Part shown: positions 1 through 64,000 of the stretch, piece by piece
Position numbering within the stretch: position 1 is the stretch's first letter
How the letters are laid out: the number at the start of each line of letters is the position of its first letter
Source of the DNA: Eledone cirrhosa
Lineage: Eukaryota
NCBI GenBank assembly: GCA_964016885.1
Contig: OZ024764.1
Location: 25,482,001 to 25,546,000, forward strand
Direction: 5' to 3'
Length of the DNA: 64,000 nucleotides
Notes under the pieces: generated by a model
What the model was told of the DNA's origin: nothing
The model's input: only the letters and a program-made list of their open reading frames with translations
Databases searched by the model: none
Program-made: the position numbers and the translations under genes

Positions 1-3000
1 GAAAAGAGAAGACAAAAGACAGAAGACTGAAGAGAGAAGACAAATGAGAGAAGATAGAAGAGAGAAGACAGGAGAAGACAGAAGAGAGAAGACAGAAGAC
101 TGAAGAGAGAAGACAGAAGACTGAATAGAGAAGACTGAAGAGTGAAGACAGAAGAGAGAAGACAGAAGTGAGAAGACAGAAGAGGGAAGACAGAAGATAG
201 AAGACAAAAGAGAGAAGACAGAAGACTGAAGAGAGAAGACAGATGAGAGAAGACAGAAGAGAGAAGACTGAAGAGAGAAAACAGTAGAGAGAAGAGAGAA
301 GGCTGAGCAAAAAGACAGAAGAGAGAAAACAGAAGAGAGAAGAGTGAAGAGAGAAGAGTGAAGAGAGATGAGAGAAGACAGAAAAGAGAAGACAGAACAC
401 AGAAGTGAGAAGACAGAAGAGAGAAGAGGTAAGACAGAAGAGAGAAGATTGAAGAGAGAAGACAGAACAGAGAAGTGAGAAGGGAGAAGACAGAATAGAG
501 AAGACACAAGAGAGAAGACATGAGAGAGAAAAGCGAAGAGAGAAGAGAGAAGACAGAAGAGAGAAGACTGAAGAGAGAAGACAGAAGGGAGAAGACTGAA
601 GAGAGAAGACAGAAGGGAGAAGACAGAACAGAGAAGATAGAAGACAGAAGACTGAATAGAGAAGACAGAAGAGGGAAGACAGAAGACATAAGAGAGAAGA
701 CTGAAGAGTGAAGACAAGAGAGAAGACAGAAGAGAGAAGACTGAAGAGAGAAGACAGAAGAGAGAAGATAGAAGAGAGATGACAGTAGAGAGAAGAGAGA
801 AGAGAGAAGACAGAAGAGAGAAGACAGAAGAGAGAAGATAGAAGAGAGAAGAATGAAGAGAGAAGACAAAAGAGAGGAGACAGAAGAGAGAAGACAGATG
901 AGAGAAGACAGAAGAGAGAAGACTGATGAGAGAAGACAGAAGACAGAAGACTGAAGAGAGAAGACAGAAGACTGAATAGAGAAGACAGAGGAGAGAAGAC
1001 AGAAAAGAGAAGACTGAAGAGAGAAGACAGAAGAGAGAAGACAGAAGAGAGAAGAGAGAAGACAGAAGAGAGAAGACAGAAGACAAAAGAGAGAAGACAG
1101 AAGAGAGAAGACTGAAGAGAGAAGACAGAAGAGAGAAGACTGAAGAGAGAAGACTGAAGGGAGAAGACTGATGAGCGAAGACTGAAGTGAGAAGACTGAT
1201 GAGCGAAGACTGAAGAGAGAAGACTGAAGAGAGAAGACAGAAGAGAGAAGACAGAAGAGAGAAGACAGAAGAGAGAAGACAGAAGAGAGAAGAGAGAAGA
1301 CAGAAGAGAGAAGACAGAAGACAAAAGAGAGAAGACAGAAGAGAGAAGACAGAAGAGAGAAGACAGAAAAGAGAAGACTGAAGAGAGAAGACTGAAGAGA
1401 GAAGACTGAAGAGAGAAGACAGAAAAGAGAAGACAGAAGAGAGAAGACTGAAGAGAGAAGACAGAAGAGAGAAGACAGAAGAGAGAAGACAGAAGAGAGA
1501 AGACAGAAGAGAGAAGACTGAAGAGAGAAGACTGAAGAGAGAAGATAGAAGAGAGAAGACAGAAGACAAAAGAGAGAAGACTGAAGAGAGAAGACAGAAG
1601 AGAGAAGACAGAAGAGAGAAGACTGAAGAGAGAAGACTGAAGGGAGAAGACTGATGAGCGAAGACTGAAGAGAGAAGACTGAAGAGAGAAGACAGAAGAG
1701 AGAAGACAGAAGAGAGAAGAGAGAAGACAGAAGACAGAAGAGAGAAGATAGAAGAGAGAAGACTGAAGAGAGAAGACTGAAGAGAGAAGACAGAAGAGAG
1801 AAGACAGAAGAGAGAAGACAGAAGAGAGAAGACTGAAGAGAGAAGACTGAAGGGAGAAGACTGATGAGCGAAGACTGAAGAGAGAAGACTGAAGAGAGAA
1901 GACAGAAGAGAGAAGACAGAAGAGAGAAGAGAGAAGACAGAAGACAGAAGAGAGAAGATAGAAGAGAGAAGACTGAAGAGAGAAGACTGAAGAGAGAAGA
2001 CAGAAGAGAGAAGACAGAAGAGAGAAGACAGAAGAGAAAAGACAAGACAGAGAAGACAGAACAGAGAAGACAGAACAGAGCAGACTGAAGAGAGAAGACA
2101 GAAGAGAGAAGATAGAAGAGAGAAAACAGAAGAGAGAAGACAGAAGAGAGAAGACAGAAGAGAGAAGACAGAAGAGAGAAGACTGAAGAGAGAAGACAGA
2201 AGAGAGAAGACAGAAGAGAGAAGACAGAAGAGAGAAGACAGAAGAGAGAAGACAGAAGAGAGAAGACAGAAGAGAGAAGATAGAAGAGAGAAAACAGAAG
2301 AGAGAAGACAGAAGAGAGAAGACAGAAGAGAGAAGACAGAAGAGAGAAGACAGAAGAGAGAAGAACGAAGAGAGAAGACTGAAGGGAGAAGACAGAAGAG
2401 AGAAGACAGAAGAGAGAAGACAGAAGAGAGAAGACAGAAGAGAGAAGACAGAAGAGAGAAGACTGAAGAGAGAAAACTAAAGGGAGAAGACTGATGAGCG
2501 AAGATTGAAGAGAGAAGACTGAAGAGAGAAGACAGAAGAGAGAAGACAGAAGAGAGAAGAGAGAAGACAGAAGAGAGAAGACAGAAGAGAGAAGACTGAT
2601 GAGCGAAGACTGAAGAGAGAAGACTGAAGAGAGAAGACAGAAGAGAGAAGACTGAAGAGAGAAGACAGAAGAGAGAAGACAGAAGAGAGAAGACAGAAGA
2701 GAGAAGACAGAAGAGAGAAGACAGAAGAGAGAAGACAGAAGAGAGAAGACTGAAGAGAGAAGACTGAAGAGAGAAGACTGAAGGGAGAAGACAGAAGAGA
2801 GAAGACAGAAGAGAGAAGACAGAAGAGAGAAGAGAGAAGACAGAAGAGAGAAGACAGAAGACAAAAGAGAGAAGACAGAAGAGAGAAGACTGAAGAGAGA
2901 AGACAGAAGAGAGAAGACTGAAGAGAGAAGACTGAAGGGAGAAGACTGATGAGCGAAGACTGAAGTGAGAAGACTGATGAGCGAAGACTGAAGAGAGAAG

Positions 3001-6000
3001 ACTGAAGAGAGAAGACAGAAGAGAGAAGACAGAAGAGAGAAGACAGAAGAGAGAAGACAGAAGAGAGAAGAGAGAAGACAGAAGAGAGAAGACAGAAGAC
3101 AAAAGAGAGAAGACAGAAGAGAGAAGACAGAAGAGAGAAGACTGAAGAGAGAAGATAGAAGAGAGAAGACAGAAGACAAAAGAGAGAAGACTGAAGAGAG
3201 AAGACAGAAGAGAGAAGACAGAAGAGAGAAGACTGAAGAGAGAAGACTGAAGGGAGAAGACTGATGAGCGAAGACTGAAGAGAGAAGACTGAAGAGAGAA
3301 GACAGAAGAGAGAAGACAGAAGAGAGAAGAGAGAAGACAGAAGACAGAAGAGAGAAGATAGAAGAGAGAAGACTGAAGAGAGAAGACTGAAGAGAGAAGA
3401 CAGAAGAGAGAAGACAGAAGAGAGAAGACAGAAGACAGAAGAGACAAGACAGAAGACAGAAGAGAGAAGACTAAAGAGAAAAGACAGAAGAGAGAAGACT
3501 GAAGAGAGAAGACAGAAGAGAGAAGAGAGAAGATTGAAGAGAGAAGACTTTAGAGAGAAAACAGAAGAGAGAAGACAGGGGAGAGAAGAGAGAAGACTGA
3601 AGAGAAAAGACAGAAGAGAGAAGGCAGAAGAGAGAATGAAGAGAAGAAGAGAGAAGACAGAAGAGAGAAAACAGAAGAGAGAAGACAGGGGATAGAAGAG
3701 AGAAGAGAGAAGACTGAAGAGAAAAGACAGAAGAGAGAAGGCAGAAGAGAGAAGAGAGAAGAGAGAAGAGAAAAGACAGAAGAGAGAAGAAAGACGACAG
3801 AAGAGAGAAGACAGAAGAGAAAAGACAGAAGAGAGAAGAGAGAAGACAGAAGACAGAAGAGAGAAGCCTGAAGAGTGGAGACTGAAGAGAGAAGACTGAA
3901 GAGAGAAGACAGAAGAGGAAAGACAGAAGACAGAAGAGAGAATACTGAAGAGAGGAGCCACAATAGAGAAGACAGAAGAGAGAAGACTGAAGAGAGAAGA
4001 CAGCAGAGAGAAGACAGAAGAGAGAAGACAGAAAAGAGAAGACAAAAGACAGAAGACTGAAGAGAGAAGACAAATGAGAGAAGATAGAAGAGAGAAGACA
4101 GGAGAAGACAGAAGAGAGAAGACAGAAGACTGAAGAGAGAAGACAGAAGACTGAATAGAGAAGACTGAAGAGTGAAGACAGAAGAGAGAAGACAGAAGTG
4201 AGAAGACAGAAGAGGGAAGACAGAAGATAGAAGACAAAAGAGAGAAGACAGAAGACTGAAGAGAGAAGACAGATGAGAGAAGACAGAAGAGAGAAGACTG
4301 AAGAGAGAAAACAGTAGAGAGAAGAGAGAAGGCTGAGCAAAAAGACAGAAGAGAGAAAACAGAAGAGAGAAGAGTGAAGAGAGAAGAGTGAAGAGAGATG
4401 AGAGAAGACAGAAAAGAGAAGACAGAACACAGAAGTGAGAAGACAGAAGAGAGAAGAGGTAAGACAGAAGAGAGAAGATTGAAGAGAGAAGACAGAACAG
4501 AGAAGTGAGAAGGGAGAAGACAGAATAGAGAAGACACAAGAGAGAAGACATGAGAGAGAAAAGCGAAGAGAGAAGAGAGAAGACAGAAGAGAGAAGACTG
4601 AAGAGAGAAGACAGAAGGGAGAAGACTGAAGAGAGAAGACAGAAGGGAGAAGACAGAACAGAGAAGATAGAAGACAGAAGACTGAATAGAGAAGACAGAA
4701 GAGGGAAGACAGAAGACATAAGAGAGAAGACTGAAGAGTGAAGACAAGAGAGAAGACAGAAGAGAGAAGACTGAAGAGAGAAGACAGAAGAGAGAAGATA
4801 GAAGAGAGATGACAGTAGAGAGAAGAGAGAAGAGAGAAGACAGAAGAGAGAAGACAGAAGAGAGAAGATAGAAGAGAGAAGAATGAAGAGAGAAGACAAA
4901 AGAGAGGAGACAGAAGAGAGAAGACAGATGAGAGAAGACAGAAGAGAGAAGACTGATGAGAGAAGACAGAAGACAGAAGACTGAAGAGAGAAGACAGAAG
5001 ACTGAATAGAGAAGACAGAGGAGAGAAGACAGAAAAGAGAAGACTGAAGAGAGAAGACAGAAGAGAGAAGACAGAAGAGAGAAGAGAGAAGACAGAAGAG
5101 AGAAGACAGAAGACAAAAGAGAGAAGACAGAAGAGAGAAGACTGAAGAGAGAAGACAGAAGAGAGAAGACTGAAGAGAGAAGACTGAAGGGAGAAGACTG
5201 ATGAGCGAAGACTGAAGTGAGAAGACTGATGAGCGAAGACTGAAGAGAGAAGACTGAAGAGAGAAGACAGAAGAGAGAAGACAGAAGAGAGAAGACAGAA
5301 GAGAGAAGACAGAAGAGAGAAGAGAGAAGACAGAAGAGAGAAGACAGAAGACAAAAGAGAGAAGACAGAAGAGAGAAGACAGAAGAGAGAAGACAGAAAA
5401 GAGAAGACTGAAGAGAGAAGACTGAAGAGAGAAGACTGAAGAGAGAAGACAGAAAAGAGAAGACAGAAGAGAGAAGACTGAAGAGAGAAGACAGAAGAGA
5501 GAAGACAGAAGAGAGAAGACAGAAGAGAGAAGACAGAAGAGAGAAGACTGAAGAGAGAAGACTGAAGAGAGAAGACAGAAGAGAGAAGACAGAAGAGAGA
5601 AGACAGAAGAGAGAAGACTGAAGAGAGAAGACTGAAGGGAGAAGACTGATGAGCGAAGACTGAAGAGAGAAGACTGAAGAGAGAAGACAGAAGAGAGAAG
5701 ACAGAAGAGAGAAGAGAGAAGACAGAAGACAGAAGAGAGAAGATAGAAGAGAGAAGACTGAAGAGAGAAGACTGAAGAGAGAAGACAGAAGAGAGAAGAC
5801 AGAAGAGAGAAGACAGAAGAGAAAAGACAAGACAGAGAAGACAGAACAGAGAAGACAGAACAGAGCAGACTGAAGAGAGAAGACAGAAGAGAGAAGATAG
5901 AAGAGAGAAAACAGAAGAGAGAAGACAGAAGAGAGAAGACAGAAGAGAGAAGACAGAAGAGAGAAGACTGAAGAGAGAAGACAGAAGAGAGAAGACAGAA

Positions 6001-9000
6001 GAGAGAAGACAGAAGAGAGAAGACAGAAGAGAGAAGACAGAAGAGAGAAGACAGAAGAGAGAAGATAGAAGAGAGAAAACAGAAGAGAGAAGACAGAAGA
6101 GAGAAGACAGAAGAGAGAAGACAGAAGAGAGAAGACAGAAGAGAGAAGAACGAAGAGAGAAGACTGAAGGGAGAAGACAGAAGAGAGAAGACAGAAGAGA
6201 GAAGACAGAAGAGAGAAGACAGAAGAGAGAAGACTGAAGAGAGAAAACTAAAGGGAGAAGACTGATGAGCGAAGATTGAAGAGAGAAGACTGAAGAGAGA
6301 AGACAGAAGAGAGAAGACAGAAGAGAGAAGAGAGAAGACAGAAGAGAGAAGACAGAAGAGAGAAGACTGATGAGCGAAGACTGAAGAGAGAAGACTGAAG
6401 AGAGAAGACAGAAGAGAGAAGACTGAAGAGAGAAGACAGAAGAGAGAAGACAGAAGAGAGAAGACAGAAGAGAGAAGACAGAAGAGAGAAGACAGAAGAG
6501 AGAAGACAGAAGAGAGAAGACTGAAGAGAGAAGACTGAAGAGAGAAGACTGAAGGGAGAAGACAGAAGAGAGAAGACAGAAGAGAGAAGACAGAAGAGAG
6601 AAGAGAGAAGACAGAAGAGAGAAGACAGAAGACAAAAGAGAGAAGACAGAAGAGAGAAGACTGAAGAGAGAAGACAGAAGAGAGAAGACTGAAGAGAGAA
6701 GACTGAAGGGAGAAGACTGATGAGCGAAGACTGAAGTGAGAAGACTGATGAGCGAAGACTGAAGAGAGAAGACTGAAGAGAGAAGACAGAAGAGAGAAGA
6801 CAGAAGAGAGAAGACAGAAGAGAGAAGACAGAAGAGAGAAGAGAGAAGACAGAAGAGAGAAGACAGAAGACAAAAGAGAGAAGACAGAAGAGAGAAGACA
6901 GAAGAGAGAAGACTGAAGAGAGAAGATAGAAGAGAGAAGACAGAAGACAAAAGAGAGAAGACTGAAGAGAGAAGACAGAAGAGAGAAGACAGAAGAGAGA
7001 AGACTGAAGAGAGAAGACTGAAGGGAGAAGACTGATGAGCGAAGACTGAAGAGAGAAGACTGAAGAGAGAAGACAGAAGAGAGAAGACAGAAGAGAGAAG
7101 AGAGAAGACAGAAGACAGAAGAGAGAAGATAGAAGAGAGAAGACTGAAGAGAGAAGACTGAAGAGAGAAGACAGAAGAGAGAAGACAGAAGAGAGAAGAC
7201 AGAAGACAGAAGAGACAAGACAGAAGACAGAAGAGAGAAGACTAAAGAGAAAAGACAGAAGAGAGAAGACTGAAGAGAGAAGACAGAAGAGAGAAGAGAG
7301 AAGATTGAAGAGAGAAGACTTTAGAGAGAAAACAGAAGAGAGAAGACAGGGGAGAGAAGAGAGAAGACTGAAGAGAAAAGACAGAAGAGAGAAGGCAGAA
7401 GAGAGAATGAAGAGAAGAAGAGAGAAGACAGAAGAGAGAAAACAGAAGAGAGAAGACAGGGGATAGAAGAGAGAAGAGAGAAGACTGAAGAGAAAAGACA
7501 GAAGAGAGAAGGCAGAAGAGAGAAGAGAGAAGAGAGAAGAGAAAAGACAGAAGAGAGAAGAAAGACGACAGAAGAGAGAAGACAGAAGAGAAAAGACAGA
7601 AGAGAGAAGAGAGAAGACAGAAGACAGAAGAGAGAAGCCTGAAGAGTGGAGACTGAAGAGAGAAGACTGAAGAGAGAAGACAGAAGAGGAAAGACAGAAG
7701 ACAGAAGAGAGAATACTGAAGAGAGGAGCCACAATAGAGAAGACAGAAGAGAGAAGACTGAAGAGAGAAGACAGCAGAGAGAAGACAGAAGAGAGAAGAC
7801 AGAAAAGAGAAGACAAAAGACAGAAGACTGAAGAGAGAAGACAAATGAGAGAAGATAGAAGAGAGAAGACAGGAGAAGACAGAAGAGAGAAGACAGAAGA
7901 CTGAAGAGAGAAGACAGAAGACTGAATAGAGAAGACTGAAGAGTGAAGACAGAAGAGAGAAGACAGAAGTGAGAAGACAGAAGAGGGAAGACAGAAGATA
8001 GAAGACAAAAGAGAGAAGACAGAAGACTGAAGAGAGAAGACAGATGAGAGAAGACAGAAGAGAGAAGACTGAAGAGAGAAAACAGTAGAGAGAAGAGAGA
8101 AGGCTGAGCAAAAAGACAGAAGAGAGAAAACAGAAGAGAGAAGAGTGAAGAGAGAAGAGTGAAGAGAGATGAGAGAAGACAGAAAAGAGAAGACAGAACA
8201 CAGAAGTGAGAAGACAGAAGAGAGAAGAGGTAAGACAGAAGAGAGAAGATTGAAGAGAGAAGACAGAACAGAGAAGTGAGAAGGGAGAAGACAGAATAGA
8301 GAAGACACAAGAGAGAAGACATGAGAGAGAAAAGCGAAGAGAGAAGAGAGAAGACAGAAGAGAGAAGACTGAAGAGAGAAGACAGAAGGGAGAAGACTGA
8401 AGAGAGAAGACAGAAGGGAGAAGACAGAACAGAGAAGATAGAAGACAGAAGACTGAATAGAGAAGACAGAAGAGGGAAGACAGAAGACATAAGAGAGAAG
8501 ACTGAAGAGTGAAGACAAGAGAGAAGACAGAAGAGAGAAGACTGAAGAGAGAAGACAGAAGAGAGAAGATAGAAGAGAGATGACAGTAGAGAGAAGAGAG
8601 AAGAGAGAAGACAGAAGAGAGAAGACAGAAGAGAGAAGATAGAAGAGAGAAGAATGAAGAGAGAAGACAAAAGAGAGGAGACAGAAGAGAGAAGACAGAT
8701 GAGAGAAGACAGAAGAGAGAAGACTGATGAGAGAAGACAGAAGACAGAAGACTGAAGAGAGAAGACAGAAGACTGAATAGAGAAGACAGAGGAGAGAAGA
8801 CAGAAAAGAGAAGACTGAAGAGAGAAGACAGAAGAGAGAAGACAGAAGAGAGAAGAGAGAAGACAGAAGAGAGAAGACAGAAGACAAAAGAGAGAAGACA
8901 GAAGAGAGAAGACTGAAGAGAGAAGACAGAAGAGAGAAGACTGAAGAGAGAAGACTGAAGGGAGAAGACTGATGAGCGAAGACTGAAGTGAGAAGACTGA

Positions 9001-11323
9001 TGAGCGAAGACTGAAGAGAGAAGACTGAAGAGAGAAGACAGAAGAGAGAAGACAGAAGAGAGAAGACAGAAGAGAGAAGACAGAAGAGAGAAGAGAGAAG
9101 ACAGAAGAGAGAAGACAGAAGACAAAAGAGAGAAGACAGAAGAGAGAAGACAGAAGAGAGAAGACAGAAAAGAGAAGACTGAAGAGAGAAGACTGAAGAG
9201 AGAAGACTGAAGAGAGAAGACAGAAAAGAGAAGACAGAAGAGAGAAGACTGAAGAGAGAAGACAGAAGAGAGAAGACAGAAGAGAGAAGACAGAAGAGAG
9301 AAGACAGAAGAGAGAAGACTGAAGAGAGAAGACTGAAGAGAGAAGATAGAAGAGAGAAGACAGAAGACAAAAGAGAGAAGACTGAAGAGAGAAGACAGAA
9401 GAGAGAAGACAGAAGAGAGAAGACTGAAGAGAGAAGACTGAAGGGAGAAGACTGATGAGCGAAGACTGAAGAGAGAAGACTGAAGAGAGAAGACAGAAGA
9501 GAGAAGACAGAAGAGAGAAGAGAGAAGACAGAAGACAGAAGAGAGAAGATAGAAGAGAGAAGACTGAAGAGAGAAGACTGAAGAGAGAAGACAGAAGAGA
9601 GAAGACAGAAGAGAGAAGACAGAAGAGAGAAGACTGAAGAGAGAAGACTGAAGGGAGAAGACTGATGAGCGAAGACTGAAGAGAGAAGACTGAAGAGAGA
9701 AGACAGAAGAGAGAAGACAGAAGAGAGAAGAGAGAAGACAGAAGACAGAAGAGAGAAGATAGAAGAGAGAAGACTGAAGAGAGAAGACTGAAGAGAGAAG
9801 ACAGAAGAGAGAAGACAGAAGAGAGAAGACAGAAGAGAAAAGACAAGACAGAGAAGACAGAACAGAGAAGACAGAACAGAGCAGACTGAAGAGAGAAGAC
9901 AGAAGAGAGAAGATAGAAGAGAGAAAACAGAAGAGAGAAGACAGAAGAGAGAAGACAGAAGAGAGAAGACAGAAGAGAGAAGACTGAAGAGAGAAGACAG
10001 AAGAGAGAAGACAGAAGAGAGAAGACAGAAGAGAGAAGACAGAAGAGAGAAGACAGAAGAGAGAAGACAGAAGAGAGAAGATAGAAGAGAGAAAACAGAA
10101 GAGAGAAGACAGAAGAGAGAAGACAGAAGAGAGAAGACAGAAGAGAGAAGACAGAAGAGAGAAGAACGAAGAGAGAAGACTGAAGGGAGAAGACAGAAGA
10201 GAGAAGACAGAAGAGAGAAGACAGAAGAGAGAAGACAGAAGAGAGAAGACTGAAGAGAGAAAACTAAAGGGAGAAGACTGATGAGCGAAGATTGAAGAGA
10301 GAAGACTGAAGAGAGAAGACAGAAGAGAGAAGACAGAAGAGAGAAGAGAGAAGACAGAAGAGAGAAGACAGAAGAGAGAAGACTGATGAGCGAAGACTGA
10401 AGAGAGAAGACTGAAGAGAGAAGACAGAAGAGAGAAGACTGAAGAGAGAAGACAGAAGAGAGAAGACAGAAGAGAGAAGACAGAAGAGAGAAGACAGAAG
10501 AGAGAAGACAGAAGAGAGAAGACAGAAGAGAGAAGACTGAAGAGAGAAGACTGAAGAGAGAAGACTGAAGGGAGAAGACAGAAGAGAGAAGACAGAAGAG
10601 AGAAGACAGAAGAGAGAAGAGAGAAGACAGAAGAGAGAAGACAGAAGACAAAAGAGAGAAGACAGAAGAGAGAAGACTGAAGAGAGAAGACAGAAGAGAG
10701 AAGACTGAAGAGAGAAGACTGAAGGGAGAAGACTGATGAGCGAAGACTGAAGTGAGAAGACTGATGAGCGAAGACTGAAGAGAGAAGACTGAAGAGAGAA
10801 GACAGAAGAGAGAAGACAGAAGAGAGAAGACAGAAGAGAGAAGACAGAAGAGAGAAGAGAGAAGACAGAAGAGAGAAGACAGAAGACAAAAGAGAGAAGA
10901 CAGAAGAGAGAAGACAGAAGAGAGAAGACAGAAAAGAGAAGACTGAAGAGAGAAGACTGAAGAGAGAAGACAGAAGAGAGAAGACAGAAGAGAGAAGACT
11001 GAAGAGAGAAGACTGAAGAGAGAAGATAGAAGAGAGAAGACAGAAGACAAAAGAGAGAAGACTGAAGAGAGAAGACAGAAGAGAGAAGACAGAAGAGAGA
11101 AGACTGAAGAGAGAAGACTGAAGGGAGAAGACTGATGAGCGAAGACTGAAGAGAGAAGACTGAAGAGAGAAGACAGAAGAGAGAAGACAGAAGAGAGAAG
11201 AGAGAAGACAGAAGACAGAAGAGAGAAGATAGAAGAGAGAAGACTGAAGAGAGAAGACTGAAGAGAGAAGACAGAAGAGAGAAGACAGAAGAGAGAAGAC
11301 AGAAGACAGAAGAGAGAAGACTC
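1..11323 (+). repeat. Purine-strand 7-mer satellite (GAAGAGA/GAAGACA/GAAGACT) with higher-order duplications
   Basis: Continuous 7-bp periodicity. Identical diverged landmarks recur at 520/4550/8321 and 3875/7646 (spacings 4030 and 3771 bp). Confidence 0.97.
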
Positions 11324-11469
11324 AATGTAGAATATGGAAAAAGACAACAAATGACAGAACATGACTGAAAATAGAAGAGACAGAAGAGGATTGGAGATAA
11401 AAGAGATGACAGATGCTTGAAGATGAGCAGGTTAAAAGAAAAGAAGCTACGTAAAATAAAGCAGTATAC

Positions 11470-11665
11470 TTTTGTGATTGAGATATTGGTAGCAGTGGGA
11501 CAGATGGTTGCAGGGGTGCTCTCCAACAACAAGGTCATCAAGGTCGGACAGCTTAATTTGGTCACCAATCACCACAAAGTCTTCACTCTTTAGCTTCAGT
11601 ATCCGCAGACTACCCAGGGGTGTGTGGCTGAGGTAGTTGATGATGGACGAGATTTGATAGATGAC
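11470..11665 (-). CDS. PKDCC: PKDCC/VLK-like gene, next coding exon (catalytic loop and metal-binding DLDD motif)
   Basis: Acceptor TTTCCTTTCTTCCACAG|GTC (AG at 11667-11666). Phase-0 translation VIYQISSIINYLSHTPLGSLRILKLKSEDFVVIGDQIKLSDLDDLVVGEHPCNHLSHCYQYLNHK matches PKDCC [44 protein letters not shown]..E.PC. The donor is uncertain: GTATAC at 11469 or GTAGCT ~19 nt further. Confidence 0.85.
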
Positions 11666-12266
11666 CTGTGGAAGAAAGGAAAATGGTTAATGATGGAGAG
11701 TGTTCTTAGGCCCCATTCGTTCATGGCTGACCCTGGGTTTTCACCTAGCTCCTCTCCTACACACAAGCCTTGGCAACGTGTTTGTTTGTGGAAGACCAGC
11801 AGTTTCCCATACCAGTCTCCCTTTCCACGCCAGCAATCATATCCAAGAGAAAGGCAAAGACCGATACAGCTTGGTATCAGTGACTTCTTCACCCACTCAT
11901 TCCTGGGAAGGTTGTTGGAGCAGCATCTTCAAACACTCCTAACAGGAAGCAACCATCTCTAATTGATCCCGGTGGATCCCCAAGGAAGACCAGCTAAGCT
12001 CATAGATGTTATGCATGCTACAAGTGGAGATGGTGTTTTAGTAGTTGTAGTGGTGGCAGTGGAGTGGTGGTGATAGTGATGGTGGTGCAGTAGATACCTC
12101 ACCACCAACAACAACAACCAGCACAAACTCCACCAACACCATACAACAGCTGAAGGCTAAAACAAACAACAATTTACAATGGGGTCTTATTTAACTGCAA
12201 GTTGTAGCTTGAACAAGGAAAACAACATATCTATATATGTATATATGTATATATATATGTATATTA

Positions 12267-12780
12267 TGTCAGGTCACTCTTGTGTGCTATTGATAACATG
12301 TGACCCAGTACAACTTATCTCATGCTCAGGTCGTTGGCGACTAAAACAACAAGCTTGGTGAGGAGGGTGATATTTGTACACCCTGCGGGAGGAAATACAA
12401 GACCCTGCAAAGGGCAGAGGAACTCAGCAGAGACAAGGACCATCCAAATAGTACTCTTTTTTTTTACCTGGGCATGAAAGGCCCCCAGTTGTTGTCACAA
12501 CACCTTTCTAGGAGAAGGGAAACTCTGAAAAAGAAAACCTGTGGCTTCAGAAGCATCCGATGATGTTGACCAGTTATCCTTTTCTGGTAATGTCTTCGAT
12601 GCTCAGAGAGTGGGATTGGTCGAGTGCAAGGCCTTTCCCCTCTTAAAAAACCTTCAAAGTACAGGCATTGCTTGTTGAGGGACTGTTACAGGTTTGTGTG
12701 GCTGGCCGTAGCCTAAAAGTGCACCAAACTGTATAACCTGACAAGCAATTGCAGCACTCTTAGCAGAGTTTGCAACCATC
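12267..12780 (+). mobile_element. Probable non-autonomous RTE-derived element (5'UTR-like)
   Basis: Unique block between (TA)n tracts containing CTAGGAGAAGGAAAACTCTGA, reminiscent of RTE 5'UTRs; no ORF. Confidence 0.35.
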
Positions 12781-12904
12781 ATGTTTGTATGTATACATGC
12801 ACATGCATACATACATATGTGTATATACACACACACACACATATATATATATAGACATGTATATCAACACAAATATATATATTTGCATATATATATATAT
12901 ATAT

Positions 12905-13095
12905 AATTGTTTCTACTTTTGGCACAAGGCCAGCAATTATCTCAGTGCATTACTGGTACTTTATTTTATCGACCCCGTAAGGATGAAAGGCAAAGTTAAC
13001 CTAGGCGGGATTTGAACTCAGAATGGCAAGGGCCGTAACTCTATGTGTCAAAGCATGGCGTCCAACCCTCTACCGATACTGCCAATTCACCGCCC
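12905..13095 (-). mobile_element. tRNA-derived SINE with Nin/Deu-like central domain
   Basis: A box TGGCAGTATCGG, B box GAGTTCAAATCC, then GCCTTTCATCCTTACGGGGTCGATAAAATAAAGTACCAG; several copies in the window. Confidence 0.8.
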
Positions 13096-13241
13096 TATAT
13101 ATATATATATATGCAAAAGTTTTATTTACTTGTTGTGTTACAACAAGTAAATATTTTATAACTGATATAAAGCACTCGACAAGTTTTTGGAGTAGATATA
13201 CGATATTAAACAAATGGAAACTATATTTATAAAACCATATT

Positions 13242-13307
13242 TATTTCATTATACATATTTCAGGGATACCATATTAAAAATATGGCATGCCTTCGTCAGA
13301 TAAAATA
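13242..13307 (-). ncRNA. Type I hammerhead ribozyme motif
   Basis: tattttat-CTGACGA-long stem II (aggcatgccatatt/aatatggtatccct)-GAAA-TATGTA-TA-atgaaata; same family as 44901 and 62994. Confidence 0.7.
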
Positions 13308-13597
13308 CAATATATAAACAGTTTTATAAATAATTTTGACATACCATAATATCAGCGACCATTAAATTAGGAGGCTGCCTTGATATATATAGATATATAT
13401 GATATATATATATTTATATATATTGCTCACTCTAATACCCCAAGTATCGAGAGGTTAAACGCTGATGATGATATATGTGTGTTGTGTTTGATGAAACCAA
13501 GAGCTTTAAAGTCAACACCTTCAGGTTTATGTGAAATATCCCAGCTCTTCTGTCTAATACAGATTACATAAACTCCATGACCTTGTCGAAACAATAA

Positions 13598-13895
13598 TCT
13601 ATATATATAAAACTGAGGATGTCTGTGTGTGTGTGTGAGTTTGAATCCCTAAAACTCGAGAACCACCCAACCGACTGTTTTCAAACTTTACACATGTAAT
13701 ACTTACGGTCCTGTGAGTGTTCTGAGCAAAAACAATTTCAAATTTTCAATGCCCTAAGCACCGCATTAGGCGATTTAGCGATCTCTCTATATAATTCTTA
13801 GTCTTTCTCTTTTTAGATAGATACATAGATATAATGTCACGCCCTTATAATATCTGTCTGTATGTCTGGCTGTCTGCATTACTTCACTTCCCTGA

Positions 13896-13970
<75 letters not shown>

Positions 13971-14581
13971 AATCCCTAAAACTCGAGAAGTACCGGACCG
14001 ATGTTTTTCTAACTTTACATGTGTAGCAAGAGGCTGGACTGGTGTAATTCCTTAAAGGCTTATTATACTATGAACATTTCAAAGACCAAGTTCAGTATGA
14101 ATCCGGCGACATTCGAAATTTAACAAAGGAATATAATAGACACAATCCAAGGGGCTGAAAAGGCAGAGAAATGAGAAGGCAGCCAAACATTTAGCAGTTT
14201 CTAGTTCGGTCAGCCTCCTAAAACTCTGTGATTGCTTGCTTTTTGTTTGTAATGTAATACAGCCAAAAGGGCGCATAATGGGAAAATACTTTGAATAGAA
14301 GTTGACCCTGAAATGGGAATACAAATGGAATAAAACAAGTTTTGCGTAATTCGAAGCACGGGTTCCTGAGATATGGGGTTTTACTGGGTACCTTTATAAA
14401 CAGAGAGAGAGAAGGATAGAGAGGAAGAGATAGTGGTTGTGAGAGAGACATAGGGAGAGGGAGAGGAGTCACAGAAAAAAGAAGGGAAGAGAGAGAGAGC
14501 TGGTGGTGAGTGTGTGTATATATATATATGTGTGTGTCTATGACCAGTGTATATAGATCACAGACACCCACATATATATAT

Positions 14582-14613
<32 letters not shown>

Positions 14614-15116
14614 GTTGATTTAAAATATATAAATATATATGTTGATTTAAATATAAATATATATGTTGATTTAAATATGTTGATTTAAAACTGCACTATC
14701 CACAAGTGTTTTTTAGCCTTCATATCATGTCCTCCTGTTTTATCTGATGAAAACACAAATATTATTGCATGATGATGTTTGTTTTTGAAATGCGCATAAT
14801 AAAATACATGGAACTCCTTTAACCATCTTTTGATCTTATATATTATGTATACTCCAGTCCTACAAACTGTAGAGTGCTTCTTATCCGATATCTGCATTGC
14901 TTTATTGTACTACAATAAAACTCACCTCCTACATATATATATATATGTATACACACACACACATTTATATATATATATATACATACACACACGTATATAT
15001 ATATATGGGCCTTCCCTTCCAGTTTCATATCACATTATATACATGTCTGTGTATATTTTAATTATTTAAACATTATTTTTAAGTGAACGTAACGCAACGG
15101 TTCACAGGTGGTCTAG
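13598..15116 (+). mobile_element. Non-autonomous Helitron
   Basis: A|TCTATATATATAAAA 5' end followed by a microsatellite; 3' hairpin GTGAAC...GTTCAC then CTAG|T. Related pieces at 20398-20826 (-) and 56608-56870. Confidence 0.75.
14736..14806 (+). ncRNA. Type I hammerhead ribozyme motif (Penelope pLTR-like insert nested in the Helitron)
   Basis: tgttttat-CTGATGA-stem II-GAAA-TGCGCA-TA-ataaaata; homologous to 45330-45399. Confidence 0.7.
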
Positions 15117-15136
15117 TATTATATATATACTAGACG

Positions 15137-15285
15137 TAGCAGAGGTGGTGAGAGCAGACCTCGGATCACTGAAGCTCACAGTAGAGATGACAAAGAACCG
15201 TGACAAGTGGAGAGAAGCTGTGCTGAATAGGACCCATCCCACCCTTGCAAACAGGGAAAAGTGGACGTAAAATGAAGATGATGAT
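15137..15285 (+). mobile_element. RTE LINE 3' end fragment (family A)
   Basis: Encodes EVVRADL...RDKWREAV, then a (GAT)n tail; matches the end of the 16.5-20 kb copy. Confidence 0.65.
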
Positions 15286-15485
15286 ACACACCCATATTCA
15301 CACACCACTGTATAAATATATATATATGTATACATACACACACACACATTTACACATGTATATATACACATACATACATTCATATCTACAAAATTATGTT
15401 CAATTAGTATGTGTAACAGCTTGTACGAAAAGTGGAAACTGCTACGGCTCTCACTTTCCGTAAAGATGGCTGTATATTTGTTGTA

Positions 15486-16395
15486 CGAGGTGTGTCAGAA
15501 AAGTTCCAGGTCTGATGTCACAAAAGATTTATTTCAAACCCAAACTTCACACTAAGAGTTTTCTCCTCCAAACTAATCCCCCTGGAGTCTAATGCACTTT
15601 TCCATCCTTTTCTGCCACACTTGCATGTACTCCTGGAAGGATTCTTCCGGGATCCTCCGCAATTCCGTCATCACAGCCTTTTTGATGTCATCCACGTCTT
15701 CAAGACGGGCCCCCTCCGGGTCGTACTCGAAGATCCATGACTCATCACCGGTGATAACTGTCCCTAGCAAGTCTGGTACAGTTTTAAGACGCTCGAGGAT
15801 GTCCTGGCACACTTGCATGTGTCGACCCTTCTGGTCATCGTTCAGCAGTTTTGGCACCATCTTCGCACAGACTTTCCGCATGTCCAAATCTTCAGTGAGA
15901 ATCTTCCAGATGCTGTCCCGATTCTTGCCCAGCTCCTTTGCCATCAGTCGAACAGACAATCGCTACGCACCATCTGCCTGACGCGCTCAACGTTGACCTC
16001 AGTCCTGGTTGCTGAGGGCGTTCCGCTCCTGGGATCATCTTCCACGTCCTCACGTCCTTTTTTAAACCTCTTGCACCACTAAAAACCACGTGAGCGTGAC
16101 ATCGTCTAATCTCTATACACTTGCTGCAGCAATCCCAGTGCTTCTGACGGAGTTTTCCCCAACCGTACCAGAAGCTTCAAGTTTGTTCGTTGCTCTGTGC
16201 TCATTGCTTGACGACCTGAAACAGAGGACATGTATATAAAATTATGAAGAAAAAAGTTTGATCGCTGCAGAGAGCTAAGATTACAGTTACAGACTCCAGG
16301 GGGATTACTTTAAAGGAGAAAACTCTTAGTGTGAAGTTTGGGTTTGAAATAAATCTTTTGTGACATCAGTCCTGGAACTTTTCTGACACACATCG
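15486..16395 (-). mobile_element. Mariner DNA transposon, internally deleted, ~105-bp TIRs, TA TSD
   Basis: TA|CGAGGTGTGTCAGAAAAG...CTTTTCTGACACACATCG|TA. Transposase remnants: EQRTNLK, DDPRSG.P, KMVPKLL, ITGDESW..YDPE joined directly to the C-terminal helix. Stops are present; the second Asp and YSPDLAP region are missing. Confidence 0.93.
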
Positions 16396-16559
16396 TATAA
16401 TTATATATATTAGTGTGTATGTGACTTGTAACTGTGTTAACAATTCTATGTATCAGCCATTATGGTTCCTACTTCCCACCCACTTGCCCCACATCCACCA
16501 CATTCGGTATACATGTCCGACACTGTATGCTAACCACTCCCTCATGAATATATCATAGA

Positions 16560-19500
16560 ACAGACAAGGGGTGGATGGAGGCTTCGTAAGTTCTAATGTA
16601 GGCAACTCGTCTAGGAAAGCTACCACTCCGAATAAATTGGTGCAGGGTAGAGAAGTCCTCTAAATCCAGTAAGACAACTTTCCTAGTGCTGGTGGCATGA
16701 ATAAAAGCGCACAGTCCATGCTGTAAAATGGAGGAGTGGATAGGGCCCCTGAGTCCAGTAAGACGACCTCTCTAGTGCTGGTGGCACGAACAAAAGCACC
16801 CAGTCCATACTGTAAAGTGGTGCTGCTGTTAGGAAGGGCATCCAACCAGTATATATACTACTGCCAAACACTATGAACACAACGATTGAAATTTGCAACA
16901 ACTGCATAAACAGCAATAACACTAACCATGTTAGAACTGCGCACGGTAGTGGGGTGGCTAGTGAGGCCATGTGCGAGAACCGCCCGACCGTCATCAAGCA
17001 ATCACACAAAAACAACTGCGTAAACAGCAATAACTCTAACCATGTCAGGGCTGTGCACAGTAGTGGAGTGGCTAGTGAGGCCATGTGTGAGAACTCCACA
17101 ACTGTCATCAAGCAATCGCACAACAGGAAAAAGAACGAGATGTCGCATCTCAGAGTTGCCACACTTAATGTTGGCACTCTAACGGGTAGATCTGGTGAAA
17201 TAGTGGAGATGTTGGAGAGAAGGCATGTGGATGTGTGCTGTGGGCAAGAGATGAGGTGGGGAGATGCCTCTGCAAGACTAATCACAGGTAAACATCGTAG
17301 TTATAAGCTTTTCTGGGTGGGTAATGATGATGGGTTGGGTGGGGGTGGGTATATTACTGGCTGAGAGATGAATCAACAAGACAATAGAGGTAGTTAGAGC
17401 TAGTGATAGAATAATTAAATATTTAAGCTTAGATTAGTTGTAGGCAAGAGACTATGCTCCCCAGGCAGGCCTAGGTAAAGAAGAGAAAGACGGCTTTTAC
17501 GAGCAACTTTTACAGACAGCCTCAATGACAGAGGACGGAGACATCGTTATGCTAGCAGGGGACTTCAATGGTCATGTTGGACAGCTCCAGGATGGATACA
17601 CTGGGGTACATGGTGGGCACAGTTACGGCTCAAGAAATGAAGGAGTGAGGCTTCTTGAATTTTGTGATGCAAATGCACTAACCATTTGCAACACTAACTT
17701 CCAGAAACCTGCCAACCACCTAATAACCTACAAATCAGGTGAGCACATAAGCCAGATTGACTTCTTACTAGTTAGACAGCGAGACAGGCAGATGGTGTCA
17801 AATACCAAAAGAATGTACCCCACAGCATAAGTTAGTTGTTAGTGACATCTCAGTAAGCAAGAGAAAGAATGAGACATACAGGCAGGTGTGGAAAAGAAAG
17901 GTCTGGAAGCTAAAAGACGTTTCATTAAAATATAAATTTAGCAAAGCCCTTCAAGATGTGTACGGTGATAAAGAAGACGATTTAGAGTTGAATGACATAG
18001 ATGATAACTGGAATTTCTTGCGTGACAACTTACTGCAGGCTACTGAAGAAACTTGTGACTGGAGCAGAGCTTCAGCCAGAGAGAGAGAGTGACCTGGTGG
18101 TGGAACAGCACGGTAGATAAGGCCTTTAGAGACAAAAGACTGGCATGGAAAGCTTGGAAAAATGGTGGAAGTAAGTAGAGACGGATGCACAGCCGCTAAG
18201 AGAGAAGATAGGCAGTGTGTCAGTGCTTATCAGGATGTTGTTGGAGATAAGTGTGTCTGGAATGATCCTGGTGTACTTAGTGTCACGAATGATCAGAAAA
18301 AGGAGGCCTGGAAATGTCATTATGAGAGACTGATGAATGTGGAGAACGAAGGGGACAGAGAGGAATTACCCCCAGTAGACACGACAGAGGGACCAGCTAT
18401 TGAGATTGACAAATATAGGGTCTAAGAGGTGATTAAGGAAATGAAGAATGGTAAGGCTGCTGGACTGTCGGAGATAGTTGCTAAGATGCTGAAGGCATCA
18501 GGGGACGTAGGCACTAAACTGGTTGCACGCATCATCAATCAGGCTATATATGGTGATGTCATACCCAAAGACTGGTGCAACAGTATTCTCATAAATTGCT
18601 ACAAAGGTAAAGGGGATGCTCTGGAGCGGAGCAATTATAGGGGTATAAAACTGATAGATCAGGTTATGAAAGTGGCAGAAAGGATATTAGCACAACTAAT
18701 TAGAGAAAGGATCAAACTAGATGAGATGCAGTTTGGTTTTGTGGCTGGGAAAAGTACAACAGTTGTCCTCTTCTTAGTGAGGAAACTATAAGAGGTTCTT
18801 AGAGAAGAATAAGCCACTATACTTAGCCTTTGTTGACCTAGAGAAGGCCTTTGATAGGGTACCTCGATCTGTCATCTGGTGGTCCCTAAGGAAACTAGGT
18901 GTAGAAGAATGGCTTGTGAGGACAGTGCAAGCTATGTACAGGGGTGCTGTCAGTAAAGTGAGAAGAGGAATGGAGTTTAGTGAGGAATTCCAGATACAAT
19001 AGGAGTACATCAAGGTTCAGTCCTCAGCCTGCCCTTGTTCATTATAGTCCTCCAAGCCATAACAGAGGAGTTTAAGACTGGCTGCCCATGGGAACTTCTC
19101 TATGCTGATGATCTGTTTCTTATAGCAGAATCAGTAGAGGAGCTAGAGAATAAATTCTGGCTATGGAAACAGCAGTTGGAAGCAAGAGGACTGAGAGTGA
19201 ACCTAGCTAAGACAAAAGTGTTGATGAGTAGAAAAGAGGACAAAACTCTGATTCCATCAGGGAAATGGCCATGTTCGATATGTATGAAAGGAACTGGCAT
19301 AAATTCCATAAAATGTACGCAATGTATATCTTGGGTACACAAGAGATGTAGTGGGATAGCAGGCAAACTAACAGGTAGGGAGAACTACGTATGCAGTAGA
19401 TGTACAGGGAAAATTGGCAGTAGTAATTGCAGTGATAGACTCATTTTTCCAAAGCAGGTGGGTTCTATAGAAGTGGTTGATAGCTTCCTGTACCTAGGTG

Positions 19501-19990
19501 ATAAGATTAGCATGGGAGGGGGGTATTCTGAGGCCATAGTATCTAGAATAAGGATGGGTTGGAAGAAGTTTAGGGAGCTGCTTCCTCTGTTGACAAAGAA
19601 GGGTTTCTCCCTGCGTTCAAAAGGATGGTTATATGATGCCTGTGTGAGATGAGCAATGATGCATGGTAGTGAGACATGGGCAGTAACTGCAGAGGATATG
19701 CGACGGCTGGAGAGAAATGAAGCGAGTATGCTCCGATGGATGTGCAGTGTCAATGTGCGTGAATGACCAAGCATAGACGAGTTGAGAAAGAAACTGAGTA
19801 TAAGAGGGATAAGTTGTGGTGTGCAGGAGAGAAGGCTGAGATGGTATGGACTTGTGATGCACATGGAGGATGACCACTGGGTAAAGAAGTGCCAAGAAAT
19901 CCCAGTGGAGGAAAGAACCAATAGAGGAAGACCATGAAAAACATGGGCGGAGGTGGTGAGGGCAGACCTCAGATGATGATGATGATGATT
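16560..19990 (+). mobile_element. RTE-clade LINE, near full length but decayed (APE endonuclease, RT, PHD finger), family A
   Basis: LRVATLNVGTL, QEMRW, AGDFNGHVG, SQIDF (APE); NYRGIKL, QFGF, FVDLEKAFD, LYADD (RT); C4HC3 finger; (GAT)n tail; multiple stops and frameshifts. Confidence 0.95.
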
Positions 19991-20077
19991 CATACAAACA
20001 TACATACATTTATTATTATCAGAGCCATAGAGAAGCTGTCTTCTTGGGCTACTATCCTAAAGTTAAATACAGAGGAG

Positions 20078-20235
20078 GACTCTATGCCAAGAACATGGAT
20101 GGGTTGAAGAAAAATCTTGACCTGGTTACAACATTCTCAAAGGATATAGGAATGGAGTTTGGCCAAGATAAATGTTCATATATGATTGTACAGCAGGGAA
20201 AAACTACAATCCAATCTAACATTTTTATCAATGGC
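20078..20235 (+). mobile_element. R4/Dong-like non-LTR RT fragment
   Basis: LYAKN...FSKDIGMEFGQDKC matches the post-YxDD segment of R4-type RTs. Confidence 0.6.
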
Positions 20236-20397
20236 CGAACTGTTTCATCAATATCTGCCGACCCCACAGTTTTATGCCTGAAAAAAACTTTACATAGAAT
20301 TTGAAATTGGTGAAAATCATCAAAATCTTGATTTCCAATATAGGCCAACCCCTTCCACCATCGATTTGTCATATATTCCTCAGCTTATATTTGAGTA

Positions 20398-20826
20398 CTA
20401 GACCACCCTTGACCAGTTGGGTCACGTTCACTTAAAAATATTTTTAAATAATTATAACATACACAGACATGTATATAATATAAAATGAAATTGGAAGGCC
20501 CATATATATATGTGTGTGTGTATATATGTATGTATATACGTATGTGTGTGTGTATATATATATATATGTGGGTATGTGTGACCTATATACGCTGGTCACA
20601 CATAGACACACACACTATCTCTTTCCCTCTATCTTTCTTTCTCACTATTTATAAAGGTACCCAGTAAACCCCATATCTCAGGAACCTGTGCTCTGCTTTA
20701 CACAAAACTTGTTTTATTCCATATGTATCCCCATTTCAGGGTCAACTTCCTTTCAAACTATTTCCCCATTGTGCCCCCTTTTGCCTGTATTAAATAACAG
20801 ACAAGACACAATCACAGAGTTTTAGT
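20398..20826 (-). mobile_element. Helitron 3' portion, same family as 13598-15116
   Basis: Reverse-complement match to ~14220-14580 plus ~14935-15116, ending in CTAG; lacks the hammerhead-bearing insert. Confidence 0.7.
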
Positions 20827-21185
20827 AGTATATATATGGTATATAGTGCTGGTACCCACTTCCTGGCCTCAATAATGCAGTGTGTCCTTGAGCAAGTCAG
20901 TTTATTTCATGTTGCTCCAGTCCACTCTGCTGGAAGAAAGGAAATGAGTTGCAATGAAACTGGTGCCAAGCTGTAACAGCTTTTCTTTTTCCCTCGGACA
21001 ACATATATAGTGTATATATAGTGTATATATAGTATGTATATAATATATATATATAGTGTATATATAGAATGTATATAATATATATAGTGTATATATGGTA
21101 TGTATATAATATATATATAGTGTATATATAGTATGTATATAATATATATATATAGTGTATATATAGTATGTATAATATATATATA

Positions 21186-24100
21186 TCATCATCATCGTTT
21201 AACGTCCATCTTCCACGCTTGCATGGGTTTGGACGGGAGTTTTCCCACCTGAGGCTAGAGTGGTTGTCCTGCTCGTATAGGACTGTCTAGCGGGTTTTCT
21301 ACGGCTGGATGCCCTTCCTAACACCAACCACGTTTACTGTGTGGACTGGGAGGTTTTTACCTTGTTATCTACACGGCCACATTACAGCGTGGACTGTGTG
21401 TTTTTTTTGTCGTGACACCTACACAACCTCATTTGTTTCGGACTGGATGTTGTGGCACCCACGTAACTTCACATTTAAGGGGGTGGTGTGGATGGGGTGG
21501 GACAGGGGTGTATTTTTGTTAAAGGTGCCTACTGACTGTAGGTTTCGCTTTGTGCTTAGGCAAGGCGGGTCTTCTGTATTACTGTGTAGCGCCAAAGATC
21601 TCGGTCCAGTGACATTGTCTTGGAGAGGTGTAAGTGTTTGATTGCCCTGCACTTTTTTATACAGCTGTCGTTTTTCATGCGCATCACGTGACCATAGCAA
21701 CGTAGCCTTCTATCGAGTAGACAACATCTGATCCCTCTTATTCCTAATTTCTCCCTTAGTTCGTTTATGCTTTGCCGTTCACGTATATTACTATTACACA
21801 TCCAGTGGAGCATGCAAGCTTCATTCCTCTCTAGTCTGCGTATATCCTCTGCACACAATGCCCAGGTCTCACTGCCATGTAACATTGCTGTTCGTATGCA
21901 GGCATCATACAGCCTGCCTTTCATTTTTAGAGAGAACCCTTTAGCGGCCAATAGTGGTATAAGCTCTCTGAACTTTTTCCATCCCGTTCTGACTCTAGCT
22001 ACTGTACTTTCAGAGCACCCTCCCCCACTGCTGATTTTGTCACCCAGGTAACGGAAGGTGTCCACTACTTCTATAGAACCATATGTGCAATGGAATGAGC
22101 TAGTATTCTGTGGGCACTTGCTGCTACATATTGCACCAGCGCACTGGCCACATATAAAATCTATATTCTTAGTTAGCTTACCTGTGATCTCACTACATCT
22201 TTTATGCACCCATACTTTGCATTTGGGACATAAAATGGAGTTTCTGCCTACTCCTTTCCTACACACTGAGCATGGCCATTTCCCAGATGGGACCGGTGCC
22301 CTATTTTCCTTCCTACAAACTAGAACTTTAGTCTTAGACAAGTTAATTTTAAGGCCATTTGATTCTAGGCCATGCTTCCATGTTTGGAATTTCTTCTCTA
22401 GTTCAGCCATTGATTCAGCTATGAGCGTTAGATCATTTGCATATAGGAGTTCCCATGGGCAGCCAGTCTTGAACTCCTCTGTTATAGCCTAAAGGGCAAT
22501 AATAAATAGTAGGGGGCTAAGAACGGAGCCCTGATGAACACCAACTTTTACGCTAAACTCTTCACTATATTCGTTGTTAATTCTAACCTTGCTGACTGTT
22601 TCTTTATACATGGCTTGTATAGCTCTCACAAGCCATTCATCAACACCTAGTTTTCTAAGAGCCCACCTGATAATGGAGCGGGGGACTCTGCCAAAGGCTT
22701 TCTCCAAGTCAACAAAAGCTAAGTATAGGGGTTTACTTTTAGGTAGGTACTTCTCCTGTAGTTGTCGTACAATGAAAAGAGCGTCTGTGGTACTTTTACC
22801 TGACACAAACCCGAACTGCCTCTATAGTTACCCCTTTATAGGGCATCTCCTTTACCCTTGTAGCAGTTAATGATGATGCTGCTACGCCAGTCCTTCGGAA
22901 CAGCCCCATTCTGTATGACTTGGTTTACTATCCGGGTGACCATAGTGTGTCCCACCGTTCCAGATGCTTTCAGCATTTCAGCAACTATTTCCGAAGGCCC
23001 AGCCGCCTTACCCGTTTTCATATCTTTGATTGCCTTACTTATTTTACTACCTTCAACTAGCACTGCTGGTCCCTCTATTGGATCGATGTGGGGGAGACTG
23101 TCTTTCTCCCATTTATTCTCCTCATTTAGTAGCCTTTCGTAGTGACACTTCCAAGCTACCTTCTTATCAGCGTCTGTGATGGCAAGTATGCCATCATCAT
23201 TAAGGACACACTTCTCCCCGACAATATCACGGTTTTCCTTGACACATTGCCTAGCAATCCTGAACACCTCACGTTTTTGGTCCTCGCGTTGTAGAACATG
23301 CTTGAACTTTCTTTCCTCTGCTTCCCTTCTTTCGAAGTACACTTGTCTCCTAACTTCCCTCCTGGCTACTTGATAGTCTTCTCTACTTCCCCCATCCCGC
23401 CATATTTCCAAGCCTGCTTTTTGGCCTTAATTGACTCCTCCACCTTACTGTTCCACCATCACGTTACTCTCCTCCTGCCTATAGGCCTGCTCCAGCCACA
23501 GACTTCATCTGCCGCCTTCAGCAGGTTAGCTTTCAGGAATTTCCACTGTTCCTCTATATTGTACGACTCTAATTGCTCTTCCTTACTGTCGAAAGCATCA
23601 AGTAATATGCTTTTAAATTTATTACTGGCTGTGGGGTCCTTTAGCTTCCATATTTTTCTCCTGAGGATAGTCCTCTTCTGCTGTCGAGTACGTCTCGTCC
23701 TGACTATGAGGTCGCTAATTATCAGTCTATGTTGGAAGGTGCATTCTTCATGGGGGAGGGATTTAGTGTTTACAACAGACACTCTATCACGTCTTCTGGT
23801 AAGGATATAATCTACCTGGCTGGCGTGTTCCCCTGATCTGTAGGTGATCAAGTGATTGTCTCGTTTTTTGAAGTTAGTGTTACAGATAGTTAGGTTATTT
23901 GCGTCACAGAATTCCAGGATTCTGGAGCCTTCCTCATTTCTAGTACCAAACCCATAGCCTCCATGGATTCCGTCATAGCCGTCACAATGTTGTCCAATGT
24001 GACCATTTAGGTCGCCAGCAATAATTATGTAGTCACTGTCGATTATTTGGGAGGTAGTGAATATCAGTGTCTCATAGAAACTGTCTTTTATAGCGCCAGG

Positions 24101-24462
24101 CAGTCCGGATTGGGGTGCATACGCAGATATTACTGTCACAGTAGTTCTATTTAGGACAAGTCTTATTTTAATTATTCTGTCATTCACTCTATTTACGTCT
24201 ATTATCTTATCCACCCATTTTTCTGCTAACATGATTCCTACCCACCCAGCCCATTGTCATCCCCCCCCCCCCCAGAAAAGCTTATAGCATCGTTTTTTAC
24301 CCACAATGAATCTAGCAGACCCACTCCTCCACCTGGTCTCTTGGATACAGCAAACATCAACCTCCTTACGTTCAAGCATTTCTACAACCTCGTTAGAGCG
24401 ACCTTTTAAGGTGCCTACATTCATGGTACCAACTCTGAAGTTTTGGATTGCGTTTGGTGGGT
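21186..24462 (-). mobile_element. RTE-clade LINE (family B), APE-RT-PHD, decayed with internal deletions
   Basis: ORF pieces 23459-24232 (SAYAPQ, GDLNGH, QVDY, HRLI), 22836-23411, 22489-22806 (GVHQGSVLSP) and 21556-22410; 3'UTR with GTTAGGAAGGGCATCCAGCC and a (GAT)n tail. Confidence 0.95.
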
Positions 24463-24847
24463 GGGAATATGGTGTATATATAGTATGTATATAATATATA
24501 TAGTGTATATATAGTCTGTATTTAATATATATATATAGTCTATATATAGTATGTATATAATATATATAGTGTGTATATAGTCTGTATATATAGTATGTAT
24601 ATAATATATATATAGTGTATATATAGTATGTATATAATATATATATATATATGGTGTATATATAGTATGTATATAATATATGTATATAGTGTATATATAG
24701 TATGTATATAATATATATATAGTGTATATATAGTATGTATATAATATATATATATATATAGTGTATATATAGTATGTATATAATATATTTGTTATGTCAC
24801 TGGTGCCAAGCAGTATGACATCATAAATAGAGTATATATGATGTATA

Positions 24848-26579
24848 TCTTTATATATATATAAGCGAGGATGTGTGTGTGTCTGTGTACAACTTTGGAT
24901 ACCTAAGGCTTTTACAATTACCAACCGAAGTTGACCAAATTTTCTGTGCACATTGCACAGGTCGCTAAGATGGTCACATCACAATTTTTCCAATCGACCC
25001 ACGTTGAGCAATAAAAAATCGATATCAAAATTATCAGTAGCAAAATTGATGTAAGGGAGATAGCTAACTTTATTGACAATCCTTATAAAGAGAGTGAGAT
25101 ATGGAGACCTTCGTTTTCAATTTTAAAACAACAATCATCAGATTCATTTGAAGATAAATCACTAATATTATCGTTTGTTTCTTGTTTATTCTTTGTTGCA
25201 CTTTCAAAGCTAAAAAAACACTTGTTGTTTTAACTTGTTTCACTATATTAAGTGTTAATTTTAGCGTTAATGGCCTAATCTCGCAGCAGTCTCTAATTGA
25301 CGAGATTTTGATGATGGTTTGTTTATTTTTAGAACAATCGTTATGGGACTTTCCATTCAAACCATTGGGACCTACAACTTTTACATTTTTAAAACTTTCA
25401 TAAGCCATGTTGATACAAAAAAAACAAACCATTGGGACCTACAGCTTTTACATTTTTAAAGTAATTTCGTCCACATTTGAGGCAGGCATTATCTATGCTT
25501 CCAGCTGTATTCGTACGCATCACACTTTTTTGACAATGAAGGAACATACTGAACAGGATTCTTCCTGGATGTCCACGGATATATAAATCTATTGATACTG
25601 TATGTGATCCACAGGATGCGGTCAACTATCCAGTTGAATTTCTAAATTCTTTAAATCCTCCTGGTTTACCTCCTAATTGGTTCTGAAAGAGGGAACACCA
25701 GTTATTTTGCTGAGAAATATCACTCCTCCAAAACTATGCACTGGTACACGCCTTGTGGTTGAAAAACTGTCTCCACTTAGTATTGACGTTACCATTCTAT
25801 CTGGATGTGGAAAAGGCGAGGATGTGATAATAACAAAAATTAGCCTGACTACATCAGGCATGGATACTCCCTTCTCCTTTCGCCGAACCCAATTTCCCCT
25901 TTGTGTTGCCTTTGCGATGTCCATAAACAAGTCGCAAGATCAAACTCTGTCCGTCACTGGAATTCACTTGGATGAACCTTGTTTTTCGCACGAACAATTC
26001 TACGTTGCCCGCTCACGAGTTGGCAGTCGAGATAATCTCTTTGCGTTTGTTCCGAAAAGAAAAACAAAGAATATCGTCTATCCTGAAGTGCTTTAGTGTT
26101 AACAAAAAAACTTATTACAGCTCTGCCTTGACTTCACCTTACTCATTACAAAACATATCAATGAATATGTCATGCAGGATATTTTGGATTATAAGTTCAA
26201 AATTTAACCATACACAACTCTCCAAGGATGTTCTCAAAGAATAGATTTTCTCTTATTCTACTCTCATTGTTTTTTTGTTTGCATACAACTCTGCTTTCAT
26301 TACAACTTTTTGTACTTTAGCAAAACTGCCTGTTTTTTTTACAGATTTGCAATGTGTATTATCTTTAATCATTTGTATAACTACATCCTCTTCAGTGTTT
26401 TCCTTCATTATCAGCATAGTTTAATGTGTAAAAAGATGGCACTAAATATTCGTTTGCATTAATTATTGAAGACTTCTGCTTATTTTGACAGGTTGGGGAC
26501 AAATAATGTCCTTTTACTTCATAGCTGTATATTCTTAGCATAATTTCAAACCCCGAGCAACGCCGGGTAAATCTGCTAG
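24848..26579 (+). mobile_element. Internally deleted Helitron with PIF1-type helicase C-terminal remnant
   Basis: A|TC 5' end; [14 protein letters not shown]...LCTGTRL, QFPLCVAFAMSINKSQ.QTL, FSHEQFYVA.SRV, KNIVYPEVL*; 3' hairpin CCCGAGCAACGCCGGG then CTAG|T. Confidence 0.92.
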
Positions 26580-26751
26580 TTATATATAGTATGTATATAA
26601 TATATATATATATATATATCCAGGGAGTGTATTACCACAGCAGAGGTCCGAGGAGCTTGTGATTCCAGAGTCAAGCCAGATCAATACATGAGCTGATCAA
26701 TAGTGAAACAATCAATAAACCTAATGAAGACATAACAAATCGTACTTGTAT

Positions 26752-28055
26752 TCATCATCATCATCATCGTTTAACGTCTATCTTCCAGGCTAGCATGGGT
26801 TTAGACGGGAATTGTCCCACGTGAGGCAAGATTGGTCGGGTGACCGTGTCTTGATCATATAGGAGTGTCTGGCAGGTTTTCTACAGCTGGATGCCCTTCC
26901 TAACACCAACCACGTTTACTGTGTGGACTGGGAGGTTTTTACCATGTTACCTACATGGCCACATTACAGCATGGAATGTGTGTTTTTTTGTCATGACATC
27001 TACACGACCTCATTTATTTAGGACTGGATGTTGTGGTACCAACATAAATTTACAGAAAAGGGGGTGGTGTAGATGGGGTGGGGGAGTTGGGGTAGTGGAT
27101 TGGGGTGTATATTTGGTTAGGAGGTGCCTACTGTGTGTAGCTTTCGCTTTGTACTTAGGCAAGGGGGGGGGGTCTTCTATATTATTGCGTAGCGCCAAAG
27201 ATCTCGGTCCAGTGACATTGTCTTAGAGAGGTGTAAGTGTGTAAGATCGGAATTTATCAAATCGTCCCAGGATTTTCTGGATCTGCCTACTCCGTGGCTA
27301 CCGTCTATTTTGATCGCCCTGCACTTTTTTATACAGCTGTCGTCTTTCATGTGCATCACGTGACCATACCAACGTAGTCTTCTCTCGAGTAAACAGCATG
27401 CATGCTTCGTTCCTCTCTAGTCTGCACTGATCCTTTGCACACAATGCCCAGGTCTCACTGCCATGTAACATTGCTGTTTGTATGCAGGCATCATACAGTC
27501 TGCCTTTCACTTTTAGGGAGAACCCTTTAGCGGCCAATAGTGGTATAAGCTCTCTGAACTGTTTCCATCCCGTTCTGACTCTGACTACTGTACTTTCAGA
27601 GCACCCTCCTCCACTGCTGATTTTGTCACCCAGGTAACGGAAGCTGTCCAATATTTCTATAGAACCATCTGGGCAATGGAATGAGCTAGTATCCTGTGGG
27701 CACTTGCTACTACTTATTGCACCTGAGCACCAGCCACATATAAAATCTAGATAGTTTACCTGTGATCCCACTACATCTTTTATTCACCCATACTTTGCAT
27801 TTGGGACATAATATGGAGTTTCTGCCTACTCATTTCCTACACACTGAGTATGGCCATTTCCAAGAGGGGACCAGTGCCCTATTTTCCTTCCTTCATACTA
27901 GAACTTTAGTCATAGACAGGTTAATTTTAAAGCCTTTTGATTCTAGGCCATGCTTCCATTTTTGGAATTTCTTCTCTAGTTCAGCTATGAGAGTTAGATC
28001 ATCAGCGTATAGAAGTTCCAATGAGCAGCCGGTCTTAAACTCCTCTGTTATAGCC
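26752..28055 (-). mobile_element. RTE LINE family B, 5'-truncated
   Basis: LLYADDL, PHD region, FRYLGD, MLHGSETW, 3'UTR and (GAT)n tail. Confidence 0.92.
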
Positions 28056-28305
28056 CGAAGGGCAATAATAAATAGGTAGATAGATAGTTTTATATATATA
28101 AATAAAATTAGAATTTTATTTCTCGCTCTAGCACAGCTGATACATGAATGTAACTTTGCATATGTACACACACATATATATGTACACACACACATATATA
28201 TATACACACACATATATATATATATATACACACATACATATATACATATATATATGTGCGTATGGGTCATATCGAACATTAATATTTGTTTCTACTTACA
28301 CAGTG

Positions 28306-28452
28306 AATTACTGGTACTTTATTTTATTGACCCCGTAAGGATGAAGGGCAAAGTTAAGCTCAGCGGGATTTGAACTCAGAATGGCAAGGGCCTTAACTCT
28401 ATGCGTCAAAGCATGGCGTCTGACCCTCTACCGATACTGCCAATCCACTGCC
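28306..28452 (-). mobile_element. Nin/Deu-domain tRNA SINE copy
   Basis: Homologous to 12905-13095. Confidence 0.75.
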
Positions 28453-28528
28453 ATCATTAATAATAATAATAGATTTGTTAGTAAACAAACAGCCAGTATA
28501 AAGCTGTGCCATGCCGATGGCTTTGAGG

Positions 28529-28573
28529 AACAATCAACACGTTTCTGGGTCATTAACCTTCATCAGGACTGTT
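28529..28573 (-). ncRNA. Minimal type I hammerhead ribozyme motif
   Basis: aacagtc-CTGATGA-aggttaatgaccca-GAAA-CGTG-TT-gattgtt. Confidence 0.65.
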
Positions 28574-28707
28574 TATCTCTACTAAACCTTTGAACTGTTG
28601 AAAATATATAATATTTTCTAAAGTAGACATCAGCTGAGTAACCTCACTTGCAGACCGAGCAAGTTTTGGCTGACCTTGCCGAAAAATAGAATTAGAATTT
28701 TAGACCA

Positions 28708-31700
28708 TTGCCTTGGACATCAGTGGTATGGAGAAGGCAGACTGGTAAGTATGGACAACTGTTGGTCTTTCTGTCTTTCCCTTCGACATCAGTGGTATGG
28801 AGAAGGAAGACTGGTAAGTATGGACAACTGTTGGTCTTTCTGTCTTTCCCTTGGACATCAGTGGTATGGAGAAGGGAGACTGGTATGTATGGACAACTGT
28901 TGGTCTCTCTGTCTTTCCCTTGGACATCAGTGGTATGGAGAAGGGAGACTGGTAATAATGGACAACTGTTGGTCTTTCTGTCTTTCCCTTGGACATCAGT
29001 GGTATGGAGAAGGGAGACTGGTAAGTATGGACAACTGTTGGTCACTCTGTCTTTCCCTTGGACATCAGTGGTATGGAGAAGGGAGACTGGTAAGTATGGA
29101 CAACTGTTGGTCTTTCTGTCTTTCCCTTGGACATCAGTGGTATGGAGAAGGGAGACTGGTAAGTATGGACAACTGTTGGTCTTTCTCTCTTTCCCTTGGA
29201 CATCAGTGGTATGGAGAAGGGAGACTGGTATGTATGGACAACTGTTGGTCTTTCTGTCTTTCCCTTGGACATCAGTGGTATGGAGAAGGGAGACTGGTAA
29301 GTATGGACAACTGTTGGTCTCTCTGTCTTTCCCTTGGACATCAGTGGTATGGAGAAGGGAGACTGGTATGTATGGACAACTGTTGGTCTTTCTGTCTTTC
29401 CCTTGGACATCAGTGGTATGGAGAAGGGAGACTGGTTAGTATGGACAACTGTTGGTCTCTCTGTCTTTCCCTTGGACATCAGTGGTATGGAGAAGGGAGA
29501 CTGGTAAGTATGGACAACTGTTGGTCTTTCTGTCTTTCCCTTGGACATCAGTGGTATGGAGAAGGGAGACTGGTAAGTATGGACAACTGTTGGTCTCTCT
29601 GTCTTTCCCTTGGACATCAGTGGTATGGAGAAGGGAGACTGGTATGTATGGACAACTGTTGGTCTTTCTGTCTTTCCCTTGGACATCAGTGGTATGGAGA
29701 AGGGAGACTGGTATGTATGGACAACTGTTGGTCTTTCTGTCTTTCCCTTGGACATCAGTGGTATGGAGAAGGGAGACTGGTTAGTATGGACAACTGTTGG
29801 TCTCTCTGTCTTTCCCTTGGACATCAGTGGTATGGAGAAGGGAGACTGGTAAGTATGGACAACTGTTGGTCTTTCTGTCTTTCCCTTGGACATCAGTGGT
29901 ATGGAGAAGGGAGACTGGTTAGTATGGACAACTGTTGGTCTCTCTGTCTTTCCCTTGGACATCAGTGGTATGGAGAAGGGAGACTGGTATGTATGGACAA
30001 CTGTTGGTCACTCTGTCTTTCCCTTGGACATCAGTGGTATGGAGAAGGGAGACTGGTTAGTATGGACAACTGTTGGTCTCTCTGTCTTTCCCTTGGACAT
30101 CAGTGGTATGGAGAAGGGAGACTGGTATGTATGGACAACTGTTGGTCTTTCTGTCTTTCCCTTGGACATCAGTGGTATGGAGAAGGGAGACTGGTATGTA
30201 TGGACAACTGTTGGTCTTTCTGTCTTTCCTTGGACATCAGTGGTATGGAGAAGGGAGACTGGTAAGTACGGACAACTGTTGGTCTTTCTGTCTTTCCCTT
30301 GGACATCAGTGGTATGGAGAAGGGAGACTGGTAAGTATGGACAACTGTTGGTCTCTGTCTTTCCTTTGGACATCAGTGGTATGGAGAAGGGAGACTGGTA
30401 AGTATGGACAACTGTTGGTCTTTCTGTCTTTCCCTTGGACATCAGTGGTATGGAGAAGGGAGACTGGTAAGTATGGACAACTGTTGGTCTTTCTGTCTTT
30501 CCCTTGGACATCAGTGGTATGGAGAAGGGAGACTGGTAAGTATGGACAACTGTTGGTCACTCTGTCTTTCCCTTGGACATCAGTGGTATGGAGAAGGGAG
30601 ACTGGTAAGTATGGACAACTGTTGGTCTTTCTGTCTTTCCCTTGGACATCAGTGGTATGGAGAAGGGAGACTGGTAAGTATGGACAACTGTTGGTCTCTG
30701 TCTTTCCCTTGGACATCAGTGGTATGGAGAAGGGAGACTGGTAAGTATGGACAACTGTTGGTCTCTCTGTCTTTCCCTTGGACATCAGTGGTATGGAGAA
30801 GGGAGACTGGTAAGTATGGACAACTGTTGGTCTTTCTGTCTTTCCCTTGGACATCAGTGGTATGGAGAAGGGAGACTGGTTAGTATGGACAACTGTTGGT
30901 CTTTCTGTCTTTCCCTTGGACATCAGTGGTATGGAGAAGGGAGACTGGTAAGTATGGACAACTGTTGGTCTCTCTGTCTTTCCCTTGGACATCAGTGGTA
31001 TGGAGAAGGGAGACTGGTAAGTATGGACAACCTTTGGTCTTTCTCTCTTTCCCTTGGACATCAGTGGTATGGAGAAGGGAGACTGGTTAGTATGGACAAC
31101 TGTTGGTCTTTCTGTCTTTCCCTTGGACATCAGTGGTATGGAGAAGGGAGACTGGTAAGTATGGACAACTGTTGGTCTTTCTGTCTTTCCCTTGGACATC
31201 AGTGGTATGGAGAAGGGAGACTGGTATGTATGGACAACTGTTGGTCTCTCTGTCTTTCCCTTGGACATCAGTGGTATGGAGAAGGGAGACTGGTATGTAT
31301 GGACAACTGTTGGTCTTTCTGTCTTTCCCTTGGACATCAGTGGTATGGAGAAGGGAGACTGGTAAGTATGGACAACTGTTGGTCTCTCTGTCTTTCCCTT
31401 GGACATCAGTGGTATGGAGAAGGGAGACTGGTATGTATGGACAACTGTTGGTCTTTCTGTCTTTCCCTTGGACATCAGTGGTATGGAGAAGGGAGACTGG
31501 TAAGTATGGACAACTGTTGGTCTCTCTGTCTTTCCCTTGGACATCAGTGGTATGGAGAAGGGAGACTGGTATGTATGGACAACTGTTGGTCACTCTGTCT
31601 TTCCCTTGGACATCAGTGGTATGGAGAAGGGAGACTGGTTAGTATGGACAACTGTTGGTCTTTCTGTCTTTCCCTTGGACATCAGTGGTATGGAGAAGGG

Positions 31701-32963
31701 AGACTGGTTAGTATGGACAACTGTTGGTCTCTCTGTCTTTCCCTTGGACATCAGTGGTATGGAGAAGGGAGACTGGTTAGTATGGACAACTGTTGGTCTT
31801 TCTGTCTTTCCCTTGGACATCAGTGGTATGGAGAAGGGAGACTGGTAAGTATGGACAACTGTTGGTCACTCTGTCTTTCCCTTGGACATCAGTGGTATGG
31901 AGAAGGGAGACTGGTATGTATGGACAACTGTTGGTCACTCTGTCTTTCCCTTGGACATCAGTGGTATGGAGAAGGGAGACTGGTAAGTATGGACAACTGT
32001 TGGTCTTTCTGTCTTTCCCTTGGACATCAGTGGTATGGAGAAGGGAGACTGGTAAGTATGGACAACTGTTGGTCTTTCTGTCTTTCCCTTGGACATCAGT
32101 GGTATGGAGAAGGGAGACTGGTTAGTATGGACAACTGTTGGTCTTTCTGTCTTTCCCTTGGACATCAGTGGTATGGAGAAGGGAGACTGGTAAGTATGGA
32201 CAACTGTTGGTCACTCTGTCTTTCCCTTGGACATCAGTGGTATGGAGAAGGGAGACTGGTATGTATGGACAACTGTTGGTCACTCTGTCTTTCCCTTGGA
32301 CATCAGTGGTATGGAGAAGGGAGACTGGTAAGTATGGACAACTGTTGGTCTTTCTGTCTTTCCCTTGGACATCAGTGGTATGGAGAAGGGAGACTGGTAA
32401 GTATGGACAACTGTTGGTCTTTCTGTCTTTCCCTTGGACATCAGTGGTATGGAGAAGGGAGACTGGTAAGTATGGACAACTGTTGGTCTCTCTGTCTTTC
32501 CCTTGGACATCAGTGGTATGGAGAAGGGAGACTGGTTAGTATGGACAACTGTTGGTCTTTCTGTCTTTCCCTTGGACATCAGTGGTATGGAGAAGGGAGA
32601 CTGGTAAGTATGGACAACTGTTGGTCTCTCTGTCTTTCCCTTGGACATCAGTGGTATGGAGAAGGGAGACTGGTAAGTATGGACAACTGTTGGTCTTTCT
32701 GTCTTTCCCTTGGACATCAGTGGTATGGAGAAGGGAGACTGGTAAGTATGGACAACTGTTGGTCTCTCTGTCTTTCCCTTGGACATCAGTGGTATGGAGA
32801 AGGGAGACTGGTAAGTATGGACAACTGTTGGTCTCTCTGTCTTTCCCTTGGACATCAGTGGTATGGAGAAGGGAGACTGATAAGTATGGACAACTGTTGG
32901 TCTTTCTGTCTTTCCCTTGGACATCAGTGGTATGGAGAAGGGAGACTGGTATGTATGGACAAC
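28708..32963 (+). repeat. 69-bp tandem satellite, ~62 highly homogeneous copies
   Basis: Unit CCTTGGACATCAGTGGTATGGAGAAGGGAGACTGGTAAGTATGGACAACTGTTGGTCTTTCTGTCTTTC; variation is mostly confined to two sites. Confidence 0.98.
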
Positions 32964-33065
32964 ACTAGTGTGTTGTCAACTGCCAGTTAAAATCGTTTAT
33001 GATAGAGAATAAACAGGCTTTGTCATAGAAAAACAAGTTTTTGGAAATTAATGTTGTTTATATAG

Positions 33066-35806
33066 TGATGTTGGTGGTGGTGGTGGTTGTAGTGGTGTTG
33101 GTGGTGGTGTGGTGGTGGTGGTTGTAGTGGTGTTGGTGGTGGTGTGTTGGTGTTGGTGGTGGTGGTTTGGTGGTGATGTGGCGGTGTGGTGGTGGTAGTG
33201 GTGTTGGTGGTGGTGGTGTTGGTGATGGTGGTGTTGGTGGTGGTGTAGTGGTGTTGGTGTAGTGGTGGTGGTGGTGTAGTGGTGTAGTGGTGGTGTTGGT
33301 GGTGGTGTAGTCACCAACATCCTTTCCAACCTAGAAAACCTCCATCTTAATGTAAACAATCTGTGAAACTAATGGAAATATTTTTACTTCACTTCAAACA
33401 TTTCCTCACACACATACATATATATATACATACATATATATATACATACGTGTGTGTGTATATATATACATACATATATATACATATATATATATACATA
33501 TATATATATATACATACACACATACATACATACATACATATGTACATACACACACATACATACATACATACATATATACATACATACATACATATATACA
33601 TATATATACATACACACATATATATATATACATATATACATATATACATACACTCACACACACATACAGGCACACACACACACACAGACATACACACACA
33701 CACACACACACACAGACATACACACACACACACACTGAAGTGGCAGTCAACATTTATAAACAGATATTGTCATTGTTTTGTTTTCCTGTTGTCCTTGCAT
33801 GGGTTGGACAGGTCTTCATAGGACCACAACATGGTCTCTTCTTCACACCAACACTATCACTTTACAGAGTGTACTGGGTGTATTATATCATGACACCACC
33901 ACACACCACCACCACACACCACCACCACACACCACCAACACCACCATCACCACCACCACCACAACCACCAACACCACTACACCAACACCACACACCACCA
34001 ACACCACAACCAACACCACCACCACAACCAACACCACCACCACTACCACCACCACACCACCAACACCACAACCAACACCACCACCACAACCAACACCACT
34101 ACCACCACCACAACAACAACACCATCACCACTACCACCACCACCACCACCACCACTACACCACCACCACCACTACACCACCACAACACCATCATCACCAC
34201 CACCACTACACCACCACAACACCATCACCACCACAACAACAACACCATCACCACCACCACTACCACCACCACCACCACCACTATACCACCACAACACCAT
34301 CACCACCACCACCACCATCATCACCACCAACACCACCACCACCACAAAACCACCACCACCAGCACCACTACAACTACCACCACCACCACTACAACTACCA
34401 CCACCACCACTACAACTACCACCACCACCACCACCACCACCACCACCACCACTACAACTACCACCACCACCACCACCACCACCACCACCACCACAACCAC
34501 CACCACCACCACCACAACTACCACCACCACCACAACCACCACCACCACCATCACACACACATTGTTCTAGAAGATTGTTACATTAAAAAATTACTAAAAA
34601 ATGAAAGAGAAGGAAAGAAAGAGCCGTTCCCATGGTAACTAGTGGTCATATTGCAGGTAGCAACTGTTGGGTTGAAAATAACAGGTAAAATATAGATTGT
34701 GGTGGTGTAGTGGGGGGGGGGCAGTGGTAGAGTAGTGGTGGTGGTGGTGTCGTGCTGGTGGGGGGTGAGGGGCAGTGGTAGAGTAGTGGTGGTGGTGGTG
34801 TCGTGCTGGTGGTGGTGGTAGCGGTGGTGTAGTGGTGGTAGTTGTAGTGGTGGTGTAGTGGTGGTGGTGGTGGTAGTGGTGGTGTCGTGCTGGTGGTGGT
34901 GGTAGCGGTGGTGTAGTGGTGGTGGTGGTAGTGGTGGTGTAGTGGTGGTAGTTGTAGTGGTGGTGTAGTGGTGGTGGTGGTGGTAGTGGTGGTGTAGTGG
35001 TGGTAGTTGTAGTGGTGGTGTAGTGGTGGTGGTGTTAGTGGTGGTGGTGGTGGTGGTGGTGGTAATGGTCGTGGTTATATATGTAAGATAGATCCCCTCC
35101 CCCCACTGAAATGCCAGTGCAGCTGATGCTGCAGACACTGCACCTTGGGGACATTGTGTGCAGTGTTGTGTCACATGACACTGTTGATTATATGACAATG
35201 ATCGGAACTCCACCACCACAACACCACCACCACCACAACACAACCACCACCACAACACAACCACCACCACAACACCACCACCACAACACCACCACCACCA
35301 CCACCACCACAACACAACCACCACAACACCACCACCACAACACCACCACCACCACCACCACACCACCACCACCACCACCACCACAACACCACCACCACCA
35401 CAACACCACCACCAACACAACACCACCACCACAACACCACCACCACCACAACACCACCGCCACCACCACAACACCACCACCACCACCACCACACCACCAC
35501 CACAACACCACCACCAACACAACACCACCACCACCGCCACCACCACAACACCACCACCACCACCACACCACCACCACACCACCACCACCACCACAACACC
35601 ACCACCAACACAACACCACCACCACAACACCACCACCACCACCACACCACCACCACAACACCACCACCACCACCACAACACCACCACCACCACAACACCA
35701 CCACCAACACAACACCACCACCACAACACCACCACCACCACCACACCACCACCACCACAACACCACCACCACCACAACACCACCACCACAACACCACCAC
35801 CACCAG
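33066..35806. repeat. Low-complexity zone: alternating (GTG)-rich and (CAC)-rich blocks plus TA/CA microsatellites
   Basis: GTG-rich 33066-33310 and 34700-35070; CAC-rich 33890-34555 and 35210-35806. Confidence 0.9.
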
Positions 35807-35928
35807 GCTATAGAGAAGTGTCCAAGTGTGAAATCCATTATCAAATTAGAAGCATTGAGGTTGCCAAGCAACATACAGACAACTCCCAGACAGGGAAGCC
35901 AGCTAACTACTCATGGTTTTATATATAT

Positions 35929-36471
35929 ACTAGTACAGCGTTCCTTTGTCTGTGTTGAACAAACGAGCAACTATGGTTGCTAGACACTACGGCTTAATTC
36001 GGGATGTTTGTTTACAAACACACCGAGCATTATAATAAATGTTTGGTGAATCCATACGTACATATATATATGTGTGCATGTATGTATATATATATACATA
36101 CTACTGTACGTCTGTATACATATATGTATGTACGTGTACATAGTTATATTTAAGTAACAGCCGTACTAAGAGTGAGAAATTAAATTTTGTTTCATTTTTT
36201 CCGTTTATCGTTTTTCGGTACCCCGGCCGATTAACTCACTCGATATGCAAATTAGGCTGCTCAGCCGTTAATATGCATAAGGAAAGTATATACTTTCAGA
36301 CGTTCAACCATCTGGTAGGAAGGTATACGTTGCTGATGATAGCTAATAAGCTTGAAACTAGTTCAGCGTTCCTTTGTCACTGTTGAACAAATGAGCAACG
36401 ATGGTTGCTGGACACTGTACGGCTTAATTCGGGATGTTTGTTTACAAACACACCGAGTATTATAATAAATT
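35929..36471 (+). mobile_element. Retrozyme-like non-coding element, 428-nt unit with partial tandem duplication
   Basis: 35930-36040 is repeated at 36358-36470 (offset 428) and starts exactly at hammerhead stem III; no ORF. Confidence 0.65.
36327..36369 (+). ncRNA. Minimal type I hammerhead ribozyme motif
   Basis: acgttg-CTGATGA-tagct aata agctt-GAAA-CTAG-TT-cagcgt. Confidence 0.75.
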
Positions 36472-37018
36472 GATGGAAGCCACGGAGTAGGCAGACCCAG
36501 AAAAACCTGGGACGATCTGATAAATTCTAACCTCACACACTTACACCTCTCCAAGACAATGTCACTGGACCGAGATCCTTGGCGCTATGCAGTAATACAG
36601 AAGACCCACCTTGTCTAAGTACAAAGCGAAAGCTAGTCAGTAGGCACCTCTTAATCAAATATACACTCCCTCCCCACCCACTACTCCAACTCTCCCCACC
36701 TCCATCCACACCACCCCTTTCTCTGTAAAGTTATGTTGGTACCACAATATCCAGGCCGAAACAAATGAGGATGTGTAGGTATCATGACAAAAAAACACAC
36801 AGTCCACGCTGTAATGTGGCCGTGTAGGTAACACGGTAAAAACCTCCCAGCCCCACACTGTAAACGTGGTTGGTGTTAGGAAGGGCATCCAGCCGTAGAA
36901 AAACCGCCAGACAGTCCTATACGAGCAAGACAGCCAATCTTGCCTCAAGTGGGAAAACTCCCGTCCAAACCCATGCAAGTGTGGAAGATGGACGTTAAAC
37001 TATGATGATGATGATGAT
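36470..37018 (+). mobile_element. RTE LINE family B 3' fragment
   Basis: GRPRKTW...SLDRD, 3'UTR and (GAT)n tail. Confidence 0.85.
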
Positions 37019-37274
37019 ATTTCCAGGGGTACTTAGTACCTGTGGGCATATTAACTTCTTTTAATATTCTCCGTTATGTAGAGAACAAATCTGTTGTTCT
37101 ATTTAGCTGCTATTTTTAGTGGTGAGGTAGACAATACGTCTATGTTTACTTCCGCTTATACTTCGGACCGGTTCACGCATAGGTCAAATTTTCGGCCCCA
37201 TTCGATCCTGTGCTAGCTGGCAGATGGCAATATATTTTGCCGTTCCTGGTACTTTTAGTCCTAGGAAAGGAAAA

Positions 37275-37358
37275 TGCTTTCTGATGATCTAAACTTTTCC
37301 ATTGGAGGTCCCTAGGGATCTCCAATCTTTTGTGAAGTGAAACCGATCGGTAAAAGCA
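37275..37358 (+). ncRNA. Type I hammerhead motif with extended stem II
   Basis: tgcttt-CTGATGA-(insert with attggaggtcc/ggatctccaat hairpin)-GAAA-CCGATCGG-TA-aaagca; decayed homologue at ~50360-50436. Confidence 0.65.
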
Positions 37359-37439
37359 ATTGGAATAGGTAAATATTTAAATTATATTTTTTAATTTATT
37401 TTAAAAAAATGTTTGAATCTTGCTTGTTCTGCTCATCTC

Positions 37440-37511
<72 letters not shown>

Positions 37512-37662
37512 TCATCATCATATATATATATATATATATGTAGTAAGGTTGCTAGGGAGCTTCCATGGGCGGTATGCCAGTTGGCCACTCTATGCCTCTA
37601 CGCAGCAGAGTATGATAAAATGGAAAATGAAGAATCAGTGATGCATCGGAACACAATTTATT

Positions 37663-37755
37663 ACGTATTACAATTGTTTCTCCGGTGAACAGCTTGAGGT
37701 GCGACCTGTTTGTGGATTGAACCTGACTCTGGATTCACAAGTTCCTCAGATACGT
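37663..37755 (-). ncRNA. Type I hammerhead motif with long domain II
   Basis: acgtat-CTGAGGA-~60 nt-GAAA-CAATTG-TA-atacgt; decayed homologue at ~39847-39937. Confidence 0.55.
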
Positions 37756-37889
37756 CCAGTGATTTCGAAGAAAATCCTCTTTCTGCTGGACTCTGACAAC
37801 GGATGAAAAACCCAAAAGCACGAACTTTATCCGTTCCCGTGTCGATTCAATTTGGATTGCCTCGGAAACATAACCTTATTATGTAACAA

Positions 37890-37963
37890 GCTGTCTGATG
37901 ATGACACGACACTCGCACACAGAACAGTGTGGCCAGTGTCGTCATTGAAATATATATCACAGC
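37890..37963 (+). ncRNA. Type I hammerhead motif
   Basis: gctgt-CTGATGA-tgacacgacact...agtgtcgtcatt-GAAA-TATATA-TC-acagc. Confidence 0.7.
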
Positions 37964-38118
37964 ATTATTATTAAAGGACTTGAACATCTGAAACTACTTC
38001 GCTTTTCCTTATTCGATATTTACTCCGTCACTCCTATGTGGAAAAAGTACGTTGAGTGCTTGAATTGAATTGCATCAATGTTTACCCTAATAATCATTAT
38101 ATATATATATATATAATC

Positions 38119-38157
<39 letters not shown>

Positions 38158-38414
38158 AGATATATATATATATATAATTATAGCTTTGCTCCCGAATACA
38201 GGAAGTCCTCAAACAATTCTAGCGGATTCCCGCCTACATTAGTAATCTTCTCTGGCTTCTTAATATTCTCTATCAGATACTTCGTCTTAATCTCATTCAT
38301 TCTCAGCCCCACACTCATTGACACAGTCTCAACCCCCTTGCATCAAATCCTCTGCTTCCTTCACTGTATTTGTCACTAAAACTATGTCATCGCCTTAACT
38401 CTCCTGCTCTGAGC

Positions 38415-38955
38415 AAAGATTGGGAATACGGAAGATGATGTGGTTGATAGGAAGAGCAAAGCGTGGGCGGCGTGTCCCAGCTTGAGATCAGTGTGGAAGT
38501 TGGACCTTCGTAAAGACCTGAAGATCCACCTCTTCATTGCTGTAGTGGAGTCTGTGCTGCTGTACGGGTCTGAGACTTGGACACTGACCAAGAAACTCAC
38601 TCAGATGGTGGATGGGTGCTACACAAGAATGCTGAGGATGGCTCTGAACATTAATCAGTATACACTGAGGATGAGAAACTCAGAGCTGTATGGGAGCCTC
38701 CCAAAAGTCAGCTCAAAAGTGACACAGAGGAGGCTGAGGTTAGCTGGACATGTTCACCGACACCCAGAGTTGACATTGCTCCTGTGGGAGCCCCTACATG
38801 GACACACTGGAAGAGGAAGACCAAGGTTAACGTATGTTGATGCCCTAAGGGCAGACACGGGTCTGTTGGAGACGCAGGACATGGCAGCGATAATGAGGGA
38901 GAGAGACCGCTGGAGAGAACTCGTCCATGGATCTCGGGAGTTTTACCCGCCCTAG
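38415..38955 (+). mobile_element. RTE-type LINE 3' coding fragment (third family)
   Basis: KSKAWAAC...VESVLLYGSETWTLT...DGCYTRMLRMALNI...RRLRLAGH...GRPRLTYVD. Confidence 0.85.
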
Positions 38956-39284
38956 ATATATATATATATATATATATAACGGTGGAAAGGGCTCACATAT
39001 AATCTTGCATTTGATCAGAGGTAAACACTATATTTAAGGTCGAGTGACACAACTTCGGGTGATTAGCAGCCTTTAGACTCACCTGATCAATGAACAATTC
39101 TTAATACTAGAAATAAAACCCTTTTTGTACAGCCGACCATGTTATTCTTCAATCTTTCACTATAATCATTATATATATATAATCATATATATATAATCAT
39201 ATATATATATATATATATATTTCGTTTCTGAATTTGTTTAGCAAGATTCTTTATCTGAAAACGTGTGTTGAAACCGATATTGTT

Positions 39285-39685
39285 ATGCTTTGGGAGGGTC
39301 ATGTTGCCAATAAGAAACACACGCACCAGTTGCTTTCACTCCAATTTATTATAAATTAAATTTATAAATTTAAGAATTTATAAATTTCCAGTTGGTTGGT
39401 TCCATAACCAGACGGTTGTTCATATATTGTTTGTAAAAACAAGATGGCGTAGGACAGAACAAAGGAGAGGCACAAAAACAAAAAAAAGAATCCCCAGTCA
39501 CTGAAGAGGTCACAGAATGTGTGACGAAAGAACTTTGACAATATATGAATAACCGTCCAGTTATGGAACCAACCAACCAACCGAAAATTTATAAATTCTT
39601 AAATTTATAAATTTTATTTATAATAAATTGGAGTGAAAGCAACTGGTGCATGTGTTTCTTATTGGCAACATGACCCTCCCAAAGC

Positions 39686-39690
<5 letters not shown>
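39285..39690. repeat. Long inverted repeat (~120-140 bp arms) within a (TA)n-bounded insert
   Basis: TATGCTTTGGGAGGGTCATGTTGCCAATAAG... and its reverse complement; collapsed relative at 51953-52080. Confidence 0.8.
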
Positions 39691-39720
<30 letters not shown>

Positions 39721-40159
39721 AATGTCTTATGGTAGCTAAGATGCTTCCATGGGCAGTATCCCGGTTGAGCACTCTATGCTCCTACAGAGCAGAGTATTAT
39801 AGAATGGAAAACGAAAAATCAGTGATGCACGGGAACTCAATTTATTGTGTGTTACAACTGTTTCCACGGCGAACAGCTGGAGGTGCGATCCATGTGTGAA
39901 TCTACCTGACTCTAATCTTGCAGGTTCCTCGGACATGTCTATTGATTTTGGATCATATCCTCTTTCGAAAGAGGAAATGATCCAAAATCAATGGACGTGT
40001 CCTCGAGCTCTTCACCAGGGAAACAATAGTAACACACAATAAATTGAGTTCTGATGCATCACTGATTTTTCGTTTTCTATTCTATATATATATATAGACC
40101 CATGCTAGCGTGGAAAATGGACGTTAAACGATGATGATGATATATATATATATATATAT

Positions 40160-41252
40160 GGAAAGTTACTACAGTGGATCAAATGTTTCCTGACAGACAG
40201 AACCTAACATGTTGTAGTCAAAGGAGTAAAATCAAGCCCTGCCAAAGTCAGCAGTGGCGGACCCACTTCTTTTCATCATCTACATTATTGAGCACAGCAA
40301 CATAAGAATCTTCGCAGATGATTCTAAGCTCCAAAGGGTCCGGATTTGCCTTCAGTCAGATCTACTGGCTGTTATCCAATGGGCAGAGATGAATAATATG
40401 CTCAGGATAAATTTGAATTAATCCACTTTGGAAAAAAGGATGCCTTGAAACTACCATACTCTCTTCCTTTGGTTGAAACTCTCATGGCATCCAATAACAT
40501 CAGACACCTGGGAGTAATTGTGGACAACAACATAAGCTGGGCCACTCATATAAACAGCAAAGTACATATGGCCCGCAGAATGTATTCCTGGATTCTCAGA
40601 ACTTTCCAGTCAAGAGATATCCACACTGTTGTCCTTCTCTTCTCCACTTTTGCTCGACCCTACCTTGAAAACAATTGTCCACTGAGGTCTCCTCACACAA
40701 AACAAAGTATCATGAAAGTTGAAGCACCCCAAAGGTCAATTACAAAAAAGATAGATGGCATGACATGCCTTGACTATTGGGGTCGATTAGAAAATCTCAA
40801 CCTTTATTCTCTCCAATGTCGCTGTGAGCGCTACATTATCTGCGTGATGGGGAAAATATTCCATCAGCTTTGCCCAAATGATGTTGGCATCACCTTTAAT
40901 GTACACTCAAGGCCTGGGCCCCGTGTGATCCGCCCACGACAAAAATCTCACTCGCATCACATAACAACAATACGGCACAATTATTTCACCTCAATTGGCC
41001 CTGCACTATTTAACATTACACCAAAACACATCAAAATAGAGACAGACCCCATCAAGTTATAGAAGTCTTTGGACAAATTCCTTCAAGAAATCCCGGATAA
41101 GCCTCCTACACTCAGATATGTCTCCGTAAACAATAATTCTCTACTCGAGTGGACCATGGTGCCCAAACCCTGATTTGTAAGATTTCGCCAGGTGGTGCTA
41201 TTAAGTGTGACATGATCTAGGCCAATACTGGCCGAAACCTATCAAAGTTAAG
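40160..41252 (+). mobile_element. CR1-group LINE, 5'-truncated RT/3' region
   Basis: FADDSKL, LQSDL, HLGVIVDNNISW..HI, WILRTF, RPYLE, YWGRLENLNLYSLQ.R.ERY. Confidence 0.85.
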
Positions 41253-41279
41253 TTATATATATAATCATATATATATATA

Positions 41280-41790
41280 CTAGCAGAATGGCCCGGCGTT
41301 GCTCGGGATTCTAAACATAGACTGGCATGTTTATCCCTCCTTTCTGAAACAGTACAGAGAAGTACGGAATACCTCGGCCTGGGGATGGTGTCTACATTTT
41401 GTGCTTATAAAAATAATTTGTTGTAGATTACCAGGGGTTTAACTTATTTGGGTGCCTGAGAGTAAAATGTTCAAACCACGAAAGCCAAGACGATAGGGTT
41501 AAGTAAAAAGGCATTCGACAAACTGAACATGTATTTGTTGTGCTATGGTACGATGAAAGCAATAGTTACAGAGCAGTAAGCATCTGGGACTGCAGTGGTG
41601 GAGAGCATGAAGGAATTTAGTTGGATACTTTAGTTGGTTACAGGCCCTAATGCAACCAAAATGCTAAACAATGTGGTCCCCAGGTAAAAATTTGAAATCT
41701 TTTTCAGTCAAGAAGTTTTAAAAAAATCGGTTGGGTACTTCTCGAGTTACAGGCCCTAACGCAACCAAAATGCTTCAAAAAATTGGGAGA
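41280..41790 (-). mobile_element. Non-autonomous Helitron 3' part
   Basis: CTAG terminus with the same CCCGAGCAACGCCGGG hairpin as at ~26552-26567. Confidence 0.65.
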
Positions 41791-41794
41791 GGTA

Positions 41795-43745
41795 TGTTCG
41801 TAATGATGATGGAGTACTTGCCATCACTGATGCTGATAAGAAGGTAGCTTGGAAGTGTCACTGCGAGAGGCTACTAAATGAGGAGAATAAATGGGAAAAA
41901 GATAGTCTGCCCCAAATCGATCCAGTAGAGGGACCAGCAGTGTAAGTTGATGGTAGTATAATAAGTAAGGCAATCAAAAATATGAAGACGGCAAGGCAGC
42001 TGGGCCTTCGGAGATAGTTGCTGAAATGCCTGAAAGCAACTGGAACGGTGGGACACACTATGGTCACCCGGATAGTAAACCAAGTCATACAAAACGGGGT
42101 CATACCAAATGACTGGCGTAGCAGCATCATCATTAACTGCTACAAGGGTAAAGGAGATGCCCTAGATAGGGGAAACTATAGAGGCATTAAATTAATTGAC
42201 CAGGTCATGAAGGTCACAGAAAAAGTTATAGCGCAACTAATCAGAGAGCGAATTGATCTAGATGAAATGCAGTTTGGGTTGTGTCAGGTAAAAGTACCAC
42301 AGATGCCCTTTTCCTTGTACGACAACTACAGGAGAAGTACCTAGCTAACAGTAAACCCCTATACTTAGCTTTTGTTGACTTGGAGAAAGCCTTTGACAGT
42401 GTCCTCCACGCCATTATCTCGTGGGTCCTTAGAAAACTAGGTGTCGATGAATGGCTTGTGAGAGCTATACAAGCCGTGTATAAAGAAACAGTCAGCAAGA
42501 TTAGAATTAACAACGAATATAGTGAAGAATTTAGCGTAAAAGTTGGTGTTCATCAGGGCTCTGTCCTTAGCCCCCTCCTATTTATTATTGCCCTGCAGGC
42601 TATAACAGAGGAGTTCAAGACCGGCTGCCCATGGGAACTCCTATATGCAGATTATCTAACGCTCATAGCTGAATCAATGGCTGAACTCGAGAAGAAATTC
42701 CAAACTTAAGCATGGCCAAAATTAAATCAAAAGGCCTTAAAATTAACCTGTCTAAGACCAAAGTTCTAGTATGTAGGAAGGAAAATAAGGCACATGTCCC
42801 CTCTGGGAAATGGCCATGCACAGTGTGTAGGAAAGGAGTAGGCAGAAATTCAATTTTATGTCCCAAATGCAAAGTATGGGTGCATAAAAGATGTAGTGAG
42901 ATCACAGGTAAACTAACTAGGAACATAGATTTTATATGTGGCCGATGCTCAGGTGCAATAAGTAGCAAGTGCCCACAGGATACTAGCTCCTTCTATTGCC
43001 CAGATGGTTCTATAGAAATAGTGGACACCTTCCGTTACCTGGGTGACAAAATCAGCAGTTGAGGAGGGTGCTCTGAAAGTACAGTAGCCAGAGACAGAAC
43101 GGGATGGAAAAAGTTCAGAGAGCTTATACTGCTGTTGGCCACAAAAGGTTTCTCTCTAAAAGTGAAAGGCAGACTGTATGATGCCTGCATACGAACAGCA
43201 ATGTTACATGGCAGTGAGACCTGGGCATTGTGTGCAGAGGACCTGCCTAGACTGGAGAGGAATGAAGCTTGCATGCTCCGTTGGATGTGTAATATTAATA
43301 TATGTGAACAGCAAAGCATAAATGAAGTAAGTGAGAAATTAGGAATAAGAGGGATCAGATACTGTTTACTTGAGAGAAGACTACGTTGGTATGGTCACAT
43401 GATGCGCATGAAAGATGACAGCTGTATAAAAAATTGATGGTAGTTACGGAGTAGGTAGACCCAGAAAACCTGGGACGATCTGATAAATCCCGACCTTACA
43501 CACACCTCTCTAAGACAATGTCACTGGACCAAGATCTTTGGCGCTATGCAGTACTACAGAAGACCGGCCTTGCCTATGTACAAAGTGAAACCTACAGTCA
43601 GTAGGCACCTCTTAACCAAAATACACCCCCCTCCCACTACCCCCTTTCTCAGTAACACGGTAAAAACCTCCCAGCCCACACTGTAAATGTGGTTGGTGTT
43701 AGGAAGGGCATCCAGCCATAGGAAACCTCCCAGACAGTCCTATAT
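41795..43745 (+). mobile_element. RTE LINE family B, 5'-truncated (RT-PHD)
   Basis: NYRGIKL, VDLEKAFD, GVHQGSVLSP, LLYADY, C4HC3 finger, MLHGSETW, 3'UTR. Confidence 0.93.
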
Positions 43746-43837
43746 TTTTTTATTATTTTATTATAACTAGATGGTTTTTACTTAGTTAGTATATGTACAT
43801 ATAATATAAGGTATATATATATATGTGTGTGAGAATG

Positions 43838-43879
<42 letters not shown>

Positions 43880-44588
43880 TTGTGCAGAGATAGTTGAAGT
43901 TTTTATATATATATATATAATTATATATAATTATAAAATGTGGAGAAGGAGCACACGACTTGGAATATATATATATGTAAACAGAGAGAAAAACACAATT
44001 ATTAGGAAGAAAAATTTTTTTTTTTCCTTTTATTTTTTTCTCTTTTTTCTGGGTTAGAAAATGTTTAAAACAAAATATTTTACTTTGTGTGAAGTGTTAA
44101 GGTATTAGTTAATTTATTTATTTCTATATTTAATAATTGTCAATTACTGGTTTCAGCATTTTATGCATTATCAAAGGGGGGAATATGTATTGGTATAAAA
44201 TGTAGGAGGGAAGATAAGGTGATGTTGAACATGATAAGGAAATGGGAAAGAGAAAATAATATTATTTACAGGCATAGGTCTTGAGGATAAGCAGTTCAAA
44301 AAGTGTTATTATGGCAAGAGTGCTTGGTTGATCCATCATGGAGGCAAATGGAAGTCTGGGGTTGGATATGTTTTCCCTATTTAGAGAGTTAATATGCAGG
44401 GGGGGGGGGGTAAATCAGGGTGGTTGGGAAGGGCAGAGAGAGATGAGAGGGGGTAATTCATTTATATAAGAAAAAGGATTAGGTAGGGTGTAGGGAGGTA
44501 ACTCTTTAGAGAACATAGGAATTTGGGCTTTGTTTCACTGTTCGTTCCAGTTTTAGTGTGGGGCTTTGGTTCATTGTTCATTCCAGTT

Positions 44589-44800
44589 TTAATTTAGTCC
44601 AAAGTTTAGTCCATTAAGTAGAGGTTGGAATTTGTTAATGAAGTACGTTTCCTTATTGGTACGATGGATGAAAGAAGCGTTGTCTATGAATTTGTAAATG
44701 GGGAAAATTTTAAAGTTTGGTTGTTGGTTAGGTGCACAATTGGCGATATGTTCACTAAAAACAATCTTTCTGTATTCCTGTATTTTGATTTGTGATCTAA
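44589..44800 (-). mobile_element. Penelope-like element GIY-YIG C-terminal remnant
   Basis: SEHIANC...FKIFPIYK...R.NKETYFINKFQPLLN; an oppositely oriented hammerhead-bearing segment lies next to it. Confidence 0.7.
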
Positions 44801-44900
44801 AAAGGGAAAACATATCCAACCCCAGACTACCATTCCAAACGGAACTTCAACCGTTAAGGTCTGATTCCTGGGTATGTCACTATTTATAAAACAAATTTTG

Positions 44901-44961
44901 TATTTTACCTGATGAGAGTGTACCAAAGTTTTGGTAGTCTTGAAATATATATAATAGAATA
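44901..44961 (+). ncRNA. Type I hammerhead motif
   Basis: tattttac-CTGATGA-gagtgtaccaaagttttggtagtctt-GAAA-TATATA-TA-atagaata. Confidence 0.6.
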
Positions 44962-45057
44962 AATATGGTTTTATAAATATAGTTTCCATTTATTAATATC
45001 ATTGATATATATATATATATATATAATCATATATATATAATCATATATATATATATA

Positions 45058-45161
<104 letters not shown>

Positions 45162-45216
45162 CATATATATATATATAATAAAGAAGAAATTAAAAGATGG
45201 TTAAAAGAGTTCCATA

Positions 45217-45286
45217 TATTTTATTATGCGCATTTCGAATACAAAATCATCCTGGCACAAAAATTGTGTTCTCATCAGATAAGATA
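45217..45286 (-). ncRNA. Type I hammerhead motif (left arm of inverted pair)
   Basis: tatcttat-CTGATGA-gaacacaa...ttgtattc-GAAA-TGCGCA-TA-ataaaata. Confidence 0.7.
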
Positions 45287-45329
45287 AGGTAACATGATAA
45301 GTGCTATTAGGCCTCATATCATGTTATCT

Positions 45330-45399
45330 TATTTTATCTGATGAAAACACAATTTTTGTCCCAGGATGATTTTGTATTCGAAATGCGCATAATAAAATA
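45330..45399 (+). ncRNA. Type I hammerhead motif (right arm of inverted pair)
   Basis: tattttat-CTGATGA-aaacacaa...ttgtattc-GAAA-TGCGCA-TA-ataaaata. Confidence 0.7.
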
Positions 45400-45550
45400 T
45401 ATGGAACTCTTTTAACCATCTTTTAATTTCTTCTTTATTATATATACTCCAGTTCTACCAACTGTTTAGTGCTACTTATCTGATATATGCATAGTTTTAT
45501 TGTTCTACAATATTACCCACCTTCTACATATATCTATATATCTATATATA

Positions 45551-45662
45551 ACAGTTTCTGAAGATCTGATCGAGCTAACATTGTATTTAAAATTGAGTAG
45601 CACTGCTTCTAGTGTTCAGCAATTTTTAAACATCTTTATCAGTGAAACAATTGTTAGACTGT
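45551..45662 (+). ncRNA. Type I hammerhead motif with very long domain II
   Basis: acagttt-CTGAAGA-tctgat...atcagt-GAAA-CAATTG-TT-agactgt; decayed relative at ~39010-39160. Confidence 0.6.
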
Positions 45663-46205
45663 AAATAAATCCCCTTTTTTGTACTATTGACCATGTTATT
45701 CTCCACTTTTTCAATTATATTACTCCAAAATAAACTTACATAGGAATACAAGTGAAATCATAAACTCGTCATCTACGTAACCCTCTTGTTGAGTCAAGCA
45801 ACGCCGTATGCTAAAACTATCCATAATAAGAAGTATTCACAACCTCTAACTGGATTACCTATAATGATATTTTGTTATCCTTTATATATATATAGTGATA
45901 GAACACTGGAAGGTAATATCCATAGTGGAAGAGCACTCAGTCCATGGGACGAATTAGGTAGAAGTGGTTACACAACAGTTATGAACTAACTGTTGTGTAA
46001 CCACTTCTATATATATATATATAATCATATATATATAAAAAGAAATGTTTCCCTCTACATGACTGAATACAATAAATGTAACCTGAGTTTTTCGAATATT
46101 AATAACATTCGATTTGTTTTCAATTATGAAAACAAGCCTCAATTTTATAGCCATGTCAGTAGAATGAACCCTTCATTCTTGCTCTTATGTTGGCATGTGA
46201 ACAGA

Positions 46206-46251
46206 ACTGCAGACACTAATGTTTCTGGGTATCACCCTTCATCAGTACAGC
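46206..46251 (-). ncRNA. Minimal type I hammerhead motif, sense to the host pre-mRNA
   Basis: gctgta-CTGATGA-agggt gat accca-GAAA-CATTAGTG-TC-tgcagt. Confidence 0.75.
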
Positions 46252-46554
46252 CCTCTACCGATACTGCCAATCCAATAATAATATTCAATTTGATTCTAAA
46301 AAATGTTCTGGGGTAGCATTTTTCTCTCCACCCTCATCCTCCGCTCCAGGTGGAACTTGAAAAAATAATTGTATTAACCAGTGATGAATGATGTGAAAGA
46401 AATGCAATAGGTTGGCTTGGTCATGTGTTGAGGATGGATGAAAGTGAGTGGATAATTGACTCATGTCAGTGATGATAAAAAGAGAGTGAGATAGTGAGGG
46501 AGAGAGAGAAAGACAAAGGTAAACTAAAAATGAAATAACAAAAAAAAAACTTAC

Positions 46555-47373
46555 CTGTAACCGTAGCAACCAGCTGTAATGTTTGATGTCATTGAGTACA
46601 AGTGAGTGACCCTGCTCCACAGCAAGTATGACCCCTTTGTGTCGCAGCGACCCAGATATTCGGTCCCCACGCAGGCAAAATCCAAGCTGTTGGACGATGA
46701 GTGGATTCTCAAGGGTAATGTAGAAGAGGATCTCTCGCAGGAGCCGATAGTTTCCCATGTACGTGCACTTCACCGCGTCGTAGACACTCTGCATGCAGCT
46801 GACTTTGGTGTTGAGGTCACGACCCTGAGTCTTCAATACGACCTCTCGCTTCTTGACCAGGCCAACGTCCACATACTTGCGGTCACTGGTTGACAGTGAC
46901 GTGTAGATGTGGGCAGCATCTAGCTCCTTGCAGCTGAGCTTTGAAAAATAGCCGAGATCATGCAATAGCCGCTGAGTAAGCAGGACAACCTCATCTGCGT
47001 CCAGCGCCTTGCCCCAATCAGCCGGGTATAGAACCGGCAGAAAGGCCCGGATCTGTGCAACCCTTTTCTCCACGTGGGCGAGAAGCTGTTTGCCACCAAC
47101 GACTGCCTCGCCCACAGACAACCACTGCAAAACGCTGTTTCTTTGTACTCCACCACCTCTGTCAGTGTCATCGCCACCTTGCAATGAGGCCATCACTGCC
47201 TTTTTGTTGTAGCTCCACATTGCGTCGGCATCATCATCATCACCAATGCTAAACGAATTCAAGCGCGTTATCCAGACGATCACAAAGAAGATGACGACAA
47301 AAGGCACGAGCCATTTGCGTAAGCGCACTCGGCTGCGTCTCCGCATTAGGCTTTTCAGGTACGTCACGATCAT
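46555..47373 (-). CDS. PKDCC: PKDCC/VLK-like secretory kinase homologue, first visible coding exon (type II membrane anchor plus kinase N-lobe)
   Basis: Basic N-terminus (RRRSRVRLRK) then a hydrophobic segment (WLVPFVVIFFVIVWI). LSC, EVVLK (beta3 Lys), the CMQSVYDAVKC Cys pair, LLREI (alphaC Glu), NPLIVQQLGFC and EQG...SWLLRLQ are colinear with vertebrate PKDCC. Donor CAG|GTAAG at 46554; upstream polypyrimidine/TTTCAG acceptor at 47394-47395. The ORF-track tail after LRLQ is intron read-through. Confidence 0.85.
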
Positions 47374-47925
47374 GTTATTGTCTCTGACCTCATCTGAAAT
47401 GACACAAAAATATATAAAATAAATAAATAAATGAACGGAAATGATGAAATTGCATGCATGTATAATCCAATAACTCCCAAGGGAGTTGTAGGGGTGTCAT
47501 ATTGACAGAGTCCTTCTTCTCTCCAACAGATTTCTTCCAGAGAAGGTGAGAGAGAGTGAGAGAAAGGAAGTGAGTAAGAAATCTAGAGGCAGAATCGACC
47601 CCAGTACTTGACTGGTATTATATTTGTAAGTATGTATCATTCTGTAACTCCTGATGGAGTCATAGGGGCGCCATATTGACATCCAGTATTTCTAGCGCAA
47701 TTTCTTTTTTTTATTAAAATCGGAGCCCAATACCTCTCAGGTGAATACAGCAGATTTCTTCCAGAGAAGAAGAGGGAGTAAACTATAAAAGTAGCTACTT
47801 CACTTTGTCCTCATTAAATTCACCTTGTCCTCATTCTTAGTGCAAGCTTTGAAAAGTGCAGTTTATTTAAAATCTTAAAAAGGAAAGAAGTATAAATAAA
47901 ATGCATTATTTATGGGATGGCCAGG

Positions 47926-48703
47926 ACGGTGGATTGGCAGTATCGGTAGAGAGTCGGACACCATACTTTGCAGCATAGGGTTACAGCCCTTTGCGGTCTG
48001 AGTTCAAAACTCACCGAAATTAGCTTTGCCTTTCATCCTTAAGGGGTCAATAAAATAAAGTACCAGTAATGCACTGGGTAATTGCTGGCCTTGTGCCTAA
48101 AGTAGAAACAATTATTTATAGAATGAAGGGCGGTGAATTGGCAGTATCGGTAGAAGGTCCGACGCCATGCCTTGACGCATAGAGTTACGGCCCTTGCCAT
48201 TCTGTGTTCAAATCCCGCCTAGGTTAACTTTGCCTTTCATCCTAACGGGGGTCGATAAAATAAAATACCAGTAATACACTGGATTAATTGCTGGCCTTGT
48301 GCTTATTGTATAAACAATTATTTATAGAATGTCCCAATATATGTCTGCAAAGCAGTATTACGCTCCCGCGAAATAAAGCATAGTTGTGGAAGCTATTCAC
48401 TACGTATGTTACCCTCTAGTGGAGGATCTTTCAGATGATAGTAGCTAGAATAAGGATGGAGAAGTTTAGGGAACTACTAACTCTCAAGTATTTTTTAAAA
48501 TGCATTATTTATGGGATGTGGATTGGCAGTATCGGTAGAGGGTCGGACGCCATGCTTTCCAGCATAGTTACGTCCCTTTACCATCTGAGTTCAAATCCCG
48601 CCGAGGTTGACTTTGCCTTTCATCCTTACGGGGTCGATAAAATAAAGTACCAGTAATGCACTGGTAATTGCTGGCCTTGTGCCTAAAGTAGAAACAATTA
48701 TTT
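47926..48703 (+). mobile_element. Cluster of three Nin/Deu-domain tRNA SINE copies (47926-48118, 48129-48326, 48515-48703)
   Basis: Each has TGGCAGTATCGGTAGA, a GTTCAAA B box and GCCTTTCATCC...GGGGTC.ATAAAATAAA.TACCAG. Confidence 0.85.
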
Positions 48704-48731
48704 ATGGGATGTTTCAATATATATTATATTA

Positions 48732-48841
48732 CCGTATTTTCCAGTGCCGAAGACGCTTCGTCCCTGAGGAAGGACCCTAATTTTGACAACCAAAAATTAA
48801 AAAAAAAATAATAAAAAACCTTTGGCCTCCAGGACACACGG
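48732..48841. mobile_element. Possible Tc1/pogo-type MITE remnant
   Basis: TA|CCGTATTTTCC...GGACACACGG|TA imperfect TIRs, followed by a (GGTATGTGT)n array to ~48901. Confidence 0.45.
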
Positions 48842-49514
48842 TATGTGTGGTATGTGTGGTATGTGTGGTATGTGTGGTATGTGTGGTATGTGTGGTATGT
48901 GCGTGTATTATATACAGGCCTGCTAAACCTACATAGGTACGAGTTGTATCAATAATAACACAGTAGGGCTTGGTGGTGGTGGTGGTGGTGGGGTGATCCC
49001 TATCATGAAAATATCCAAGAAATCTTCTATGAGATTCAACCGTATAGGAGGCCAGCTAAACTTGTATAGGTGTGAGGAGGAGATCCCTATCATTAAAACA
49101 CCGAAAAAGTCTCAAATGAGATATATTCCTGTAAGCGGCTAGCTAAACCTGTATAGGTGTGAGCTGTAACAAGATGATAGGACTTGGGTGGGGTGGGGAG
49201 AAGGGGTCTGTATTATTATAACACCCAAGAAATCTTCTATTAGAAACAACCTTGTAGGAGGCCAGTTAAACCTGCAGAGCTGGTGTGAGTTGTGTCGAAA
49301 ACATGATAGGTCTGTTGGGGAGGAGTGAGCTATCATAAACCCCTCCCCCCCTAAACCCCCAAGAAACCTGCTATGATATCTAGACTCACTGAAGTCCAGT
49401 TAAACCTGTATAGATGTGGGGTGGCACTACCACCCTCCTAGACTGGCTTCTGGCCTGGTTTCTGCAACTGGATTTCTTATCTAATGTCAATCACTTTACC
49501 GAGTGTATGTATGT

Positions 49515-50165
49515 CATCATTTAACGTCTATCTTCCACGCTAGCATGGGTTAGGTGACCGTATCTTGCTCATATAGGAGAGTTTCTGGTTGGTTTCTACG
49601 GCTGGATGCCCTTCCTCACGTAAACCAATATGTATTCAAAATTGACGGAAATTACGGTGTAGGTAGACCCAGAAAAACCTGGGACAATTTGATAAATTCC
49701 GACCTTACACATTTACACCTCTCTAAGACAATGTCACTGGACTGAGATCTTTGGCACTACACAGTAATACAGAAGACCTGCCTTGCCTATGTACAAAGCG
49801 AAACCTACAGTCAGTAGGCACCTCTTAATCAAATATACACCCCCTCCCACTACCCCAACTCCCCCACTTTCTCTGTAAAGTTATGTTGGTACCACAACAT
49901 CCAGTCCTAAATAAATGAGGATGTGTAGGTATCATGACAAAAAAACACACAGTCCACGCTGTAATGTGGCCGTGTAGGTAACACGGTAAAAACCTCCTAG
50001 TTCACACTGTAAACAAGGTTGGTGTTAGGAAGGGCATCCAGCCATAGAAAGCTTGCCAGGCAGTCCTATACGAGCAAGACAACCAATCTTGCCTCAAGTG
50101 AGACAATTCCCGTCTAAGCCCATGATAGCATGGAAGATAGACATTAAACGATGATGATGATGATG
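49515..50165 (+). mobile_element. RTE family B 3' fragment (49635-50165) preceded by an inverted 3'UTR piece (49515-49625)
   Basis: GRPRKTW, 3'UTR and (GAT)n; the upstream piece is the reverse complement of the same UTR. Confidence 0.8.
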
Positions 50166-50518
50166 TATTAATTTGAGATACCAGAACTATAAAATTGAGA
50201 TGTGTTGTAGCGTTACAAACAACACATCTATAATATTCCCACTTTTACTAGACGACCATTTCACGTGTAGATCAGTTTAACGACCCAATCTTACGCTATA
50301 TGGCAGTAGGCGATGTATTTACAAACTGTGAGACTTTACGTCCTATAGAATGGAAATACCTTTCTGAAAAGCCGATCTTTCCATTGGAAGTCCTTTGGAT
50401 TTCCAATCTTTTGTGAGGCGAGACCGTCGGTAAAAGAAATTTGGATAGGTGAATATTTAAATTGTATTTTAATTTATTTTGAAAGATTATTTAAAGTTGA
50501 CTTGTTCCGCTTATCTCA

Positions 50519-50568
<50 letters not shown>

Positions 50569-50727
50569 TATATACATATATATATACATATACATATACA
50601 TATATATAAACGGAAAAAATGAAACAAAATTTCATTTCCCACTCTTAGTACGGCTGTTACTTAAATATAAGTATGTATACGTACATACATATATGTATAC
50701 AGACGTACAGTAGTATGTATATATATA

Positions 50728-50779
<52 letters not shown>

Positions 50780-50837
50780 GTATACACTAGTATGTATATA
50801 TATATATATACATACATGCACACATATATATATGTAC

Positions 50838-50871
<34 letters not shown>

Positions 50872-51572
50872 GTACATATATATATGTGTGCATGTATGTA
50901 TATATATATATATACATACTAGTGTACATCTGTATACATATATATATGTGTGCATGTATGTATATATATATATATATATATTTAATACACGCATACATTT
51001 ATTTTTAAAAAATTAATTGAGTTCTTAACACGCAGGATTGATAATGTTTTTGAAAAAACTAATTAACCCACGTGTATATTATTTTACTTTTCTCGTGACT
51101 CGTGATTGTCTCCCTTTTCCGCTTCGTGACACTATGATACTTCCTCAGTCAAAGGACTGCTGGAATTTCAAATTTGGCAGTCATTCGATGTGTGAAGGGA
51201 CAACTTAGCGGACACGAAAATTAACTGCGGTAAGGAATTTTTTCTTATATCAAAGTTTAATGGGCTTCCACTGACGATTTATAAGTACCCACCTACATAT
51301 ATTCTTACATGAAAATATGTTCGGCTTCTACATAAACTGGAAACATTCTCCCAACTTGTAGAAAACTTATAATGAAACAATTGTTTGGAAAGAGAGATAT
51401 ATTTTAACTTTAATTATATCTCATATAAAATAATACAACTGGCATTCCACAAAATACATATAGTTAGCACCCCAGACACTAAATTGGGTTTATACTAACG
51501 TATAACCTAATGTTTGTTGAGTGAGATGGTTACCAGTCGGAGTTTAGCTTAAAGCTTTCTCTGTTATTGTAT

Positions 51573-51614
<42 letters not shown>

Positions 51615-51664
51615 TATGTAAAAGGTAAACAGAAATAACAACACAATCGGTACAGGATATGGAG

Positions 51665-51707
<43 letters not shown>

Positions 51708-51713
51708 GGTGAA

Positions 51714-51830
51714 GGTACGTGACTGAGTGGTTAGAGAATTGGTTTCGCAACCGTGAGGTTGTGAGTTCGATTCCTGGACTGGGCGATGCGTTATGTCCTT
51801 GAGCAAGACACTTTATTTCACGTTGCTCCT
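51714..51830 (+). mobile_element. Second tRNA-derived SINE family (other copies ~20870-20990 +, 52340-52482 -, 62690-62870 -)
   Basis: A box TGACTGAGTGGTTAG, B box GAGTTCGATTCC, then TGTCCTTGAGCAAGACACTTTATTTCAC. Confidence 0.7.
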
Positions 51831-52936
51831 TCTACCTGCAGTAACGACCAATAGATAGTATTAGCAACTGGAAGGACCAAGGAAAAAAGGGAAACATTGT
51901 TTCCTTGGTTCAATTTGACGAAAGTCAATCCACTGTCGATATATATACACTATTTGGGAGGGTCATGCTGCCAATATACACACGCACCTGTTGGTTGTGT
52001 TTTTATTGGCAGTATGACCCTCCCAAAGTATAACAATATCTGTTTCAACATGTTTTCAAATAAGAAATCTTGTAAAACAATACAAAAACAACATACATAC
52101 ATATATATATACATACATATATATATACATACATATATATGTGTATCATCATTTCATTTCATTTTAGGTCCACTTTTCCCTGCTTGCAAGGGTGGGACGG
52201 GAACTGATTCTGGCTTGATTTCTACAGCTGGATGCCCTTCCTAACACCAACCTCATTTACAGTGAGTGCTGGGTGCTTTTTTGCCGTGGCACCTCCACGA
52301 CCACTTTACAGTGGAATGATAGGGACCCCAGTCCCTATCATCTCATTTTTACAGTTGAGTAAACTGGAGCAATGTGAAATAAAGTGTCTTGCTCAAGGAG
52401 ACAACACATCACCCGGTCTGAGATTGAACTCACAACCTTTCGATTGCAAGGCCAATGCTCTAACCACTACGCCATGTGCCACACATGAGTATATACATAT
52501 ATATATAAACATATATATATATATGAGTGTATATATATATATATATAAACATATATATATATATATGAGTGTATATATATATAAACATATATATATATGA
52601 GTGTATATATATATATATATATATATATAAACATATATATATATGAGTATATATATATGAGTGTATATATATATATATATATATGAGTGTATATATATAT
52701 GAGTGTATATATATATATATAAGTGTATATATATACAATTAAGTTAAAAACTGAAATACTAGTATGCATATGAATACACACACGTGTACATATGTAGATG
52801 TACCGAGTTTTCACTGGTCACTTTACTGTGAGTGTCCAGCTATTCTGTATGTAAACACACAGACAAACCGGTTTTTAGAGTCATACTGGTTTTTGAGGAA
52901 ACACCTTTCCTCTATTCTCCAGAAAGCCAGACAAGG

Positions 52937-52981
52937 AATATTGGACTAGTTTCGATGTTGTTACATCTCATCAGCAATATT
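52937..52981 (-). ncRNA. Minimal type I hammerhead ribozyme (inverted copy)
   Basis: Exact reverse complement of 53336-53380. Confidence 0.85.
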
Positions 52982-53335
52982 TACCTATCTTCCGGCCTCT
53001 CTAGAGAATCGTGAAAGCACATATCGTTATATGCTTTTCGTGTGTGTATTCATCGTTATATGCATATCGTGTGTGTATTCATATGCATACTAGTATTTCA
53101 GTATACATATGTGGATGTACATTTTTAACTTAATTGTTTAAGCGTCAGTCATACAAAAGTGAGTTACAAACGAAACGAAATTTAATTTCGTTTCGTTATT
53201 TGTTTTTATCGTCTCCGTTGAACCGGTACGTACTCACGCTCTATGCAAATTGGTCTGCCCACTACTAATTTTCATAGAAAAAGCATATAACGATATGTGC
53301 TTTCACGATTCTCTAGAGAGGCCGGAAGATAGGTA

Positions 53336-53380
53336 AATATTGCTGATGAGATGTAACAACATCGAAACTAGTCCAATATT
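53336..53380 (+). ncRNA. Minimal type I hammerhead ribozyme, intact
   Basis: aatattg-CTGATGA-gatgt aaca acatc-GAAA-CTAG-TC-caatatt: 7-bp stem I, 5-bp stem II with G-C closing pair, palindromic stem III, GUC cleavage triplet. Confidence 0.88.
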
Positions 53381-53711
53381 CCTTGTCTGGCTTTCTGGAG
53401 AATAGAGGAAAGGTGTTTCCTCAAAAACCAGTATGACTCTAAAAACCGGTTTGTCTGTGTGTTTACATACAGAATAGCTGGACACTCACAGTAAAGTGAC
53501 CAGTGAAAACTCGGTACATCTACATATGTACACGTGTGTGTATTCATATGCATACTAGTATTTCAGTATACATATGTGGATGTACATTTTTAACTTAATT
53601 GTTTAAGCGTCAGTCATACAAAAGTGAGTTACAAACGAAACGAAATTTAATTTCGTTTCGTTATTTGTTTTTGTATATATATATATAAGTGTATATATAT
53701 ATATATATATA

Positions 53712-56015
53712 TTGGCCTTTTCCTTCTTTTTTCTATCAAGGACGAATTCCCCAATGCGGGCGGTGGTTTGTACCATGACGATGGTCTTTTGACCATGACT
53801 AAGTGCGGACCTCGTGCTTGCGACAGGTTCAGAAAAGAATTCACAGCCTTCTTTAAAGGCTTCAACCTCTCTATACAGGTTGAGGCCAATCTCTCGGTCG
53901 TTAATTACCTCGACGTTACCCTCAATTTATTGAATGGGTTGTATCACCCGTATAGAAAGCCGAATGATACACTTAATTACATAAGTAAGCATTCCAACCA
54001 TCCTGCCAGCATAACCAAGAACCTGGTAAGAAACGTTTCGTTGAGGCTTTCCCGTCTTTCCACCAACGAGCGTATTTTCAACGACCATTCCACTTATTAC
54101 AATGAAGCTCTTGCTCGAAGTAGATTTTTCGATAAGGTAGCATATACAGAGTACAAAAATAGACCTAGAAGAAATAGATCCCGTCACATTTGTTGGTATA
54201 ACCCACCATATAATATGGAGGTGGCCACACCATTAGCTAAGATCTTTCTTTCCCTTATTGCGAAGCATTTTCCCCCTACACATAAGTATAGTAAAATTTT
54301 TAATAGAAATACTATTAAAATTTCTTACTCTACGACTCCTAACGTTGCACACAACCTCACAGCTTCAAATTTAGCTAAACTACCTAGCCGTAGGAATACC
54401 TGCAACCCTGTAGTTAGTACTAACTGTAATTGTAGGAATCGGGTTGATTGCCCCCTATCCGGGAAATGCCTCTCTAGTAACATTGTCTACAAATGTAAGG
54501 TTGTAACACCCACGTCAGGTAGAGCCAACATAGGGTTAACCGCCAATAGATTCAAGCAGCGTCTTTACATGCATACCCATTCTTTTCGTTACCCTCTAAG
54601 AAGGAATATGACGTCACTTTCAGCTTATATCTAGAGTCTAAAAGACAACCACACCCAATATAAGTTACAGTGGGAGATCCTAGCTAGGGCTAGATCATAT
54701 AACGGAAATAAAAGACCATGTGACCTCTGCGCCGCTGAGGCCCTGGAAATACTCTACGCCACTGACCACATCTTAAACAAAAAATCTGAGGTAATTTCGG
54801 CTTGTAAACATAAATTGCACAAAACTTTCCTGTATTACAGCCCCACGTTATACCCTAACGGATAGCACGATTTATACGTGGATATTTTACGTCTTGATGT
54901 GGGAGCTAAGTATATGTTTTGTTTATACCATTACTTATTTGCATAGGTAAGTATATATTACCCGTATGTTTTGTGAAGGTATGTATACCTTCTCGTACGT
55001 ATATTTGACTGTTATGGCGTATCATTTTTACATATTTTGGTATTTAGGGTTTGGCTATGTGTATACGGGAGTTTTGCGTCCGAGTGAGTATGCAGGTTCG
55101 TACGTATGGTGGGTGTGTGTATATGTGTACTTCATGTTTTGGTTGACTTACGTCTCTGAATATTCATGTATTTACATGTAGGTATGTGTGTGCGCTTGTT
55201 ATATATGTATTTATTTATTTATATACGTTTATATAATTATTTATTTATTTGTATACACGCATACAAACACACACATATTTATATGTGCGTGGTTTCATAT
55301 ACCTATGGTAAGTGTTTTGCGTATGCTTGTGTATGTACGTTTATGGATGCGTGTATGTATTTATTTATTTCTATTACTTCTGTATTGTATTTATTTACTT
55401 TGTTCTTAACTCTGTATATACCATAACATACACTATTTGGAGATATGGATGTTACAATTCAATCTATACACGTATAGCAGAACATTGAACTGAACTTACT
55501 TGCGTGTGTATAGGGTTGCGGTTGACCCAATTTTTCCAATTTACATCGTCACTTTGAGATTTGACCAATATAACATTTGTTGTTTTGTAAACTAACTTTC
55601 AGTGAATACTATGTTGGTATATTTATATTTTTTCTTTGACCTCGCGTCGATGTGTTTTAGTGTGTGTGTACCCACTCACATTAACTGTGACCGACTGTAA
55701 TTCTACAGATTTGATTGATGTCCAGCGTCTTTTACAGCTATTGGGAGATAGAGACTTGATAGTTTTATGACCCTAACTGAGGACGATAACAGTCGCCGTG
55801 TTTTGACTGCTTGATCTTCATATGTGGGACTAAACTCTGTGAGTGAACACCGTTCATTTTCTCCCTCATATCAAGGATTTGAAGACAATTCCTTTTCACC
55901 TGACGAGATCAGTGATAATCGATCATGGCTACACGATCGATCTATCTCTTATTGAAACATGTGTCATGATTAAAATGATTGGAAATTTATACCATGCCTT
56001 CGGATCTTTATTTTG
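53712..56015 (+). mobile_element. Penelope-like retroelement (probably Naiad-type), 5'-truncated: RT C-terminus, GIY-YIG, long 3'UTR with hammerhead
   Basis: GLYHDDGL, NYLDVTLNL, PYRKP, SNHP, WYNPP, CNCR..DCPLSGKC, IVYK..NIGLT..FKQR. The frame continues past TAG at 54632 with WEIL, CDLC and LNKKSE. Confidence 0.9.
55896..55969 (+). ncRNA. Hammerhead motif at the 3' end of the Penelope-like element
   Basis: tcac-CTGACGA-stem II (atcgatc/gatcgat)-GAAA-CATGTG-TC-atga; slightly decayed. Confidence 0.6.
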
Positions 56016-56607
56016 ATACAAATACTCTGTTTTACATCATCTAGCTGTTCCCACACACACACATATATATCACACACACACATATATCACACACACGCAC
56101 ATATATCACACACACACACTTATATCACACACACACTTCAGCTCAACACACACACATACATTACACAGCCCTCACACACACCACACACTTCAAACCCTTC
56201 TCTCCTGGTGATGGTAATTATGAGGTGATGACATTGTGTTATCATCATCACCATTTTACATCCATTCTTCCACACTAGCATGGGTTAGACAAGCTGTCCT
56301 GTTATGGGCAATGTTAGGTCAGACATCATGATCAGACATCAATGTTAGGTCAGACACCTACATGACCACTTTACAGTGTGGACTGGGTACTTTTTGTTGT
56401 GACACCTACATGACCACTTTACAGTGTGGACTGGGTACTTTTTGTCATCATATTTACACGACCCTATACAGTGGAAGGGTGGGGTGGGTGTAAATACATA
56501 TATTCTTCTAAATGCTATGCTTAATTTCAAAAAAGCATTTAAAAAAAGACGAACTTCCTATACAACTTCTATTATATACACAATAACATCCAAATTATAT
56601 ATATATA

Positions 56608-56870
56608 TCTAAAACAGAATGTATGTCTGTCTGACTCCCTAAAACTCGAGAACCACCCAACCGATTGTTTTCAAACTTTACACATGTAATACTTACGGTC
56701 CTGTGAGTGTTTTGAGCAAAAACAATTTCAAATTTTCAATGCCCTAGGGACCGCATTAGGCGATTTAGCGATCTCTCGCTATAAATCTTAGGCTTTCTCT
56801 TTTTAGCTAGATACATAGATATAACGTTGTGCCCTTATATCTGTCTCTATGCCTGACTGTCTGCATTAGG
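56608..56870 (+). mobile_element. Helitron 5' portion related to 13598-13880
   Basis: Shared CCCTAAAACTCGAGAACCACCCAACCGA...GCATTAGGCGATTTAGCGATCTCTC. Confidence 0.7.
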
Positions 56871-56915
56871 ACATTATGACATCGCTATATGTGTGTGTAT
56901 ATATCTATATATAGA

Positions 56916-56951
<36 letters not shown>

Positions 56952-57409
56952 TGTAATGTTTTTCGAAAATTTACTTCTGCATTCACAGATTGATTTTTTT
57001 ATTTTAGTTTCAGAAGATCCCGTTAAGGGTGAAAGCAGCGAGTCTTTGCTTAAACTTTATTCTGTTATGTTAATATATATATATATATATAATTATATAT
57101 TCGTGTACAGATATTTTTGCATGCACAATAACAAAATATAAACAAAAGTATTTATTTCACGAGGCTCGATAAAGATAAATATATATCAAATATATAAGAA
57201 CCATAGAGCAAATCCCAAGCAACACTGGGCCATTCTGCTAGTGTATAATATATATATACACACACACACATATATATACATATATACATATATAATCACA
57301 CATTCACAGCACCACTGCTGCAACCATACCACACACACCATCATATATCTCAGCTGTCTCCTTGATCTCAAGTGACAAGATAAAGCAATGACACCCACAA
57401 CACATACAC

Positions 57410-57475
<66 letters not shown>

Positions 57476-57774
57476 ATATATATATATGTGTATGTGTTGT
57501 GGGTGTCATTTATGTTGTCAGTGAAGCAGTGAAGCATAGGTGAGATGTGTGAGGGAAGAACTATCAGAATAGAATTTGTGATTACATTTAGGAATTTCAG
57601 TTGTAAATGGATGAGTCCTAGCTGCCAATCTGGTGCTCCGTTAGGGTTATATGAGGTTGATTATTCTTCTTTGGATCTTATTTAAACTCTCAAGGTAAAC
57701 AGCAGAAGCACCAGACAAGATGTGACAACAGTACTCAATACAAGGACAAATGGTAGATTTATAATGATATAGGA

Positions 57775-58832
57775 TCGAGATCTTAGGCGCTATGCAGTAA
57801 TACAGAAGATCCACCTTCCCTTGCATACAAAATTAAAACTATACACCCAACATCATCCTCCTACACCACCCTTTCTCTGTAAAGTTATGTTAACACAAAA
57901 CATCCATCCCACACTGTAAAGTGGTCATGTAGGTGTCACAACAAAAAGTCCCTAGTCCACACTGTAAAGTGGTCATGTAGGTGTTACAACAATAAACACC
58001 CAGTCCACACTGTAAAGTGGTCATGTAGGTGTCACAACAAAAAATACCGTCCACACTGTAAAGTGGTCATGTAGGTGTCACAACAAAAAGCACCCAGTCC
58101 ACACTGTAAAGTGATCATGTAGGTGTCACAACAAAAAGTACCCAGTCCACACTGTAAAGTGGTCATGTAGGTGTCACAACAAAAAGCACCCAGTCCACAC
58201 TGTAAAGTGATCATGTAGGTGTCACAACAAAAAATACCGTCCACACTGTAAAGTGGTCATGTAGGTGTCACAACAAAAAGCACCCAGTCCACACTGTAAA
58301 GTGATCATGTAGGTGTAACAACAAAAATCACCCAGTCCACACTGTAAAGTGATCATGTAGGTGTCACAACAAAAAGTACCCAGTCCACACTGTAAAGTGG
58401 TCATGTAGGTGTCACAACAAAAAGCACCCAGTCCACACTGTAGAGTGGTCATGTAGGTGTCACAACAAACTACACTCAGTCCACACTGTAAAGTGGTCAT
58501 GTAGGTGTCACAACAAAAAATACCGTCCACACTGTAAAGTGGTCATGTAGGTGTCACAACAAAAAGTACCCAGTCCACACTGTAAAGTGGTCATGTAGGT
58601 GTCACAACAAAAAGTACCATCCCCACTGTAAAGTGGTCATGTAGGTGTCACAACAAACAGTACCCAGTCCACACTGTAAAGTGGTTGGCGTTAGGAAGGG
58701 CATCCAGCCATCGAAAAGCCAGCCAGAAACAGTTCTATACGAGCGAGACACGGTCACCTGACCCAACTTGCCTCAAGTGGGACAAACCCGTCTAACTCAT
58801 GCTAACATGGAAGATAGACGTTAAACGATGAT
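57775..58832 (+). mobile_element. RTE family B 3' end containing a 47/48-bp tandem array (~57905-58682, ~16 copies)
   Basis: Unit GTCCACACTGTAAAGTGGTCATGTAGGTGTCACAACAAAAAGCACCCA lies between the RTE ORF end and the GGAAGGGCATCC/(GAT)n tail. Confidence 0.9.
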
Positions 58833-59032
58833 GGTTATAGAGCGAATTAACTTTATGGGCAACAAACTTGGCAATCAATGTGATATAATCCAGCTCAAGT
58901 CATTGGAAAATGTCAGACTATGGTGGTATACAGAGTTGCTCTCACAGGGGATATGATCAGCCATACTAATGGAAGGCAAAGGGGGTTCTCTATGGTGAGT
59001 AAAAGATACCAGTTTAGACTTAAATGTATTAA

Positions 59033-59251
59033 CCCTTTAGCCTTTACATTACATTATATTTACTATTGTATTTTTTGCAGTAAAGGTTTTACCTCACATA
59101 ATATCGATTCTATGATATTTTGATGTTATTTATTTTGAGAACAATACCTTAACGTCAGTATGAGTGGCCAGTTATGACCAGTTACAGTCGGTTTGAACAG
59201 AAAAAGGTGAGAGAATTGTGGCCGGATACAGCTGGTTTCAATGCTAAAGGG
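59033..59251. mobile_element. piggyBac-like MITE
   Basis: TTAA|CCCTTTAGC...GCTAAAGGG|TTAA. Confidence 0.8.
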
Positions 59252-59440
59252 TTAAAGGTAACAAACAATTTCTAATCCCTCTTCACAACTGAAGGTGATT
59301 TTGAAGAAGAGCTGCCAATTGAACTTTATCAGACATTCAGACAATAATAGAGAGTTGTATAATTAGCAGAGACACCAAGCTGAGAAAATATGTCATTGGG
59401 AAGATCACTGATAAAGATTAAGGATAGTATAAACACCCTT

Positions 59441-59600
59441 GATAGAGCACTTCATTGATGGGACCCAGGATAGAGCCCTTCATTGATGGGACCCAGGGTA
59501 GAGCCCTTCATTGATGGGACCCAGGGTAGAGCCCTTCATTGATGGGACCCAGGGTAGAGCACTTCATTGGTGGGACCCAGGGTAGAGGCCGTTATTGATG
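59441..59600 (+). repeat. 28-bp minisatellite, ~5.5 copies
   Basis: Unit TAGAGCCCTTCATTGATGGGACCCAGGG. Confidence 0.9.
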
Positions 59601-59990
59601 CATTAATGTGTAAAGATCTAGAAAAGTGGTGTTTCAAGACAACCTTCACTTCACTCTGAGTTCAAATACAACTGGGGTGAGCTGCAGTTCATCCTTATGG
59701 GGTCAATAAATACCCAGTCCAGGGCCAATGGATGAAAAATATAAAAGGGAAAGGAAATATAGAGCTACAACTATGTAGGTACAAGGTTGTACCTCATACA
59801 AGATTTCTCATGTGTTTTAATGATAAGGGCCCCAGTCCTATCATGTTGTTACAGCTCACACTTATGTAGGTTTAGCTGGCCTCATACTAGGATGTATCTC
59901 AGAATGTAAAAAATGGTTACTAAATGTTGGTAAATCTTTTCTCCAAATTTGTATTGTAGCAACGTGACAAAGAGATTCATCATCATTGAA

Positions 59991-61462
59991 CCCTTTAGCA
60001 TTTACATTACTCTATATAAACTATTGTATTGACACAGTAAAGGCTTTACCTCACATAATATCTCACATAACATTTACATTACTCTATATATACTATTGTA
60101 TTTTCACAGTAAAGGCTTTATCTCACATAATATCTCACATAACATTTACATTACTCTATATATACTATTGTATTGTCACAGTAAAGGCTTTACCTCACAT
60201 AATATCTCACATAACATTTACATTATTCTATATATACTATTGTATTTTCACAGTAAAGGCTTTACCTTACATAATATCTCACATAACATTTACATTACTC
60301 TATATATACTATTGTATTTTCACAGTAAAGGCTTTACCTCACATAACATCTCACATAACATTTACATTACTCTATATATACTATTGTATTTTCACAGTAA
60401 AGGCTTTTCCTTACATAATATCTCACATAACATTTACATTACTCTATATATACTATTGTATTTTCACAGTAAAGGCTTTACCTCACATAATATCTCACAT
60501 AACATTTACATTACTCTATATATACTATTGTATTTTCACAGTAAAGGCTTTACCTTACATAATATCTCACATAACATTTACATTACTCTATATATACTAT
60601 TGTATTTTCACAGTAAAGGCTTTACCTCACATAATATCTCACATAATATTTACATTACTCTATATATACTATTGTATTGTCACAGTAAAGGCTTTACCTC
60701 ACATAATATCTCACATAACATTTACATTACACTATATATACTATTGTATTTTCACAGTAAAGGCTTTACCTCACATAATATCTCACATAACATTTACATT
60801 ACTCTATATATACTATTGTATTTTCACAGTAAAGGCTTTACCTCACATAATATCTCACATAACATTTACATTACACTATATATACTATTGTATTGTCACA
60901 GTAAAGGCTTTACCTCACATAATATCTCACATAACATTAACATTACTCTATATATACTATTGTATTGTCACAGTAAAGGCTTTACCTCACATAATATCTC
61001 ACATAACATTTACATTACCCTATATATACTATTGTATTTTCACAGTAAAGGCTTTACCTCACATAATATCTCACATAACATTTACATTACTCTATATATA
61101 CTATTGTATTGTCACAGTAAAGGCTTTACCTCACATAATATCTCACATAACATTAACATTACTCTATATATACTATTGTATTTTCACAGTAAAGGCTTTA
61201 CCTTACATAATATCTCGCATAACATTTACATTATTCTATATATACTATTGTATTGTCACAGTAAAGGCTTTACCTCACATAATATCTCACATAACATTTA
61301 CATTACACTATATATACTATTGTATTGTCACAGTAAAGGCTTTACCTCACATAATATCTCACATAACATTTACATTACACTATATATACTAGTGTATTGT
61401 CACAGTAAAGGCTTTACCTCACATAATATTGAATCTTCGAAATTTTGATGTTATTTATTTTG
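59991..61462 (+). repeat. 72-bp tandem satellite (~20 copies) within a second piggyBac-like MITE copy
   Basis: Unit CACAGTAAAGGCTTTACCTCACATAATATCTCACATAACATTTACATTACTCTATATATACTATTGTATTTT; starts at CCCTTTAGC. Confidence 0.95.
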
Positions 61463-61464
61463 TA

Positions 61465-62548
61465 GGTAAAAATTCCATTCTATGCCCCAAATGCAAACTA
61501 TGGGTTCATAAAAGAATTAGTGGGATCACAGGTAAGCTATCTAAGAATGTAGATTTTATATGTGTCCGATGCTCAGGTGCAGTAAGTAGCAAGGCCCCAC
61601 TGAATGATATCTCCTTCAACTGCCCAGATGGTTCTATAGAAATAGTAGACACCTTCCGTTACCTGGGTGACAAAATCAGCAGTGGAGGAGGGTGCTCTGA
61701 AAGTGTAGTAGCCAGAGTTAGAACGGAATGGAAAAAGTTCAGAGAGCTAATACCGCTGTTGGCCACAAGGGGTTTTTCTTTAAAAATGAAAGGCAGATTG
61801 TATGATGCATGTATACGAACAGTGATATTACATGCTAGTGAGACTTGGACATTGTGTGCTGAAGACCTGCGTAGATTAGAAAGAAATGAAGCTTGCATGC
61901 TCCGATGGATGTGTAATAGTAATGTGCGTGAAAGGCGAAGCATAAATGAACTAAGAGGGAGACTAAGCATAAGAGGTATCAAATGCTGTGTCTGGAGAGG
62001 AGACTGCGTTGGTATGGACATGTGATGTGTATGAAGGACGATAGCTGTATAAAAAAGTGCAGGGCAATGAAAATTGATGGAAGCTGCAGAGTGGGTAGAC
62101 TAAGAAAAGCCTGGGATGAGGTGATAAAAACTGACCTTGTTCACCTACACCTCTCTAAGACAATGTCACTGGATCGAGATCTTTGGCGCTACGTAGTAAT
62201 ACAGAAAGCCAGCCTTCCATTACATACAAAGTTAAACCTACAGTCAGTAGACACCTTTAACCTAATATACACCCCTACCCCATCCTCCCACTTCCGTCCA
62301 CTGAAAAGTGGACATGTAGGTGACACAACAAAAAGCACCCAGTCGACACTGTAAAGTGGACGTGTTGAAGACATGGTAAAAAGGCTCCCAGTCCACACTG
62401 TAAATGTGGTTGTTGTTAGGAAGGGCATCCAGCCGTAGAAAACCTGCCAGGGACAGTTCTGTACGAGCGAGACACGGTCTTCCAACGAATCTTGCCTCAA
62501 GTGGGACAAAACTGATGCTAATGAGGAAGATGGACATTAATACAATGA
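61465..62548 (+). mobile_element. RTE LINE family B, 5'-truncated
   Basis: PHD half, FRYLGD, ILHASETW, RRLRWYGHV, 3'UTR. Confidence 0.9.
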
Positions 62549-62884
62549 AATACTGGTGTTGGTACCAAAGATCAATACTGGAGTCAGGTCCATAACTCCT
62601 ATGGGTTACCTTGAGCCAATCCTCTGTGAAACACGCCGATACACAAAACCTTTTCATTTTTTTCTATTATATATGTATATATATTTTTTCATCTGCTTTA
62701 AGGGCTTTAAGCATCCGAAAGTATGCAACTTCCTCCTGGACAGGACCCAATTCATCACAGAGTTAAACCCCCGGCTACTGCCGGTACTCATTTTTAGCTG
62801 AGTATACTGGAGCACCATGAAATGAAGTGTTTTGCTCAAGAACATAACACAACACACACCTGGTCCAGGAAATAGATATATGTT

Positions 62885-62917
<33 letters not shown>

Positions 62918-62993
62918 TCAAATAGAAGTCACACATTAAGTTCTTGTGTGAATATGTCACAAGAATATGTCACTACCTGTAAACCAATTCTTG

Positions 62994-63077
62994 TATTTTA
63001 TCTGATGAATATAAAATGTTGGTGCCCTTGAAATAAATATAAAATGTTGGTGCCCTTGAAATATATATAATAAAATA
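62994..63077 (+). ncRNA. Rearranged hammerhead motif (internal duplication in domain II)
   Basis: tattttat-CTGATGA-...duplicated ataaaatgttggtgcccttgaaata...-GAAA-TATATA-TA-ataaaata; flanks homologous to 44870-45005. Confidence 0.5.
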
Positions 63078-63256
63078 AATACGGTTTTATAAAGATAGTT
63101 TCCATTTATTAATATTATTGATAAATATATATATGAAACACAAATTGAAATAATTTATCTTAGCGGTTTCATTTTCTTTCTAATGCATTGCTTAGTTTTC
63201 AAAATTAGTTATATTTGTGTTTCCTGAACAATGCTTCAAGCAAGCTACAAAACTGT

Positions 63257-63326
<70 letters not shown>

Positions 63327-63340
63327 TATATATATATATA

Positions 63341-63400
<60 letters not shown>

Positions 63401-64000
63401 TATATATATATAGTGACGAAACATAAGTCAATTGCATGAACTCATAATCCTTTATTTACTGCTATATATATTTCGATGATAGCCATCAGGCAGTTAGTCA
63501 GTTCTTAGATATGCCAGCTCTGTGTTGATGGTATCAGAGCCTTGGGACATATATATATATATATATATATTTAATATAGATTTGGCTTCTACTGGATTAG
63601 AATTGTTTCATTCAAAAGAAATCATCAGGAAAGGCTGACTGAAGCAGTTCTAGTCCTGTAGAACCTATTTCTATATCAAATTTGTTGTTTACACTCTACT
63701 AATGTCTTAAGCACCTTATTTACTGTGGTTACCCCCGATTGTACCCTGGACTCCTCACATTTGCAACCACGCAGCACGCCATGTTTTCATATTCATATAT
63801 ATATATATTTTCCTCCACTGTGACCCGTCTGTTTCTTTCTTACTGCTTTCTCTGAATCTCTCACTTCCCTTTACCCCCTCTAACAGTCACTCTCTCTGTT
63901 AGCCTCTTCCTCACCTTTCACTCACTCACTCTCTGCTACTCCCTCTCCTACTTCCTCCCGTTTGACCTGTGCAAAATTCTTTCCTAACGCACACTTTCAC

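Follow-up and report, generated by a model that had tools for sequence, protein, structure and literature searches.

The gene and its first two coding exons

The minus strand of the window, the whole 64,000-nt stretch of DNA analysed, carries the first two coding exons of a gene related to the secretory-pathway kinase PKDCC. The first (46555..47373, minus strand; 273 codons) encodes a basic N-terminus, a predicted signal anchor, a stem and the kinase N-lobe, and the second (11470..11665, minus strand; 196 nt) encodes helix E, the catalytic loop, the motif DLDD and the Cys-rich start of the activation segment. They are separated by a phase-0 intron of 34,889 nt with GT...AG ends (11666..46554, minus strand), which holds many repeats and retroelement fragments. 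The second intron, of phase 1, begins within the window (1..11469, minus strand) and consists there almost entirely of a 7/14-nt tandem repeat.

Exon 1 is an uninterrupted frame that ends at a GTAAG donor and is 73% and 59% identical to two orthologous exon read-throughs. Exon 2, likewise uninterrupted, starts at 11665, is preceded by a pyrimidine tract and CAG, and is 78% identical to Octopus bimaculoides XP_014789357, the closest named relative, which makes a cephalopod the likely source of the DNA. Splicing was read from the loose ends of the contigs of run X2, which together with X3 and X4 belongs to one study that may be the source of the window DNA itself. In these contigs exon 1, exon 2 and a third exon beyond the window are joined with zero differences, and both splice junctions of exon 2 are crossed: the letters of the loose end at 11669 are those that close exon 1, and the one at 11470 runs on, in frame, into what comes next in XP_014789357. 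A tblastn search of intron 1 found no additional family exon, and neither exon 3 nor a C-terminal match was found in the 64,000-nt window. The start of exon 3 is known only from the X2 loose end; exon 3 and any later exons are located past the window end.

The predicted transmembrane signal anchor occupies about residues 21-39 (47257..47313, minus strand) and would give the protein a type II topology. Its Kyte-Doolittle hydropathy has a 19-residue mean of 2.03, with the peak within residues 21-43, and a comparable N-terminal peak (1.8-2.6) is present in 12 of the 13 full-length relatives described below. Within 47370-47393 (minus strand), a likely splice acceptor lies 20 nt 5' of the start codon, and directly after it an out-of-frame ATG opens an upstream reading frame of 7 codons whose stop overlaps the main ATG.

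The tandem repeat inside intron 2 extends over 11.3 kb (window 5-11321, TRF) and contains an exact duplication of 3,176 nt, starting at 2400 with an offset of 3,771 nt, which represents a higher-order repeat or else a duplication introduced during assembly. Minisatellites with units of 69, 48 and 72 nt lie at 28711-32963, 57909-58685 and 59999-61429, respectively, and broken LINE-type open reading frames resembling reverse transcriptase and endonuclease (translations judged by eye) occur on both strands at about 17400-23400, 38400-43400, 53650-54630 and 61390-62020.

The catalytic loop and the ATP site

Relatives were collected with a profile of exon 1 and the two orthologous read-throughs, which matched 108 of 1.84 billion representative proteins, PKDCC-like proteins being the next matches after the family itself. 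These 108, together with P0002, P0004 and the joined exons of the window, gave an alignment of 111 rows. With 36 fragments that fall short of the catalytic loop left out, 18 family rows, picked by rank, architecture and tree position, were compared with 57 others; of six among the 57 that were looked up, four have clusters that bear the name PKDCC or PKDCC-like, and the other two are an uncharacterised and an unnamed row. Pfam gave no match for the two exons or their three closest pieces, phmmer with exon 1 found no match in the PDB, an Atlas search with exon 1 returned weak kinase leads only, all under 0.9, and none of the 353 pattern matches that the O. bimaculoides piece gave in metagenomes was a relative.

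Codon 24 of exon 2 (11594..11596, minus strand) is AAG and encodes Lys297, which in this alignment falls in the catalytic-Asp column of the PKDCC/POMK-type kinase domain. From an SPLGS-like motif to DLDD, the window protein aligns without gaps to rows named PKDCC or PKDCC-like (P0110, P0084, P0060 and P0039). No alternative letters occur over 11596-11594 in X2, X3 or X4, all of one study, and with the same codon in each run a sequencing error was rejected. Asp occupies this column in 0 of the 18 family rows and in 54 of the 57 PKDCC-like rows (Fisher p 1.4e-14, a value that overstates independence because the rows are related). In its place the family has eight different residues (K9 R2 Q2 G S H L N), basic in 11 of the 18 rows and non-basic in the other seven. 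XP_014789357 has Arg at this position, and run X1, which comes from another, related organism, has AAT, encoding Asn, and differs from the window in 20 letters over 124 nt. Nine of the 11 X1 differences listed are silent, the Lys297 codon being one of the two replacements. Given so variable a column, Lys297 was rejected as a conserved catalytic residue.

The Gly-rich loop is degenerate as well. It reads LSTSDRKYV (46870..46896, minus strand), with Ser at both of the Gly-loop columns, so that GxG is absent; Gly is found at these two columns in 2/18 and 3/18 family rows, against 52/57 and 56/57 of the others. The ATP and metal ligands are mostly kept. The window protein has the beta2 Lys166 within the degenerate loop (46878-46876; Lys in 14/18 family rows), the beta3 Lys181 at the ATP-binding lysine position (46831..46833, minus strand; Lys in 13/18, Arg in 3), the alphaC Glu214 (46732..46734, minus strand; Glu in 16/18) and DLDD at residues 314-317 (11534..11545, minus strand), the DFG-equivalent metal-binding motif, whose first Asp is present in 14/18 family rows and 55/57 others. 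At the second-metal-ligand position the window protein has Asp302 (11579..11581, minus strand), a conserved residue specific to the family: Asp is found here in 16 of the 18 family rows and in one of the 57 others, the PKDCC-like rows having His, Gln or Asn. A register shift that would make Asp302 the base was rejected. Since the loop is ungapped against the PKDCC-named rows and has no POMK-type insertion, and since Asp302 stands in the metal-ligand column, the loop offers no alternative base.

Losses of individual ligands are scattered among the relatives. The limpet protein P0019 has Thr at the beta3 position and Gln at the alphaC position, and P0018, P0032, P0053 and P0072 are without the first Asp of DLD. 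Such independent erosion of ATP- and metal-binding residues is what would be expected if catalysis were not under selection.

The original prediction had been made from the letters of the window and a list of its open reading frames, and much of it stands. Both exons are open with good splice sites, as it had said, with donor, pyrimidine tract and X2 junctions in agreement; Lys (AAG) is at the catalytic base, in a column placed by the ungapped alignment; Asp is at the downstream Gln/Asn position; LSTSDRKYV replaces the Gly-rich loop; and the beta3 Lys, alphaC Glu and DLDD are retained. No Asp appears at the codon in X2-X4 or at the column in the family rows. What did not survive is any significance of Lys as such: it is not conserved across orthologues, and the proposed alternative of a rewired active site loses its central residue in a column this variable. 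A conserved pseudokinase is favoured over a Lys-based rewired enzyme because the Lys is not conserved, the catalytic Asp and the Gly-rich loop are lost, and the ATP and metal ligands are mostly kept.

A family with a three-domain build

Thirteen full-length relatives of 859-995 residues were found, all uncharacterised: 11 in a mollusc clade, one from the sponge Oscarella and one from amphioxus. Nine mollusc relatives carry names, from Haliotis, Patella, Ylistrum, Sinanodonta, Aplysia, Bulinus, Candidula, Elysia and Babylonia. All 13 share two further conserved blocks after the first domain. The folds were predicted on the limpet relative P0019 rather than on the window protein, with AlphaFold2 (mean pLDDT 71, pTM 0.43). 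Residues 132-412 of this model match POMK (Z 17.7, rmsd 4.8, 240 aligned) in a tie with several typical kinases, and POMK is the best solved match of this front domain both by sequence profile (E 3.4e-6) and by Foldseek. The middle module, of 93 residues and pLDDT 91, has a PAN/apple fold (best Z 9.0); its top structural rows include apple domains of HGF, kallikrein and microneme proteins, some of its matches are lectins (2ll4, 2yil), and by sequence it matches the apple domains of factor XI (E 2.6e-4). Residues 598-921 match Fam20C and Fam20A (Z 18.6-18.9, rmsd 4.2-4.6, 271-282 aligned), Fam20-fold matches overall reaching Z 17.6-18.9. By sequence profile this rear domain finds hydra Fam20 first (E 1.2e-4) and also Fam20A (E 3.1e-3), and its Atlas neighbours are Fam20B, FJX1 and FAM198 at 0.90-0.93; Pfam Fam20C gave no match for it. 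On the predicted model, then, the full-length relatives are a PKDCC-type fold followed by a PAN/apple domain and a Fam20-type fold.

The best Pfam family match for the full-length relatives is PIP49_C, above cut-off in 6 of the 13 and in neither of the window's separate exons. As PIP49_C is above cut-off in PKDCC-like rows too, it is not diagnostic of FAM69/DIPK.

The window gene probably retains the PAN and Fam20-fold half, which would lie outside the window. The O. bimaculoides model XP_014789357 stops at 183 residues, and the clade member P0032 (445 residues) is without most of this half. Truncated gene models are common in the family: in Batillaria the two halves stand under the neighbouring locus tags BaRGS_025285 and BaRGS_025283. 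A search for short C-terminal pieces gave two matches among 155 candidates, one of them from Batillaria and neither identifiable as cephalopod. The locus had originally been called a PKDCC paralogue. The relationship to PKDCC, the splicing and the loss of the Asp all hold, but a simple paralogue it is not, since all 13 full-length relatives add the PAN and Fam20-fold domains.

In a tree of 43 rows, the window protein belongs to a clade of 15 rows with 100/100 support, all of them without the catalytic Asp. Its own row has a long branch with 43% of columns filled, and its highest identity is 43% over 188 columns. The PKDCC-named rows P0084 and P0110 pair apart from this clade. The sponge and amphioxus rows pair with each other (97/87) and join the 15-row clade weakly (76/54). 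A tree of 73 rows, from which the window row is absent, places both outside the clade of molluscs (3 changes, with a single group in 0% of bootstrap trees). Both trees are unrooted and comprise rows other than POMK, FAM69, DIA1R and vertebrate PKDCC. Because the join is weak in the first tree and absent from the second, a common origin of the sponge and amphioxus members with those of molluscs rests mainly on the three-domain build.

The rear domain, too, is without conserved catalytic residues. Its register was set by two short stretches aligned to hydra Fam20, the second below significance alone, with residue numbering from passages of PMC5865150, and the position of the catalytic Asp therein rests partly on spacing rather than on a full residue-level alignment. 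The columns of the hydra Asp152 and Glu157, which form an ion pair, are acidic in 2/13 and 0/13 full-length rows; the metal Asp column has Asp in 3/13, and the catalytic-loop region (columns 796-810) has Asp in at most 3/13 rows at any column. The likely beta3 column, in a register taken from a motif, has Lys in 1/13. An Asp two residues past the metal site (column 818) is conserved in 11/13. From these residues, the rear domain is likely dead too.

Decay is uneven between the two domains. In the sponge protein P0053 the front domain is entirely without DLD, and in the rear domain the likely beta3 Lys and the metal Asp survive; the mollusc rows have the reverse pattern. Modelling the P0019 Fam20-fold domain as a homodimer gave a score of 0.00, which weighs neither for nor against.

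Function, alternatives and relation to known kinases

We favour, with a probability of roughly 0.6, a membrane-anchored lumenal pseudokinase that acts as a scaffold or allosteric regulator rather than by phosphorylating. That the gene is maintained is indicated by the spliced contigs, by the predominance of silent differences in X1 and by the 100/100 clade that includes the window protein. The protein would reside in the ER and Golgi or at the cell surface with its domains facing the lumen. Its first domain may bind ATP and metal through the Lys, Glu, DLDD and the gained Asp302 without transferring phosphate, so that the nucleotide would serve as a conformational or stabilising ligand. The cephalopod protein probably continues into PAN and Fam20-fold domains like those of other molluscs. 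Tethered to the membrane, it could dock PKDCC-like or Fam20 kinases that are active in the secretory pathway, or the substrates of these kinases, much as Fam20A does with Fam20C, and PAN would add a further arm for binding protein or glycan. Fam20A is described as activating Fam20C in sections of PMC7948968 and PMC5865150. Of the two readings first offered for the locus, a maintained lumenal pseudokinase thus remains the best, given the splicing and the family-wide loss of Asp, and a kinase with an active site rewired around Lys has been given up.

Two gains count against the pseudokinase reading, as judged from conservation: Asp302 and the column-818 Asp of the rear domain could both serve chemistry. 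The family could consist of atypical or weak enzymes in which Lys166/Lys181, Asp302 and DLDD hold ATP and two metals and which, without a protein base, transfer phosphate or another part of ATP to an acceptor that has a low pKa or assists as substrate, such as a sugar hydroxyl or tyrosine. The window protein has all the ATP and metal ligands for this, and Asp302 is nearly absent outside the family. There is also a precedent, POMK having been deemed a pseudokinase, according to the portion of PMC5142810 that deals with it, until activity was shown despite its non-canonical motifs. POMK, an active glycan kinase, nevertheless retains a catalytic Asp, displaced in a loop five residues longer (same portion of PMC5142810), and the family is without that insertion. 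With the base column freely variable, the Gly loop lost and several members short of the beta3 Lys, alphaC Glu or DLD Asp, we consider such an enzyme unlikely.

A second alternative dispenses with both catalysis and kinase regulation, making both kinase clefts binding sites for phosphorylated or sulfated products, such as phospho-glycan linkers or phosphotyrosine, so that the protein, with PAN, would be a reader or lectin acting in cargo sorting or retention. The basic residue at the base column of most family rows fits this idea, as do the two glycan kinases, POMK and hydra Fam20, among the nearest solved relatives and the lectins among the PAN matches. It is set back by the seven rows that are non-basic at that column and by the Asn of X1, and we regard it as distinctly improbable.

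A-to-I RNA editing is common in coleoid cephalopods, and the codons would permit it to restore an acidic residue, AAG becoming Glu and the AAT of the X1 relative becoming Asp. The spliced X2 contig is unedited, contigs being prone to drop rare variants; members from outside the cephalopods have no Asp either, and the loss of the Gly loop would stand in any case, all of which leaves very little room for this explanation. An assembly error or a decaying PKDCC copy, suggested by the microsatellite with its exact duplication beside exon 2 and by downstream exons that lie outside the window, is scarcely credible given the same codon in three runs, the spliced junctions, the mostly silent divergence and the family-wide loss of Asp.

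We tentatively propose, at a little under even odds, an ancient animal family present in a sponge, in molluscs including cephalopods and in amphioxus, in which the two unrelated folds, of PKDCC/POMK type and Fam20 type, flank a PAN domain behind one membrane anchor and both are dead. If so, a lumenal double pseudokinase could link or modulate the two arms of extracellular phosphorylation, kinase families that are customarily kept apart would become physically joined, and invertebrate Fam20 and PKDCC-like kinases would gain a candidate regulator. Conservation from sponge to amphioxus and throughout molluscs would also make non-catalytic control of extracellular phosphorylation ancient; the secretory-pathway pseudokinases of the cited literature, Fam20A and the predicted DIA1R, are vertebrate and single-domain. 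The Asp gains conserved in both sites also make the family a candidate for unexpected ATP chemistry, as with POMK.

A family that appears to join two different secretory-kinase folds in a three-domain build, each fold probably inactive, is likely new here. Neither the family nor six of its accessions is described in the literature searched, which was largely other than subscription papers and supplements. The text portions of PMC3696010 and PMC5896498 consulted name no such family, and their supplementary trees and CLANS maps could hold unlabelled members; the latter divides the secreted-kinase group into three branches, FAM69, DIA1 and PKDCC, with none like the present family in those portions. 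The family stands outside PKDCC, POMK and FAM69 proper, whose catalytic-loop features it does not share.

With PKDCC/VLK/SgK493 and the invertebrate PKDCC-like proteins the window protein has in common an N-terminal hydrophobic anchor, the beta2 Lys, DLD, an ungapped catalytic loop and a Cys pattern; an extra beta2 Lys and a DLD in place of DFG are given for PKDCC in parts of 10.64898/2026.02.19.706771. It differs in the absence of the catalytic Asp and Gly-rich loop, in the Asp at the second-metal position and in forming a 100/100 clade of its own, and its full-length relatives are about 500 residues longer, with PAN and the Fam20 fold. POMK/SgK196 is the best solved match of the first domain and has DLD, and the family differs from it in having neither the five-residue insertion nor the Asp. 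FAM69/DIPK kinases have, in excerpts of PMC3696010, an EF-hand insertion and an active-site Asp of the MCD type; the window protein has no Asp at the base column and, in the aligned domain, no insertion relative to the PKDCC-like rows. DIA1R/CXorf36, a predicted FAM69/DIPK pseudokinase of the secretory pathway that is without the catalytic Asp and is vertebrate-only (excerpts of PMC3696010), belongs to the same wider group and shares the missing Asp, but is single-domain; its loss appears independent of that in the present family, as far as the literature describes it.

The C-terminal domain of the relatives shares its fold with Fam20A, Fam20B/C, FJX1 and GASK1/FAM198, and Fam20A provides the model for a non-catalytic role. 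Fam20A, as characterised in sections of PMC7948968, is a single-domain vertebrate protein without one key acidic residue, whereas the relatives conserve few of the site residues and carry the domain as a fusion, C-terminal to one of PKDCC type. The relatives thereby have two kinase folds in one chain. Tandem kinase and pseudokinase proteins such as JAK (JH2-JH1) and obscurin are cytosolic and contain two domains of the typical fold, one of them active. The relatives differ in that their folds are of PKDCC type and Fam20 type, have no conserved base and are predicted to be lumenal.

Outside the family, the crinoid protein P0063 (Anneissia japonica XP_033115485, 390 residues), which is PKDCC-like, combines a Lys in the catalytic-Asp column with a degraded DLD and is, by its sequence, apparently an independent pseudokinase. 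The PKDCC-like rows P0039-P0111 form several well-supported invertebrate subgroups, and at the second-metal position most of the PKDCC-like rows (33/57) have His rather than Gln; the subgroups and the prevalent His suggest a larger and less charted invertebrate expansion.

Follow-up and report, generated by a model that had tools for sequence, protein, structure and literature searches.

A new non-LTR retrozyme family in Eledone cirrhosa with a Penelope-type insertion pattern

The genome of Eledone cirrhosa carries non-LTR retrozymes of a new family, named family A here, with a Penelope-type insertion pattern. Its member at 35929-36471 (+) of the DNA analyzed (64,000 nucleotides of contig OZ024764.1, assembly GCA_964016885.1, hereafter the window) is one truncated, damaged copy of a high-copy, non-coding repeat of ~430 nt with a hammerhead motif. 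Family A copies stop at either of two fixed 3′ points, while their 5′ ends are scattered, and we consider it probable (roughly 0.8) that they were copied into (TA)n by a Penelope-like reverse transcriptase (RT)/endonuclease, probably of the Hydra type.

The repeat unit, its ribozyme and its relatives

Positions 35929-36040 of the window recur at 36357-36470 with an offset of 428 nt and 105 of 114 columns identical (92.1%, blastn within the window), in agreement with a first-pass annotation, made from the sequence alone, that had described a 428-nt unit repeating its first ~110 nt. The two 110-nt repeats belong to different subfamilies, making the copy a chimera. Its 5′ edge adjoins a short (TA)n run, and its 3′ truncation, at about +107 of the unit, is followed at 36472 by an unrelated repeat that, from its translation, looks LINE-like. 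No open reading frame (ORF) was found in the unit beyond low-complexity read-through. The third fragment that the annotation had placed at ~50610-50720 (−) was recovered with slightly wider limits and is 92% identical to 36059-36208 (Table 1).

The full hammerhead reported at 36327-36369 was found at those positions as a type I motif, with the core CUGANGA...GAAA...NUH, three helices and an open stem I. It consists of a stem I of ACGTTG/CAGCGT, the core CTGATGA...GAAA, a stem II of AGCT/AGCT and a CTAG stem III. Its triplet is GUU, while that of the main subfamily is GUA (96 versus 0 in loci L073-L148). Stem I positions 1-6 are paired in 539-556 of 562 motifs, a count in which overlapping loci enter more than once, and within family A this stem varies from U-G to G-U, with A-U in a few copies. 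The Rfam hammerhead models gave no match at gathering score within the window. Both the fold and the cut site of the family A unit are predictions, and self-cleavage is putative. Hammerheads with a short stem III are described as needing a dimer for cleavage (PMC4209133); by analogy, given the short palindromic stem III, the family A motif would probably cleave, if at all, as a dimer.

Table 1 Coordinates of the window features
Feature	Position	Strand	Remarks
Family A retrozyme copy	35929..36471	+	~1.26 units; 5′-truncated at unit −7/−6, 3′-truncated at ~+107; chimera of two subfamilies
Half of a hammerhead (stem III, GUA triplet and the stem I 3′ strand)	35929..35941	+	Predicted cut between 35935 and 35936; upstream catalytic core absent
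5′ strand of predicted long-range helix into the tail	35988..35995	+	Pairs with 36158-36166; helix 6
Small predicted hairpin, loop at the short 3′ end	36143..36158	+	Putative RT start site 1; equivalent hairpin at the family B short end
Tail (~57 nt), from the short to the long 3′ end	36152..36208	+	Long end at ~36208, putative RT start site 2
Type I hammerhead motif, short palindromic (CUAG) stem III	36327..36369	+	Predicted cut between 36363 and 36364
3′ part of unrelated LINE-like repeat	36472..36760	+	Abuts and ends the family A copy; 5 further long matches in the window
Family A fragment	50606..50753	−	5′-truncated in the TA-rich part; ends at the long end, then (TA)n
Inverted arm of family B (465-nt unit), including a hammerhead	52735..53038	−	Ends at the short end
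Family B sense arm, ~1.3 units	53058..53672	+	Hammerhead GUC, predicted cut between 53373 and 53374; long end into (TA)n
5′-truncated autonomous Penelope-like element	53713..56050	+	RT to GIY-YIG-like ORF remnant at 53723-54864; Hydra-type motifs; 3′ limit approximate

The genome (3.0 Gb) is rich in microsatellites and holds more than 10,000 occurrences of family A, with 13,531 and 11,129 exact matches to two 20-mers of the family. A pattern for sister ribozymes had 1,496 genome matches, mostly one further subfamily among the 100 matches listed. Two long one-strand arrays of a family A deletion subfamily (L200 and L201, on G000:C1 near 96.99 Mb and 300.72 Mb) carry mixed, repeating variants, as a retrozyme turned satellite.

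The annotation had also proposed that the window unit is related to a 465-nt unit near 53 kb, family B here. This relationship was borne out by blastn (E 1e-7 over 228 nt) and by global alignment, which gave 70% identity (292/417) and a score of 316 against a maximum of 138 in 200 shuffles (z 17.9); with the ribozyme removed, the homology is still significant (z 7.9 and 5.0). The common order of short motifs it had listed is visible in these alignments; TTTAAG, AGTGAG and GAAATT are contained in the tail, and the listed motifs as a whole lie in the tail span and directly after it (Table 1). With 354 candidates, family B is the smaller of the two, and it is young (the matches listed are 99-100% identical); the loci described here are its best-scoring, youngest matches.

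Natural units folded as circles have predicted energies of −130 to −154 kcal/mol (z −5.6 to −9.0, 25 shuffles each). Over eight aligned units, 94.5% of the cells can pair, and both-sided changes occur in 19 of 118 pairs, compared to 4.8 in shuffles, spread over 11 of the 16 helices; in the long-range helix into the tail, families A and B differ at both partners of two pairs. The compensatory change that the annotation had seen in the ribozyme stems, altered but still pairing, extends across the whole unit. As the eight sequences are related, family B is a single lineage and the structure was derived from the same alignment, the comparison shows conservation of the predicted RNA fold between the two families rather than a level of significance. 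By prediction and covariation, the unit RNA is highly self-paired, as in non-LTR retrozymes. The extended stem I would bring both ends of a cut-to-cut monomer close to each other, which suits ligation, yet it is also simply part of the ribozyme.

Other hammerhead-like motifs were noted in and outside the window. The element at 28240-28600 (−) is related to family A more distantly and is older; its hammerhead differs (GUU, with the core at 28566), and 100 of 140 positions are identical in a local alignment (z 16.8). It appears to be interrupted by a ~160-nt repeat that resembles a tRNA-type SINE. A hammerhead-like motif at 46190-46255 (−) has a longer stem III, a GUC triplet and a stem II resembling that at 28.5 kb, and its similarity to family A is not significant (score 44, shuffle maximum 45). 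Six further CTGANGA cores, at 13299(−), 14744(+), 45278(−), 45338(+), 55900(+) and 63002(+), have an AT-rich stem I and a long stem II like minimal Penelope-type hammerheads; the pairing filter was passed by 14744(+) only. Elsewhere in the genome, a hammerhead-bearing tandem repeat with a 311-nt period (L149:273 and 584, +) is by eye unrelated to families A and B. The window also contains large satellites at 1-11320 (14-nt period), 28711-32963 (69-nt), 57892-58685 (48-nt) and 59999-61429 (72-nt), and a 402-aa open frame at 46285-47496 (−) that by eye resembles a real exon, with a membrane-anchor-like start and a kinase-like end; a Pfam search gave no match for this frame.

Two fixed 3′ ends and scattered 5′ ends

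Family A insertions were collected from the 76 loci behind the first 100 position-ordered matches of a 34-mer at about +58, and their arms were mapped on a natural tandem array; 125 arms were kept after filtering on score, length, GC and locus edge. Of these, 110 end at two points, 59 at +205-222 and 51 at +268-282 (the short and long ends), where they typically run into (TA)n. This microsatellite target was seen by eye in the 3′ flanks rather than tallied. The other 15 arms have 3′ ends elsewhere, as does the window copy.

Insertions of family A show variable 5′ truncation and an inverted 5′ arm. The 76 loci contain 40 head-to-head pairs: 28 combine a long with a short end, three are short+short, two are long+long and seven have an odd end, so that long+short makes up 28 of the 33 scorable pairs (binomial P 3e-5). 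Each of the 16 two-armed family B insertions for which both ends could be seen combines a long with a short end, the ends lying at +227-232 and +297-301; single-arm loci were left out of this count, and one pair ran off its stretch.

Penelope-like elements are described as inserting into (TA)n or other microsatellites, with an inverted copy on the 5′ side and, optionally, a tail that is present at just one end (PMC8557442). In an in vitro system, such a tail corresponds to the stretch from one internal RT start site to a second, and both target strands are extended (PMC11167929). The fixed twin 3′ ends of family A match this tail, with two likely internal start sites as judged from the genomic ends, and the insertion pattern points to Penelope-type mobilization. 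The same pattern contradicts a spread of the unit as a satellite or minisatellite by DNA-level recombination with a vestigial ribozyme, local array growth excepted. Long arrays and periodic variants do occur, as such a spread would have it, but it is made extremely improbable by copies that are dispersed and end at two fixed 3′ points, by the strand asymmetry of the arm pairs and by the compensatory RNA pairing found all along the unit.

The 5′ ends of the family A arms are distributed over the whole unit (16, 18, 7, 13, 7, 14, 7, 14, 18 and 11 per 43-nt bin for the 125 arms). The first-pass annotation had read the start of the window copy as lying exactly at the ribozyme cleavage region and as the mark of reverse transcription from a self-cleaved RNA. 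On this account, a self-cleaved linear RNA would be the template, and copies would begin at the cut as the RT ran off its 5′ end. The window copy does begin close to the cut, and there are weak excesses nearby: five family A ends fall within −2..+6 where 2.3 are expected (P = 0.08), and a hand count puts the start of 4 arms among 40 of family B (3 loci) at +2..+11 where about one is expected. However, the first homologous position of the window copy is 35929/35930, which lies upstream of the predicted cut by 6-7 nt, and the copy thus retains nucleotides that cleavage would take off; since a self-cleaved RNA would begin with CAGCG, it could not template the CTAGTA upstream. Moreover, a cut site is crossed by 101 of the 125 arms, and 57 are of more than unit length.

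Genome-wide, the upstream sequence is lost at the cut in 235 of 13,531 anchors and at a control site near −54 in 388 of 11,129. When the first 100 rows of each were judged by eye and indel variants dropped, 77 (cut) and 36 (control) were true junctions, giving corrected rates of ~1.3% at the cut and ~1.3% at the control. Hence, cut anchoring is not the rule in family A, with a small excess possible, and for 5′ ends the outcome is the one that the annotation itself had set against its claim: endpoints random with respect to the cleavage site. Self-cleaved linear RNA is largely refuted as the main route, and we regard it as highly improbable. The identification of the window element as a retrozyme, sister to the family at 53 kb, stands, and its start as a trace of reverse transcription from the cut does not; that start is most likely a chance 5′ truncation, and the single copy flagged is an ordinary damaged insertion. 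A circular template for family A stays possible for reasons other than cut anchoring.

In family B, the 5′ breaks of several arms (L039, L184-L187, L195 and L040) recur at palindromes, at +69-73 of the unit in four loci, at +276 in two and at +2 in both arms of one, which suggests joins guided by fold-back.

A likely helper and the form of the template

The Penelope-like element at 53.7 kb is an insertion separate from the family B arm in the same (TA)n, and it represents a candidate helper clade. Natural full copies encode an intact 713-aa ORF in which RWR, DKT, CxCx5C, CxxC and CxH motifs were recognized by eye, motifs described for the (TA)n-targeting Hydra clade (PMC8557442). The closest Atlas clusters of this ORF include GIY-YIG and RVT_1 carriers, and searches of Pfam and the PDB gave nothing informative for the 713-aa protein or the window fragments. 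Hydra-type Penelope-like elements are abundant in the genome (72,435 first-look candidates). Among the 173 arm junctions examined, one locus (L122) clearly joins a 1,168-nt Penelope-like 3′ arm head to head and directly to an arm of family A, a second (L020) is another such fusion, and a third (L114) is ambiguous. These abundant elements are the likely source of the enzyme for family A.

We also considered that the unit might be the pseudo-LTR of an autonomous Penelope-like element and its copies the 5′-truncated remains of that element. The end signature is identical, terminal repeats of Penelope-like elements contain hammerheads (PMC4209133), and at one locus (L161) an endonuclease frame is fused to the unit at +219. 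This fusion is unique, though, none of 14 other copies of the same element continuing into family A, and L161 was rejected as the parent element. Arms beyond unit length enter another unit, not an ORF, and the Penelope-like elements at L149/L150 and L122 differ in terminal sequences and ribozymes. At the mapped loci, no RT plus GIY-YIG ORF was found linked to the repeat in the manner of an autonomous Penelope-like element, and none of the three autonomous Penelope-like families examined has terminal repeats resembling A or B. We therefore consider this origin quite improbable. The 53.7-kb element was also rejected as the owner of the family B repeat: the terminal sequence of its full copies differs, and (TA)n separates the two.

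Two side observations concern Penelope-like families. At L161:1738-1741 and L099, a family A arm is immediately preceded on its 5′ side by one and the same Penelope-like family, similarly oriented, by template switch or insertion. An abundant Hydra-type family (L149/L150 downstream of the ORF; L020, L114) has a hammerhead-like motif with CAGAAGA replacing CTGANGA and seemingly two 3′ ends ~90-110 nt apart.

Mobilization of family A by a Penelope-like protein could proceed as follows. Tandem units would be transcribed, and two tandem ribozymes would cut the transcript to a unit-length RNA, its ends held by the extended stem I and perhaps ligated to a circle. The conserved tail structure would be bound by the helper protein, and both strands of the (TA)n target nicked. 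Each strand would then prime cDNA synthesis at an internal site of the RNA, the hairpin loop (+215-220) for one strand and a point ~57 nt downstream (+275) for the other. The RT would pass the cut junction, on a circle or an uncut multimer, and halt at near-random points, and the two cDNA arms would join head to head.

The form of the template was addressed through haplotypes. In family B, each of 16 arrays out of 16 carries one of seven haplotypes in every unit of both arms, over up to 18 units, while three arrays show period-2, -3 or -4 variant patterns. Family A arms often mix subfamily haplotypes (agreement at variable columns is 77% within loci versus 67% between), and a lone monomer circle is therefore insufficient as an explanation; nor would a single monomer circle yield the window copy, which mixes two haplotypes. 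Haplotype switches were located across the cut in 6 of 82 cases and across the TA/tail part in 2 of 16 (Fisher P = 0.61, with many segments unclassified); a separate linkage comparison gave r2 values of 0.52 and 0.43.

On the fullest explanation, A and B would be circular ribozyme RNAs copied by a Hydra-type Penelope protein through twin-primed rolling-circle reverse transcription. Both target strands would prime at two structured sites of the circle and go round up to ~17 times, the helper being recruited by the conserved tail fold and not by a common sequence. We hold this reading tentatively, at a little short of an even chance; for a circle as the template, taken by itself, the odds are about even. 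An uncut linear multimer, read through from arrays already present, differs from the Penelope-type mobilization set out above in template form alone, with tandems arising also via re-insertion into older copies, template switching and unequal crossover and with no circle. The mixed haplotypes of family A arms, the window copy included, and the periodic variants of the three family B arrays fit such a multimer, but the single haplotype throughout each family B array does not, and linear templates 5′-truncated in every round would be expected to shrink the arrays. We regard the multimer as a serious alternative, somewhat below even odds. In the in vitro system mentioned above, uncut RNA is the main substrate and no RNA ends were found at the ribozyme cut (PMC11167929).

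Relation to known systems and significance

Like non-LTR retrozymes, family A is built of short, non-coding units in tandem, each of which has one type I hammerhead. No LTR-flanked structure was seen in ~100 mapped loci. In common with the metazoan non-LTR retrozymes described by Cervera and de la Pena (2020, PMC7229834), it is a short non-coding tandem with a GC content below 50%, a type I hammerhead with a short stem III, a highly self-paired predicted circle, thousands of copies and Penelope-like elements alongside. In contrast to those retrozymes, the A and B units are somewhat longer than the 170-400 nt RNAs reported, were seen with no target-site duplication and target (TA)n. Circles and cleavage have been demonstrated in metazoan retrozymes (PMC7229834), whereas A and B are known here from the genome sequence. 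Fixed twin 3′ ends and inverted arms are features of A and B; the words "inverted" and "octopus" have no match in the main text of PMC7229834.

With the Hydra-clade Penelope-like elements of Craig et al. (2021, PMC8557442), the two families share (TA)n targeting, 5′ truncation, partial tandems, an inverted 5′ arm, a one-end tail and a hammerhead. They differ from that clade in having no ORF, a tail of ~57 nt (A) or ~70 nt (B) compared to 30-40 nt, a unit repeated up to 18 times, and no sequence match to any terminal repeat in the three autonomous families that were compared. The anole Poseidon PAc in vitro system (Frangieh et al. 2024, PMC11167929) resembles A and B in its two internal RT starts that define the tail, one of them in a stem-loop, in its use of both target strands and an AT-rich target, and in the lack of ends at the ribozyme cut. 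Unlike A and B, PAc is autonomous with start sites in its ORF, while those of A and B would lie in non-coding structured RNA, as judged from genomic ends.

Li, Clavereau and Pollet (bioRxiv 10.64898/2026.07.22.740005) present vertebrate non-LTR retrozymes as non-autonomous Penelope-like derivatives, the same helper link as proposed here. Their basis is vertebrate co-occurrence and a pLTR phylogeny, and ours is the insertion ends. In the same preprint, one of nine tested dimers cleaved, which advises caution on activity, and no mollusc is among the groups it lists. The main text of the Octopus vulgaris repeat annotation (PMC13282606) has no match for "ribozyme". Neither cephalopod retrozymes nor retrozymes ending in a Penelope-type tail came up in the literature covered, most subscription journals and Repbase lying outside that coverage.

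The mover of animal retrozymes and the circle as their template are posed as open questions in PMC7229834 and in the preprint. Families A and B show the Penelope tail signature at base resolution, which yields two likely RT start sites, a likely helper clade and a conserved fold. Going by the near identity of its copies, family B may be young enough for activity. If the rolling-circle reading is true, the two families would be evidence, taken directly from a genome, that animal retrozymes retrotranspose from circRNA templates as has been proposed, and family B, with its 99-100% identical copies, would be a still-active substrate for reconstitution.
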